This document shows positions 1 through 53,198 of a stretch of 53,198 bases of DNA, one piece after another (within the stretch, counting starts at the first letter, position 1; each line of letters opens with the position of its first letter). Made by a program: the position numbers and the translations under genes. The stretch is from the NCBI GenBank assembly GCA_002050035.1, contig MVCR01000003.1, positions 1 to 53,198 on the forward strand. Reading direction: 5' to 3'. The notes under the pieces were generated by a model, which was not told where the DNA came from, searched no databases, and saw nothing but the letters and a program-made list of their open reading frames with translations. Source of the stretch: Planctomycetales bacterium 4484_113 (lineage in GTDB: Bacteria; 4484-113).

Positions 1-302
1 CCCCCCCAGTAGAATTCGTACAGATAGTGGAAGAGAAACGGCGAGACGACCATCAGTCCTATGGCGACGATGCTCGCCGTTAGCGCAAACGAGTAGGCGC
101 CTGCTGAATCCTGCCCCAGTGCGTAAGTTGCCAACGTGGCGAGCAATGTCGCCAGAAAACCGATAAACACCCAGGATGCACCTATGAGAGCCATGTCGAT
201 GAGCACGGCAAGGAGACGACGCCCAATACCCGCATAGGCGAATTCCAAGTAAGTTTGCTCGGGCGTCGGAATGCGGAACCGTTTGATGTCAAAGAGACCC
301 AC
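1..302 (-). CDS. RDD-family membrane protein, partial (the 3' end runs off the window start). Proposed GTG start at 302..300.
   Basis: Minus-strand frame reads MGLFDIKRFRIPTPEQTYLEFAYAGIGRRLLAVLIDMALIGASWVFIGFLATLL. This has the RDD signature (YAG.GRRLLA.LID) followed by TM helices. The ORF has no stop before position 1, so it is absent from the ORF track. Confidence 0.45.
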   Translation of the reverse strand, partial: MGLFDIKRFRIPTPEQTYLEFAYAGIGRRLLAVLIDMALIGASWVFIGFLATLLATLATYALGQDSAGAYSFALTASIVAIGLMVVSPFLFHYLYEFYWG

Positions 303-474
303 AGGCTTTTCCCCATAAGGATTCTAGCAGATGGTCATCATCTGGGGCGCAGGGCGAAAAACGGCACTGAAAAGACGTGCACAAACAGGCTCCGAAGCTT
401 GTTCTCTGGCCGGATGGTCGGCATCGGGGGTTGCGAATCCAGATGGATGCGATTGGATGCATTTGCCAATTATG

Positions 475-483
475 TGGTATGAT
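475..483 (+). promoter_or_regulatory. Extended -10 promoter TGgTATGAT. The predicted TSS sits at about 490, which would make the repressor gene leaderless.
   Basis: TGgTATGAT ends 7 nt before the GTG/ATG at 490/493. There is no Shine-Dalgarno sequence between it and the start. Confidence 0.4.
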
Positions 484-489
484 TGAACA

Positions 490-1320
490 GTGATGGTACA
501 AAAGAAATCGAGCAAGTCTGTTAGGCGTAAGCGTCGGGCCAAAGGTCCGGCAAAGACCGCGGAAAAGCCGTTCCTGGAGATCGGGAAACTCGTACGCAAC
601 CTGCGCATCAGCAAGGGCTACAGCCAGTTCGATCTGGCGGAGATTCTGGGAGTGAATAACAGCTACCTCTCGCGCATCGAGAATGGGGAGAGACGTCCCT
701 CGACGAAGATTATGCGCAAAATGAGTGAAGCTTTGGACTTCCCGTATGATGAACTTGTGGTGGCAAGTGGGTTGCTGAGCCCCGAGTTCCGTGAGCGGCA
801 GGCGCTGGGGCGTGACAGCGGTGTCCTTCGGGATATTAGGGAGATCCGCGCAGCTCTATCACGTCTGGTTCCTCCAATGACAACCTTGGGCACCGATTCT
901 GTCCGGGCGGGGCAGCGGAGGGCGATACCTCTCTTCGACCGGGTCCCTGCCGGTCTCCTCGATGAGGCGAATGTTGTGGAGGCTCACGACGATATCGAGA
1001 AGATCGTGCTGGCGGATGATGAGCTCAATTATGATCCAAAAGCTTTCGCGCTTGTTGTCAAGGGAGATTCCATGGTGGAAGCGGGGATTCTCGATGGCGA
1101 TGTGCTCATTGTTTCTCCAGCAACCGACGTTCATGATGGCGACATCGCGGTAGTGCAGGTGAACCGACGTGAGACCACCGTCAAGATTGTGTACTTCGAA
1201 GGAGACCGCCTGCTGTTGCAGCCTGCCAACAGTCGTTACAAGGCGATGCTTCTGAAGTACCCGGATGAAGTGGAGATTCTGGGTAAGGTCATTCTGGTGC
1301 GGCGCAAGTTCATCGCCTAG
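490..1320 (+). CDS. LexA-like autocleavable repressor: N-terminal XRE-family HTH plus C-terminal S24 peptidase domain.
   Basis: HTH region: LRISKGYSQFDLAEILGVNNSYLSRIENGERRPS (XRE/Cro-like). Ala-Gly cleavage-site context RVPAG|LLD. Ser nucleophile in VVKGDSM and Lys in TTVKIVYF. Basic N-terminal tail. Confidence 0.8.
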   Translation: MMVQKKSSKSVRRKRRAKGPAKTAEKPFLEIGKLVRNLRISKGYSQFDLAEILGVNNSYLSRIENGERRPSTKIMRKMSEALDFPYDELVVASGLLSPEFRERQALGRDSGVLRDIREIRAALSRLVPPMTTLGTDSVRAGQRRAIPLFDRVPAGLLDEANVVEAHDDIEKIVLADDELNYDPKAFALVVKGDSMVEAGILDGDVLIVSPATDVHDGDIAVVQVNRRETTVKIVYFEGDRLLLQPANSRYKAMLLKYPDEVEILGKVILVRRKFIA

Positions 1321-1405
1321 ATTCTCGTACGCTGGCTCACTCCAGCCCCTGGGCTGAGGGGAACCTCTTCCTGCGGTTGATCATCTAATATTGGGAGTCG
1401 GAGCA

Positions 1406-1675
1406 ATGGTGGAAGAAACTCAATTTGGAAGCGCTGACAGCCCGCAAGACGATTTCGTTAGCCGCGTGCGTGCTGCGCTCGAACAGGTGCGACCCTACCT
1501 GCAAATGGAAGGGGGCGATGTTGAGATGGTGGAGGTCGTGGGTCGCGACGTGAAGGTGCGACTGCTTGGCGCCTGCAGCGGCTGCCCCTTCTCGACCTAC
1601 ACGCTCAAGGTCGGCATTGAGCAGACCTTACGCAAGGAGATTCCTGAATTCGGGAACCTCATTGAAGTGAAGTGA
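1406..1675 (+). CDS. NifU-like (Nfu-type) Fe-S cluster assembly domain protein.
   Basis: CxxC motif GACSGCP and the stretch LEQVRPYLQMEGGDVEMVEV are typical of the Nfu/NifU C-terminal domain. The ORF-track TTG at 1391 is probably not the start. The ATG at 1406 has GGGAG 9 nt upstream. Confidence 0.7.
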   Translation: MVEETQFGSADSPQDDFVSRVRAALEQVRPYLQMEGGDVEMVEVVGRDVKVRLLGACSGCPFSTYTLKVGIEQTLRKEIPEFGNLIEVK

Positions 1676-1780
1676 CACCGTATAGGCAGCTTGGCCAGCG
1701 AGGGCTTCGACCACCCTTCTCGCGCCGCCCGAGTGTGCGCGGTGGTGAAGGCTCGCAGAGCGTGGCAGTTCGGTCGCCTT

Positions 1781-1786
1781 GTGTAT
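1781..1786 (+). promoter_or_regulatory. Possible -10 box TATAAT upstream of the Yip1/HlyD genes.
   Basis: Perfect TATAAT lies about 37 nt upstream of the ATG at 1823. The -35 element is weak (TGGCAG). Confidence 0.25.
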
Positions 1787-1822
1787 AATGTGAATCCATC
1801 ATCTTCGCGGGAGGGATAACCA

Positions 1823-2590
1823 ATGGATGAGAAGCAGGGAGCTTTGAGCGACAGTGGCGGTCCGCTGGCGCCGACTCCGTCTCGCTACAGCTTCGCAAGT
1901 CGTGTGCTGGACATTTTCATCGAGCCGAAGAAGGTGTTCGACTACCTCCGCGACCGCGGCGACTTCTGGCGCCCGTACATCTTCCACGCGGTGATTCTGA
2001 TGGTTGTGACTTGCTTGGCGCTTCCGGCGGTGAAGCAAGTCTCTTCAGAATATGCAGGTCTCATGGGCCGGAGCACTCCGCCAGAGGTTGGTCTGACCGA
2101 TTACTTGATGACGCCGGTGCAAGTCGCCGCGGGTCTGGCGATTAGTTTTGCTGTTCTTGGCTTCGTTATCTGGCTCGCAGTTCTCATCTCGTCAGGCAAA
2201 GCGCGCTATGGACAAGCGCTTTCGCTTGCCGCCTATACTTTCTTTCCCGTCCTCCTGGCGAAGGTGATTAATGGAATCACGCTGATGATTACCAGGCCCT
2301 CGCTGGGTGATCCATCGGTGATGATGGTTACCCAGGCACCCGTCATCAACTACACTAGCTTGGCACAATTGTTCGCTGGGCGGCCGATCCTGCAGACATC
2401 TCTCCTGCCCGTAGGTATCTTCACGCTTTGGGCGCTCTATCTTCTTGTTATCGGCTTGCGGCGTTCTGCAAATGTAAGCATGGTAGCGGCGTGGGTTACC
2501 GCGCTGAGCTTGCTGGTAGTTCAGGTCGGTCTGTATGCTCTGATGGCCTTCGGTATGGCCATGTCCCTCAAGGCCGTGGGAGCAGGATAA
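1823..2590 (+). CDS. Yip1-domain integral membrane protein (YknW-like).
   Basis: Five predicted TM helices. N-terminal motif DIFIEPKKVFDYLRDRGDFWRPYIFHAVILMVV is typical of bacterial Yip1-family proteins. A HlyD adaptor gene follows with a 3-nt gap. Confidence 0.55.
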   Translation: MDEKQGALSDSGGPLAPTPSRYSFASRVLDIFIEPKKVFDYLRDRGDFWRPYIFHAVILMVVTCLALPAVKQVSSEYAGLMGRSTPPEVGLTDYLMTPVQVAAGLAISFAVLGFVIWLAVLISSGKARYGQALSLAAYTFFPVLLAKVINGITLMITRPSLGDPSVMMVTQAPVINYTSLAQLFAGRPILQTSLLPVGIFTLWALYLLVIGLRRSANVSMVAAWVTALSLLVVQVGLYALMAFGMAMSLKAVGAG

Positions 2591-2593
2591 GAG

Positions 2594-3868
2594 ATGAAGC
2601 GTATTCTCCTTCTGGTGTTGGCCGTGGTCATTATCGCCGCCTTCGTGTTTTGGCGCGTGAGCGTTTCCCGTGAGGCGGGGGGTGACTCGAGCTCGAAAAC
2701 AAAGGGCTCCTCCGATTATGAGGAAGTCAAGTACGGCGATCTCACTCTGACTGTCGAAGGAACCGGCATTGTCGAGCCGCGGACTACAGCTAGGGTCAAG
2801 AGTGAGGCGACCGGTATCGTTGAGGAGCTCTATATAAAGGAAGGCGACGAAGTCGAGAAGGGAGACCTTATTGCCCGGCTTGACCAGGAGGATCAAAAGC
2901 TGAGGCTGCAGAAGGCAGTTCTGGCAGAGAAACAGGCGAAGCTTCGCTACGAGCGGGTGAAGCAGACCGACCTGCCGAAGCAGATTACGGTGGCGCAAGC
3001 ACGCGTGGATGAACTCAAGTTGTCGCTGACCAATGCAGAGGATAGACTGGGGCGTGTGAAGCAACTCGCCACCCGTGGCTACGCCTCCGACCAGGAAGTT
3101 GAAGACGCGCAGAAGGCAGTGGACTTGTTTAGGGTGCAGCTGGATGAGGCGGAGACTAGCCTTGAGCTTCTGAAGGGCACTGATTACGCTCAAACCATGG
3201 AGGCGGCTCGTCTCTCCTGGGAGCAGTCCAAGGTCGATCTGGCGCAGGCACGTAAGGCGCTTGGCGACGCGACGATAGTCTCGCCTATCGACGGTACGGT
3301 GTTGGCGAAGTATGTAGAGGAAGGCGATACGGTTATTTCCTCCAGTCAGGGCTTCACCGAAGGCACAACCATCTGTACCGTCGCCGACCTGCACGAGGTG
3401 CAGGTGCGGGGCTCCATCGACGAGGTTGATATCGGCACGGTGGAGGTGGGACAGAAGGCTGAACTGACAGTGGATCCCTATCCTGACCGAGTATATGAAG
3501 GAACCGTCACCAACATCTTTCCCCAGGGTGAGAAGCAGCCGGGGGGGCTCACCACCTTCACCGTGATGATATCGGTTGCGAATGAAGACCGCAGCCTGCT
3601 GGCGAATATGACAGCGGCAATCAAGATTAAGACCAAGACGATTGAGCATGTGCTGCTGGTGCCATTTGCCGCTATCCGACCTGGTGAGAAGGAGGGCGAG
3701 ATGGTAGTTTTCGTCCGGCAGGAACGCGGGATTCCCAAAAAGACCGTCGTTAAGCTAGGTGTTACCGACTACGAGAACTACGAAGTGCTTGAAGGTCTGC
3801 AAGAAGGCGACGAAGTGAAGATAAAGGACTTCCCGAGGGAAATCCGCGTTGAGGCGAGAGCCGGCTAG
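2594..3868 (+). CDS. HlyD-family efflux periplasmic adaptor / membrane fusion protein (YknX-like).
   Basis: N-terminal TM anchor, then biotinyl/lipoyl-like hairpin region GTGIVEPRTTARVKSEATGIVEELYIKEGDEVEKGDLIARLD. Long coiled-coil segment. C-terminal beta-barrel motif (TICTVADL..VQVRGSIDEVD). Confidence 0.8.
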   Translation: MKRILLLVLAVVIIAAFVFWRVSVSREAGGDSSSKTKGSSDYEEVKYGDLTLTVEGTGIVEPRTTARVKSEATGIVEELYIKEGDEVEKGDLIARLDQEDQKLRLQKAVLAEKQAKLRYERVKQTDLPKQITVAQARVDELKLSLTNAEDRLGRVKQLATRGYASDQEVEDAQKAVDLFRVQLDEAETSLELLKGTDYAQTMEAARLSWEQSKVDLAQARKALGDATIVSPIDGTVLAKYVEEGDTVISSSQGFTEGTTICTVADLHEVQVRGSIDEVDIGTVEVGQKAELTVDPYPDRVYEGTVTNIFPQGEKQPGGLTTFTVMISVANEDRSLLANMTAAIKIKTKTIEHVLLVPFAAIRPGEKEGEMVVFVRQERGIPKKTVVKLGVTDYENYEVLEGLQEGDEVKIKDFPREIRVEARAG

Positions 3869-3890
3869 CGGCTGACCTGCGAGGGGTTCC

Positions 3891-5114
3891 CTAAGGGCTG
3901 TTCATCGGTGCATAGGCAGCAGCTATAACTTCGCCCTGCATGACCGCATCGCCCAACTTCCTCTTGAGTATGACTCCCACCCACGGGTCGATGGTGTCAG
4001 TCATACGGTTGCGTCCTGCGCCGAGACGATGGCAAAGGCGACCGACGGAGAGTGCATCCAGCCTACGGACATGATCGTTGACGGGAGCCTTCACCTCTAC
4101 CCGTTGCGTCCGGTCTTCAATAGTCTCCCTCAGACGGCTGAATTCGGTAAGCCTGCCTCCTTGAGCTGAGACCATTTGCCTGAACTTCTCTTGGGCTGAG
4201 CCATCCCTCAGTGTGTTCGCGAGTTTCGCTTCGCCCTCACCACGGTTGCTCGTTTCGCCGGCGAAGTGCAGAAGTGCTCCTCCTAATAGCATGCTCAGCC
4301 GGGCGACCTCCGCTTCCGCGTCGCCGGTTTTCAGGATGTCGATGACTTCCTGGATTTCCAGGGCATTTCCCACAGTACGCCCGAGCGGTTGCTCCATACT
4401 TGTTATCGCCGCCATCACACTCGGCGGGAATTCGCGTGCTAGATTGACAATGAACTTGGCGAAGTGTCGCGCTTCGCTCTTGCGCTTGAAGAAGCCTCCC
4501 GAACCGTGCTTGACATCGATGATGACGTGGCTCGCACCCGCTGCAATCTTCTTGGATAGAATGCTGGCGGCGATAAGCCCCTGGCTTGCCACGGTTGCGG
4601 TCGCGTCCCTGAGCGCGTAGAGCTTCTTCTCAGCGGGGACCAGCTCTGGACTCTGACTGATGATGGCGCAGCCAATCTGGTCAAGCTGGGCGAGGAGCTC
4701 CTCGTGGGAAAGGTCACTGCGAAAGCCAGGGATGGATTCCAGCTTGTCTATGGTGCCGCCGGTGTGCCCGAGTCCGCGTCCGCTCATCTTCGGCACCCTG
4801 TAGCCGGCGGCAGCTAGCATCGGCACCAGAAGGATGCTCGTCTTGTCGCCAACGCCGCCCGTTGAGTGCTTGTCGAGGATGGGGGCGAAGTCCAGGGGAT
4901 ACGAAACGGTCTCGCCGCTTGCGACGATGGCCTCGGTGAGGGCGGCCGTCTCGGCGCGGCTCAGCCCTTGGAAGTAGATCGCCATGAGTAGCGCAGCCGC
5001 CTGGTAGTCGGGGATCTTTCCCATTGTGTAACCGCTGACGAACCGAGCGATTTCACTGGAGCTGATCTCTTCCCCGCGCTGCTTCTTCTCAATGAGGTCA
5101 GTGGTGGTGGGCAT
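3891..5114 (-). CDS. pdp: Pyrimidine-nucleoside (thymidine) phosphorylase.
   Basis: Signature motifs HSTGGVGDKTS and GRGLGHTGGTIDKLESIPG. Full-length glycosyltransferase-3-type fold, about 400 aa. Confidence 0.85.
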   Translation of the reverse strand: MPTTTDLIEKKQRGEEISSSEIARFVSGYTMGKIPDYQAAALLMAIYFQGLSRAETAALTEAIVASGETVSYPLDFAPILDKHSTGGVGDKTSILLVPMLAAAGYRVPKMSGRGLGHTGGTIDKLESIPGFRSDLSHEELLAQLDQIGCAIISQSPELVPAEKKLYALRDATATVASQGLIAASILSKKIAAGASHVIIDVKHGSGGFFKRKSEARHFAKFIVNLAREFPPSVMAAITSMEQPLGRTVGNALEIQEVIDILKTGDAEAEVARLSMLLGGALLHFAGETSNRGEGEAKLANTLRDGSAQEKFRQMVSAQGGRLTEFSRLRETIEDRTQRVEVKAPVNDHVRRLDALSVGRLCHRLGAGRNRMTDTIDPWVGVILKRKLGDAVMQGEVIAAAYAPMNSP

Positions 5115-5159
5115 CGTCCGCCTGGATATTGTAGCTGCTTCGCCGATGAGCTATGGAGT

Positions 5160-7973
5160 TTAATCCGCTTCCTCTGTTCCCTTGCTCTCCTCGTCGCGCA
5201 GGCGCAGCACCTTCTTCAGGAACCGCGCGGTATGGCTCATAGGATTCAGCGCCACTTCTTCAGGAGTCCCTTCCGCCACCAGCCGCCCGCCGGCATCCCC
5301 GCCCTCGGGTCCCAGGTCGATTATCCAATCGGCGCACTTGATGACGTCCAGATTGTGCTCGATGACGATGACGGTATTGCCGGCGTCGGCAAGCCTCGAA
5401 AGCACGTTGAGGAGCTTCTTGATGTCGTCGAAGTGCAAGCCGGTCGTGGGTTCATCCAGGAGATAGAGTGTCTTGCCGGTGCTGCGCTTGGTCAGCTCCT
5501 TCGCCAGTTTCACGCGCTGGCTCTCGCCGCCGGATAGGGTGGGTGCGGATTGACCCAGCTGAATGTAGTCCAGCCCCACATCGGACAGAGTCTGCAGAAT
5601 CCGCAGAATCGGGGGATGCTTGGCGAAATGCTCCATCGCCTCTTCGACCGTCATCTGCAGCACGTCGTAGATATTCTTGTCATTGTACCTGACCCTCAGA
5701 GTCTCGCGATTGAAGCGCCTGCCTCCACATTCCTCGCAGGTGATATGGACGTCGGGGAGGAACTGCAACTCGATTCGCTTGACTCCTTCGCCCTGACAGG
5801 CTTCGCAGCGTCCTCCCTTTACATTAAAGGAAAAGCGTCCCGGCTTGTAGCCGCGCACGCGGCTCTCGGGGAGCTGGGCGAATAACTCGCGGATAGGCGT
5901 CCAGACCCCGCTGTATGTTGCGGGATTCGAGCGCGGAGTTCGTCCGATAGGCTTCTGCGAGATCCGGATGACCTTATCCACATTCTCCAGCAGTCCGCGT
6001 ATCTCCTTGAACTGTCCCGTCTTGCGGATGGTGCCGTGAAGAAGATTCGCCGTCGCCTTGTAGAGCGTCTCATTGATGAGGCTTGATTTTCCAGAGCCGG
6101 AGACTCCGGTGATGGCCACGAACTTTCCCAGCGGGATGCGCACCGCAAGGTTCTTCAAGTTGTTGGTGGTGGCTCCCACAATGGTAATGAACTTGCCGTT
6201 TCCCTTGCGGCGTGAGCGTGGCACTTCGATCCGAAGTTCGCCACTCAGGTACTTGCCAGTCAGCGTCTTACCAGAGCGTGCCAGTTCCCCGGCGGTGCCC
6301 ACCTCGTCAATCCATCCGCCTTTGCGTCCTGCGCCGGGACCGAAGTCGAAGATGACATCCGCCGTCTCCATCGCCTCGCGGTCGTGCTCCACCACGATAA
6401 TGGTGTTGCCGAGGTCGCGGAGCTGAATCAGTGTATCTAGCAGGCGTCGGTTGTCTCTCTGATGCAGACCGATGGATGGTTCATCGAGTATGTAGATAAC
6501 GCCGGTGAGGCCGCTTCCGATTTGGCTCGCCAGGCGGATGCGCTGGCTCTCGCCGGCAGAGAGTGACGGGGCACTCCGGGAAAGCGTGAGATACCCTAGA
6601 CCGACATCTTGCATGAAGCGAAGACGTGCAACAACCTCACGCAGTAGGTCACGGGCGATTTCTCCGGCGGTGCCGGGCAGGTGCAGTTTCTCCAAGAAGC
6701 GTACGGAATCATCGACCGCCATGTCCGTGATCTCAGCAATGCTCTTCCCGCCGACCGTCACTGCCAACGATTGAGGTTTGAGACGTTTGCCGCCACAGGA
6801 GGGGCAGGGCTTGTTCGCGAAGAAATAGGCGTAGTAGCGCCGAGCACTCTCGCTTTCGGTCTGCCGATAGAGCCGCTTTATTGTGTTGGCGATCCCTTCT
6901 AGGGGGTTGTGATTGCCCTTGCCGAAGAGAATCGCCTCGCGTGCCCGAGCAGGCAAATCCTGCCACGGGGTTGAGAGTGAGTACCCCAGTTTCCTGAGTA
7001 TTCTCGACGCCTGGTTGCGGAAATAGCGCTCCTGGCAGAACCAGGGCTTGAGCGCCCCGTTGCTGATACTGAGCGATGGGTCAGGAACAAGCGCGTTCTC
7101 ATCCACTTCCAGACTCGTGCCGAGACCATCGCAGACTTCGCACATTCCATAGGGGCTGTTGAAACTGAACATCTGCGGTGTCAGGTCTTGGTAAGAAATC
7201 CCGCACTCGGTGCACGCGAGTTTCTCACTGAAGACTCGCTCGGCACCGCTATCAGCATCGAGGGTTATCACGGTGCCTCCGCTCTCCTTGAGCGCCATCT
7301 CCACGCTCTCCGTTAGTCGCTTGCGCTCGTCCCGACGGATCTTCAACCTATCCACCACAATTTCGATGTCGTGCTTTCGCTTCTTGTCGAGATGAATGCT
7401 CTCATCCAACGAAATGATGCGAGCGTTGACCCGCACTCGGGCGTATCCACTCGCTCTGGCAGCGTTGAAAACGTCGCGGTACTCTCCCTTGCGTCCCCGA
7501 ATGACGGGTGCTAGCAGGTAGATGCGCGTTCCTTGGGGATAACCAAGAATGCCGTCCACGATGTTGTCAACTGTCTGGCGCCCCACGACCTTACCGCACT
7601 TCACGCAGTGCTGAATCCCCACGCGAGCGTAGAGCACCCTCAGGAAGTCGTAGATCTCTGTAACTGTGCCTACGGTGGAGCGTGGATTATGCGAGGCTGA
7701 CTTCTGTTCAATCGCGATGGTAGGTGAAAGACCGGTAATCTGGTCAACATCGGCCTTCTCGAAATCCGTGAGGAACTGGCGGGCATATGAGGAAAGCGAT
7801 TCCAGATAGCGTCGCTGACCTTCGGCGTAGATGGTGTCAAGAGCCAAGCTGGACTTGCCCGAGCCGGAGACTCCGGTGAACACGACCAACTTATTGCGCG
7901 GAATCCGCACGTCGATGTTTTTGAGGTTGTGAACCCGCGCGCCCTGAACGAGTATAAACTTCTCCGCCATCAC
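5160..7973 (-). CDS. uvrA: Excinuclease ABC subunit A.
   Basis: Two ABC ATPase modules: [23 protein letters not shown] and [12 protein letters not shown]. Zn-finger motifs CxxC. 937 aa. The start is GTG 7973 or ATG 7970. Confidence 0.97.
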
Positions 7974-7983
7974 CTAACGTTTG

Positions 7984-7992
7984 AGTATATCA
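7984..7992 (-). promoter_or_regulatory. Extended -10 promoter (TGaTATACT on the minus strand) for uvrA, giving a near-leaderless transcript.
   Basis: The reverse complement of 7984..7992 is TGATATACT. It ends about 10 nt before the uvrA GTG/ATG, with no SD in between. Confidence 0.35.
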
Positions 7993-8082
7993 CGCCTCGG
8001 AGCTTGCCTGAAAGCGTGGTCCGCTGGAACCATGAGGCCAGGCACGCCTGAATTGCTCTGGGCTGGAAACGTCCTGCCGGAT

Positions 8083-8111
8083 TTGCCATCCTTGCGTTTT
8101 CGGCGTAATAT
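8083..8111 (+). promoter_or_regulatory. Sigma70-like promoter TTGCCA-17-TAATAT giving a leaderless transcript for the YjbH-like gene.
   Basis: TTGCCA at 8083-8088, a 17-nt spacer, TAATAT at 8106-8111. The ATG at 8118 is 7 nt downstream, so TSS and start codon coincide. Confidence 0.4.
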
Positions 8112-8117
8112 TGTCGT

Positions 8118-10073
8118 ATGCTCCAACGAGGAGGAGGGGTTGTCGCCGCTCTTGCTGCGTGGGATGGGAAGTTGCGGTCGGCTTCACGTGTAGCTTTTCT
8201 TGCGCTCGCAACGGCTTTCGCCGCAACGATTCTTGCGTCGACCGCTGTACAGGCTAAACCCAACCTCGAAGGCGTGACCGGTATCCTCAATATACCGACT
8301 GCGGAAGTGCTCAAAGATGGTGAAGCCTGCTTTGGCTTTGGGCGCAATGAGAATCGCACGCGCTGGCCCGGTCAGACGCAAAGGAATTACTTCGCTGGTA
8401 TCGGCTACCTGCCGCACCTGGAGGTTTGCGCGCGTTACACCGAGTTTCCTGGAGTAGCGCAGACACGCGTTCCAGGTTATGGTGCGTACAAGGATCGGAG
8501 CGCTAACCTGAAGCTTCAATTCCTGGCGGAGCCATCGGCTCCATTTTCTCTTGCCGCGGGTGTCTTCGATGTGGGTGGGCAGGCCCGCTTGCAGCGTGCT
8601 CTCTATGGGGCGCTCACTAAGACAGCAGGGCCAGTGAAGCTCACCGCTGGCTATGGCAATCGCCGCATAGAGGGCTTCTTCGGCGGCGTTGAGATCACTC
8701 CGCTCAAGGAGGCTTCGCTGCTCTACGAGTACGATAGCTGCCAGCACAATTTCGGAGTCCGAGTGTCACCGGGTGGGCATTTCAACCTGCTGCTCGCCTC
8801 CGCTGACCGTGACTTCACCTTTGGCATAAGCTGCTCGTATGGCTTGCAGCACTCAGGGAAGCGATTGGCGAAGAATGATGCCAGGCTGACCCGCGATCCG
8901 GTCGCAGTTGAGTGCTCGGTTGACTCTCTGGATGCACTGGCCGCAAAGCTTGCGCGCGCTGGCTTCGAGAACGTTGAAGCCAAGAGCGCGGGTGACATCC
9001 TGACCTTGAAATACGAGAATCGTCTCGATCGAATGGAAGAGGAAGCGTGGGCGTGGGTGCTGGTGTGGGCGGCCATCAACGCACCTGCGGATATAGCCGA
9101 GCTTCGTCTCGTTGCCCGCCGCGAGGGCAATTTCATCCTCAACACCGAATGCTCCATTGGCGACCTCTTGGCGTTTGCAAACGGTGAGTTAAGCCGCAAC
9201 GAGTTTGCCCGTCGCGTGAGGATTTTCGACTACCAGCCGCCGGACTACGAATTCGATTACGAGTCGGCTCTTCATCAACGAGCTGCTGGCAGCACTGATA
9301 TTCACATTTCTCCTGCGAACAAGCTTGACTTGGGCCGTCCTTACGCACCGGTGAAGCAGCGCAGCGGCATCGCCATCAAACATGAAACCTCGCTGGGGCG
9401 GCATTTCACCTTGCGAGGACACGAAGAGATTCCACTCACGAACAACTTGGACCGCCGCGATCCGCCGGTGCCCTTTGTGCGTGGGGCGAGCATTGATCTC
9501 TATGCGACCGGCGGTGAAGCTCTCTACTTCCTTGGCAGCGGAGGTTACTTCGACGACCATCGCTGGGGAGTCAAGGGCGAGCTGCGGAAGTACTTCGCTG
9601 ACAGCCGCTTTGACCTCGGTGTGATTGGAGCGAGAGTACGGGACAAGAAGTTCGGCGACTACCTGAATGAACTTCTGGGTTCGGGGAGCATCCGGATTCC
9701 TCGGTATGATCTGACTCTCAGCGCGTACGGAGGTCGGTTCTTGCTGGGAGATGATGGATGGCGGGCGGAAACCCGTCGTTACTTTGGACGCTCTGAAGTG
9801 GATTTCTACATCTACGATACGGAGTTCACAAGGACCGAAGGGGGCGTCCGCTTTGTGCTTCCCCTGGCTGGTTACAACCAGAAGGATTACTCGCCGGTGC
9901 GGATTTCGCTGGCGCCCTTCTTTAGTTACGAGTACCGAAGCAGAGGTTACGGCGGTGGTGATTTCCTAGCTTGGACGAGCAGCGTTGAGAGTTTCCGTAA
10001 GCGGCTTTTTCCTTGGTACTTGCGGGAGCACTTGGAGTTGATTGAAGCGGTAGCAAAGGGGATGCCCCGGTGA
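8118..10073 (+). CDS. YjbH/GfcD-family outer-membrane beta-barrel protein (exopolysaccharide / group-4-capsule associated).
   Basis: Signal peptide (AFLALATAFAATILASTAVQA). Family-typical N-terminal motifs GILNIPTAEVLKDGE, YKDRSANLKLQF and AAGVFDVGG (compare GLLQTPTARM, YKDKAFDLKL, AVGARDIGG as recalled for E. coli YjbH). Aromatic C-terminal residues. Confidence 0.65.
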   Translation: MLQRGGGVVAALAAWDGKLRSASRVAFLALATAFAATILASTAVQAKPNLEGVTGILNIPTAEVLKDGEACFGFGRNENRTRWPGQTQRNYFAGIGYLPHLEVCARYTEFPGVAQTRVPGYGAYKDRSANLKLQFLAEPSAPFSLAAGVFDVGGQARLQRALYGALTKTAGPVKLTAGYGNRRIEGFFGGVEITPLKEASLLYEYDSCQHNFGVRVSPGGHFNLLLASADRDFTFGISCSYGLQHSGKRLAKNDARLTRDPVAVECSVDSLDALAAKLARAGFENVEAKSAGDILTLKYENRLDRMEEEAWAWVLVWAAINAPADIAELRLVARREGNFILNTECSIGDLLAFANGELSRNEFARRVRIFDYQPPDYEFDYESALHQRAAGSTDIHISPANKLDLGRPYAPVKQRSGIAIKHETSLGRHFTLRGHEEIPLTNNLDRRDPPVPFVRGASIDLYATGGEALYFLGSGGYFDDHRWGVKGELRKYFADSRFDLGVIGARVRDKKFGDYLNELLGSGSIRIPRYDLTLSAYGGRFLLGDDGWRAETRRYFGRSEVDFYIYDTEFTRTEGGVRFVLPLAGYNQKDYSPVRISLAPFFSYEYRSRGYGGGDFLAWTSSVESFRKRLFPWYLREHLELIEAVAKGMPR

Positions 10074-10130
10074 TGACAGGTGCTTTGTGGCCTGTGAGGC
10101 TGACTCCGCGAACGGCCTGCGGGGGTGAGC

Positions 10131-10159
10131 TTGGCAGTTGCGACCGGTGGTGCTATAAT
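10131..10159 (+). promoter_or_regulatory. Promoter TTGGCA-17-TGcTATAAT (upstream promoter of lipoprotein gene A).
   Basis: -35 element TTGGCA 10131-10136, 17-nt spacer, extended -10 TGcTATAAT 10151-10159. Confidence 0.4.
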
Positions 10160-10233
10160 GAGGCCGACCATATGATGAAAAGGAGGGGATGTGCAGGGTA
10201 ACAATTGGCTCAGGGGGCAACTCGGTCGGCTTA

Positions 10234-10262
10234 TTGCCAAAGCTGACCTTATGGATTATAAT
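10234..10262 (+). promoter_or_regulatory. Second promoter TTGCCA-17-TATAAT upstream of lipoprotein gene A.
   Basis: TTGCCA 10234-10239, 17-nt spacer, perfect TATAAT 10257-10262. It lies about 55 nt upstream of the GTG at 10317, which has GGAGG 7 nt upstream. Confidence 0.4.
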
Positions 10263-10316
10263 GCCTCAATCAACTGTGTATTCTTCCAAAAATCCATCTG
10301 TTGAAGGAGGAAGCTA

Positions 10317-11570
10317 GTGAGAAGACTTATTGGTTTGATCATTTTAGTGGTAGCCGCTGTCCTGCTGGTTTCGGCCTGCGGGAGGAAGCTACCGGCGCCG
10401 CTTGGCATTCAGCTTGGCCCCGGGGTAAGTCTGGGAACCATGCCAGATGCGGCGTCGAACTTTGGCGGTGAGGCTTTCACCTTCACCGCCACGATGACCA
10501 GCGGAACCGGCGTCACAAGTTGGTCGTGGGATTTCGGAGGCGGCGCGATTCCCAACACTGCCACCGGCTCAGGGAATTCGTCCTCGGTCAATGTGACCTT
10601 GGTGAACCCTTCGCTGACTGCTGACGAGAGTTACAGCGGGAGTTTCACTGCCACCGACGTTAACGGGAGCACAACGAAGACCTTTGAGTATACTGTTGGT
10701 CCGACCCAGAATCGGGCTCCCACGGTTACACTGACGTATGCTGATGGTGTTCTGACGGCGACCGCGGCGGACGAAGATGGTGACGAGCTCACTTTCACCT
10801 TCACCGTCGACAGCGGTGATGTCACCGTCACTCCGGCGACCATCGGCCCGACCTCGACCTACGTCCAGACGGCGACGGTTGCGGCTGCTGGCTTTGAGGA
10901 TGTCGACTTCACGATTACGGTGACGGTGGACGACGGCATGGGTGGTACGGACAGCGACTCGGTGAGCGACACTCTTGTTACTCCAAAGCCGCCTGACAAC
11001 GCCATCTGGATGACCGTTGACAAGACAACCGTAGCTGTGGGCGACACTATCGTGCTGACGGTATGGGCCTACAACACCGCGAATCCGCTGCGGTATCTGG
11101 ATTCCGCGATGGTCGAGTACGAAGGGTTCGGAGTCGGAGGAGCTACACTAACTACCGACACCTTCAATCTCGGCGCGGTTGGTGGCGACGCTGGTGATGT
11201 GGACGGCTTCTGGACGCTCGTCCCCGGCGGTAACTTCGGGCTGGTTCTTGGCGGCATCTCTCTGTTCGGTCCCTACGATGCCGACTACTTCGTCGACGAT
11301 GTCCAGGTTCCTGCTGGCCGCAAGTACATCGCCGTGAACGTCTCGCCTACCTTTACTGGCACGCCAGGTGAGGCTCCTGCTGGATCCACCGGTGCATTGT
11401 TCAATGTTACGCTGACCGCGGAAACTGCTGGAACTGCCGAGTTCCACTTTGTCCATGAGTACTCGCAGTCGGCGGGTGGTGCTATCATTGCCGGCACGAT
11501 GTACAGCTCTGACGAGAACACGCACTACAGCTTCGTTGACGACCAGTCTCTCGAGATCACTGTGGAGTGA
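10317..11570 (+). CDS. Surface lipoprotein with a PKD domain, a cadherin/Big-like domain and a C-terminal cohesin-like beta-sandwich.
   Basis: Lipoprotein signal MRRLIGLIILVVAAVLLVSAC (lipobox VSAC). PKD signature SWSWDFGGG. Repeat-domain motif NRAPTVTLTYADGVLTATAADEDGDELTFTFTVDSGDVTV. C-terminal ~170 aa (VAVGDTIVLTVWAYN...GALFNVTLTAETAGTAEFHF) resembles cohesin strand patterns. Confidence 0.65.
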   Translation: MRRLIGLIILVVAAVLLVSACGRKLPAPLGIQLGPGVSLGTMPDAASNFGGEAFTFTATMTSGTGVTSWSWDFGGGAIPNTATGSGNSSSVNVTLVNPSLTADESYSGSFTATDVNGSTTKTFEYTVGPTQNRAPTVTLTYADGVLTATAADEDGDELTFTFTVDSGDVTVTPATIGPTSTYVQTATVAAAGFEDVDFTITVTVDDGMGGTDSDSVSDTLVTPKPPDNAIWMTVDKTTVAVGDTIVLTVWAYNTANPLRYLDSAMVEYEGFGVGGATLTTDTFNLGAVGGDAGDVDGFWTLVPGGNFGLVLGGISLFGPYDADYFVDDVQVPAGRKYIAVNVSPTFTGTPGEAPAGSTGALFNVTLTAETAGTAEFHFVHEYSQSAGGAIIAGTMYSSDENTHYSFVDDQSLEITVE

Positions 11571-11595
11571 TTTGAGGTTGTGGTTTGAACATGAC

Positions 11596-11629
11596 GGGAC
11601 CCCGCCCACCCGCGGGTGGGTGGGGTCCC
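11596..11629 (+). terminator. Near-perfect 16-bp GC-rich hairpin between the two lipoprotein genes. No U-tract, so it may be an attenuating or stabilising stem-loop rather than a full terminator.
   Basis: GGGACCCCGCCCACCC-GC-GGGTGGGTGGGGTCCC, with a single G:U mismatch. It lies 26 nt after the stop of gene A and about 80 nt before the start of gene B. Confidence 0.35.
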
Positions 11630-11707
11630 GCAAGGGCGAGCAGGAGGGAGGAAATCCCTCCGGGCTTGGCCACCAGCAAAAACGCCATTGAAAAGGAGAG
11701 AGTCATC

Positions 11708-14700
11708 ATGAGAAAGGTATTATCCCTAACTTTTGGGGCTGGCGTGGCGCTGCTGCTCTTCTTCCTGCTGCTCGGATGTGGTGGCGGTCGTGGTGCGCCC
11801 ACCGCGATTGGCCCGAGTGTCAGCAGCTCCCAGGTCCCAGACATCCCGCAAGGCGCGGGTAATTTCGTTGGTGTGCCCTATCGGCCCGATGGTTCCGTTG
11901 ATGCTTCGCTGCAGAAGCAGATTGCGGTAGTCAGTTCGGGCTCTGCAAGTGAAACGAGGGTCACCATTTCTGCGGAGGACGTGACTGAACTCACGAACTT
12001 CACTTTCGAATTGAGGTATGATCCCGACCTCTACGATCCGGTGAGTGTGGATTACGGCGAGTTCATGCCCTCGGGTGATGACCTCATTACATTCAGCTAC
12101 ACCGACGAGCCGGGTGTCGTATCCATCGCCAAGGTCTTCATCCATCCCGATGAAGCTATCGGTGTTTCCGGCTCAGGTACGCTGGCAACGGTTACTTTCG
12201 AGAACCGCCCCTATGCTGGTAAGACGGCTGCCGTTCTGCCCAGTGGGGCAATCAGTGACCTTGTGCAGGATCCTGCGGTCGTTGCACCAGATATGGGTGT
12301 GATGTGGACAACCAGCTTCTTCCACGGCGACGGCAACAGGGACAGTATGGTAAACATCTCGGACATCACCCCGATTGCTGCCCATTGGAATGAGAACACC
12401 ACGGAGAATCCTGAAGTCGCCGTAGTTGACTACAACGAAGATACGGTCATTGCAATTAGCGACCTGACGCCTTTGGCGGCGAACTTCGGCGCGAGCGTGG
12501 GGCAGTTTGATGTTCGGGTGGCGACGGACGCCGTGGATGGCACCTACGCTTCCGACGGGACACTAGATTGGGCAGATGCCACCGGAACTAGTGAAGGTGG
12601 CTTCAACGAGTACCACTACACTCTTACCGGCGATTACTCCAGCTTCGAAACGATCTGGGTAAAGGTCTGGTTCTTTGATGGAGAGTCCACGCCGAACGAG
12701 GGGCCAGAAAGCCTCGATTACGTCGAGTTTTATCCTGGCGGAACGCCGCCCACTCCAGAAATCAGCATCGTTCCTGGAACTGGGTATGGTGCTATAGAGA
12801 TTCAGATTGAGCATACTACTAACACCACTGGCGGCGATCGAGACGGCACAGATCTCTATGCGCCTGAGCAGGGCACGCCAGCGACTGGTGATGTAACTGC
12901 AAACGACGAGGTAACGCTGCGTCTGACCGGGATTCACTATCTCTATCAGGGCAACGCTTACGGCATCGGTGAGGCTGCTCTGTACCCCGATCCGGTCGAC
13001 TACCCCGATTTCAACGGCGAGACCGGCTACAACAACATCATCGCGGTGCTCCAGGAGCTGTTGGTTGCGGATGAGAGTACCGAGTTCGTAAGCGTTGAGG
13101 GTGATATCGAGGCGTTTGCCGAGGTGCCGAAGCAGGCTGGCGACAAGAAGTACACGGGTACGATTGGTCCCAATGCACCCAGCAGTGTTTCTGGCGTAAC
13201 CACGTTAACGGCCAATGCTTACGTTACGCCACCTCTTTCCATGACGAACGGTGTGGAGCAGACGTTCTTCGCCTCGGTAGATCTGAACGTTGTTGAGGAT
13301 GGCTTTGCGCCTGAAGTATGGGGGAGCGTACCCAACGAGGTGGCGGTGAATCAGGAGCTGCCAGAAGTGCAGGTCGCGGTTGATTTCGGCTGGGATGACT
13401 GGGATCCTGATGACAATCCTCTGGGAACGGCTCCCGAGGGTGAGGAGTACACTGCGATTCCGGCGGCCGTGCAATTGGTCAACAAGGACGCGGATCCGTG
13501 GATTGTGGTGGAGTTCTCGCCGGCTGCTACCCCGCATGTTCCAGATCCGCCCACCGACCCATTGACCTACACTTACTGGTCTCCTTCTGATGAAGAGCCG
13601 CCAGCGCCGCAGCGACCCGGAGAGCCTGAGGATACTGGGGGTGGTACTATGGCCACGATGCACGTGCTGGCTTATATCCCAACCGGGCAGGTTCAGGGCG
13701 AATATCATTGGCGCATCATCGAGACCGAGCAGCGCGGCGATCCACCGGCTGATGTTCAGGTTCGCTCCTCACTCAAGCAGCCCGACGAGGTTTTCACCGT
13801 TACCGGCCCTGTGTACTTGGAGATTACGAGCTTCCCGCTGGACGACATCTACCCGAGCGAGCCGTCGGGGATCGTTTACTTCTTCCCCACCGACCCGGTA
13901 GTCCGTTTGAATCCGGTCGGTCACGAAGAGTATCCACCCAGTGGCACGGTGTGGGTGCCTGATGATGAGACCAGGTACAATGTCATGAAGAAGGAGAGCG
14001 GCTTCGAGTTCGTACCGCAGCCATTTGATATCGTCCATGGACTGGCGGAATCACCGGCGGCGTACTATGTTATGGGAGATTCACCACCGCCCGACACCAC
14101 CTCCGGTACGCATCTGGGCAACATGTACCTGCAGCCGCATAGCATCGGCATCAGCCCAGCGCTGATCCAGATGGAGACTCTGCCCGGGCACGTCAGCATT
14201 GGGTTCTTCGACCGGCAGGGCAACATGATTGCGAACATCACGAGGAATTTCGTTGCTGCGGCGGGTCCCGGATACCGTGACACACCGGTGATTGATGAGT
14301 ACACGGACTTCGGCGTTGATGTCTGGGATGTGCCGGGTCCACCAGACTTCAGCATTAAGACCGCGCACAAGGACGACTTCGATATGGTGGTATTCCAGGT
14401 GAAGAACCTGTGGGTCCGTGACCGGACTCACGACAATGGTGCACTACCTGGGAACTCAGCTACCCACCTGATCCTCTACACGCCGCCGCCAGAGTTGAAT
14501 CCCCTTCCAGAGATTCAGGTAATACCACGTGTAATTAGCACTAGCCCGGCGGTTCCTTGCTTGGTCAGTATAGATCCTTCGGAGGTCTACTACTGGAACG
14601 ACAACACACCGCACGAGATTATGAACGGACAGTGGTGGGTTTCGTTCAGGAATGCCCAGGCAGGTGAGAGCTCCTACTATCAGGACTTCGGGCTTGACCC

Positions 14701-14719
14701 GCTCACTATTGCACCATAG
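11708..14719 (+). CDS. Large surface lipoprotein: N-terminal cohesin domain, type-I-like dockerin module, then a ~740-aa acidic C-terminal region of unknown function.
   Basis: Start ATG 11708 with SD AAAAGGAGAG. Signal and lipobox MRKVLSLTFGAGVALLLFFLLLGCGG. Cohesin signature (FTFELRYDPDLYDPVSVDYGEF...GVVSIAKVF...GSGTLATVTFE). Two dockerin Ca-binding segments, DGNRDSMVNISDITPIAAHW and DYNEDTVIAISDLTPLAANF. These match the D1-N3-D5-(N9)-D12 loop pattern. Confidence 0.7.
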   Translation: MRKVLSLTFGAGVALLLFFLLLGCGGGRGAPTAIGPSVSSSQVPDIPQGAGNFVGVPYRPDGSVDASLQKQIAVVSSGSASETRVTISAEDVTELTNFTFELRYDPDLYDPVSVDYGEFMPSGDDLITFSYTDEPGVVSIAKVFIHPDEAIGVSGSGTLATVTFENRPYAGKTAAVLPSGAISDLVQDPAVVAPDMGVMWTTSFFHGDGNRDSMVNISDITPIAAHWNENTTENPEVAVVDYNEDTVIAISDLTPLAANFGASVGQFDVRVATDAVDGTYASDGTLDWADATGTSEGGFNEYHYTLTGDYSSFETIWVKVWFFDGESTPNEGPESLDYVEFYPGGTPPTPEISIVPGTGYGAIEIQIEHTTNTTGGDRDGTDLYAPEQGTPATGDVTANDEVTLRLTGIHYLYQGNAYGIGEAALYPDPVDYPDFNGETGYNNIIAVLQELLVADESTEFVSVEGDIEAFAEVPKQAGDKKYTGTIGPNAPSSVSGVTTLTANAYVTPPLSMTNGVEQTFFASVDLNVVEDGFAPEVWGSVPNEVAVNQELPEVQVAVDFGWDDWDPDDNPLGTAPEGEEYTAIPAAVQLVNKDADPWIVVEFSPAATPHVPDPPTDPLTYTYWSPSDEEPPAPQRPGEPEDTGGGTMATMHVLAYIPTGQVQGEYHWRIIETEQRGDPPADVQVRSSLKQPDEVFTVTGPVYLEITSFPLDDIYPSEPSGIVYFFPTDPVVRLNPVGHEEYPPSGTVWVPDDETRYNVMKKESGFEFVPQPFDIVHGLAESPAAYYVMGDSPPPDTTSGTHLGNMYLQPHSIGISPALIQMETLPGHVSIGFFDRQGNMIANITRNFVAAAGPGYRDTPVIDEYTDFGVDVWDVPGPPDFSIKTAHKDDFDMVVFQVKNLWVRDRTHDNGALPGNSATHLILYTPPPELNPLPEIQVIPRVISTSPAVPCLVSIDPSEVYYWNDNTPHEIMNGQWWVSFRNAQAGESSYYQDFGLDPLTIAP

Positions 14720-14750
14720 TTCTAGGGAATCTGTAACTGCAGAGAAAGAA

Positions 14751-14778
14751 AGATGCCCCCGCTTCGGCGGGGGCATCT
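14751..14778. terminator. Bidirectional intrinsic terminator between the convergent lipoprotein gene B and pgi.
   Basis: Perfect 12-bp stem AGATGCCCCCGC / GCGGGGGCATCT with a UUCG tetraloop. T-rich on the minus-strand side (revcomp of GAGAAAGAAAG). TCTTCACGTT on the plus side. Confidence 0.6.
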
Positions 14779-14808
14779 TCACGTTCAGCGGTTGCTGGTG
14801 ACAATGCT

Positions 14809-16134
14809 TCAAGCTGGGGACTGCTGCAGCAGTTTGCGCGCAAGCTGTTTGCTCTCTTCTACTGCTGGCTGGGTGTAGGGGTCAATACTAAGGTAGACTC
14901 CCATAACAGCTATTGCCGTTTCGAAGAAGAGAATCAGTTCACCGAGCACTTCGGGCTGCAAGTCCTGCAGGATAAGAAGATAGCTCGGTAGGGACTGGTG
15001 GCGCAACGAGCTGCGCGTGCCTTCCAGTTCAGCCGACGCAATCTCGTGGAGGTGCCTGCCCTGCAGGTAGTTGAACTCCGCGACTCCTCTTGGTGGATGG
15101 CTGAGTGCGGGCAGCTCGGCGCGGGTTTGCGCGACTTTGGTGAATCCACTTATCTTGTTGGGCGGACCATCAAGCGCAAGCTGAAGCAAGCTGTGCTGAG
15201 CCGCAGGACCACTGACAGCCAGTGGAGTCAGCCCGACGCGCACTGTCTCACTTGCGACCTGCTTCTGCTTCCCTAGGCTCTCGGCGAAAAGCTGCTCCCA
15301 CCAGCGTCCGAACTCCCGCAAAGCATCGCAGTATATCCAGAGCATGAGCTCGCTGAAGTTCCTTCTCGTAGCCAGGAGATGAAGACGCGCCGCAAGTCTG
15401 AGCGAGGGATTGCTCTCGTAGTCATCTGCGGTGAGGTTCGAACGTGCCGCAGTTGCGCCTTCGAGAAGATCCTCTATGGGGTACCCAAGAAATCCCAGGG
15501 GAAACAACGAAACAGGGCTCAGCGCGCTGAAGCGCCCGCCTACATCTCCGGGCACCGGCAGTACTGGCGCTCCCGTCTCGCGTGCGTATGTCGCCAGTGC
15601 GCCATCTCTGTTCCCGGTGGTCACAACTACCGGCGAGTCGGCGAGAGCAGGGCGCTGCGATAACGCCAGGAAGTTTGCTATGGTTTCTAACGTATTTCCA
15701 GATTTGCTCACTGGGTTGAGGACAACGCCTTGAGTTCCCGCACGGTGGATCACTTCAGCCGTCGTTGCTTCGTCCAGATTATCGACAACGATCAGTTCTC
15801 GCTCCCCGGCTGAGAAGCTGGAGGGTCCCGTTTGGCGGACGAAGGTGGCAGCCAGTGCTTTTGTTCCCAGCGTACTCCCCCCCATTCCGATCGTAACTAG
15901 GACGTTCCTGTTCTCGATGCGCGCCAGCGCTTGGCGGACTAATGAGAGTTCGGCGGTTCGGGCTTCGAGGTCGAGCCAGCCAAGAGGCCAGTTGTATGGA
16001 TTCTGAAGGATCTGCTTCCACGGGTGAGGATGCGCTTGCTCAAGAGCGGCCAGTTCCTGTGAAGAAACGCCCCTCTCGCCGATGGCGTCCTTATGGAGCC
16101 AGGTGAAGTCATAAGTTATTCGCATGCCCCGCAT
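14809..16134 (-). CDS. pgi: Glucose-6-phosphate isomerase (SIS-domain PGI family).
   Basis: SIS-domain motifs VLVTIGMGGSTLGTKAL and DNLDEATTAEV. A second SIS half follows (VVTTGNRDGALA...GGRFSALSPVSL). Confidence 0.75.
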   Translation of the reverse strand: MRGMRITYDFTWLHKDAIGERGVSSQELAALEQAHPHPWKQILQNPYNWPLGWLDLEARTAELSLVRQALARIENRNVLVTIGMGGSTLGTKALAATFVRQTGPSSFSAGERELIVVDNLDEATTAEVIHRAGTQGVVLNPVSKSGNTLETIANFLALSQRPALADSPVVVTTGNRDGALATYARETGAPVLPVPGDVGGRFSALSPVSLFPLGFLGYPIEDLLEGATAARSNLTADDYESNPSLRLAARLHLLATRRNFSELMLWIYCDALREFGRWWEQLFAESLGKQKQVASETVRVGLTPLAVSGPAAQHSLLQLALDGPPNKISGFTKVAQTRAELPALSHPPRGVAEFNYLQGRHLHEIASAELEGTRSSLRHQSLPSYLLILQDLQPEVLGELILFFETAIAVMGVYLSIDPYTQPAVEESKQLARKLLQQSPA

Positions 16135-16160
16135 CTATTATATCTGCTGACGCCTCAAGT

Positions 16161-16727
16161 TCACAGGTTCGGTTCTGACGGAAGCTTAGGATGGGGACGA
16201 AGGATTCGCCAGCCGCCGTTGATGAATTCGACGACCGCCGACGGAATCCCTTCCAGCATTCCTCCGTCTATTGCAAGGTCGATCGTATGCTGCGGAAGTC
16301 CCTCAAGTGTTGAACGGAGCGTCGCAGTTTCCTTTCTCCCCGCTGGATTCGCGCTCGTGGCCATAATCCAGCCGCCTGCCCGTTCAATGAGCGCGTTGAG
16401 TGGCGGATAAGAGGGGACGCGAAAGCCGATGGTGGCATGCGGGAGTGCCATCAGTGCAGAGGGAAGCACGCGTGCAGTGAACTCCCGTGGAATGACCAGC
16501 GTGAGCGGCCCCGGCACGAGTTCGAGCAAGGGATAAGGAGAGTGCTCGTCTAGATCGGAGATAAGTGCAAGCAGTGGCGCGGTTGCGTTCACAAGTGCGG
16601 CGACGGGCGTGGCCTGATCCCGTCCTTTGAGCTCGTTCAATCTTCGAGTCGCACCCGCTGGGTCGCCTGCCGCCATCAACCCATAGACCGTATCCGTTGG
16701 GAACACAATGATGCCGTTCGCCGCCAA
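16161..16727 (-). CDS. tsaC: L-threonylcarbamoyladenylate synthase (YrdC/Sua5/TsaC family). The 5' end is uncertain and probably starts upstream of the TTG at 16727.
   Basis: FPTDTVYGL motif and a YrdC-domain fold. The in-frame upstream codons encode the family-typical N-terminal helix LKASDAAIIEEAAGLLAANG, but there is no ATG/GTG/TTG. See findings. Confidence 0.75.
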   Translation of the reverse strand: MAANGIIVFPTDTVYGLMAAGDPAGATRRLNELKGRDQATPVAALVNATAPLLALISDLDEHSPYPLLELVPGPLTLVIPREFTARVLPSALMALPHATIGFRVPSYPPLNALIERAGGWIMATSANPAGRKETATLRSTLEGLPQHTIDLAIDGGMLEGIPSAVVEFINGGWRILRPHPKLPSEPNL

Positions 16728-16795
16728 GAGCCCAGCTGCCTCTTCAATGATGGCCGCGTCAGAGGCTTTCAGCCCAGCGGTGGTGGAAAGATGTC

Positions 16796-17707
16796 TTACC
16801 CTCGCCAGTAGCCACTCACCACCCTTTCTGTCCCGCTTAGGTCGCAGCGTATTCCAACATTGCTGAATCCTGAGTCTTCAAGGATGTGTGCCACCTCTGC
16901 AGCCTGTCCCTCTCCCACTTCAAGTCCGAGCCAACTGCCTGCCCTCAGGATCTCACCGGCCTCACTGGCTATTCTGCGGTGGTAATAGGTTGGCGGTTGG
17001 CCATTAGGCACAAGAAGTCCTCCTTTCGGCTCCCATTTGAGAACGCAGGGTTCCAGGTCGCTTTCCTTGGCTACATAGGGCGGATTGGAGAGGATGAGGT
17101 CAAAGGTGTATCCTGCCTGGAGGGGCGAGAGCAGGTCGCCTTCCAGGAAGCTTAACCGAACGCCATGGCGTCTCGCGTTTCGAAGGGCGACTGCCAGCGC
17201 ACCGTGTGACACATCTGTGGCCACTGCCTCCAGATGGTCATCGGCAAGCAGACTGACTATCAAGGCGCCGCTTCCGGTTCCTAGTTCTAGGACGCGCAAA
17301 GGCTGGTTGCTGGGAGCTCGGCGTTCGAGAATGAAGTCTTTTGCCGCGGCAAGCAGGACCTCGGTATCGGGTCGGGGAATGACCACTCTATCATCCACGA
17401 AGAAACGACGCCCGGCGAAGAACCATTCCCCCAGGGCATAAGCGAGCGGCATACCCGCCCGTGCCCGACGAAGCACTTCTGCCACACGTTCTCCTGCCGC
17501 CGATGGGATTCGCTGATGGGGCGACATCAGCAGGTCGCGGAGCCGCAGGTCGCACACCAGTTCGAGGATGATGCTTGCATCCTCCTGCGGATTCAGGACT
17601 TGGGGAAGCGCTGCCAGCTCATTCGCTAAGAAAGTGGAGAATTCGCAGAGAGTGAGGGGCAGAGTGCCGAGTTGCGATAGCGGTGCTGGCATTGTCCTTC
17701 CCGTCAT
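16796..17707 (-). CDS. prmC: Release-factor glutamine N5-methyltransferase (HemK).
   Basis: NPPY motif (LILSNPPYVAKESD). SAM-binding LELGTGSGALIVSL. It lies immediately downstream of prfA. Confidence 0.9.
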   Translation of the reverse strand: MTGRTMPAPLSQLGTLPLTLCEFSTFLANELAALPQVLNPQEDASIILELVCDLRLRDLLMSPHQRIPSAAGERVAEVLRRARAGMPLAYALGEWFFAGRRFFVDDRVVIPRPDTEVLLAAAKDFILERRAPSNQPLRVLELGTGSGALIVSLLADDHLEAVATDVSHGALAVALRNARRHGVRLSFLEGDLLSPLQAGYTFDLILSNPPYVAKESDLEPCVLKWEPKGGLLVPNGQPPTYYHRRIASEAGEILRAGSWLGLEVGEGQAAEVAHILEDSGFSNVGIRCDLSGTERVVSGYWRG

Positions 17708-18781
17708 CTAGTCTTCAGTCGAGATTTGCGCTGCTTCCCACGCCTTCAGCTTCTCAATGAGTGGCAACAGCTCACCTTTCATGAGCTCAGGAAGATTGTG
17801 CAGGTTCTCCTTCAGACGGTGGTCGGTGATACGGTCCTGAGGGAAGTTATAGGTGCGGATCTTCTCGCTCCGCTCGCCCGAACCCACCTGGCGGCGTCGC
17901 TTCTCGGTGATTTCCTGCTGCTGTTGCTCCCGTGCGCGCTGCAGGAGATGAGCGCGCAGTATGCGCATAGCCTTCTCCCTATTTTGAAACTGGCTGCGTT
18001 CGTCCTGGCAGGTGACCACTAAGCCGGTGGGTAGATGAGTGATGCGAATCGCTGAGGAAGTTTTGTTCACATGCTGACCCCCGGCGCCGGATGCGCGAAA
18101 GGTATCGACACGTAAGTCCTTCTCATCGACGCGGACTTCCACATCGTCGGCTTCGGGCAGCACAGCCACCGTGATGGTGGAAGTGTGTATGCGTCCGCCG
18201 CTTTCGGTCACTGGGACGCGTTGAACCCGGTGGACTCCTCGCTCGTACTTGAGGTGGGAATAAGCATGGGTTCCTTTGATTGCGATGATACCTTCCTTGA
18301 TACCACCAATGCCGATCTCGTTGAGATGCAGCACCTCGACCTGCCAGTTCATCTTTTCGGCAAAGCGGGTGTACATGCGGAGCATTTCCGCCGCGAAGAG
18401 AGCGGCTTCGTCTCCCCCCGTGCCGGCGCGCAGCTCGAGGATAACATCCCTTGTGTCATTGGGATCAGGCGGCATCAGTTTGAACTGAATCCTGTCGTGC
18501 ACGCCCTGGCGATGGGCGCGTGCCTTTGCCAGCTCGTCCCTCGCGAGTTGCCGGAGGTCTTCATCTTTTAGCTCGCGGCAGTCGTTCTCCAGTTTGGCGA
18601 TGTCTGCGTCAAGTTCCTGCAACTGCGTATGCAGATCGTGTAGTTCGCGCAGATGGGCGAAGCGTCGGCTGAGTTCAGCGTATCGCTCGTGGTTCTGAAC
18701 GATCTCAGGGCGTGCCAGTTCACCGCTCACCTGCTTGAGCTCTGCTTCTGCTTGAGCCAGCTTTTCCTCAAAAGTGCCCAT
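17708..18781 (-). CDS. prfA: Peptide chain release factor 1.
   Basis: GGQ motif ([28 protein letters not shown]). PxT-type decoding region. 357 aa. Confidence 0.95.
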
Positions 18782-18822
18782 AAACCGCCGTCTCTAATGT
18801 TACCGGGAAATGGCGCAGTTGG

Positions 18823-19917
18823 CTATATCGGCGTTCCGTGGTTGCTCGAGGCGCCCGAGTCTCCGCTGGCAGATTCCGCTTGCGGCCGTGAAGCGTCGTC
18901 CTCGGTAAGGGCTCGCACACGACGGAGCGCCGCAATGGCCACCTCAACCTGATCAGGGGAAGGTCTGCGGGTAGTGAGAATCTGGAACAGCATACCGAAG
19001 TAGGCAAGCGGCCTGAACAGCCAGATGCGCCGGAGGAAGAAAGTGAGCTTGAGGAGCTCATAGGAGATGCCCGCGAGTAGGGGAATCGCCAGAATCCTCG
19101 CGGGCCACCTTATCCACCATATCGGCCAGCCAGAGATTGCGGGAACCCCTAGCTTCAAGAGCCAGGTGTCCAAGAAGTAGTAGGTAACAACGCTGATGAC
19201 GATGAGAAACGCAATGAAGCTGGTCCCGCAGCGGGGGTGCAGGCGCGAATGGGTTGCGGCCCATTCGGCATCGTCCCGTTTGGGGTTTTCCTCGAAGGCG
19301 TTTATCGCTGCATGCTCGGCGCCGTGATACATGAACACTCGCCTCACTTCTGGGATAAGTCCGATCGCAGCTACATAGCCCACGAAAATCCCGAATTTGA
19401 AGACACCTTCAAGGATGTTGTTCCAGCCAGCCTTGTTGATAGGCACGAGCCACCAGTTCACTGTGTCGACGAGGAAAGTGGGTAGCAGCTTGAAAACGCC
19501 AATGGCTATAGCGAAGGAAACTACGATGCTAACAATGACCAAGGCACGTTCCGATGCGCTCTCACGTGATTCTTGCTTTTCGCCACGATCCTCCAAGTAG
19601 ATGTTCTGGGAGACATTGAGCGCCCACAGCCCGATTCCCAGCATATCCCAGAGCAGGAAGAAGCCGCGCGCGAAGGGGAGTTGCGTCATCCACGCGGAGA
19701 AGGAGCTTTTCAGTTTCCTCTCGCGGACCACTATCTGTCCGGTGTTTCGTCTCACCGCGACAGTTGCGTAGGAACGCCCCTTCATCATCACGCCCTCGAT
19801 AACAGCTTGGCCACCATAGCTGGTTGGAAGATGGCTGAGAGCGCGGGATGATAAATGGAAGTACGGTTTCGCAATCCGAGAATGACCGTGAGACAACGGG
19901 GACATATGAGGTGTCAT
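18823..19917 (-). CDS. DUF1385-domain protein, a conserved partner in prfA neighbourhoods.
   Basis: Signature GGQAVIEGVMMKG. Central TM hairpins. HGAEHAAINAFE motif. Confidence 0.7.
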   Translation of the reverse strand: MTPHMSPLSHGHSRIAKPYFHLSSRALSHLPTSYGGQAVIEGVMMKGRSYATVAVRRNTGQIVVRERKLKSSFSAWMTQLPFARGFFLLWDMLGIGLWALNVSQNIYLEDRGEKQESRESASERALVIVSIVVSFAIAIGVFKLLPTFLVDTVNWWLVPINKAGWNNILEGVFKFGIFVGYVAAIGLIPEVRRVFMYHGAEHAAINAFEENPKRDDAEWAATHSRLHPRCGTSFIAFLIVISVVTYYFLDTWLLKLGVPAISGWPIWWIRWPARILAIPLLAGISYELLKLTFFLRRIWLFRPLAYFGMLFQILTTRRPSPDQVEVAIAALRRVRALTEDDASRPQAESASGDSGASSNHGTPI

Positions 19918-19932
19918 CGAAGTACGGGCTTG

Positions 19933-20181
19933 CTAAGTCCGTTTCTTCCTCCGCTGCCGCTTGCGGAGCTCTTCCGGAGACAGTGCTTTCTGAGCACGCT
20001 GAATGAACTTCTCCACGCGCCCGGCAGTGTCCACGATCTTTTTCTTGCCGGTAAAGAAAGGGTGGCACTTGCTGCATATCTCGACCTTAATCTCGTCGCG
20101 CACGCTTAGCACCTGGAAAGTCTCGCCACAGGCGCAAGTTACCGTTGCCACTTTCAGTTCGGGATGGATATGCTCTTTCAT
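19933..20181 (-). CDS. rpmE: 50S ribosomal protein L31 (zinc-binding type), with a short basic C-terminal extension.
   Basis: [23 protein letters not shown]...[13 protein letters not shown]. Cys motifs CxC...CxxCH. Confidence 0.9.
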
Positions 20182-20216
20182 CGCTCATCACCGCCGCTCA
20201 CGTAGGGCGGATAGGG

Positions 20217-20225
20217 ATTGTAGCA
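20217..20225 (-). promoter_or_regulatory. Extended -10 promoter TGcTACAAT (minus strand) upstream of rpmE.
   Basis: The reverse complement of 20217..20225 is TGCTACAAT. It lies about 36 nt upstream of the rpmE ATG. The SD-like GGTGAT lies between them. Confidence 0.35.
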
Positions 20226-20245
20226 CAATGTGGCGCTTTGGCAAA

Positions 20246-21208
20246 CTAGCTGTTCGCAGGTGACTGGGGTTTCTCTTGGCTTGCGCTCAGACCGCCCATT
20301 GCGGCCATTCCAGCTAGACCGCCGAGGTTCATCGTGTCCAGCGCCGTCGAGGGCACGATCATGAGGGATCCGCGTTCCTTGAGCCCTTCGAAGAGCATGT
20401 TCATTGCCCGCAAGTGCATCGCAGTAGGATTGTCCACGTAGCTTTCGGCAGCCTTCGCGAACTTCTCGGCAATCTGCAGCTCACTATCGCCCAGGATAAT
20501 GCGAGCTTGCCGCTCGCGCTCGGCCTGCGCCTGACGACTCATAGCATCCTGCAAGCCCTGCGGGATCTTGATGTCGCGTATCTCTACAGAGTTCACGCTG
20601 ATCCCCCAGGGGGTGGTGCGCGAATCAATAAGCTCTTGGAGTTCCTTGTCAATGATCTGGCGGCCCACCAGGAGGTCAGCCAGCTCGGTCTGACCGATGA
20701 GATCCCTAAGCGCGGTTTGGGCTGCCCATGTAACGGCTTCTGTGTACTTCTCAACTTCCAGAGCTGCCTTCTTGGCGTCGAACACCATCCAGAACATCAC
20801 CGCATCCACGTCTACTGGCACTGTATCTTTCGTCAAGGCTTCCTCCGCGAGCAGGTCTGCCGTATGGACGCGGGTATCGATCCAGGCTCCGATAGTATCG
20901 ATGAACGGAAGGAGGAAAAACACTCCTGGCTCCTTGACTCCAAGGAAGTGGCCAAAGCGCAACACCACTACACGATCCCACTGGTCAACTACCTTGATGC
21001 AGACCAAGAACATAACGGACAGCAGGATGCCGACAATGAGGATGGGAATCCCCACCGCTGGTCTATCGACCGCTAGATACGGCAAGCTGATTGCCAATGT
21101 GATGACCAGCACCAGCAGAAAGATGAAAACAGGCCAGGGATGCGTACGGGACCCAGTAGCGGTTGCCCCGATGTCCACAACAATTTGTTTGTCTTTGTAA
21201 ACGCCCAT
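20246..21208 (-). CDS. SPFH/band-7 (stomatin/prohibitin-like) membrane protein.
   Basis: N-terminal TM helices. SPFH core (VVVLRFGHFLGVKEPGVFFLLPFIDT...VPVDVDAVMFWMV). Coiled-coil/Ala-rich C-terminus. Confidence 0.8.
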   Translation of the reverse strand: MGVYKDKQIVVDIGATATGSRTHPWPVFIFLLVLVITLAISLPYLAVDRPAVGIPILIVGILLSVMFLVCIKVVDQWDRVVVLRFGHFLGVKEPGVFFLLPFIDTIGAWIDTRVHTADLLAEEALTKDTVPVDVDAVMFWMVFDAKKAALEVEKYTEAVTWAAQTALRDLIGQTELADLLVGRQIIDKELQELIDSRTTPWGISVNSVEIRDIKIPQGLQDAMSRQAQAERERQARIILGDSELQIAEKFAKAAESYVDNPTAMHLRAMNMLFEGLKERGSLMIVPSTALDTMNLGGLAGMAAMGGLSASQEKPQSPANS

Positions 21209-21215
21209 GTTCTTG

Positions 21216-21614
21216 TTATCCTCCTTGGGTTTTCTTTGCCGCCTCGTTGAGCAGCGAAGCGATCTCGTCTTCGGAAAGATTCATCCCCCTTAGCAATTCC
21301 ACTGTTGCAGCAATTGCCTCTCGCGCTGCCTCCTGATTCTGCTGCTGGGTGTCTCTCCTGGCGGCTTGCGCAACGAATGTCCCCTTCCCACGCTTGCGCT
21401 GAAGCAAGCCTTCATTCTCAAGTTCAGCATAAACCCGGGCGACTGTGTTCACGTCAACAGCGAATGCCACCGCCATCTCCCTGATAGTGGGCAGTTGTTC
21501 GCCCGGGGCGTGCTTGCCGCTCTGGATATCGTATCGGAGGCGGTTCTTGAGTTGCACGTATAGCGGTATCCCGCTCTGATGGTCGAGTGCCAGCTTGAGT
21601 TCATCCTGCTTCAT
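21216..21614 (-). CDS. Short GntR-family (YtrA-like) transcriptional regulator. Likely co-transcribed with the SPFH gene.
   Basis: GntR wHTH: GEQLPTIREMAVAFAVDVNTVARVYAELENEGLLQRKRGKGTFV. Short C-terminal helix only, 132 aa. The stop lies 8 nt before the SPFH start. Confidence 0.8.
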   Translation of the reverse strand: MKQDELKLALDHQSGIPLYVQLKNRLRYDIQSGKHAPGEQLPTIREMAVAFAVDVNTVARVYAELENEGLLQRKRGKGTFVAQAARRDTQQQNQEAAREAIAATVELLRGMNLSEDEIASLLNEAAKKTQGG

Positions 21615-21634
21615 AGACGGATCATTTGATGTGA

Positions 21635-21654
21635 TGTCCTATATAACTAGGACA
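21635..21654. promoter_or_regulatory. Candidate GntR operator: perfect palindrome TGTCCTA-N6-TAGGACA.
   Basis: The 7-bp arms with a TATAAC spacer fit the GT-N(x)-AC GntR operator pattern. It lies about 20 nt upstream of the gntR start, in the divergent intergenic region. Confidence 0.45.
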
Positions 21655-21718
21655 GCCAAGCAATTATAGCACCTGCGAACCGTTCTGGCAAGGGCGGAAA
21701 GGACGCCGTCGGTGGCTC

Positions 21719-21727
21719 TGCTAGAAT
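21719..21727 (+). promoter_or_regulatory. Extended -10 TGcTAGAAT upstream of the LptA-like gene.
   Basis: TGCTAGAAT ends 7 nt before the GTG at 21734. The same 9-mer recurs upstream of surE. Confidence 0.3.
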
Positions 21728-21733
21728 AGTGAG

Positions 21734-22564
21734 GTGCGACCGGTTTCGCTTCTCATGGCTTTGCCCATGCTGATGGCACTCACGCTGCCGGCTTATGCTG
21801 GCAGCTTCCGGATTCGGGCTTCGCGAATGAGCATCTCCCGCGAGGGGAAAACGGTTCGACTGGAGTTCTCCCGTGGCGTCCGTGCGACCAGCAGTGAAGG
21901 CTATACCGTGAAGGCCGTCGGAGCCAGAGTCATTCTGGGAAGCAGTGGATTCAGCCCGCTCTCCGATGCCACAGAGAAGGCAGACGAAACCGTGGATGAA
22001 CTGCCGGCGCTGCCGAGTATGGAACTCACGAGCCGCAGCATATCCCTCATTCGTTTCTTCGGTCGTCCCGTCTTGTGTTCGCCGGAGTATGAAGTATCGG
22101 CAGGCAGCTTCAGTTCCACCGATGGGGGAGAAAAGTGGACGCTGTCGGGTGAAGTCCGTTTTCGTAGGGTTGGAGAGCGGGAGCGCGAGATTACCGGCGA
22201 GCAGTTCGTCTTTGATCGGGCGGGAAATCTGCTTACGACGCATAGGGCGATTACGATAAGTGGTTTCTCTACCGACAAGGAGAGAGTGGTCTTCTCAGCA
22301 GAGCGTACCGTGATTGACCTGACCAAGCAGCAGGCAACTCTTACGGGCTGCGCGAGCTTCCGGTTCGGAGCCTATCGTCTCGATGCGGAGGAGATGCAGA
22401 TTGATCTGGCGGCAGCGAAGCTAACGGCACCGAAGGGTGGTTTCTTCCGGCAAGGGACGTCCGAACTCCGCGCTAAGTATGTTGTGCTCTGGTTTGAGGA
22501 TAGCGAAGTGACTTTGGATGCTTCGGAGCTCACAGGCAAGGTGCGTTTGGAAGGCGTCAAGTAA
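21734..22564 (+). CDS. Secreted OstA/LptA-like periplasmic protein (hypothetical).
   Basis: Signal peptide MRPVSLLMALPMLMALTLPAYA. Repeated beta-jellyroll-like motifs (KWTLSGEVRFR, ATLTGCASFRF, ELTGKVRLEG) that resemble LptA/LptC/OstA N-terminal repeats. Confidence 0.4.
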   Translation: MRPVSLLMALPMLMALTLPAYAGSFRIRASRMSISREGKTVRLEFSRGVRATSSEGYTVKAVGARVILGSSGFSPLSDATEKADETVDELPALPSMELTSRSISLIRFFGRPVLCSPEYEVSAGSFSSTDGGEKWTLSGEVRFRRVGEREREITGEQFVFDRAGNLLTTHRAITISGFSTDKERVVFSAERTVIDLTKQQATLTGCASFRFGAYRLDAEEMQIDLAAAKLTAPKGGFFRQGTSELRAKYVVLWFEDSEVTLDASELTGKVRLEGVK

Positions 22565-22644
22565 CTCGTATCCACTGGGTTTCCCATTGGCTCTCCTGCT
22601 TGTGCTTCGCAGCCAGATGCAAGTCTTCAGGATGAACGAATGAG

Positions 22645-22896
22645 TCAGAGTCCTGCTCGCTCCAGCGCGGTCTCCAGGATTATTAGAACCAGAATGGCTG
22701 CCATTGGTGAGAGGTCGAGCATGCCCACGGGAGGGATGAAACGCCGGAAGATGCCGAGATATGGCTCCACTAACTGCCCGAGCGAGCGGTACCAGGGTCG
22801 GTACCGCACTTGCGGGGTAATCCAAGGCAGCAGTATGTATATGAATATGACGAAGATGTAGACTTGTACGAGCAGTGAGAGCACGTTGGGTACCAT
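22645..22896 (-). CDS. yggT: YggT-family small membrane protein.
   Basis: MVPNVLSLLVQVYIFVIFIYILLPWI...LVEPYLGIFRRFIPPVGMLDLSPMAAILVLII matches the YggT/Ycf19 pattern. The internal ATG at 22896 is chosen over the 129-aa ORF-track form. Confidence 0.6.
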   Translation of the reverse strand: MVPNVLSLLVQVYIFVIFIYILLPWITPQVRYRPWYRSLGQLVEPYLGIFRRFIPPVGMLDLSPMAAILVLIILETALERAGL

Positions 22897-23120
22897 GATA
22901 CACCGATTGTAGCATGGTATGGGAGGTTCGGACCGGCGTATGCTGTCGCTTCCCCGCTTCTGAGTGGCTGGCTCTCGCGCGGTTGGCGCCGGTTCGCGAC
23001 TCTTGGCAAGATCTTCGCCTACAGGGGTAGGCAACGGCGCAGCAAGCTGCTAAAATATTAGGGTCTCTGCTTGTGGTTTAGTTCACATTCTAACTGGACG
23101 ATAATGGTGGTCCGGAACAG

Positions 23121-23552
23121 GTGATGACCGATACACAGTCACTATCGCTGCTCGCGCAATACGTACCTATTGCCATATACCTCGCAATTCTAGTAGCGAC
23201 TGCTGTGGCGATGATCGTGCTTTCCCATCTTCTCAGCCCAAGGCGTGTGCCTACTGCGGTCTCCTGGGACGGTGCCTATGAGTGCGGGCTTAGAAGCCGC
23301 GGTCTACCGCAAGATCGCTACCCCGTGAAGTACTATCTCATCGCGATCCTGTTCGTCGTATTCGATGTGGAGACGGTTTTCCTCTTTCCCTGGGCGCTCA
23401 CAGTGGAAGCATTCAAGAAGAGCGGCTTTGGGGGGTATTGGTTCACTGAAATGCTCGTGTTCATCGTGATTCTCCTTATTGGTTACGCGTACATTCTCAA
23501 GAAGGGAGTTCTGCAGTGGTCGTCGGGGCAAACGGGGAAGGAGCAGCAATGA
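23121..23552 (+). CDS. nuoA: NADH-quinone oxidoreductase subunit A.
   Basis: Three TM helices. Conserved [12 protein letters not shown] motif. Confidence 0.9.
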
Positions 23553-24118
23553 GCCTTTCGTCGACGCCAGAACCCTCGCGCAAGCCCAGTGCTGCGCCTA
23601 CAGGCAGGCCGGTGAGCTTGACTGGCGTGTTCACTGCATCTCTGAACAAGCTCGTTGCCTGGATGCAGGCGAATTCTATCTGGCCTTTGACTGCTGGACT
23701 TGCATGCTGCGCTATTGAGATGATGGCTACGAGCGCGAGCCGGTTCGACATCGCCAGGTTCGGCAGTGAAGTATTCCGGGCCAGCCCCCGCCAAGCTGAC
23801 CTGATGATTGTCTCGGGGCGGCTCTCATGGAAGATGGCCCCCATCTTGCGTGAGCTTTATGACCAGATGCCTTTTCCCAAGTGGGTCATCAGTATGGGTG
23901 CATGCGCTTCCTCTGGGGGGCTCTTCAGAACCTATGCCATTGTTCACGGTGTTGACCATGTGGTGCCGGTGGACATCTATGTGCCCGGATGCCCGCCGCG
24001 ACCGGAGGCATTGCTTGATGCGCTCATCAAGCTGCAGAAACGGATTAAGAGCGGCAGCTACGTACCTGCTTATGCGCGACCGCCATGGAAGCAGTGGCTG
24101 GAAGCTCCCGATAGATAG
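23549..24118 (+). CDS. nuoB: NADH-quinone oxidoreductase subunit B (N2 Fe-S cluster).
   Basis: [18 protein letters not shown] and PGCPPRPE cysteine motifs. ATGA start/stop overlap with nuoA. Confidence 0.93.
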
Positions 24119-24123
24119 GAAAT

Positions 24124-25857
24124 ATGGATGTTGGCGTTCAGCAGGCTACTTTGAAGAAGCTGGTGAGCTCCCGGCTTGGTTCGCTTGCGGAGAGCGTTGA
24201 TGAAATCAACGGACAAGCGGTAGCTGAGGTCACCGCGGTGAACCTGAGACCTGCGCTTTCCACGTTGAAGGAGTCTCCTGAGCTCAAGTTCGATTATCTT
24301 TCCTTTGTGAGTGCTGTTGACCTGTATCCTCGCAGTCCGCGCTTCGATGCCATCTACAACCTGTATTCCACCCAGCGCCACCACTGGCTTCGGCTGAAGG
24401 TACCGGTTGCTGAAGAAGAGACTCTGCCGACTGTGAGTGACCTTTACGCTACGGCAAACTGGCACGAGCGAGAAGTGTGGGATCTTTTTGGCATCACGTT
24501 CGACCGTCATCCGGACCTGCGGCGGATTGTTACCAGCGACCACTGGTTCGGTCATCCACTGCGCAAGGATTACCCGGTTGAGGGTAGAGGCGCCTGGCCT
24601 CTGGGAGCCAATGTGCTGCAGAACATCGCCGAGGAAGGGATGGCTGATCAGGCAGATATCGCATCCTCTGAGATGGGACCGGCAAGGCATATCACTCTGA
24701 ACATGGGGCCGCAGCATCCGGCTACTCATGGCGTGCTTCGGTTGGCTCTGGAGCTTGACGGCGAGAATATCGTGGATTGCATTCCTCATATCGGCTACCT
24801 CCATACCGGCATTGAGAAGCTGAGTGAGCACCACAACTGGACGCAGAATGTAACGCATTATGGACGGATGGATTACCTCTCGCCGATGAACAACGAGCTA
24901 GCGTATTGCCTAGCGGTGGAGAGGTTGATTCCAGACCTGGAGATCCCTAAGCGTGCGCAGTACATTCGAGTACTGATGAGCGAGCTTACCCGCATCATCA
25001 GCCACCTGGTGTGGCTGGGCACTCATGCCCTGGATATCGGGGCGATGAGTGTTTTTATGTACTGCTTCGCCGAGCGGGAAAAGATACTTGACCTCTACGA
25101 GATGGTCGGCGGCGAGCGAATGATGACCGCTTATATCCGCATCGGTGGCTGCGCGGCCGATGTTCCGGAGGGCTTTGAGGAAGCGGTGCAAGGCTGGGCT
25201 CGCGACTTCCAGCACAATCTCGATATAAACCACAATCTGCTGACGAAGAATCCTATCTGGAAGGAGCGTACTGTTGGCATCGGCGTGCTGGGACGGGAGG
25301 AGTCTATCAATGCGGGGATTTCCGGTCCGCTGGCGCGAGCAGCCGGTGTGGACTGGGACCTCAGGCGCGACAATCCCTACTCTAGCTATGAGGAATTCGA
25401 CTTCGACATACCTGTAGAAACCGCTGGAGATGTCTACTCCCGCTATCTCGTGCGAATGGAGGAGATGGTGCAGGCGCATCGAATTGTGCTGCAGGCGCTT
25501 GAGAAAATACGAGAAACCGAGCCCGGAACCCATGTGAGTCGCAACTACAAGTACGTCCCTCCACGCCGCGAGGATATTGATGCGTCCATCGAGGGGCTGA
25601 TCCATCACTTCAAGTACTGGACTGAGGGTATCCCGGTTCCGACTGGTGAAGCGTACGGCTTCATCGAAGCGAGCAAGGGGGAGCTGGGGTTCTACTTAGT
25701 GAGTGATGGCAGTGCTCGTCCAGTTAGGGTGAAAGTACGCGGTCCTTCCTTCAGTAATCTCTCAGCATTACCGCGAATGGTGCAGGGACACCTGATCGCT
25801 GATGTGGTGGCAATAATCGGTAGCATCGATATTGTGCTTGGCGAGGTGGATCGGTGA
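24124..25857 (+). CDS. nuoCD: NADH-quinone oxidoreductase fused subunits C/D.
   Basis: N-terminal NuoC region (ATANWHEREVWDLFGITFDRHPDLRRI), then NuoD (HITLNMGPQHPATHGVLRL...). 577 aa. Confidence 0.92.
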   Translation: MDVGVQQATLKKLVSSRLGSLAESVDEINGQAVAEVTAVNLRPALSTLKESPELKFDYLSFVSAVDLYPRSPRFDAIYNLYSTQRHHWLRLKVPVAEEETLPTVSDLYATANWHEREVWDLFGITFDRHPDLRRIVTSDHWFGHPLRKDYPVEGRGAWPLGANVLQNIAEEGMADQADIASSEMGPARHITLNMGPQHPATHGVLRLALELDGENIVDCIPHIGYLHTGIEKLSEHHNWTQNVTHYGRMDYLSPMNNELAYCLAVERLIPDLEIPKRAQYIRVLMSELTRIISHLVWLGTHALDIGAMSVFMYCFAEREKILDLYEMVGGERMMTAYIRIGGCAADVPEGFEEAVQGWARDFQHNLDINHNLLTKNPIWKERTVGIGVLGREESINAGISGPLARAAGVDWDLRRDNPYSSYEEFDFDIPVETAGDVYSRYLVRMEEMVQAHRIVLQALEKIRETEPGTHVSRNYKYVPPRREDIDASIEGLIHHFKYWTEGIPVPTGEAYGFIEASKGELGFYLVSDGSARPVRVKVRGPSFSNLSALPRMVQGHLIADVVAIIGSIDIVLGEVDR

Positions 25858-26333
25858 GGGTGCGAGTTGAGCTCCATCCGGCGTTGAAGCAGTGGATTGA
25901 AGAGCGGTTTGCCCGCTACCCCTCGGAGCGTTCTTTGGTCGTGCCGGCGCTGCTTGAGGCGCAGAAGTACTACAGTTACGTCAGCCCCGAGGTCGAGATA
26001 GGCCTCGCCGAGCTGCTCGGTATGCCTCCGCAGGAAGTGCATTCGGTCGCCAGTTTCTACAGTATGCTTCATCAACATCCTGTAGGTCGCCACATCATCC
26101 AGGTCTGTCATAACGTCTCCTGTTACCTGCGGGGAGCCGAGGATGTAATCGCGCATTTGGAGGAAGTTCTGGGAATCAAGGTGGGCGAGACGACGGAGGA
26201 CGGTCGCTTCACCCTAGTAACGGTGGAATGCCTGGCAGCCTGTGGTCAGGCGCCGGTGATGATGGTTGACGAGAAGCTGGTGGAGCAGGTGACGCCGGAG
26301 AGGGCTGAGGCTGCGCTTGCAGAATTTGACTAG
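25854..26333 (+). CDS. nuoE: NADH-quinone oxidoreductase subunit E (24 kDa, 2Fe-2S).
   Basis: Thioredoxin-like fold with CHNVSC...C..AC cysteine spacing. GTG start overlaps the nuoCD stop. Confidence 0.9.
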   Translation: MRVRVELHPALKQWIEERFARYPSERSLVVPALLEAQKYYSYVSPEVEIGLAELLGMPPQEVHSVASFYSMLHQHPVGRHIIQVCHNVSCYLRGAEDVIAHLEEVLGIKVGETTEDGRFTLVTVECLAACGQAPVMMVDEKLVEQVTPERAEAALAEFD

Positions 26334-26338
26334 GGACT

Positions 26339-27634
26339 ATGTTGCAGGAGACGAAAGTCGTAACTGAGCTTGCCGGTACGGAGGGTTTGCGTCGGCTCGA
26401 AGTTTACGAGGCTCACGGCGGCTATGGTGCACTTCGGAAGGCACTCACGGGAATGAAGCCTCAAGAAGTCATCGACGAGGTGAAGCGTAGTGGGTTGCGT
26501 GGTAAGGGTGGTGCGGGATTCCCCGCAGGGCTCAAATGGAGCTTCGTTCCACGGGACCATCCAGGGCCCAAGTATCTCGCGGCCAATGCTGACGAAGGCG
26601 AGCCTGGCACCTTCAAGGATCGCTGGATAGTCGAGGAGAATCCGCATTTGCTGATAGAGGGTTCGATCATCGCTTCGTATGCTGCCGGTATAGACCATGC
26701 GTACGTTTACACGCGGGGCGAGTTCTTTACCGCTCGCAGGGTGCTCCTGGGGGCGATCAAAGAGGCATATGCTCGTGGCTACCTCGGAGAGAATATACTT
26801 GGGAGTGGCTACGCGCTTGAGATGACCGTTCATTCGGGGGCAGGTTCTTACGAGTGCGGTGAAGAGACCGCTCTGCTCACGTCGCTTGAGGGGGGGCGAG
26901 GTCATCCCAAATTGAAACCACCCTTTCCCGCCACACACGGCGCGTGGGGCAGACCCACGGTCATCAATAATGTCGAAACGCTGGCGACAGTGCCGTCTAT
27001 CATCAATCGAGGTGCGGACTGGTATCGCTCCTTTGGCACCGAGAAAAGTCCTGGCGTGAAGATGGTGTCTATCTCCGGGCATGTAGAGAAACCGGGCAAC
27101 TACGAGATTCCCCTGGGCACGCCTGTACGCATGATCCTTGATGACCTTGGCGGTGGGGTCTGGAAAGGACGTGAGCTGAAGGCTTTCGCGCCGGGGGGGA
27201 GCTCCACGCCGTTACTGCTTCCGGGGAATCTGGATACGCCTTACGACTACGAGTCTATTGCTGAGGCGGGCTCAATGCTTGGCTCAGGTGGCATCATCGT
27301 TTTTGATGAAACGACCGACATGGTGCGGGTGGCAGAAATCCTGACGAGATTCTATGCTTGGGAGAGCTGCGGGAAATGCACGCCTTGTCGGGAGGGCACA
27401 CGCTGGATGCTGCAGATATACGAGCGCATTCTTAACGGTGGTGGCAGGATGGAGGATCTTGATTTGCTGCTCGATATCTGTGAAGGGATCGATTCCAAGA
27501 GCTTCTGCCCGTTTGGCGATGCTGCCCTGGGAATCGTCCGCTCCACCATCCAACACTTCCGTGCCGAATACGAGAATTACATCCGCAAGCACAAAGTCTA
27601 TAAACGCAAGTTCATGCCGGTGAGGCACCATTGA
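26339..27634 (+). CDS. nuoF: NADH-quinone oxidoreductase subunit F (51 kDa, FMN/NADH-binding).
   Basis: GLRGKGGAGFPAGLKWSF. 4Fe-4S motif ESCGKCTPCREG. Confidence 0.95.
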   Translation: MLQETKVVTELAGTEGLRRLEVYEAHGGYGALRKALTGMKPQEVIDEVKRSGLRGKGGAGFPAGLKWSFVPRDHPGPKYLAANADEGEPGTFKDRWIVEENPHLLIEGSIIASYAAGIDHAYVYTRGEFFTARRVLLGAIKEAYARGYLGENILGSGYALEMTVHSGAGSYECGEETALLTSLEGGRGHPKLKPPFPATHGAWGRPTVINNVETLATVPSIINRGADWYRSFGTEKSPGVKMVSISGHVEKPGNYEIPLGTPVRMILDDLGGGVWKGRELKAFAPGGSSTPLLLPGNLDTPYDYESIAEAGSMLGSGGIIVFDETTDMVRVAEILTRFYAWESCGKCTPCREGTRWMLQIYERILNGGGRMEDLDLLLDICEGIDSKSFCPFGDAALGIVRSTIQHFRAEYENYIRKHKVYKRKFMPVRHH

Positions 27635-27635
27635 A

Positions 27636-30137
27636 ATGGTAGAAGTACCGCAGAAGCTGGTTAAGATTACGCTCGATGGGCGTGAGCTATCAGTGCCCGA
27701 GGGCATCTACTTGCTGGAAGCTGCCAGGCTGGCGGGCATTGAGATTCCGGCTTTGTGCAACCATGCTTGGCTGCAGCCGCTGGGCGCTTGCCGGATGTGC
27801 CTGGTGCGTATTGAAGGCGTTGACAAGCTGCAGACTGCCTGCTCTACGCAGGTACGGGACGGAATGGTGGTTATCACCGAAAGTGATGAGATCAAGCGCG
27901 CCCGCGAACAGATGCTGGAGTTTCATTTGCTCAACCACCCGCTGGAGTGCCCGGTTTGCGACAAGGGTGGCGAGTGCCTACTACAGGATCTGACTGAGCG
28001 CCACGGACTCTTCACAAGCCGCTATGTGGAAGAGAAGCTGGCAGGTGAGGATTCACTGCTCAACCCCTTCTTGCGCATTAGCTACAAGCGCTGCATTATG
28101 TGCCAGCGCTGCGTGCGATACTGCGAAGAAATCAGTGGTGACCATCTGGCTGTGGTGCGGGATCGCGGAGCGTGGAGCGAAATAACTGCCTCGCGCAGTT
28201 TCTCCGAGGTCCCGAGTCGGTTTAGCGGGAATCTGATTGAGCTCTGTCCCGTGGGCGCAATAACATCCATCCCATTCCGTTTCCATGGCCGCGCCTGGGA
28301 GCTTACGAAGACGCGCACGGTATGCAATCAATGTGCAGTGGGCTGCAACGTAGAGTTGCATACTCGATTGGGCAAGCTGATGCGGATTGTGCCGGCATCG
28401 GAGCCGGGAGTAGATGCTCAGCTTGATAATGGGCATCTCTGCGATCGGGGTCGTTTCGCCTACGGATGGGTGCAGTCTTCTGAGCGCCTGCATCGTCCGC
28501 TCATCAAGCGTGATGGTGAGTTTGCGCCCGCGACTTGGGACGAAGCTGAGAAACTGGTCGCGGAGAAGCTGACACGGGCAATCGATGAGTACGGCGGAGA
28601 CGCTGTAGCGGTGTTGGCCGGTAACTCCCTCACCAATGAGGAGTACATGGCTTTGCGCATCATTGCGCATCGGCACGTTGGCACCACGAATTTCTTCTTG
28701 GGTGAGGACCTGTTTGATATCTCGCGGTATCCGCTGCTGCTGTTGCATTCGTTGTTCTTTGACTCGGCGAGTTTGGCGGAGACTATGAATGGCGACCTCA
28801 TCGTGCTTGTAGGCTGCGATATTCTTGAGGAAGCGCCGGTGTTGGGGCTGAGGTTGGAGGAGGCGGTGCGGAAAGGTACGACGCTGGTTTCATTTGCTTC
28901 GTATGCTACGGAGAGCGAGCGGCGGGCATCGGTGCGCGCGCGCTATCCTGCCGGTCGCTTTGTGGACGCGGTGGAAGAGCTGATAGTTGATGTTGCATCT
29001 CCGAGTAACGATGGTAAGTACGCTGCTTTGGCGCGAAGCCTGCTGGCGGCAGATAGGGTCTCGTTGATCTACGGGCAGGAGTTGCTCTGGCATCCGCGAG
29101 CGAGTGAGCACGTGCTGGCGCTGATGAAACTGAAATACGCGGTGAAGAGTAAACGGGAGGCAGAAGGCAAGCCGATGTCGCACTTCGCGCTGAACCCGAT
29201 CTTCCGCGGCGCGAATTCGATAGGCGCGGTTGTTTTCAATCATCTTGAACTGTTAACGGGCCGCTCCGAGGAGATCAGAGATAAAGTTCGCGCATCGATG
29301 AAGAGCATATTGCAGAAGGCGGCGGAGGGCAAGGTCAAGGTGCTCTATCTCGTGGGCATCAATCCTTTGATGACTTTCCCCGATCGCAAACTGGTGCAGG
29401 ATGCAGTTGCGGGGGCTGATTTCGTGGTGGCGCAAGACCACTTCCTCCACGAGACTTCGCGAGAGGCGGATGTGGTGTTGCCCACAGCGCCTTGGCCATT
29501 CAAAGGTGGCACTTTCCTCAACTTCGAGTGGCGCTTGCAGAAGCTTAATCCGGTCGAACTGGTCGACGATACGCCAACTGATCTTGAGCTCTGGAATCGA
29601 CTTCTCATAGCGATGAGGCGAGGAAGTCACAGCACCGAGCCCAGATCTGTCTTCGACGAAATAGCACGTGTGACTCCTCCTCTTTCACATCTCACCTACG
29701 ATTCTATTCCGCCTCATGGCTCAGTGCTTGACTTCACACTGCCGCCTGAGGGGCTGGCGGATATCGGCGAGCGGGTTGCGGGTCTCAGATTGGAAGCCGG
29801 CAGGTGCGAGCCGCGAGAGGAATACCCGTTCGTGCTATTGCCGAAGACTTATCTGTTCCGCAATTCGCCTCGGTTGCGCTGTACCTCATGGATGGAGCCG
29901 GTGAGGCCTTCCAGTTGGGTCCAGATGCATCCTGCAGACAGCAAACGATTGAATCTCGAGGAGGAGCAGCCAGTGCGCGTAGAATCCCCTCATGGTTCAA
30001 TCGACCTGGAGTTGAGACTATCGAAGGACATTACTCCTGGATCCGTTTTGGTCAACAACTACTCACCAGAGCAGCCAGTGAATAGGCTTCTCGGTGTAGA
30101 TGATGACATCTTTGCGGTGAGGGTGGTACCGCGGTGA
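27636..30137 (+). CDS. nuoG: NADH-quinone oxidoreductase subunit G (75 kDa, with molybdopterin-like C-terminal domain).
   Basis: 2Fe-2S motif CNHAWLQPLGACRMC. 4Fe-4S motifs HPLECPVCDKGGEC and CIMCQRCVRYC. 833 aa. Confidence 0.95.
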   Translation: MVEVPQKLVKITLDGRELSVPEGIYLLEAARLAGIEIPALCNHAWLQPLGACRMCLVRIEGVDKLQTACSTQVRDGMVVITESDEIKRAREQMLEFHLLNHPLECPVCDKGGECLLQDLTERHGLFTSRYVEEKLAGEDSLLNPFLRISYKRCIMCQRCVRYCEEISGDHLAVVRDRGAWSEITASRSFSEVPSRFSGNLIELCPVGAITSIPFRFHGRAWELTKTRTVCNQCAVGCNVELHTRLGKLMRIVPASEPGVDAQLDNGHLCDRGRFAYGWVQSSERLHRPLIKRDGEFAPATWDEAEKLVAEKLTRAIDEYGGDAVAVLAGNSLTNEEYMALRIIAHRHVGTTNFFLGEDLFDISRYPLLLLHSLFFDSASLAETMNGDLIVLVGCDILEEAPVLGLRLEEAVRKGTTLVSFASYATESERRASVRARYPAGRFVDAVEELIVDVASPSNDGKYAALARSLLAADRVSLIYGQELLWHPRASEHVLALMKLKYAVKSKREAEGKPMSHFALNPIFRGANSIGAVVFNHLELLTGRSEEIRDKVRASMKSILQKAAEGKVKVLYLVGINPLMTFPDRKLVQDAVAGADFVVAQDHFLHETSREADVVLPTAPWPFKGGTFLNFEWRLQKLNPVELVDDTPTDLELWNRLLIAMRRGSHSTEPRSVFDEIARVTPPLSHLTYDSIPPHGSVLDFTLPPEGLADIGERVAGLRLEAGRCEPREEYPFVLLPKTYLFRNSPRLRCTSWMEPVRPSSWVQMHPADSKRLNLEEEQPVRVESPHGSIDLELRLSKDITPGSVLVNNYSPEQPVNRLLGVDDDIFAVRVVPR

Positions 30138-31114
30138 CTTTGATGGATGTCATCTGGATGCTGGCGAGAATACTCATCATCTTCGTCGTGCTGCTCACGG
30201 CGATGGCCTATACAACATATGTGGAGCGGCGTTTCCTGGCTTGGTTCCAGTGGCGTATGGGACCAAACCGTGTGGGCTGGCTGGGACTAGTGCAGCCGAT
30301 AGCAGACGGCGTGAAGCTGCTGTTCAAACAGGAGCTTATTCCACGTATGGCTGACCGATTCTTGTATCTGCTTGCGCCGGCACTTTCCTTCATCGCTGCC
30401 TTTGCCATAGTCAGTGTGATCCCCGTTACCAGACATTTCTACATCGCCGATGTGAATATCGCGCTGCTTCTGGTGCTGGCCCTATCGGCGCTGGGCACAT
30501 ACGGTGTTATCCTTGCCGGTTGGAGCAGCGGCAGCAAGTATCCCTTCCTTGGTTCTCTTCGTTCTTGCGCACAGATGATAAGTTATGAGCTCGCTCTAGC
30601 ATTGACCTGTATAGGCGTGGTGCTGCTTGCTGGTAGCTTTTCACTCCAGGCGATTACGACCCAGCAGGCGCGCATGTGGTATGTAATTCCCCAGGTTGTA
30701 GGTTTTCTGGTTTTCATGGCGGCGGCGGTAGCGGAGACTAACCGGTCGCCCTTTGACTTACCGGAGGCCGAGAACGAGCTTGTTGGTGGTTATCACACTG
30801 AATACTCATCGATGAAGTTCGCCCTGTTCTTCCTGGCAGAGTATGTTGCCATCATCAATATGAGCATGCTTGCGGCGGTGCTTTTCTTCGGTGGTTGGCA
30901 GGGACCTCTGCTGTTCGGCAGCGGTCTTGCTGGGCTCAGTGGGCTTTTCTGGTTCGTCCTCAAGACGTTCGTCATTATATTCGCGTTTATCTGGCTGCGA
31001 GCCACTCTGCCGCGCTTTCGTTATGACCAGTTGATGAAGTTCGGGTGGCTGGTTCTGTTTCCTTTGGCGCTCCTGAATGTCTTGGTGACTGCGTGGATTA
31101 AGGTCTTCGTGTGA
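30134..31114 (+). CDS. nuoH: NADH-quinone oxidoreductase subunit H.
   Basis: YVERRFLAWFQWRMGPNRVGWLGLVQPIADGVKL signature. Eight TM helices. Confidence 0.95.
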   Translation: MTLMDVIWMLARILIIFVVLLTAMAYTTYVERRFLAWFQWRMGPNRVGWLGLVQPIADGVKLLFKQELIPRMADRFLYLLAPALSFIAAFAIVSVIPVTRHFYIADVNIALLLVLALSALGTYGVILAGWSSGSKYPFLGSLRSCAQMISYELALALTCIGVVLLAGSFSLQAITTQQARMWYVIPQVVGFLVFMAAAVAETNRSPFDLPEAENELVGGYHTEYSSMKFALFFLAEYVAIINMSMLAAVLFFGGWQGPLLFGSGLAGLSGLFWFVLKTFVIIFAFIWLRATLPRFRYDQLMKFGWLVLFPLALLNVLVTAWIKVFV

Positions 31115-31126
31115 TGTGGTGAAGCC

Positions 31127-31630
31127 GTGAAGACAACGCTGATTAACAGGCTGAACCTTTGGGCATTGGGCAAGGGACTGCTCACGACTATTACTCAGTT
31201 TTTCGGGACTCGTGCGGGACCGAAACTGGTTACTGTAACTTACCCTGAGCGGCGCCTGAGACTGCATGAGCGCTTTCGTGGTTTGCATCGGCTTGAACGC
31301 TATGGTGATGGTCCCAACAAGGGACTGGAGAAATGCGTTGGCTGTGCGCTGTGCGCCGCTGCCTGCCCTGCAGACGTCATTACCGTGGTTGCAGGAGAGA
31401 ACGATCCTGAAGATCCTCACTCGCCGGCAGAGCGTTACGCTGAAGTGTATGATATGGATATCTTGCGCTGTATCTTCTGTGGAATGTGTGTAGAGGCTTG
31501 TCCCACCGGTGCTATCGTGATGAAACACGACTTCGAGTTGGCTGACGATGCTCGGGGTGGGCCGCAAGGTGGTCCCGACAAGTTCATCTACCACAAGGAA
31601 GATCTGTTGGAGCGGGAGTTTCACTGGTGA
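31127..31630 (+). CDS. nuoI: NADH-quinone oxidoreductase subunit I (2x 4Fe-4S ferredoxin).
   Basis: [12 protein letters not shown] and [12 protein letters not shown]. Confidence 0.95.
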
Positions 31631-32196
31631 ATGCGCTCGAACTATGGGTGTTTGTGCCGATAGGCGTGCTGGCCGTTATTGGCGCGGCAGGACTGGTCGC
31701 AGCTCGCAACCCAATTCACAGCGCCTTGTTCCTACTGCTGAACCTCTTGTCGCTCGCTGCTATATTTCTGATTCTCTGGTCGCCCCTGATGGCAGCTCTG
31801 CAGATCATCGTCTACGCAGGGGCGATTATGGTGCTGTTCATCTTCGTCATTCTGTTCTTCGTGCGACCAAGGCAGGTGCACACCATGAGTTACAGCCTGC
31901 CATTGATGTACGCGCTGGGTGCGTTACTGGCAGTTTCTGTTCTGGGGGTTGTCCTTTTCGCGCTTTACCAGGGCGGACTATTCAATCCGGCGCTTCCTGC
32001 TGCGGCACAGGTGGAGGCAGCTACAAGTATCTCCTCGCCTTCGACTCTCGGTCGGGGGCTGTTCAGCCGCTATCTCTTGCCCTTCGAGCTTACGTCGGTC
32101 TTGCTGTTGGTCGCGATGCTGGGAGCGGTAGTGATGACTAGAGGGGAACCAGGGGATGGTAGTAGCAGGGAGGATTCTGCGGAGGAGGCTGATTGA
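31627..32196 (+). CDS. nuoJ: NADH-quinone oxidoreductase subunit J.
   Basis: Hydrophobic five-TM protein with the family-typical [18 protein letters not shown] region. Confidence 0.88.
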
Positions 32197-32501
32197 TGGA
32201 GCGCGTTGTCGCTTACAGCCTGATTCTCTCCGGGGTACTGTTCTCCATGGGAGTCCTGGGCGTGATGATTAGGCGGCATCCTCTGGTGATGTTCATGTGC
32301 ATCGAGCTGATGCTTAACGCCGCCAACTTGGCATTCGTGGCTTTCGCCCGGCACGTGGGTGAGGTGTCTGGACAAATCTATGCTCTGATAGTGATGGCAG
32401 TAGCGGCGGCCGAGGTGGCGGTTGGCTTGGCGATTATCGTGGCGGTATATCGACACCGTATGGATGTGGATATCGACGATGTGAGTTCCCTGAGGGGCTA
32501 G
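32193..32501 (+). CDS. nuoK: NADH-quinone oxidoreductase subunit K.
   Basis: About 100 aa, three TM helices, conserved CIELMLNAANLAFVAF. Confidence 0.9.
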   Translation: MMERVVAYSLILSGVLFSMGVLGVMIRRHPLVMFMCIELMLNAANLAFVAFARHVGEVSGQIYALIVMAVAAAEVAVGLAIIVAVYRHRMDVDIDDVSSLRG

Positions 32502-32506
32502 GCCGA

Positions 32507-34459
32507 ATGCAGTATATTCATTTGGCAATCTTGTGGCCGCTGATTGGGCTGCTGGTCAACGGCCTCTTCGGTCGGCACTTGCCGCGCAAACTCGTAGGTT
32601 TTGTCGGCTGTTTCAGCGTTTTCCTCTCCTTTATGGTTTCTCTCTACGCGTTTGTGATGTATCTGGGCTCGCAGACGTTAGGGCTGTTTGGGGAGTACGA
32701 GTACTACATCCTGCCGTGGATCGAGGTAGCAGACCTGAAGATCAACTACGGTTTCCTGGTGGATCCACTCTCGCTGTTGATGGCGCTCACCGTCTCGCTG
32801 GTGAGCTTTCTGGTGCACGTGTACTCGCTAGGTTACATGGCCGATGATGATGGGTATTCGCGCTTCTTCGCATACTTGAATCTCTTCGTCGCCATGATGC
32901 TAACGCTGGTGCTGGCTAACAACCTTGTGCTGATGTTCATCGGATGGGAGGGCGTCGGTCTTTCCTCCTACTTACTGATTGGTTTCTGGTATCGTCGGAA
33001 GGCTGCGGCGGATGCGGGAATGAAGGCGTTTGTGGTGAACCGCCTGGGGGACTTCGCCTTTCTCATTGGCATCTTTCTGACTTTCTGGTTCCTTCACAAC
33101 ATGCGCTTCACCGCTTTAAGAGCGGAGCTTTCTGGACCCACGGAATACGGCCCCTACTTATTCACAGCGATTGCCCTCTTTCTGTTCGTGGGCGCGATTG
33201 GGAAAAGTGCGCAATTTCCTTTACACGTGTGGCTTCCCGACGCCATGGAAGGTCCTACGCCGGTCTCAGCGCTTATCCACGCTGCTACGATGGTGACGGC
33301 TGGAGTCTACATGGTATGCCGTCTGAATTTCCTCTTCACTTGGTCAAGCTTCGCTCTGCTGGTCATCGCTTTCTTGGGTGGGTTCACCGCGATTTTCGCG
33401 GCCAGCATTGCGCTTGTACAGAATGATATCAAGCGTGTCTTGGCGTATTCCACCATCAGTCAGCTTGGGTATATGTTCTTGGCCGCGGGACTGGGTGCCT
33501 TCTGGATAGCCATCTTCCACCTGTTCACGCACGCTTTCTTCAAGTCGCTCTTGTTCCTTAGCGCTGGTTCTGTCATTCATGGGGTGCGTGGCGAGCAGGA
33601 TATGCGCAAGATGGGTGGGCTGGCGAGGTACATGCCACAGACCTACTGGAACTTCCTGATAGGTGCGATGGCTATTTCAGGCATTCCGCTTCTGGCTGGT
33701 TTCTTCAGCAAGGACGCTATTCTCTTCGCTGCATTCCAGGCGAAGCCGGAGTTGATTCCGTCTGCTGGGACGATTCTCTGGATTGTAGGCATCGCAACAG
33801 CGCTGTTGACTGCGTTCTATATGTTCCGCCAGGTATATATGGTTTTCTTGACGCCCCCGAGGTTTGAGGAAAGCGAGCTGCGTCCTCATGAGGTGTCCTG
33901 GGTGATGCTGGTGCCGCTGTGGCTGCTTTCCATTGGAAGCGTATTTGGGGGGTACCTGGCGCTTCCTGCGCTGTTCCGTCTGCCGAATCTGCTGGGTCCC
34001 TTCCTGCAACGGACACTTGCGCTGGGCACTGAGAAGAGCGCTGAGGAGTTGCACCGCGCTAGCGACCTTCTCCGCGAGGGCTTGTTGATGGGAGTCTCGG
34101 TGGTGCTAGTGTTAGCTGGTGTGGGACTGGCATATTATCTGTATCGCGTGCGCTGGGGCGTTACCGAGCGCTTAAAGCGCATGTTTGCGGCTCCCTATCG
34201 ATTACTGCTCAATAAGTACTATGTGGACGAGCTTTACGATGCTGCGGTGGTGACTCCTGGCCGTACGTTCGCTGCTGCCGTTGACGAGGTTGTTGATCGT
34301 GGCGTTGTTGACGGGCTGGTGAATCTGGTGGCATTCGTGGTCGGTGCGTTCGGACAGCTGCTGCGTCCGCTGCAGACCGGATTCGTCCGCAACTATGCCT
34401 GGTACGTCGGTTCGGGCGCGGTTGCGCTAGTGATCATTCTCTGGTTGGTGAGAGGATAG
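32507..34459 (+). CDS. nuoL: NADH-quinone oxidoreductase subunit L (antiporter-like).
   Basis: 650 aa. Conserved WLPDAMEGPTPVSALIHAATMVTAG motif. C-terminal long horizontal helix region. Confidence 0.93.
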   Translation: MQYIHLAILWPLIGLLVNGLFGRHLPRKLVGFVGCFSVFLSFMVSLYAFVMYLGSQTLGLFGEYEYYILPWIEVADLKINYGFLVDPLSLLMALTVSLVSFLVHVYSLGYMADDDGYSRFFAYLNLFVAMMLTLVLANNLVLMFIGWEGVGLSSYLLIGFWYRRKAAADAGMKAFVVNRLGDFAFLIGIFLTFWFLHNMRFTALRAELSGPTEYGPYLFTAIALFLFVGAIGKSAQFPLHVWLPDAMEGPTPVSALIHAATMVTAGVYMVCRLNFLFTWSSFALLVIAFLGGFTAIFAASIALVQNDIKRVLAYSTISQLGYMFLAAGLGAFWIAIFHLFTHAFFKSLLFLSAGSVIHGVRGEQDMRKMGGLARYMPQTYWNFLIGAMAISGIPLLAGFFSKDAILFAAFQAKPELIPSAGTILWIVGIATALLTAFYMFRQVYMVFLTPPRFEESELRPHEVSWVMLVPLWLLSIGSVFGGYLALPALFRLPNLLGPFLQRTLALGTEKSAEELHRASDLLREGLLMGVSVVLVLAGVGLAYYLYRVRWGVTERLKRMFAAPYRLLLNKYYVDELYDAAVVTPGRTFAAAVDEVVDRGVVDGLVNLVAFVVGAFGQLLRPLQTGFVRNYAWYVGSGAVALVIILWLVRG

Positions 34460-34460
34460 G

Positions 34461-35936
34461 ATGAAGGAATTCCTTGCAGGTGCTCCGATTCTATCAATCG
34501 TAGTATTCCTGCCGCTGGCGGGTGCCGCGATCATGGCGCTGATTCCATCCGATCGCACTCGCTTCCATAGGTGGTTCGCCCTGTGGATCTCTGTCGCCAC
34601 TTTCCTGCTTGCGCTGCTGCTGCTGCCTGGCGTCAGCAGTTTCGGTGAGTTTTCGCATCAAGAGCGGTACTTGTGGATTCCCCAGCTCGGCATCAACTAT
34701 CATCTCGGTGTTGATGGCATCTCAGTTGTTCTGCTCCTTTTCTCCTCCTTGGATCTTGTGCTGTTCTACGTGTTCTGGGAAGGCGTGCTTATCCCGATGT
34801 ACTTGCTGATCGGGATTTGGGGCAGCGGTCGACGCATTTACGCTGCGATGAAATTTGTCCTGTACACGGTGGTGGGCAGCTTCTTGATGCTTGTCGCCAT
34901 CATCGGTCTTTACGTTTACTCTTCGCATTATGGCGTGGGGACTTTCGACTTCCTGCGGCTGCGAGAAATCTCCCTTCCGGGCAATCTTCAGACTTGGTTC
35001 TTCCTTGCTTTCGGACTGGCTTTCGCCATCAAGGTGCCAATCTTCCCCTTCCACACTTGGCTTCCGGATGCACACACCGAAGCCCCGACAGCAGGCAGTG
35101 TGCTGCTGGCAGGCGTTCTTCTTAAGATGGGGACGTACGGGCTGATTCGCTTTAGCATTGGCCTTTTCCCGGAGGCAGCGGTGAGGTTTGCCCCCCTGAT
35201 GATGGGACTGGGTGTGATAGGGATTATCTACGGGGCACTGGTGTGTGTCGCGCAGCGGGATCTCAAGCGGTTAGTGGCTTATTCATCCGTTGCGCATATG
35301 GGCTTCGTGGTGTTGGGTCTGTTCGCGTTCAATGTTCAGGGCGAAGTAGGTGCGGTCATCCAGATGGTGAATCATGGCGTCTCCACCGGCGCGTTGTTCC
35401 TCCTTGTTGGAATGCTCTACGCCCGACGGCATACGCGAGAGCTTGGTGCGTTTGGGGGATTGGCTCAACCAATGCCGGTTTACTTCAACTTCTTCCTTAT
35501 CGTTATGCTTTCCAGTGTGGGGTTGCCGGCGCTGAACGGCTTCGTGGGCGAATTCCTCATTCTCATGGGAGGTATTCAGGCCGACTGGTTGCTCGGCGGT
35601 ATTGCAGTATTCGGCGTGGTGCTTGCCGCGGTGTATCTACTGTACATGTTCAAGCAGGTATTCTTCGGTCCCTGTGCCAATCCGGCGAATCGGCAGCTTC
35701 GGGATTTGAGCCTGCGTGAGGTGGCGGTACTGGTGCCACTTGTGCTCATTATCTTCTGGATTGGCTTGTTCCCGCGTCCGTGCTTGCGGGTGATAGAGCC
35801 GGCGGTGAAGAGTACGGTGCAGCGGGTGCAGCAGCACATCTACCGTACCTACGAGAGTTCGACAGGTTCTATTGGGGGAAGCCTCCTGGCGCTGGACATC
35901 CGGGCGTACTCTCTGGAGGGAGGGAGTGAAAACTAG
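34461..35936 (+). CDS. nuoM: NADH-quinone oxidoreductase subunit M.
   Basis: Antiporter-like protein. TWLPDAHTEAPTAGSVLLAGVLLKMGTYG. Confidence 0.93.
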   Translation: MKEFLAGAPILSIVVFLPLAGAAIMALIPSDRTRFHRWFALWISVATFLLALLLLPGVSSFGEFSHQERYLWIPQLGINYHLGVDGISVVLLLFSSLDLVLFYVFWEGVLIPMYLLIGIWGSGRRIYAAMKFVLYTVVGSFLMLVAIIGLYVYSSHYGVGTFDFLRLREISLPGNLQTWFFLAFGLAFAIKVPIFPFHTWLPDAHTEAPTAGSVLLAGVLLKMGTYGLIRFSIGLFPEAAVRFAPLMMGLGVIGIIYGALVCVAQRDLKRLVAYSSVAHMGFVVLGLFAFNVQGEVGAVIQMVNHGVSTGALFLLVGMLYARRHTRELGAFGGLAQPMPVYFNFFLIVMLSSVGLPALNGFVGEFLILMGGIQADWLLGGIAVFGVVLAAVYLLYMFKQVFFGPCANPANRQLRDLSLREVAVLVPLVLIIFWIGLFPRPCLRVIEPAVKSTVQRVQQHIYRTYESSTGSIGGSLLALDIRAYSLEGGSEN

Positions 35937-37433
35937 ATGCAGAACTACACGATAGTGCAGATCGGTCAGCTCACGCCCATTCTGCCTGTTGGCGTGGTAC
36001 TAGCAACCGCTCTGGTGCTCGTGCTGATTGATGCGTTCGGTTATGGTCGGCGCGGAACCACGATAGCAGGGGTGGGAATGGTCGGTGTTGCACTTTCAGC
36101 GATTGCACTGGTAGCGAGCTTTCCGGTGCATTCGGTTAGCGGGTTTGGTGGTGCGCTACGCTATGACGGCTTCTCTGCCCTGGTGGGGCTTGCGGTCTTG
36201 CTGCTCCTTTTCCTGACGCTCCTGATGTCTCCGCCGTTCCTGCGGCGAATGCGGATACGGGGTTACGAGTACTATCCACTGCTTCTGCTTTCGGCAAGTG
36301 GGATGATGTTGCTGCCGATGATGCGCGAACTGATCTCTGTCGTGGTCGGCATTGAGCTGGTTTCGATACCTCTTTACATCTTGGCAGGCTACAACCGACG
36401 GTCCGAGGAGAGTAAAGAGGCCGCATTGAAGTACTTCCTTCTAGGTGCATTCGCCAGTGCCATACTGCTCTACGGAGCTGCCTTCATCTATGGCTCGACG
36501 GGCTCGCTATGGCTGATGGGTATCGCCGACGCCATTCCCCTGTTGTCTGACCGCTGGATGCTCCTTCTGGGTCTTGGTCTGTTTCTGGTGGGGTTTGGTT
36601 TCAAGGTCGCGCTATTTCCGTTCCACGTCTGGGTGCCGGACGTCTATGAGGGCAGTCCTAGCACGGTGGTTGCTTTCATGTCGGGCGCGGTGAAACTGGC
36701 GCTGTTTGCGGTTCTGATTAAGGTCTTGCTGGGTGGTTTCGCCGATTTGGATGCTTTCTGGAAGGTCCTATTCATCTGGCTTTCGGCAGCGACGATGCTT
36801 GGAGGCAACCTGCTCGCACTCCACCAGATGAGCCTGAAGCGCTTGCTGGCGTACTCGACCATCGCTCACAGTGGATACCTAGCGCTTGGAGTTGTGGCAG
36901 CGACACCTCAGGCAACTTCAGCGATGCTTTTTTATCTTCTGGCTTACGCGGCGGCGGCGATTGGGGTATTCGCCATCATTGCTGCATTGGTTGGGCCGCA
37001 TCGCGATGATGTGGACATGGACGATGTGCGAGGGATCGCCCGTACGCAGCCGGGAGTGGCCTTTCTCGTCACGGTGATGATGCTCTCGCTGGCTGGTATT
37101 CCTCCAACGGCAGGATTCTTGGCTAAGTTCTACCTCTTCTGGGAGGTCTACCAGGCTGGATACATCGGACTGGTCATCTTTGCGATAGTGAACTCAATGA
37201 TATCGGTCTACTACTACCTGCGCGTGATAATGGCGATGTATCTCCTGCCTGCCCCTGGGGAAGAGGTGCCATCGAGCCCTGGCAGTGACGAAGCAGCAGT
37301 TGGGACTGCACGGGTGTTACCAGCGGTCGCCTGGCATCAGTATCTTGTGGGAGTGGTTTCTGTCCTCATCATCTTGGCAATGGGCGTGGTCCCCGGTTTG
37401 CTTCTTTATCTGTTGAACACCTACCACGCGTAG
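35937..37433 (+). CDS. nuoN: NADH-quinone oxidoreductase subunit N.
   Basis: Antiporter-like protein. FHVWVPDVYEGSPSTVVAFMSG. Last gene of the nuo operon. Confidence 0.92.
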   Translation: MQNYTIVQIGQLTPILPVGVVLATALVLVLIDAFGYGRRGTTIAGVGMVGVALSAIALVASFPVHSVSGFGGALRYDGFSALVGLAVLLLLFLTLLMSPPFLRRMRIRGYEYYPLLLLSASGMMLLPMMRELISVVVGIELVSIPLYILAGYNRRSEESKEAALKYFLLGAFASAILLYGAAFIYGSTGSLWLMGIADAIPLLSDRWMLLLGLGLFLVGFGFKVALFPFHVWVPDVYEGSPSTVVAFMSGAVKLALFAVLIKVLLGGFADLDAFWKVLFIWLSAATMLGGNLLALHQMSLKRLLAYSTIAHSGYLALGVVAATPQATSAMLFYLLAYAAAAIGVFAIIAALVGPHRDDVDMDDVRGIARTQPGVAFLVTVMMLSLAGIPPTAGFLAKFYLFWEVYQAGYIGLVIFAIVNSMISVYYYLRVIMAMYLLPAPGEEVPSSPGSDEAAVGTARVLPAVAWHQYLVGVVSVLIILAMGVVPGLLLYLLNTYHA

Positions 37434-37503
37434 CAGGCCGCGGGCACGGTTGAGTGCGGGCGAACTGCACAAGCTTGGCTGGGTGGCGATGAGAGCAAAG
37501 GGC

Positions 37504-37532
37504 TTGACATCCTGTAGCTGCGCTGGTAGTAT
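37504..37532 (+). promoter_or_regulatory. Near-consensus sigma70 promoter TTGACA-17-TAGTAT (P1) upstream of the orphan lipoprotein gene.
   Basis: Perfect -35 TTGACA at 37504-37509, 17-nt spacer, TAGTAT at 37527-37532. Confidence 0.5.
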
Positions 37533-37574
37533 GATGGATACCTGGCTTCTGGCGGGGGAAGTGTCGGACCAGGG

Positions 37575-37603
37575 TTGACGAGTGGTGGAGGATGGGCTAC
37601 AAT
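37575..37603 (+). promoter_or_regulatory. Second near-consensus promoter TTGACG-17-TACAAT (P2).
   Basis: TTGACG 37575-37580, 17-nt spacer, TACAAT 37598-37603. About 50 nt of leader follow, with SD AAGGAG 9 nt before the ATG at 37655. Confidence 0.5.
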
Positions 37604-37654
37604 TAGCCGTCAGACTTCCTCAACCAAATTTACTTTAAGAAGGAGTAGGTCATT

Positions 37655-38392
37655 ATGAGAAGACTGTTTGGTCTGATGGCAGTTGCCGCACTGGTGGCTG
37701 CATTTCTGGCCCTTGCGAGTTGCCACGGGTCTGGCGGGCGAAGCATCTATGCTCTGCCCGGAGGCTTCCTCGGTGGCTCACTGCTCCCCTACGTGGAGGG
37801 TGCTGATGCCGGCAATGTGCCGTTGACCTTCTCTGCGGACCAGGGAGCCTACTATCATGGCGACATGTCGCTGGGGGCGTGGGACGACGTATCCGCGGGC
37901 GGTTTTGTGTTCGTGAACGATACTACCGCCTTTGACATCTGGAATGACGCTGCTGGTAGCTACTACGACGATTTTGCGATGCTTGACACGAACGGCGATA
38001 CTTATGCGGACTTCGTCAACGTCTCGATGCGCGCGATGAGCACGGCGGCTGCGGAGACCGAGATTGGCGTTGGCTATGCCAAGATCGGTGGCGCCGCTTA
38101 TCAGCCGGATGACCTTTGGGTGGAGAACATGAACCTCTACCTGCCGATCAATCAGGCTTTCTATGATCGGGCGGTAACGGTCTATAAGTGGCAGCCGGCG
38201 CATAGCGCGTCGCAGGCTGGACAGAGCGGGGGTATGTGGACTCCACTGACTGGTGTGCAGTACTCGGTCCGCGCGCATCCGTATTCCGGCTTTGCTAACT
38301 ACTATGTTGTCGAGGTTCTGAACTACACTGGTTTCTTGGGTGAGTTCGGAGTCTTCATCCTGTATCACCAGGCCGGAGCTGGCGGCACCTAG
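37655..38392 (+). CDS. Hypothetical lipoprotein of unknown function.
   Basis: Signal and lipobox MRRLFGLMAVAALVAAFLALASC. Asp/Tyr/Gly-rich mature region with no recognisable enzymatic motif. One Asp-rich Ca-loop-like segment DTNGDTYAD. Confidence 0.65.
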   Translation: MRRLFGLMAVAALVAAFLALASCHGSGGRSIYALPGGFLGGSLLPYVEGADAGNVPLTFSADQGAYYHGDMSLGAWDDVSAGGFVFVNDTTAFDIWNDAAGSYYDDFAMLDTNGDTYADFVNVSMRAMSTAAAETEIGVGYAKIGGAAYQPDDLWVENMNLYLPINQAFYDRAVTVYKWQPAHSASQAGQSGGMWTPLTGVQYSVRAHPYSGFANYYVVEVLNYTGFLGEFGVFILYHQAGAGGT

Positions 38393-38438
38393 AGGCACTA
38401 GCCTAACTTTGGGCCTTTATTACTCTGTTGCCTAGACC

Positions 38439-38480
38439 GGGGACGGGCGAGTGCGTGCTCGCCTGTCCCCTTCTGCTTGT
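38439..38480 (+). terminator. Rho-independent terminator after the lipoprotein gene.
   Basis: Stem GGGGACGGGCGAG / CTCGCCTGTCCCC (one G:U) with loop TGCGTGC, followed by TTCTGCTTGTGCT. Confidence 0.5.
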
Positions 38481-38605
38481 GCTATACTTGGATCCGTGAG
38501 AGAAATCTATCGCATCACCGCAATCGTCTTCGTGGGTTCGGCGGTGGGCTTGGCGTTTGCGGGCTTAGTGTATCTTTTCTGGGTAATCGCACCAGGGGGA
38601 CCCAG

Positions 38606-39016
38606 GTGAGGACGGAACGGCTGGTTTTGTCTTTTAGCCCGGAGTCCATCCGGAAGCCGGTGACTTACCTCTTAGTGAGCAACTACAAGCTCCGGCTCAA
38701 TATCCTCCGAGCCAAGGTGAAACCTGGGGAGGAGGGTCGACTCCTGCTGGAGATTTCCGGCGACGAAGAGAGAATTAGGGAAGGTCTTGATTACCTCGCC
38801 TCCATGGGGGTTCGCATGGAACCTGTGGAACGTTTCTTCACCGTTAACCACGCGCGTTGCGTGGGCACGAAGGAGTGCTTCAAGGTGTGCCCGACCAATG
38901 CCATAATCCTCGAGCCTTCGCCGGACAAGAAGGTTGATATCCTTCCGGAGGAGTGTATTCTCTGCGAGAAGTGCGTGGACGTCTGCCCGCAGCAGGTTTT
39001 CAACTTCAGCTTCTAA
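38606..39016 (+). CDS. NIL-domain / 4Fe-4S ferredoxin fusion protein.
   Basis: NIL domain (ERLVLSFSPESIRKPVTYLLVSNYKLRLNILRAKV...LLLEISGDEERIREGLDYLASMGVRME), then two Cys clusters CVGTKECFKVCP and CILCEKCVDVCP. GTG start at 38606 with AGGGGG upstream. The ORF-track TTG at 38477 gives a low-complexity N-terminus and is not used. Confidence 0.65.
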   Translation: MRTERLVLSFSPESIRKPVTYLLVSNYKLRLNILRAKVKPGEEGRLLLEISGDEERIREGLDYLASMGVRMEPVERFFTVNHARCVGTKECFKVCPTNAIILEPSPDKKVDILPEECILCEKCVDVCPQQVFNFSF

Positions 39017-39043
39017 CTCTGCGTGGCCGAGTCTGCTGTGGAT

Positions 39044-40780
39044 TCAGGCTCTGCTTTCCTGGTGGCGCCCCCAAACCCTCACCATGGCTTCAACCATTTC
39101 TCCTTCTGTGGCTCCGGCACGGACACAGTCGATAATGCGCTCGGAGATGCTATCATGAGACTCGCAAGCGCGGGTGAGTGCATCCAGGCGTCTTTCCAGT
39201 TCGGCTTCGGTGAATCGCGGCACGTATGCAGGTCGGTGGGCGAGATATTCTTCCAGCCGTGCGCGTTGTCTTTGCTCAGCTGCCTCCAAAGCTGAGCGAA
39301 GGGATGAGAGTGGGGAAGCTGCAGGTATTTTCTTGTCCTGCTCGGCTTCACCGGCATTGTCCGATTCTTGGTAGCAGTTGTGTCCAACCAGCAGCCGCCG
39401 TTTTGCCTCCACATCCTGCTGCCACTCGTACGCTTTCTGGTGGATCTCCGCCTGCGGGTATCCTTTCTCGATGGCTGCCTTCATTCCGCCCATCTCATCG
39501 ATAATGCGAAGGTACTTGGCGGCTTCAACTTCCAGCCTGTCGGTAATGTCCTCTATCAGATAACCTCCTGCGAGTGGGTCAGTGCTGGCGGTAACACCGC
39601 TTTCCTCGGCGATGATCTGCTGCGTCCGCAGGGCGATGGTCACGCTTTCCTCGGTGGGAAGGTTCAGTGCTTCGTCATAGGAGTTGGTGTGCAGGCTCTG
39701 CGTGCCCCCGAGAACAGCCGCCAGCGCCTGTAACGTCACTCGCACGACGTTATTCAAAGGCTGCTGCGCCATAAGCATACTCCCGGCGGTTTGCGTGTGA
39801 AAGCGCAGACGCATGCTGCGCTCATCGCGGGCCTTGAAACGCTCTTTCACGATACGCGCCCACATGCGGCGGGCCGCCCGGAACTTGGCGACTTCTTCAA
39901 GCAGATTGCTGTGCGCGTTGAAGAAGAAAGACAGCCTGCCAGCGAAGCTGTCGATGTCCAGTCCGGCTCGCACCGCCTGCTCGCAGTATTCCACCGCATC
40001 TGCGAGAGTGAATGCGATCTCCTGGGCTGCGGAGCAGCCCGCCTCACGGAGGTGGTAACCGGATACGCTGATCATGTTCCAGCGGGGCATCTCGCGGCTG
40101 CAGAAGCGAAAGGTGTCCACGGTCAGCGCGAGCGACGGTTCTGGCGGGAAGATGTAGGTGCCGCGGGCCATGTATTCCTTAAGGATATCGTTCTGGATGG
40201 TGCCTCCCAGCTCCCTCCGGTTCACTCCCTGCTCTTCCGCCAGCACCACATACTGCGCGAGTAGAATCGCTGCTGGCGCGTTGATGGTCATTGATGTCGT
40301 TACTTCACCCAGGGGGATGTTCGCGAACAGCTCGCGCATATCCTCAAGCGTGTCTACCGGCACGCCGACTCGCCCGACTTCGCCTTCGGCAAGAGGGTGA
40401 GTCGAGTCGTATCCCATCTGCGTGGGGAGGTCGAAGGCGACCGACAGCCCTGTCTGCCCGCTTTCGAGCAGGTAGCGGTATCGAGCATTGGTCTCCGCGG
40501 CGGTGCCGAAACCCGCATACTGGCGCATCGTCCACAGGCGCCCGCGGTACATCGTAGGATTCACGCCTCGTGTGAACGGGTACTCACCGGGAAAGCCCAG
40601 CTTGGCGAGGTACTTATCCTGTCCCGAAGCGGAAAGCTCCTGTTCGTTTGGAAGCGCCAGGTCAGGTGGTTCGAAGCCGCTGGTGGAGGTGAAGTGCGCT
40701 TCCCGCTGGCGTGCGCCCTCGGCAAACGGGTTATGCACTTCTTGGCGCCACTTGTTGAAAGCAGTCTTGAGTTTTCCCAT
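39044..40780 (-). CDS. Methylmalonyl-CoA mutase family, catalytic (CoA-binding TIM-barrel) large subunit only. Split type: there is no B12-binding domain.
   Basis: MCM alpha N-domain motifs ([61 protein letters not shown]). 578 aa. It ends without the C-terminal DxHxxG B12-binding module. Confidence 0.85.
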
Positions 40781-40864
40781 AGGCCCCTCAAGGGAACTTT
40801 TTGTTCGCTCGTGAGTCTGATATTATAGGGGCAACGGTATTGCTGCTGTGAATCCGGGATATCT

Positions 40865-41182
40865 GTGTCGCGTGAGAGGAACAATTGGCGTTTCAGTATG
40901 AGCTTTCGGGAGGACTTCGAGTTCTCACCGCAAAGCCCTGAGCAGTTCTTCGTGCGCGCCATGGAATCGGGGGAGCCCATCTACATCACCGATGAGTTCT
41001 TGACCCGCGTGGGGAGTATCAGCCCGGATGAGCTTGTGGATAAGATCATCGCTGACTTGCACCGCGATTCGGCGGAGCAGCCAACCGACCCCACGCTGCA
41101 GTGGTTCTACCTGTTCATGGATTTCCGGGAGGATTTCCCTCGCCTGATGCAGCTTCTTTCCGAGAGAACCGAGCATGCCTGA
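40865..41182 (+). CDS. Hypothetical small protein with an internal FREDF repeat.
   Basis: No recognisable domain. It contains SFREDFEFSP and DFREDFPRL. Alternative start ATG 40898. Confidence 0.35.
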   Translation: MSRERNNWRFSMSFREDFEFSPQSPEQFFVRAMESGEPIYITDEFLTRVGSISPDELVDKIIADLHRDSAEQPTDPTLQWFYLFMDFREDFPRLMQLLSERTEHA

Positions 41183-41279
41183 AGCGCCTGCTAGGCGGTC
41201 GCTACTGGTGTTGATTCTAGTTGCACCCATGGTTCTTGATACTTCTCACTTGCGACGCGGAGCGATGCGTTGAGCTCGG

Positions 41280-41308
41280 TTGCGACGGTGGATGGTTTAG
41301 GTTATACT
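41280..41308 (+). promoter_or_regulatory. Candidate promoter TTGCGA-17-TATACT in the 292-nt intergenic region.
   Basis: TTGCGA 41280-41285, 17-nt spacer, TATACT 41303-41308. Confidence 0.3.
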
Positions 41309-41374
41309 CTCTGCGGTTAGTTCGCTAACCCTCCTAACCTAGGCGTGCGGCGGCCTGCTAGGGTTGCCGTATAC

Positions 41375-41410
41375 GGGGACCGGCCAGAGCGGTCCCCTTC
41401 TTGCCCTTTC
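41375..41410 (+). terminator. Rho-independent terminator (plus orientation) inside the intergenic region.
   Basis: Perfect 8-bp stem GGGGACCG / CGGTCCCC with a 7-nt loop, followed by TTCTTGCCCTTTCT. Confidence 0.55.
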
Positions 41411-41474
41411 TGACCTGTCACGTGCTTCTGGCAGCCGAACCGTGTAGAATAGTCTCGTCTCAAGGGAGGTCACT

Positions 41475-42194
41475 ATGCGGATGAAGCAACTGATATCTAA
41501 TATCTCTGTAGTGGTGGTCGCACTGCTGCTGACCATTTCGGGGGTCGTTGCCAATGACAGTGCTTCCGGTCGTAATGGCAATGCCTCGGTGGATGCTGAG
41601 TCGGTGACCGATGCCGAAGCAGAAGGCGGCGATGATATTGGGGCGCAGGTCCCGCCGGCGGAGGAGTCCAACGCAGAGCCGAGAGGTCCTCGTTTCAGAA
41701 GTGTCGGCATTCTCCCTGTGCAGAACGAGACTCGCGTGATGCATGGCGGCGAACAGGTGATGCGGATTCTGCTTGGCCGGCTGGAGCGTAAGTTCCGAGA
41801 CGTGAAGTTCGTGCGTATCGATCCTGAAGAGGATGAGAGCTATCCCGGAGGGCCCATCCTGCTAACAGAGGCTAAGCGCCTGGGCGAGAAGCACCAGGTG
41901 GATGCGCTTATCGATGGCACCTTTCTGGGTTACGAGGTTAGCGGTGGCACTTGGCCGTCACGAGCCACCATCTATCCGGAGGCGCGAGCGATCATCCGCC
42001 TGCGAGTCATCAGAACTTCGGACGGCACCCTCTTCAAGTACTACACGCACAAGCCGAAGAAGATGAAGACTTACTCGCCTTCTATCCGCACTGAGCGCGA
42101 ACTCTTTGGTCGGGTCGTGCGCGACGCCATCGACGAGTTGGCGAAGCAGATGAAGCAGGATGGTGTCTTCTGGGAGCCCGAAAGGAAGGAGTAG
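41475..42194 (+). CDS. Hypothetical secreted protein (LpoB/CsgG-like 'VLPxxNxT' fold motif, weak).
   Basis: Signal peptide MRMKQLISNISVVVVALLLTISGVVA. Acidic linker. Then SVGILPVQNETRV...VDALIDGTFLGYEVSGG. SD GGGAGG 8 nt upstream. tmk follows after 3 nt. Confidence 0.5.
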   Translation: MRMKQLISNISVVVVALLLTISGVVANDSASGRNGNASVDAESVTDAEAEGGDDIGAQVPPAEESNAEPRGPRFRSVGILPVQNETRVMHGGEQVMRILLGRLERKFRDVKFVRIDPEEDESYPGGPILLTEAKRLGEKHQVDALIDGTFLGYEVSGGTWPSRATIYPEARAIIRLRVIRTSDGTLFKYYTHKPKKMKTYSPSIRTERELFGRVVRDAIDELAKQMKQDGVFWEPERKE

Positions 42195-42197
42195 CGA

Positions 42198-42899
42198 ATG
42201 CCGGGGCGCGGAGTGCTCATCAGCTTCGAGGGCGGCGAGGGCAGTGGGAAGTCCACGCAGGCGGCACGTCTCCTCGACCATCTGACGAAGCAGGGCATTG
42301 ACGCGATACTGACCCGCGAGCCCGGAGGAACTCCGCTTGGCGACTGGGTGCGACGTCTTCTGCTCGCCCGTCCCGATGTGGCTTCTGCTCCTGAAGAAGG
42401 AAATCCCACGCTGCCTGCAACTGCGCTCACTCCAGTGGAGGAGTTCCTCCTCTTCTCGGCGGCGCGTGCCTCTCTGGTGAGCAAGGTGATCCGTCCGGCT
42501 CTGGAGCAAGGGAGAGTTGTCCTCGTCGACCGCTACTATCACTCGAGCTACGCTTACCAGAGCGCGGGTGGTCTCGAGATCGCCTGGATGTGCGAAGTCA
42601 CCGAGCGGGTAGTAGGCGACTGCGTTCCCGACTTGGTGATACTGCTGGATCTTCCGGCTGAGCAGGGATTTGCCCGTAACCGCGGGGAGAATGGCACAGA
42701 GACTCCCGATCGTTTTGAAATGCGCGGACTGGCGTTCCATCAGCGAGTGCGCGAGGCTTATCTGCAGCTTGCATCGGCGGAGCCGGAGCGAATCCGCGTG
42801 GTGGATGCCGGTGCGGAGTCCGGCGCAGTGTTCTCCGAAGTTGAGAGCATCGTGGGGATGTTACTTGCCACCCGCGGGATGCAGCCGGAGAGGAAGTAG
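42198..42899 (+). CDS. tmk: Thymidylate (dTMP) kinase.
   Basis: P-loop ISFEGGEGSGKST. TREPGGT motif. DRYYHSSYAYQ lid region. Confidence 0.9.
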   Translation: MPGRGVLISFEGGEGSGKSTQAARLLDHLTKQGIDAILTREPGGTPLGDWVRRLLLARPDVASAPEEGNPTLPATALTPVEEFLLFSAARASLVSKVIRPALEQGRVVLVDRYYHSSYAYQSAGGLEIAWMCEVTERVVGDCVPDLVILLDLPAEQGFARNRGENGTETPDRFEMRGLAFHQRVREAYLQLASAEPERIRVVDAGAESGAVFSEVESIVGMLLATRGMQPERK

Positions 42900-42915
42900 G
42901 ATGCCGTTGACATGG

Positions 42916-43533
42916 CTACGGGTGGTAAGTGGTCAGGTCGACGAGCCGGAGGAGTCTTCGCCGCCGCAAATGCCTTGCATCCAACCAGATGAGGTAAGCG
43001 GCAATCATCATGGTTCCCACTGAAGCGCACGCGTCAGCTACATTGAAAATGGGAAAATCATAGTTGATGATGGGGATGACGGTGTCGATGAAATCCACTA
43101 CCAGCTTCAGGCGGAAGCGGTCCACCAGGTTCCCTATCGCACCCCCCATAACCAGTCCCAACGATAGCGTGAGGTAAGAGCTACGACTGCCGAAGGAGCG
43201 CCAAAGCCACCAGATGAGCAGGCAGAGCGCCAGCGATACGAGTGACAGTTCAAGCGGATGCCCCTTCAGCAGTCCCCACGCCATCCCGTCGTTGGTCGTG
43301 AAGTTGAGCTGGCAGTAGCGTCCGAGGATGTGGAAGGTGCGCCCGCTGCTCCGATACGGGAACTTCCAGAAAAGGGTGAAGTAGCGGGTGAGGAACTGCC
43401 CCAGGTCGCGCTCGGCGGCCCGGCCAAGGAAGTAGACTGCGAGCGGCTTGCTTGCCTGGTCGATGATGAAAACCACGAATGCGGTGGCCAGAAATGGGCG
43501 TATGAGATACCGGATGGAGCGGCCCGCGGGCAC
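42916..43533 (-). CDS. lspA: Lipoprotein signal peptidase II.
   Basis: Four TM helices. Catalytic Asp motifs including FNVADACASVG. Confidence 0.9.
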   Translation of the reverse strand: MPAGRSIRYLIRPFLATAFVVFIIDQASKPLAVYFLGRAAERDLGQFLTRYFTLFWKFPYRSSGRTFHILGRYCQLNFTTNDGMAWGLLKGHPLELSLVSLALCLLIWWLWRSFGSRSSYLTLSLGLVMGGAIGNLVDRFRLKLVVDFIDTVIPIINYDFPIFNVADACASVGTMMIAAYLIWLDARHLRRRRLLRLVDLTTYHP

Positions 43534-43541
43534 GGTGCCCC

Positions 43542-43931
43542 TCAGGCTGCACCCTTCTCGACTTCTTCCACTTCAACCTGGCACTTATAGCAGAACTTGG
43601 CCCATGGAATCGTCTTGAGACGTGCCCGGTCGATGGAGGCGCCGCACTTCTGGCAGATCCCGTAGTAGCCTTCGCCAATTGCGTCTAGCGCGTCATCGAT
43701 CTGCTGGAGCGAAGACTCGAGCTGGCGGACCAGCATTTCGTCCTTCTCAATCTCGCTGGACTCCGTGATGAAGTCGCTATCGGGATCGCCCGAGTTGCGT
43801 TCAAAAACCCGGTCTTCATCGAGGCTCTTCTTGATCTTCTTGCGGAGACCGGCGACCTGCTTATCAATCTTGGCGTGTTCCGCCTCCAGCAGCTGCCGGA
43901 AGTACTCGATGTCCTTTTCTCTTAATGCCAT
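43542..43931 (-). CDS. DksA/TraR-family C4 zinc-finger protein.
   Basis: Coiled-coil N-terminus. C-terminal CxxC-N17-CxxC (YGICQKCGASIDRARLKTIPWAKFCYKCQ). Start at internal ATG 43931 (MALREKD...). Confidence 0.8.
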   Translation of the reverse strand: MALREKDIEYFRQLLEAEHAKIDKQVAGLRKKIKKSLDEDRVFERNSGDPDSDFITESSEIEKDEMLVRQLESSLQQIDDALDAIGEGYYGICQKCGASIDRARLKTIPWAKFCYKCQVEVEEVEKGAA

Positions 43932-43935
43932 TTGA

Positions 43936-44718
43936 CTAGCTCCTATCAATCCCGAAGAGGCGAAGGGAGTTAGTTAGTAGCTTAATTCTAACGATTTCTG
44001 GCGATTTTTCAAGCGCAAGGGCCATTTGAGCTACGGTCTCAACGAGATATGCCGGCTCGTTAGTACTGCCACGGCGCGGCTGTGGAGTCAGCCATGGCGC
44101 ATCCGTCTCCACGACAATCTTGTCCATCGGGGCGAGCCGCAATGTGGCGCGCAGATTCTGTGCCCGGGGATATGTCAGGTTGCCGGCGTAGCTGACGAAG
44201 AAGTCCCGCTCGGTGGCGAATCGGAGTGTGCGCTTGCTGCCGTCAAAGCAGTGGAAGACCCCGCGGGCATGAGGAATTTCCTGGAGTATCGAGAGTATTT
44301 CGCTGCCAGCATCACGGTTATGGATGATTACTGGGATGTCGTAGGCGGCAGCCCATTCTACTTGCAGCCGAAACGCTTCCATCTGGGCCGTTTCGAGGTC
44401 AGAGTCGATCCTGCCGCTGCGGCGGTGCCGGAAGTCGAGACCGATTTCCCCAACTGCCACGAACCTCGGATCTCCCGCGAAAGGGGTAAGGAAGCTCTCC
44501 GGGTCAATCGGGTCCCTGCTCTTGACCTCACTTGGGTGAAGCCCTGCAGCGAAGTAGACTTGGTTGAACCGTCCTGCGAGCTTCTGCGCCTCCCGTGAGG
44601 TCTCGGCATTGATTCCCGGCACAACCATGCGTTCCACGTGGGCGGCGCGAGCGTGGGCCACAACCTCGTCTATTCGCTCAATCAGCCCTTCCCAGTAGAT
44701 GTGGCAGTGCGTGTCCAT
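43936..44718 (-). CDS. tatD: TatD-family metal-dependent hydrolase (DNase).
   Basis: MDTHCHIYW..., then VIIHNRDAG and FHCFDGS motifs. Start chosen at internal ATG 44718. The ORF-track N-terminal 45 aa is not conserved-looking. Confidence 0.85.
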   Translation of the reverse strand: MDTHCHIYWEGLIERIDEVVAHARAAHVERMVVPGINAETSREAQKLAGRFNQVYFAAGLHPSEVKSRDPIDPESFLTPFAGDPRFVAVGEIGLDFRHRRSGRIDSDLETAQMEAFRLQVEWAAAYDIPVIIHNRDAGSEILSILQEIPHARGVFHCFDGSKRTLRFATERDFFVSYAGNLTYPRAQNLRATLRLAPMDKIVVETDAPWLTPQPRRGSTNEPAYLVETVAQMALALEKSPEIVRIKLLTNSLRLFGIDRS

Positions 44719-44852
44719 GAGTGGCGCTTGGATCGGCTGTTGCTCCACGCACTTATTATGCCATTCAGTCGGGCGGATCGTGGAATCTGCCGTCTTGATT
44801 TTTCGTGCGGATGCGCCTATTGTAGGCGTAACCATAACCAGGAGGAAGCTCA

Positions 44853-45695
44853 ATGGAAATCGCCAAGGTGGGCATTGCCGGTTTCGGCACCATGGGCAGT
44901 GAGATTGCCCTGGTGGCAGCGGCAGCAGACTGCGAAGTGAATGTCTACGAGATCGTCCCAGAAGTCATTGAACACAACCTGAGACGCCTTCCGAAAGTAC
45001 TTAGGATGATGAAACGCGAGAGCAGCGAGGAGGAGCGCACCAAGGTGATGGCTCGTATCGAGGCGAGCAGCGATCCCTCAAGCCTAGCCGATTGCGATAT
45101 CGTGATCGAGGCGGTCCTGGAGAAGCTAGAGCTAAAGAAAGACCTTCTCTCTCAGTTGGGCAAGGAGGTGAAGGAGGATGCTATTCTTGCCACCAACACC
45201 TCTAGCTTCGGCGTTACTCAGCTTGCGTCCGCCAGTGGGCGTCCGGACAGATTCCTCGGTTTGCACTTCTTCAATCCACCCTCGCAGATGCAACTGGTGG
45301 AAGTTGTGCCAGGGCTGCTGACCAGCGAGGCGACTCGGGATACTGCGATAGCTTTCGTGGAGAAGCTTGGCAAGAAGCCGGTGGTGGTGAAGGAAACGCC
45401 TGGCTTTGTCGTGAACCGCGTGCTGGTGGCCATGGCAGTAGAGGCGATGAGCCTGGTTGAGCATGGCATAGCCACGGTGAAGGAGGTTGACGATGCACTC
45501 CGACTGGGTGCCGGCTGGCCTCTGGGTCCTTTCAAGCTGGTAGACCTGGTGGGGCTCGACGTTTTCCTCCATGCCTGCGAGTCCATCTATAGCGAGACCG
45601 GCGATTCGAAGTTCCATCCTCCACTGATGCTTAAGCGCTACGTGAGCGCGGGACTTCTCGGGCGAAAGACAAGGCGTGGGTTCTATCAGTACTGA
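44853..45695 (+). CDS. 3-hydroxyacyl-CoA (3-hydroxybutyryl-CoA) dehydrogenase.
   Basis: Rossmann motif KVGIAGFGTMGSEIALVAA. Conserved NTSS and HFFNPP motifs. SD AGGAGG. Confidence 0.85.
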   Translation: MEIAKVGIAGFGTMGSEIALVAAAADCEVNVYEIVPEVIEHNLRRLPKVLRMMKRESSEEERTKVMARIEASSDPSSLADCDIVIEAVLEKLELKKDLLSQLGKEVKEDAILATNTSSFGVTQLASASGRPDRFLGLHFFNPPSQMQLVEVVPGLLTSEATRDTAIAFVEKLGKKPVVVKETPGFVVNRVLVAMAVEAMSLVEHGIATVKEVDDALRLGAGWPLGPFKLVDLVGLDVFLHACESIYSETGDSKFHPPLMLKRYVSAGLLGRKTRRGFYQY

Positions 45696-45698
45696 AGC

Positions 45699-46901
45699 AT
45701 GTCTTCAGGGTCTATCAATCTGTGCGTGCTTGGCTCAACTGGCTCGATTGGGCGTACCACTCTGCGAGTGGTTGAGGCACACCCCGAGCGCTTCCACGTC
45801 TTGGCGCTTGCCGCCCATTCTGATGGTAGGCTTCTACTCGCACAGGCCGAGAAGTTCCATCCCTCCTGCTGTGTCCTGGCAGATGAGTCCGCCGGACAGC
45901 ACTATGAAGCTGCCTTTGGCGAGCTTGGGGTCAAGCTTCACTTGGGAGCAGATGCTCTGCTCGACCTCGTGAAACTGCCCGAAGTGGACACGGTAGTATG
46001 TGCTATCGACGGCGCTGCCGGCTTGCCAGCGCTTGTGTCGGCTATCGAGGCAGGGAAGGATATCGCCTTCGCCAACAAAGAGGCGTTGGTGACTGGCGGC
46101 ACCTTGGTGAAGAAGCTGCTGAAGGAGCATGCGGTTCGATTCACGCCTATCGACAGCGAGCATTCCGCCATCTTCCAGTGCCTTTCCGGTGGAACCCATG
46201 AGGAGATCAAGTCGATCACGCTGACTGCATCTGGAGGTCCTTTCTGGAAAAGAAGCCTTGATGAACTGCGGGGGGTTAGCTATGAGGAAGTGCTGCATCA
46301 TCCGCTCTGGCAGATGGGGCCGCGCAACACTGTGAATTCGGCGACTTTTGCCAACAAGGGGCTCGAGATCATTGAAGCACATTTTCTTTTTGATCTACCG
46401 CCCGAAGCCATTGAGGTGGTTATCCATCCGCAGGGCATTGTTCACGGGATGGTCGAGTTCGTTGACGGCAGCGTGCTCGCGCAGCTTGCAGTTCCAGATA
46501 TGGCTCTGCCGGTACAGTACGCTCTTGGGCTGCCGGCGCGTCTGCCCGCGGTAGTGAAGTCGCTTGACCTGGTGAATGTCGGTAGCCTCGAATTCCACCA
46601 TTGGGACGAGCAGCGCTTTCCCGCACTGGCGCTAGCTTACGGCGTGCTGAAGGGAGATTGGTGGGAGCCGGTGGTGCTTAACGCAATGAATGAAGCTCTT
46701 GTCGACAGGTTTCTTGCCCGGGAGCTTTCTTTCTGGCAGCTAAGCCGTGGGTTATCCATGGTGTTCGCGCACCGGGAAGAAGCACTGGCGCCACTGCTGG
46801 CAGGGGATCAGCTTGAGCCGACGCTGTCGACCATTGCGAGTATTGACGCCGTCGCGCGCGCGTTTGCGGCACAATTCGTGGTGCCGGATTTGGAGGAATA
46901 A
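45699..46901 (+). CDS. dxr: 1-deoxy-D-xylulose-5-phosphate reductoisomerase.
   Basis: LGSTGSIG NADPH motif. GGTLV...DSEHSAIFQ. 400 aa. Confidence 0.95.
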   Translation: MSSGSINLCVLGSTGSIGRTTLRVVEAHPERFHVLALAAHSDGRLLLAQAEKFHPSCCVLADESAGQHYEAAFGELGVKLHLGADALLDLVKLPEVDTVVCAIDGAAGLPALVSAIEAGKDIAFANKEALVTGGTLVKKLLKEHAVRFTPIDSEHSAIFQCLSGGTHEEIKSITLTASGGPFWKRSLDELRGVSYEEVLHHPLWQMGPRNTVNSATFANKGLEIIEAHFLFDLPPEAIEVVIHPQGIVHGMVEFVDGSVLAQLAVPDMALPVQYALGLPARLPAVVKSLDLVNVGSLEFHHWDEQRFPALALAYGVLKGDWWEPVVLNAMNEALVDRFLARELSFWQLSRGLSMVFAHREEALAPLLAGDQLEPTLSTIASIDAVARAFAAQFVVPDLEE

Positions 46902-46905
46902 CACG

Positions 46906-48309
46906 ATGACAGATTTCACGGGAACGCTTGACGAAGATCTTGCGAGCAAGGTCTGGGGTGCGGCACTTGCACATGGTGGTGATTTCGCCGAGATATTCCT
47001 TGAGGACACCGAGCGGTTGAGTTTCCGACTGAAGGACGGCGTGATTTCCGACGTGTCGCGTGGACACCTTCAGGGGGTGGGTGTGCGCGTGGTGAGCGGA
47101 GGCAGCTATGGCTACGGCTGGCTGGACGGGCTCGACGAAGCCGGCTTGCTGAAGGCGGCGCGCGTCGCGGCGGAGATTGCAAGCGATCATCCTTCGGGGG
47201 TGCAACCAGCACGCAGGATAGATTTACCAGACCTCTATCCGGTTGAGCAACCGCTTCAACGGCTGGAACTCACGGCTAAGACGAAGATGGCTCAGGATGT
47301 GGATACTGGGGTGCGCGCGCATGACTCGCGGGTCCAGCAGGTGAATGTGCTCTACTCCGAGAGTCTAAGAGTAATCCGAGTGCTTACTTCGGATGGCAGG
47401 GACGTGCGCGATGAGCAGCCGCTGGTGCGGATGGCAGTGCAGGTCGTTGCAGTGAAGAATGGCAAGCGGGCGCGAGGTTTCCGTGCTTACGGCGGCCGAG
47501 TCGGCGCAGACCTTTTCACTGACCAGCCGCCGGTGCCTTTCTTCTTGGCAGCAGCCGAAATGGCGCTCGTCAACCTTGAAGCACGTACTATCAAAGGTGG
47601 TCCAATGCAGGTGGTGCTCGGTCCAGGCTGGGGCGGCGTACTCTTGCACGAATCTGTGGGGCATGGGCTGGAGGGAGACTTCAACTTCAAGAAGGCTTCT
47701 CTTTTCTCCGGTCGTCTGGGTCAAAAGGTCGCTAGCGATCTGGTTACAGTAGTCGACGATGCCACGATTCCACATCATCGTGGCAGCCTCAACATCGATG
47801 ACGAAGGCACTCCAGGTTCTCGCAAGGTGCTTATCGAGAACGGGGTGCTTCGCAGGTACATGGTCGACCGCATCAGCGCACGGCAGCTTGGACACCGGCT
47901 GACCGGCAATGGGCGTCGCGAATCCTATCGCTACCCGCCGATTCCGCGAATGACCAATACGTTTATGCTTGATGGCAGCTCGGATCCAGAGGAAATCATC
48001 CGCTCGACGGCGCACGGACTGTTCGCGAAGACCTTCGGCGGTGGGCAGGTGGATATCAGCAACGGGAACTTCGTTTTCGAGGTGATGGAAGGGTACCGTA
48101 TCGAGAATGGCAAGCTGACGCATCCGGTAGAGAGTGCGATTCTGATTGGCAATGGCCCCGAAGCGCTGGGGAAAGTGGATATGGTCGGCAATGACTTCTC
48201 GTTGGATACCGGCGTCGGCACTTGCGGAAAGAACGGGCAACAGGTTCCGGTGGGCGTTGGTGAGCCCACACTGAGAATTAGCGAGATGACCGTCGGTGGA
48301 AGAGGCTAG
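46906..48309 (+). CDS. tldD: TldD-family metalloprotease.
   Basis: HESVGHGLE zinc motif. C-terminal GxC..GxG motif (GTCGKNGQ). Start at ATG 46906, just after the dxr stop. The ORF-track 46747 start overlaps dxr and is rejected. Confidence 0.9.
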   Translation: MTDFTGTLDEDLASKVWGAALAHGGDFAEIFLEDTERLSFRLKDGVISDVSRGHLQGVGVRVVSGGSYGYGWLDGLDEAGLLKAARVAAEIASDHPSGVQPARRIDLPDLYPVEQPLQRLELTAKTKMAQDVDTGVRAHDSRVQQVNVLYSESLRVIRVLTSDGRDVRDEQPLVRMAVQVVAVKNGKRARGFRAYGGRVGADLFTDQPPVPFFLAAAEMALVNLEARTIKGGPMQVVLGPGWGGVLLHESVGHGLEGDFNFKKASLFSGRLGQKVASDLVTVVDDATIPHHRGSLNIDDEGTPGSRKVLIENGVLRRYMVDRISARQLGHRLTGNGRRESYRYPPIPRMTNTFMLDGSSDPEEIIRSTAHGLFAKTFGGGQVDISNGNFVFEVMEGYRIENGKLTHPVESAILIGNGPEALGKVDMVGNDFSLDTGVGTCGKNGQQVPVGVGEPTLRISEMTVGGRG

Positions 48310-48364
48310 GAATTCTGTCTACTGCCTCTTCTGAGCGATGAATACTCAGCACCGGAGGTGAGCT

Positions 48365-49042
48365 ATGAAAGTGCATAATCTGCTCCTCATCATGTGTGCG
48401 CTTATGCTGCTGAGTGCTCCCACGTGGGCAGATATCCTGTCACCAAAGACCAAACGAGGAGCGAAGCTCAAACTACCGGCTCCCCAGCTTACGAGCGATG
48501 TTTCACTTGAAGCGGCACTGGCTTCGCGCCGTTCGGTACGTGCATTCACGGCTGAGCAATTGACGCTCGCGGAAATCGCTCAGATCTGCTGGGCTGCACA
48601 GGGCGTAACCAGAGAGAAGTGGGGATTTCGCACTGCGCCCTCAGCCGGTGCTCTCTATCCGCTTGAGTTGTATCTGCTGATGCCAGAGGGAGTTTTTCAC
48701 TACATCCCAGAGGAACATGTTCTGCAGGTGATGGTGCTGGAGGATAAACGCGGCGAGCTAGGCGATGCTGCGCTGGGGCAGAACGCGGTGTATGCTGGGG
48801 TCTGTACGTTTGTCATAACCGGCGTGGTGGCGCGAACGGAAGCAAAGTACGGCGACAGGGCGCGGAGATACGTTCATATCGAAACTGGTCACGCCGCGCA
48901 GAACATCCTGCTTCAAGCTGCAGCACTGGGCTTGGGCGCAGTTCCCATTGGGGCGTTCAATGATGAACGGGTTGCGGAAGTCCTTGAGTTGCCAAGGGGG
49001 TTTGAGCCCGTTTACATCATCCCCACAGGGCACGCCAGGTAA
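48365..49042 (+). CDS. Nitroreductase-family (SagB-type dehydrogenase domain) protein with an N-terminal signal peptide.
   Basis: Signal peptide MKVHNLLLIMCALMLLSAPTWA. Nitroreductase fold motifs (RRSVRAF, GALYPLELYLL, HIETGHAAQNILLQAAALGLGAVPIGAF). Confidence 0.6.
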   Translation: MKVHNLLLIMCALMLLSAPTWADILSPKTKRGAKLKLPAPQLTSDVSLEAALASRRSVRAFTAEQLTLAEIAQICWAAQGVTREKWGFRTAPSAGALYPLELYLLMPEGVFHYIPEEHVLQVMVLEDKRGELGDAALGQNAVYAGVCTFVITGVVARTEAKYGDRARRYVHIETGHAAQNILLQAAALGLGAVPIGAFNDERVAEVLELPRGFEPVYIIPTGHAR

Positions 49043-49045
49043 TCC

Positions 49046-50542
49046 TCACTTCCCTACGCAGAACTGCGAGAAGACCTGCTCGATGACCATTTGGTGGCTC
49101 TCCATGGAGAGTATCTGCGCAAGTGCCTTCTGCGCGTCATAGAGGTCAATAGAGACCACATCCAGCGGCAGACCAAGGCGCAGACTCTCAGTTGCCTGCT
49201 CGATGCTCTGCCGGGCGCGAACCACGAGCGTCCGCTGTCGGTCAGTCAGGAGAAAGCGAACGGAACTGTCCCCGACACTTCCCAGTTCACGCAGGAAACC
49301 GACTACGCGTTCGACGCCTGTGCCCTCGATCGCGCTGATGAGTGCTGCCCCGAGACTCTTGGCGTGAAGGTCGAAGTGCGAGCGCTCTTTCTCGTCGGAA
49401 AGCGTGTCTGCTTTGTTGATAACGACAAGAGTAGGTATCTCTTGCTCGCGGGCACTTTCCCATGTTTCCGCAATCCGCGGGAGCCTCTCGCGGCCATCGG
49501 GATAGAAATGCCCCGCATCCTCCATCAGGATGAGTGCATCGGATTCGGCGAGCAACCTCTGCGCGCGCTCAACCCCCAGCATCTCCACCAAATGGCGTGC
49601 ATGACGTAGCCCAGCCGTGTCCACAAGAGAGAGCTTCACTCCGCCGATAAGCAGGCTTTCCTCAAGGTAGTCGCGAGTTGTGCCCGGTGCGGCTGCTACG
49701 ATAGCACGCTCAAAGCCCAGCAGGCGATTGAAAAGCGTGGACTTGCCAACGTTTGGCGGCCCTACTATCACAACCTTCAGCCCGCGTCTCAGAGCGCCGT
49801 AGCGGTCATGGAGGCTGATGGACGTGTCGAGCTCGCCCGCAAGGGGCAACAGGCGTGCGAGGGCAAAGATACTGGCAGGCTGCAGGGATTGATAGCTTTC
49901 AGCCGGCTCGCCGAGCTCACGCAACTCCTCTCGTGACGCTGTTTCCTCCCATATCTCAGGCTCTTCGGAGCTTACCTCACCTGCATCGCCAGGGTAGTCA
50001 TGCACAACTTCAACTCGCGCAAGGAGGTTGTTCAGGATGTCGAGCCACTTCTGCACGTGATGACTCGTTTCACCTGCAAGCTGGTTGAGGCTGAGCCTGA
50101 GCATCTGTTCTGAGGTCGCGCGAATGGACTCGTTCACGGCTTCTGCTTGGGCAAGATCCATGCGTCCGTAGACGCAGGCGCGGAAGGAGAACTCGCCCGG
50201 TTCAGCAGGACGTGCTCCCAGCTCTACCAGGTGCTGCAGCAGCTGCTTGACCATAACCGTGTTTCCTGGTAGCGAGATCTCAATGACGTCCTCGCCGGTG
50301 AAGGAGTGCGGGGATTGGAAGCAGATGAGCACTGCTTCGACGGAAACGCCATCGTCCAGTTTGAGCGTGCGCAGGAAGTGGCGTCCGGCGGCTTCGCGCT
50401 TCGGGGGCAACTTCTGCCTGAGCAACCTGCGAATAGTGGAATAAGTGCGACTGCCGGAGACGCGTATGATTGCAAGCGCTCCGGTGCCTGGAGGAGTACA
50501 GAGGGCGCAGATAGTATCCTCCGTCCGATAGAGCTTCTCCAT
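49046..50542 (-). CDS. mnmE: tRNA modification GTPase MnmE/TrmE.
   Basis: N-terminal DTICALCTPPGTGALAIIRVSG. G-domain GPPNVGKSTLFN...DTAGLR. C-terminal CVGK. Start at internal ATG 50542. The ORF-track N-terminal 84 aa is rejected. Confidence 0.9.
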   Translation of the reverse strand: MEKLYRTEDTICALCTPPGTGALAIIRVSGSRTYSTIRRLLRQKLPPKREAAGRHFLRTLKLDDGVSVEAVLICFQSPHSFTGEDVIEISLPGNTVMVKQLLQHLVELGARPAEPGEFSFRACVYGRMDLAQAEAVNESIRATSEQMLRLSLNQLAGETSHHVQKWLDILNNLLARVEVVHDYPGDAGEVSSEEPEIWEETASREELRELGEPAESYQSLQPASIFALARLLPLAGELDTSISLHDRYGALRRGLKVVIVGPPNVGKSTLFNRLLGFERAIVAAAPGTTRDYLEESLLIGGVKLSLVDTAGLRHARHLVEMLGVERAQRLLAESDALILMEDAGHFYPDGRERLPRIAETWESAREQEIPTLVVINKADTLSDEKERSHFDLHAKSLGAALISAIEGTGVERVVGFLRELGSVGDSSVRFLLTDRQRTLVVRARQSIEQATESLRLGLPLDVVSIDLYDAQKALAQILSMESHQMVIEQVFSQFCVGK

Positions 50543-50620
50543 ACGAAGATGGTAACACGAGCGGCGCGTGGCACCGGAAGCTGAGAGCTTCAGATAGGTT
50601 ATCCCTGTCTGGGCAGGCTG

Positions 50621-50629
50621 TGCTAGAAT
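50621..50629 (+). promoter_or_regulatory. Extended -10 TGcTAGAAT giving a leaderless or near-leaderless surE transcript.
   Basis: TAGAAT ends 9 nt before the ATG at 50639. No SD. Confidence 0.35.
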
Positions 50630-50638
50630 CGGAATGCG

Positions 50639-51499
50639 ATGAATGCGCCTCGATCTCCCAGCAGCTTCCGGATTTTTGCCACAAATGATGATGGTCTCTT
50701 CGCGCCGGGGATGATTGAACTGGCTCGACGGCTTTCTCCGCGAGCCGAGCTGACCATAGTTGCGCCCGATGGTGCTCGCTCCGCTGCAAGCCATTCAATC
50801 ACACTGCATAAGCCGCTGAGGCTGGATGTGGCACCTGGTTTCCCTTGGCCGTCCGATGCGCGAGAACCGCATGTCGCCTACACCTGCTCGGGTTCCCCCA
50901 CTGATTGCGTGATGTTGGGTGTGCTGGAGGTGCTCAAGGAGAGTCCGCCACATGTCGTCGTGAGTGGGATCAACGAGGGCCAGAATCTGGCTGAGGATGT
51001 GACGTACTCAGGAACGGTCGCTGCAGCGATGGAGGGCGCGATCCTCGGATTTCCTTCGATCGCTGTGAGCCTTGATTATCGCGGTGCGGGTAACTACCCG
51101 ACAGCCAGCCATTTCTTGGTCAATCTCATAAGTCGGGTCTTCTTCGGGGACACATCTGAGAATCCGGCGGCTTGGCTTCCCGTGGATACTTCTGAACTCC
51201 TGGCTCGTCATGGGGGCAAGGTGTTCCTGAATGTAAATGTGCCCGATCGGGCCATAGACGAGGTAAAAGGACTCAGGCTTTGCCGAACCGGATTCCGGGG
51301 ATACCGCGATGTTGTGCAGAAGATGGTGGATCCGCGCGGGCGTCCCTTCTTCTGGATTGCTGGAGAGCGAGTGGCGGAGGATCTGCGGGAGGGCACCGAC
51401 GTCAGAGCGGTTGAGAATGGATGGGTTGCAGTTACTCCACTGACCTGGGAGCTGACCTTTGAGCCAGGGTTCGCCACGCTGGCTCCGGTGCTGGAGTAG
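50639..51499 (+). CDS. surE: 5'/3'-nucleotidase SurE.
   Basis: IFATNDDGLFAPG and VAPDGARSAASHSITL motifs. GINEGQNL. Confidence 0.9.
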   Translation: MNAPRSPSSFRIFATNDDGLFAPGMIELARRLSPRAELTIVAPDGARSAASHSITLHKPLRLDVAPGFPWPSDAREPHVAYTCSGSPTDCVMLGVLEVLKESPPHVVVSGINEGQNLAEDVTYSGTVAAAMEGAILGFPSIAVSLDYRGAGNYPTASHFLVNLISRVFFGDTSENPAAWLPVDTSELLARHGGKVFLNVNVPDRAIDEVKGLRLCRTGFRGYRDVVQKMVDPRGRPFFWIAGERVAEDLREGTDVRAVENGWVAVTPLTWELTFEPGFATLAPVLE

Positions 51500-51533
51500 C
51501 TTCGTGCACTGCTGGACGCTTTGCTGAACCGCT

Positions 51534-51542
51534 TGATATAAT
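51534..51542 (+). promoter_or_regulatory. Extended -10 TGaTATAAT upstream of the EF-G-like gene.
   Basis: It lies about 55 nt upstream of the ATG at 51598, which has SD AGGAGG. The leader contains a GCGAGC-GCA-GCTCGC hairpin. Confidence 0.3.
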
Positions 51543-51597
51543 CACACAGCTGGGCGAGCGCAGCTCGCAGCTGGAAATCTACTTCCCAGGAGGAATC

Positions 51598-53198
51598 ATG
51601 GCGGCAACGCCCGTAGTAGGAAAACGAAACGCGGCCTTGGTCGGGCACGGCGGAGCAGGCAAGACGACGCTCGCAGAGGCCATTTTCTTCTCCCAAGGGC
51701 TGATTACCCGTATGGGCAAGATACAGGAAGGCAATACTCTGTCGGACTATACCCAGGAGGAGATCAAGAGGGAGCACTCGATATACTCCACTGTGCTTCC
51801 TCTCACATACAGAGACCATCAGATAACTATCCTGGATACTCCGGGGTACCTCGATTTCGTGGGGCAGATGGTGTCTGCACTATCGGTAGTGGATGGGGCT
51901 GTTATCTGCGTCAATGGTGCCACGGGGGTGGAGAGTCAGACTGTGCGGGCGTGGGAAATTGCCAATGAGCATGAGCTTTCCCGAATCGTGTTCATCAATC
52001 AGCTTGATCGTAGCGATGCCGATTTTCGTGAGCTGTCGGGAGAAGTGCGTGAAATCTTCGGCAAGCGCTGCGTTCCTCTGGTTGTGCCGGCTGGCAGTGG
52101 AGACAAGGTCGAAGGGGTGATCAACATCTTGACTCGCGTGTGTCGCATCCGAAAAGGGAAGGAGACAGTTGAGGTAGAGGTGCCAAGCGATCTCAAGGAT
52201 CTGGTTGAAGAGCTGCGCTTTCAGCTCGTGGAGTCGATTGTGGAACTTGATGAGAAGCTGTTCGAGCGGTACTTGGCCGATGAGGTCATTAGTGACGACG
52301 AGCTCGCAGAGGTATTGCGACGCAGCACCATCGCAGGTGAGATCGTGCCAGTTATCGGAGGAGCCGCGCAGCATCTTGTTGGTGTGACTACGTTGCTCAA
52401 CTTGATTGTTGATTATCTGCCTGCGCCAGATGCGAAGAGGAGGATTGGGGGATACGTGCCGGGTACGGACAAGAAGGCAGAGCGGCCACTGACCCAGGAT
52501 GCTCCCTTTGCTGCCCGTGTTTTCAAGATGGCAACTGAGCCGCACCTGGGAGAAATGAGCTACTTCCGGATCTACTCCGGCAAAGTGCGTCCCGGAGATA
52601 CGGTGTTGAATGCTAACACCGACACCACGATGAAGCTCTCCGCAATAGTGGCTATGCGCGGGAAAGAGCGTCGTGATCTGACTGAGGCTACTGCGGGCGA
52701 CATCGTGGCGACTGTCAAGCTGAAGGACACGCACATCGGTGATACGCTCTGCGCGCGTGAACAGCCGATTGTGTTCCCGGCTCTCACCTATCCGAAAGCA
52801 GTGTCCTTTGAAGCTATCGAAGTGGAAGACAAAGCGGTGCTGGAGAAGATCTCATCTAGTCTCCAGCGCTTGCACGAGGAGGACCCCACTTTGGTTACAG
52901 AGATGAACGAAGAGACGCGCCAGCTTGTAGTGTATGGCATGGGGGAACTACACCTGGCAGCGGCCAAGGAGAAGGTGCAAGAGCGCAATGCAGTGAAGTT
53001 CGAATGGACACGTCCCCGGATTCCCTACAAGGAAACCATTCGGGGCAAGGCGGAAGCGCAGGGAAGGTACAAGAAGCAGACTGGCGGGCGCGGGCAGTAC
53101 GGAGATGTCTGGCTGCGTCTTGAACCCTACAAGGACGGGGAGCTGAATTTCGTAAACAAGATAGTGGGTGGCGTGGTGCCAAGCAGGTTCGTACCGGC
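51598..53198 (+). CDS. Elongation factor G paralog (EF-G2-like), 3'-truncated by the window end.
   Basis: G1 motif ALVGHGGAGKTTLAEAIFF (EF-G2-type rather than canonical AHIDAGKTT). DTPGYLDF. NQLDR. Domains II-IV follow with no stop before 53198. Confidence 0.85.
   Translation, partial: MAATPVVGKRNAALVGHGGAGKTTLAEAIFFSQGLITRMGKIQEGNTLSDYTQEEIKREHSIYSTVLPLTYRDHQITILDTPGYLDFVGQMVSALSVVDGAVICVNGATGVESQTVRAWEIANEHELSRIVFINQLDRSDADFRELSGEVREIFGKRCVPLVVPAGSGDKVEGVINILTRVCRIRKGKETVEVEVPSDLKDLVEELRFQLVESIVELDEKLFERYLADEVISDDELAEVLRRSTIAGEIVPVIGGAAQHLVGVTTLLNLIVDYLPAPDAKRRIGGYVPGTDKKAERPLTQDAPFAARVFKMATEPHLGEMSYFRIYSGKVRPGDTVLNANTDTTMKLSAIVAMRGKERRDLTEATAGDIVATVKLKDTHIGDTLCAREQPIVFPALTYPKAVSFEAIEVEDKAVLEKISSSLQRLHEEDPTLVTEMNEETRQLVVYGMGELHLAAAKEKVQERNAVKFEWTRPRIPYKETIRGKAEAQGRYKKQTGGRGQYGDVWLRLEPYKDGELNFVNKIVGGVVPSRFVP

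What the first reader, a model, noticed from the sequence alone, without database searches (positions are those of the whole stretch)
10317..14719. Tandem surface lipoproteins carrying cohesin and dockerin modules outside any cellulosome context
Gene B (11708-14719) encodes a lipobox signal, a clear cohesin domain at about nt 11867-12259 (FTFELRYDPDLYDPVSVDYGEF...GSGTLATVTFE), and a canonical two-segment dockerin at about 12317-12490 (DGNRDSMVNISD..., DYNEDTVIAISDL...). The dockerin segments have the D1/N3/D5/D12 Ca-loop pattern. A ~740-aa acidic domain with no known motif follows. Gene A (10317-11570) is another lipoprotein with a PKD domain (WDFGGG), a cadherin/Big-like repeat and a C-terminal cohesin-like beta-sandwich. 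No glycoside hydrolase or scaffoldin genes are nearby. A cohesin and a dockerin in one polypeptide, plus a second cohesin-like module in the neighbouring lipoprotein, suggests a self-assembling or hetero-oligomerising cell-surface complex of unknown function. Both genes carry their own strong promoters and sit next to a YjbH/GfcD outer-membrane protein gene.
Basis: partly seen in the sequence, partly recalled or inferred. Interest (0 to 1): 0.75.

Follow-up and report, generated by a model that had tools for sequence, protein, structure and literature searches.

The report
Cohesin–dockerin lipoprotein pair beside YjbH porin
Two neighbouring, very acidic lipoprotein genes in an uncultured Planctomycetes-labelled bacterium carry the "plug and socket" modules (dockerin and cohesin) known from cellulose-degrading complexes, always sit behind a GfcD/YjbH-type outer-membrane protein gene and have nothing to do with cellulose, so they probably form a lipid-anchored docking complex on the cell envelope.

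Summary

New here: YjbH-A-B is a conserved module in at least 13 loci of MAGs labelled Planctomycetales, with differing flanks. A's cohesin and B's dockerin are always present. B's own cohesin is missing in about half of the orthologs. The dockerin is B's best-conserved module.

In relatives, the same lipobox-linker-dockerin cassette sits on an S8 protease and a seven-haem cytochrome. One protein fuses an A-type cohesin directly to part of B's C-terminal region.

Best reading (about 0.5): A's cohesin binds B's dockerin in a Ca-dependent way, as part of a lineage-wide system of dockerin-tagged lipoproteins. Binding, surface exposure and function are untested. Non-cellulosomal cohesin/dockerin systems are already described, so this is a new variant of a known kind.

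The parts
8118..10073 (+). YjbH/GfcD-family outer-membrane protein (651 aa, ordinary signal peptide); first gene of the conserved three-gene module
   Evidence: Pfam PF06082 E 4.9e-37. hhalign of the ortholog profile against E. coli K-12 YjbH: probability 99.3%, 531 aligned columns covering residues 53-605. Precedes A and B in all 14 loci whose sequence continues past it and holds them.
10131..10262 (+). Two sigma-70-like promoter matches upstream of gene A (10131-10159 TTGGCA-17-TATAAT with TG; 10234-10262 TTGCCA-17-TATAAT)
   Evidence: 11 of 12 matches each. These are consensus matches only; function is not shown, and the promoter rules of this lineage are unknown.
10317..11570 (+). Gene A: acidic lipoprotein (417 aa). 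Signal plus lipobox VSAC (Cys21, nt 10317-10379), PKD-like domain (res 35-128), Big_9/cadherin-like domain with a DxDGD motif (res 136-220), cohesin-fold domain (res 229-417)
11001..11567 (+). Cryptic cohesin-fold domain of gene A (res 229-417)
11595..11630 (+). 16-bp GC-rich hairpin just after the stop codon of A, in the A-B spacer
   Evidence: A comparable perfect hairpin of different sequence sits at the same place in all 6 loci examined. It has no U-tract and its role is unknown.
11708..14719 (+). Gene B: acidic lipoprotein (1003 aa). Lipobox LLGC (Cys24), cohesin, dockerin, Ig-like X1 segment, orphan C-terminal region
11885..12241 (+). Cohesin module of gene B (res about 60-178; Pfam match res 82-165). 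Optional: absent in about half of the orthologs
   Evidence: Pfam PF00963 28.9 bits, above the 24.1 cut-off. hhalign against Pfam-annotated cohesins of LRR proteins gives probability 78%. Presence and absence pattern.
12305..12493 (+). Dockerin module of gene B (res 200-262), with Ca loops at nt 12329-12364 and 12428-12463
   Evidence: Present in every ortholog and the best-conserved mature module (41% mean pairwise identity).
12500..14716 (+). X1 segment (res 265-355) and orphan acidic region X2-X3 (res 356-1003) of gene B: the unknown 'payload'
   Evidence: No Pfam or NCBIfam hit. Only 21 cluster representatives of 1.84 billion match at E<=1e-3. Sub-domain boundaries were inferred from partial hits. 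The AF2 model failed (pLDDT 31).
14749..14780 (.). 14-bp GC-rich hairpin between the converging gene B and pgi; terminator-like

Best explanation
The region is the A-B part of a conserved three-gene envelope module, YjbH/GfcD-type outer-membrane protein, then lipoprotein A, then lipoprotein B. It occurs in an uncultured lineage whose MAGs are labelled Planctomycetales/Planctomycetia.

Shown:
- Both proteins are exported and have lipoboxes, so they should be lipid-anchored.
- A ends in a divergent cohesin-fold domain.
- B carries a canonical two-loop, EF-hand-type dockerin, and in this genome also an N-terminal cohesin.
- The genomic context is housekeeping, not cellulolytic.

Inferred mechanism: the Ca-loaded dockerin of B plugs into the C-terminal cohesin of A. 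This gives a lipid-anchored A-B heteromer in which A (PKD, Ig-like, cohesin stalk) acts as a one-socket anchoring scaffoldin. B presents its roughly 740-residue acidic orphan region as the functional payload, probably a binding or structural surface element.

B's extra cohesin is a second, dispensable socket. It could recruit other members of the lineage's family of dockerin-tagged lipoproteins. The same lipobox-linker-dockerin-X1 cassette is found on an S8 protease and on a seven-haem cytochrome in a related MAG.

The YjbH homologue is functionally coupled, either as exporter or insertion site for the lipid-anchored partners or for a lipid-linked glycan that they bind. That step is the least supported.
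For: Module identity: B cohesin and dockerin; A cohesin fold.

Conserved synteny: YjbH-A-B is found in the window and in L001-L009, L011, L012 and L014. L010 ends inside A. Flanks differ in L002 and L005, so the three genes travel together.

One dockerin per locus (B), and cohesins only in A and in a subset of B.

The dockerin is retained, with both Ca loops intact, in the six B orthologs that lack B's cohesin. It is the most conserved mature part of B: 41% against 23-29% for the C-terminal parts. Its partner must therefore lie outside B, and A's cohesin is the syntenic candidate.

Rosetta-stone-type fusion: P0084/L018 joins an A-type cohesin (E 5.5e-42) directly to B's X2 segment in one lipoprotein. 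P0083 joins an A-type PKD to X2.

The closest solved relatives of both partners are anchoring-type (type II) modules: cohesins 3l8q and 5k39 and X-dockerins 4wi0 and 4u3s.

The same dockerin cassette sits on other payloads in the MAG that holds L002: S8 protease P0080 and a seven-CxxCH cytochrome.

Precedents for non-cellulosomal cohesin/dockerin systems in Planctomycetes and in sulfate reducers: PMC6461901 and PMC10553843.
Against:
- A's C-terminal domain is a cohesin by predicted fold only. Sequence profiles see nothing, and beta-sandwiches can converge.
- Only about 17-20 kb was seen per related genome, so other cohesins elsewhere could be the dockerin's real partner.
- Both partners being lipid-anchored is unlike classical systems, and their topology (surface or periplasm) is unknown.
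- The fusion evidence rests on one frameshifted long-read contig.
- The function of B's payload remains unassigned.
Confidence: 0.5

Rival explanations
1. Self-assembly of B. B's own cohesin binds B's dockerin, either within one molecule (self-capping) or head-to-tail between molecules to form a lipid-anchored polymer or lattice. A would be an unrelated neighbour.
For: In this window B has both a Pfam-level cohesin and a dockerin about 30 residues apart. Proteins with both modules are common among non-cellulosomal examples: the LRR proteins P0006-P0074 carry PF00963 plus PF00404, as does the 'adaptor' of PMC6461901.
Against: Six of 12 B orthologs have no cohesin, yet they keep a well-conserved dockerin with both Ca loops. 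Self-binding therefore cannot be the conserved function. A, with its cohesin fold, is co-conserved in every locus.
Confidence: 0.15
2. There is no cohesin-dockerin pairing. A and B are independent acidic, Ca-binding surface or periplasmic proteins (adhesin or S-layer-like). The 'dockerin' serves only as a Ca-stabilised EF-hand pair and the 'cohesins' as generic beta-sandwich spacers.
For: A's cohesin is invisible to sequence methods. B's dockerin is below the Pfam cut-off as a single sequence. Both proteins are very acidic, and A also has a DxDGD Ca-type motif. The functions of non-cellulosomal modules are mostly unproven.
Confidence: 0.15
3. Polysaccharide-export accessory role. A and B replace GfcB/YjbF and GfcC/YjbG as the partners of the YjbH/GfcD barrel. 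They would act in export, anchoring or organisation of a lipid-linked exopolysaccharide, with B's orphan region binding glycan. This can coexist with A-B docking.
For: Strict synteny with a full-length YjbH homologue. The family is tied to exopolysaccharide export and its usual partners include a lipoprotein (PMC11494523). A distant YjbH in L013 sits beside a Wza-like exporter and a glycosyltransferase.
Against: No YjbF/GfcB, YjbG/GfcC, Wza, Wzc or glycosyltransferase gene was found next to the cluster or among the ORFs of 200 aa or more in the 53 kb. Smaller ORFs elsewhere in the window were not scanned. A and B show no similarity to GfcB or GfcC. No carbohydrate-binding module was detected.
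Confidence: 0.15

Closest known systems
Type II cohesin / X-dockerin anchoring pairs of cellulosomes (e.g. Acetivibrio cellulolyticus ScaA-ScaB, PDB 4wi0/4u3s/3l8q; C. thermocellum 5k39)
   Same: The dockerin has two Ca loops with D1/N3/D5/D12, each followed by a helix. An Ig-like module adjoins the dockerin. The cohesin is a beta-sandwich with a short helix insertion. The pair is used to tether something to the cell envelope. These are the best structural and sequence matches.
   Different: There are no SLH or sortase anchors; both partners are lipoproteins of a diderm. There is no multi-cohesin scaffoldin and no CAZymes. The Ig-like module follows rather than precedes the dockerin. A's cohesin has no detectable sequence similarity to known cohesins.
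'Planctosome' hypothesis for freshwater Planctomycetes (Nemodlikiaceae; Andrei et al. 2019, PMC6461901)
   Same: Non-cellulosomal cohesin/dockerin proteins in Planctomycetes. It includes an adaptor with both a dockerin and a cohesin, and proposes dockerin-tagged peptidases held at the outer membrane by Ca-dependent docking. A dockerin-tagged S8 protease exists in a MAG that carries this cluster.
   Different: That model is anchored by a lamin-tail-domain protein and uses HYR domains and M12B/M14 peptidases. None of these was seen here. It describes no lipobox anchoring, no YjbH synteny and no B-type orphan region. It too is purely computational.
Non-cellulosomal cohesin/dockerin adhesins of ANME archaea and syntrophic sulfate reducers (PMC10553843); solved non-cellulosomal cohesins of C. 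perfringens (2vo8, 2w1n) and A. fulgidus (2xdh)
   Different: Different lineages and architectures, and no conserved pairing with an outer-membrane barrel gene has been reported there.
gfcABCDE / yjbEFGH group 4 capsule loci of E. coli
   Same: A full-length GfcD/YjbH homologue, predicted in the literature to have two barrels with a lateral gate for lipid-anchored cargo, is encoded next to lipoprotein genes.
   Different: The GfcB/YjbF and GfcC/YjbG partners and the Wza/Wzc/Wzb genes are absent. Their place is taken by two cohesin/dockerin lipoproteins.
Slam (DUF560) surface-lipoprotein translocons encoded next to their substrates (own knowledge, not tested here)
   Same: A gene for an outer-membrane barrel lies directly beside genes for its putative lipoprotein cargo.
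   Different: There is no homology to DUF560, and a translocon role for YjbH-family proteins with protein cargo has never been shown.

Membership tests
Cohesin (Pfam PF00963): module in gene B | Sequence match to the family HMM at or above the curated cut-off | tested here: met
   28.9 bits against a cut-off of 24.1, E 1.5e-6, res 82-165. Ortholog P0002 scores 25.5 bits. hhalign against Pfam-annotated cohesins gives probability 78%.
Cohesin (Pfam PF00963): module in gene B | Nine-stranded jelly-roll beta-sandwich fold | tested here: inconclusive
   The full-length AF2 model failed (mean pLDDT 31). Beta strands are predicted across res 72-165, but at pLDDT 50-60 only.
Cohesin: C-terminal domain of gene A | Sequence match to cohesin profiles | tested here: not met
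   None of 14 family members hits PF00963 at E<=1. hhalign against three cohesin profiles gives probability <=6%. A profile search of the PDB finds no cohesin.
Cohesin: C-terminal domain of gene A | Cohesin fold | tested here: met
Cohesin (both modules) | Binds a dockerin | not testable with these tools
   No multimer prediction or experiment was available.
Dockerin type I (Pfam PF00404): gene B | Sequence match to the family HMM at or above the curated cut-off | tested here: inconclusive
   The window protein scores 18.7 bits against a cut-off of 22.9. The ortholog profile hits solved dockerins at E 4e-7 to 1e-3. Relatives P0090 (29.8 bits) and P0093 (27.8 bits), which match B's dockerin HMM at E 1e-13 to 1e-25, pass the cut-off.
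Dockerin type I (Pfam PF00404): gene B | Tandem duplicated segment, each an EF-hand-like 12-residue Ca loop (D1, N/D3, D5, D/E12) followed by a helix | tested here: met
   DGNRDSMVNISD-ITPIAAHW and DYNEDTVIAISD-LTPLAANF. Positions 1 and 12 of the loops are (near-)invariant in 12 orthologs, while positions 3 and 5 stay polar Ca-ligand types (N/D/S/T and D/S/N). The paired pattern is unique in the window and absent from 300 shuffles.
Dockerin type I (Pfam PF00404): gene B | Ca-dependent binding to a cohesin | not testable with these tools
   Needs recombinant modules or multimer modelling.
Cellulosome | Multi-cohesin scaffoldin plus dockerin-bearing carbohydrate-active enzymes | tested here: not met
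   There is a single cohesin per protein. No GH, CE, PL or CBM domain occurs in A, B or any ORF of 200 aa or more in the 53 kb. Dockerin payloads seen in relatives are an S8 protease, a multihaem cytochrome and fn3 proteins.
Bacterial lipoprotein | Signal peptide ending in a lipobox [LVI][ASTVILG][GAS]C, with the processing enzyme present | tested here: met
   The lipoboxes are VSAC in A and LLGC in B, conserved in orthologs. LspA (PF01252, E 2.6e-30) lies at 42916-43533. Acylation itself and the final membrane were not tested.
YjbH/GfcD outer-membrane protein family (PF06082) | Full-length homology to YjbH/GfcD | tested here: met
   Pfam E 4.9e-37. hhalign against E. coli K-12 YjbH gives probability 99.3% over 531 columns, and BLASTP gives E 2e-15. 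The two-barrel fold itself was not modelled here.
gfcBCD / yjbFGH-type capsule locus | YjbH/GfcD accompanied by GfcB/YjbF and GfcC/YjbG genes | tested here: not met
   The neighbours are uvrA (opposite strand) upstream and A, B downstream. A and B have no match to those families. Small ORFs elsewhere in the window were not scanned.
'Planctosome' (PMC6461901) | LTD-anchored cohesin protein, dockerin-HYR-cohesin adaptor, dockerin-bearing M12B/M14 peptidases | tested here: not met
   No LTD, HYR, M12B or M14 domain was found in A, B or the neighbours. Only the general logic is shared.

The most novel reading that the evidence does not exclude
The YjbH/GfcD-family double barrel, predicted elsewhere to release lipid-anchored cargo through a lateral gate, would here be a dedicated translocon. 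It would flip lipoproteins A and B, and perhaps the whole family of dockerin-tagged lipoproteins, to the cell surface in a Slam-like way. That would give this very widespread 'polysaccharide' outer-membrane family a protein cargo.

On the surface, A's cryptic cohesin would then serve as a lipid-anchored socket. B, an S8 protease and a multihaem cytochrome would plug into it through a shared lipobox-linker-dockerin cassette. The result would be a modular, Ca-dependent outer-membrane docking system unrelated to cellulose degradation.
Probability: 0.15. Interest if true: 0.85.

Novelty: new variant of a known kind. Interest (0 to 1): 0.55.

Why it matters
Cohesin-dockerin pairs are the textbook high-affinity connectors of cellulosomes. 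What they do in the many non-cellulolytic organisms that encode them is largely unknown.

This locus offers a compact, conserved and testable case:
- one cohesin lipoprotein, one dockerin lipoprotein and one outer-membrane barrel, always together;
- natural variants (B with or without its own cohesin) and domain fusions that predict who binds whom.

It also puts a member of the widespread but functionally obscure GfcD/YjbH family in a context without any capsule genes. That could help decide whether these barrels handle lipid-anchored cargo in general.

The cryptic cohesin in A shows that sequence-based censuses undercount cohesins. The shared dockerin cassette on a protease and a multihaem cytochrome hints at a modular way of arming the planctomycete cell surface.

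Practical limits: the organisms are uncultured, and every functional step is inferred.

Tried and rejected
- Full-length AF2 model of B from a 7-sequence alignment failed (pLDDT 31).
- The afdb50 fold library was unavailable.
- hhalign, Pfam and PDB-profile searches for sequence similarity between A's C-terminal domain and cohesins were all negative.
The YjbH alignment was used instead.
- The second word-indexed protein search, run with the B profile, did not return the B orthologs of L003-L005. They were taken from loci instead.
- Internal-repeat tests within B's C-terminal region, and between it and A's domains or cohesins, were negative.
- Pfam and NCBIfam on seven B orthologs gave nothing for the C-terminal region.
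- Rfam and tRNA scans of the window were empty.
- P0005, a cohesin-dockerin-PKD lipoprotein, was checked as a possible ortholog. It was rejected because its context has neither YjbH nor A.
- L013's YjbH was rejected as a member of the module because it sits in a classical EPS context.
- Peer et al. 2009 on non-cellulosomal cohesin/dockerin could not be read because it is not held.
- A first regex for the Ca loops was mis-registered and returned nothing.

Full report
**1. What is in the sequence**

The two ORFs exist as described.

Gene A (10317-11570, 417 aa) starts at a GTG 7 nt after GAAGGAGG. Gene B is the 1003-aa product from the ATG at 11708, preceded by AAGGAG. The longer TTG-initiated ORF from 11585 is not supported, because all orthologs begin MRK... 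at the equivalent ATG.

Both have signal peptides ending in lipoboxes: VSAC with Cys21 in A, and LLGC with Cys24 in B. A signal peptidase II gene is present in the window (42916-43533).

Both mature proteins are very acidic. Lys+Arg is 2.3% in A and 3.7% in B, against Asp+Glu of 11.9% and 15.0%. The pI routine bottomed out near 4, its lower bound. The neighbouring YjbH homologue has pI 8.6.

**2. Modules of gene B**

- **Cohesin.** Pfam finds a cohesin at residues 82-165, 28.9 bits against a cut-off of 24.1.
- **Dockerin.** Pfam finds a type I dockerin at residues 206-254, 18.7 bits, just under the 22.9 cut-off.
- **Why the dockerin is nevertheless secure.**
  - Its two 12-residue loops, DGNRDSMVNISD and DYNEDTVIAISD, have the D1/N3/D5/D12 pattern. 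Each is followed by (I/L)TP(I/L)AA.
  - The paired pattern occurs once in 62,359 six-frame residues of the window and never in 300 shuffles.
  - A profile of 11 orthologous dockerins hits solved cellulosomal dockerins first: 4wi0_B E 4e-7, 4u3s_B 7e-7, 2y3n_B 1.7e-5. Centrins and calmodulin come later, at E above 0.01.
  - Relatives that match B's dockerin HMM at E 1e-13 to 1e-25 pass the Pfam cut-off (P0090 29.8 bits, P0093 27.8 bits).
- **C-terminal region.** The remaining 740 or so residues have no Pfam or NCBIfam match in seven orthologs. A profile of this region finds only 21 cluster representatives among 1.84 billion proteins, 12 of them at E<=1e-30. It is a lineage-restricted orphan region.
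- **Structure.** The full-length AF2 model failed (pLDDT 31), so nothing structural can be said about B.

**3. Modules of gene A**

The window protein gives only sub-threshold PKD and K319L-PKD hits. Across 14 family members, PKD is found in 7 (best E 1e-6), and Big_9 and cadherin-like families recur for the second domain. The WxFGGG and DxDGD motifs are conserved.

AF2 with 14 sequences gave a confident model (mean pLDDT 85) with three beta domains, 35-128, 136-220 and 229-417.

By sequence this cohesin is invisible:
- no Pfam hit in any member;
- hhalign probability <=6% against three cohesin profiles, compared with 78% for B's cohesin against independent Pfam-annotated cohesins;
- no cohesin in a PDB profile search.

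**4. Context**

The upstream gene (8118-10073) is a full-length YjbH/GfcD homologue. Pfam gives E 4.9e-37, and hhalign against E. coli K-12 YjbH gives probability 99.3% over 531 columns.

The rest of the 53 kb is housekeeping: a LexA-like repressor, uvrA, pgi, sua5, prmC, prfA, the nuo operon, methylmalonyl-CoA mutase, tmk, lspA, dxr, tldD and mnmE. No CAZyme or scaffoldin is present.

Two 11/12 sigma-70-like sites precede A. None was found before B. Instead, a 16-bp GC hairpin follows A's stop codon. A comparable hairpin of unrelated sequence sits at the same place in all six loci examined. A 14-bp hairpin separates B from the converging pgi.

**5. Comparative genomics**

The order YjbH, then A, then B recurs in 13 further distinct loci taken from metagenomes and from MAGs labelled Planctomycetales, Planctomycetia or just 'bacterium'. 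One of these (L010) ends inside A. The flanks differ in L002 and L005. The three genes therefore form a module.

A more distant YjbH (L013, 32% identity) sits in a classical exopolysaccharide context with a Wza-like exporter and a glycosyltransferase, and has no A or B.

Within each locus the only dockerin is B's. The only cohesins are A's C-terminal domain and, in a subset, B's N-terminal one.

B comes in two forms:
- With a cohesin: window, L002, L003/L008, L004, L005, L012 (about 1000-1060 aa).
- Without a cohesin: L001, L006, L007, L009, L011, L014 (about 860-880 aa). A short helical-looking linker with a GVDPxxFxxLK motif replaces it.

All forms keep the lipobox and both Ca loops. The dockerin is the best-conserved mature module of B, at 41% mean pairwise identity. 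B's cohesin is at 33% and the C-terminal parts at 23-29%.

A dockerin kept under constraint after the loss of the in-cis cohesin must have a partner elsewhere. The always-adjacent A cohesin is the simplest candidate.

**6. Domain shuffling in relatives**

The C-terminal profile search revealed the following proteins.

| Protein | Architecture |
|---|---|
| P0080 (MEP0813497.1) | lipobox, helical linker, dockerin, Peptidase_S8, PKD, B-type C-terminal region; its accession series and sample are shared with the B ortholog of L002 (MEP0814178.1), so probably the same MAG |
| P0084 (L018) | A-type cohesin (E 5.5e-42) fused directly to B's X2 segment; the lipobox lies in an upstream frame of this long-read contig |
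| P0083 | lipoprotein with an A-type PKD domain followed by X2 |
| P0090, P0092, P0093 | lipoproteins with two tandem (dockerin + X1) units |
| L016 2374-4737 (-) | 788-aa ORF 3.3 kb upstream of the P0080 gene, on the opposite strand: lipobox, linker, dockerin, X1 and seven CxxCH motifs |
| L018 16094-18448 (-) | the same cassette on an fn3-containing protein |

The lineage therefore has a family of dockerin-tagged lipoproteins with varied payloads. At least once it has replaced the cohesin-dockerin link between A-type and B-type parts by a covalent one. This is Rosetta-stone-type evidence for their association.

**7. Mechanism**

*Shown:* module identities, lipoboxes, conserved synteny, the presence and absence pattern, and the fusions.

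*Inferred (about 0.5):* Ca-dependent docking of B's dockerin into A's cohesin. This would give a lipid-anchored heteromer in which A is a one-socket anchor on a PKD/Ig stalk and B presents its orphan acidic region.

B's extra cohesin, present in the window genome, would be an additional socket for other dockerin-tagged lipoproteins or for B itself.

The closest solved relatives of both partners are anchoring-type (type II) modules. This fits a tethering role but is only suggestive.

The role of the YjbH homologue is the weakest link. The family is linked to exopolysaccharide export. It was recently modelled as a double barrel whose C-terminal barrel has a lateral gate for lipid-anchored cargo (PMC11494523). 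Here it lacks its usual GfcB/GfcC partners and any capsule genes. It may export a lipid-linked glycan that A and B bind. More speculatively, it may handle the lipoproteins themselves.

**8. Rivals**

- **Self-assembly of B through its own cohesin** is contradicted as the core function by the cohesin-less orthologs.
- **'No pairing, just Ca-binding sandwiches'** is weakened by the dockerin-specific profile hits, the conservation pattern and the fusion. It cannot be excluded without a binding test.
- **A polysaccharide-accessory role** is compatible with A-B docking and remains open.

**9. Comparison with what is known, and novelty**

Non-cellulosomal cohesins and dockerins are well known, including proteins that carry both modules. 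For Planctomycetes, a computational 'planctosome' with a dockerin+cohesin adaptor and dockerin-tagged peptidases has been proposed (PMC6461901). Cohesin/dockerin adhesins are reported in syntrophic sulfate reducers and in ANME archaea (PMC10553843).

The following appear not to have been described:
- strict three-gene synteny with a GfcD/YjbH-family protein;
- lipid anchoring of both partners;
- the sequence-cryptic cohesin in A;
- the orphan B payload;
- the shared lipobox-linker-dockerin cassette on a protease and a multihaem cytochrome.

I file it as a new variant of a known kind, with interest 0.55. It is solidly real, conserved and testable, but it is conceptually an extension of known non-cellulosomal systems and sits in uncultured organisms.

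**10. Provenance**

The same 13-kb stretch occurs with at most one mismatch in two ENA metagenome assemblies (L021, L022). A third copy (L020) has a 100-N scaffold gap inside B. The locus is therefore not an assembly artefact.

Noticed in passing
window 11595-11630; same position in L001-L005: A perfect GC-rich hairpin (12-17 bp stem, no U-tract) follows the stop codon of gene A in all six loci checked. Its sequence is not conserved. A conserved AAGGAGAG Shine-Dalgarno for B follows it. It may set the A:B expression ratio or stabilise the A transcript.
   Followed up: partly
L016 2374-4737 (-), same sample and probably same MAG as L002: A 788-aa ORF with lipobox, helical linker, dockerin, X1 segment and seven CxxCH motifs. 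This looks like a dockerin-tagged multihaem cytochrome lipoprotein, which would link cohesin-dockerin docking to extracellular electron transfer.
   Followed up: partly
L016 8001-12266 (P0080, MEP0813497.1): An S8 subtilase carries the same lipobox-linker-dockerin cassette and also a copy of B's orphan C-terminal region. This hints that the orphan region may be a substrate-binding or surface-organising module rather than an enzyme.
   Followed up: partly
L018 8346-11157 (P0084): An A-type cohesin is fused directly to B's X2 segment. The gene is split by a frameshift in this long-read contig, with the lipobox in the upstream frame. Neighbouring nuo genes in the contig also look truncated, so indel errors are likely.
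   Followed up: partly
window 14809-16134 (-): A pgi gene lies directly next to the YjbH-A-B module, just as pgi lies next to yjbEFGH in E. coli K-12. In the other loci B is followed by sua5 instead, so this is probably coincidence.
   Followed up: partly
L013 8016-12753: A distant YjbH homologue (32% identity) in an AT-richer MAG sits beside a Wza-like polysaccharide exporter and a glycosyltransferase, with no A or B genes. This is the 'classical' context of the family and a useful outgroup.
   Followed up: partly
window 30000-38000: AT skew is strongly negative (down to -0.30) across the nuoH-nuoN membrane-subunit genes. It probably reflects T-rich codons for hydrophobic residues and has no bearing on the finding.
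   Followed up: no
window 490-1320 (+): A LexA-like repressor (HTH_3 plus Peptidase_S24, 276 aa) lies near the start of the window, and uvrA is at 5160-7973. These are ordinary SOS genes.
   Followed up: no
window 2192-3649 (-), 24070-24858 (-), 26330-27082 (-) and others: Long antisense ORFs overlap well-supported genes (Yip1/HlyD, nuoCD, nuoF). They are typical spurious ORFs of a sequence with 57% GC.
   Followed up: no
L020 8590-8689: One public copy of this locus has a 100-N scaffold gap inside gene B, so gene callers there split B into fragments. This is an artefact to keep in mind when counting orthologs.
   Followed up: yes
P0090, P0092, P0093 (no loci fetched): Small lipoproteins of about 410 aa consist of two tandem (dockerin + X1) units. 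They could cross-link two cohesin-bearing proteins.
   Followed up: no
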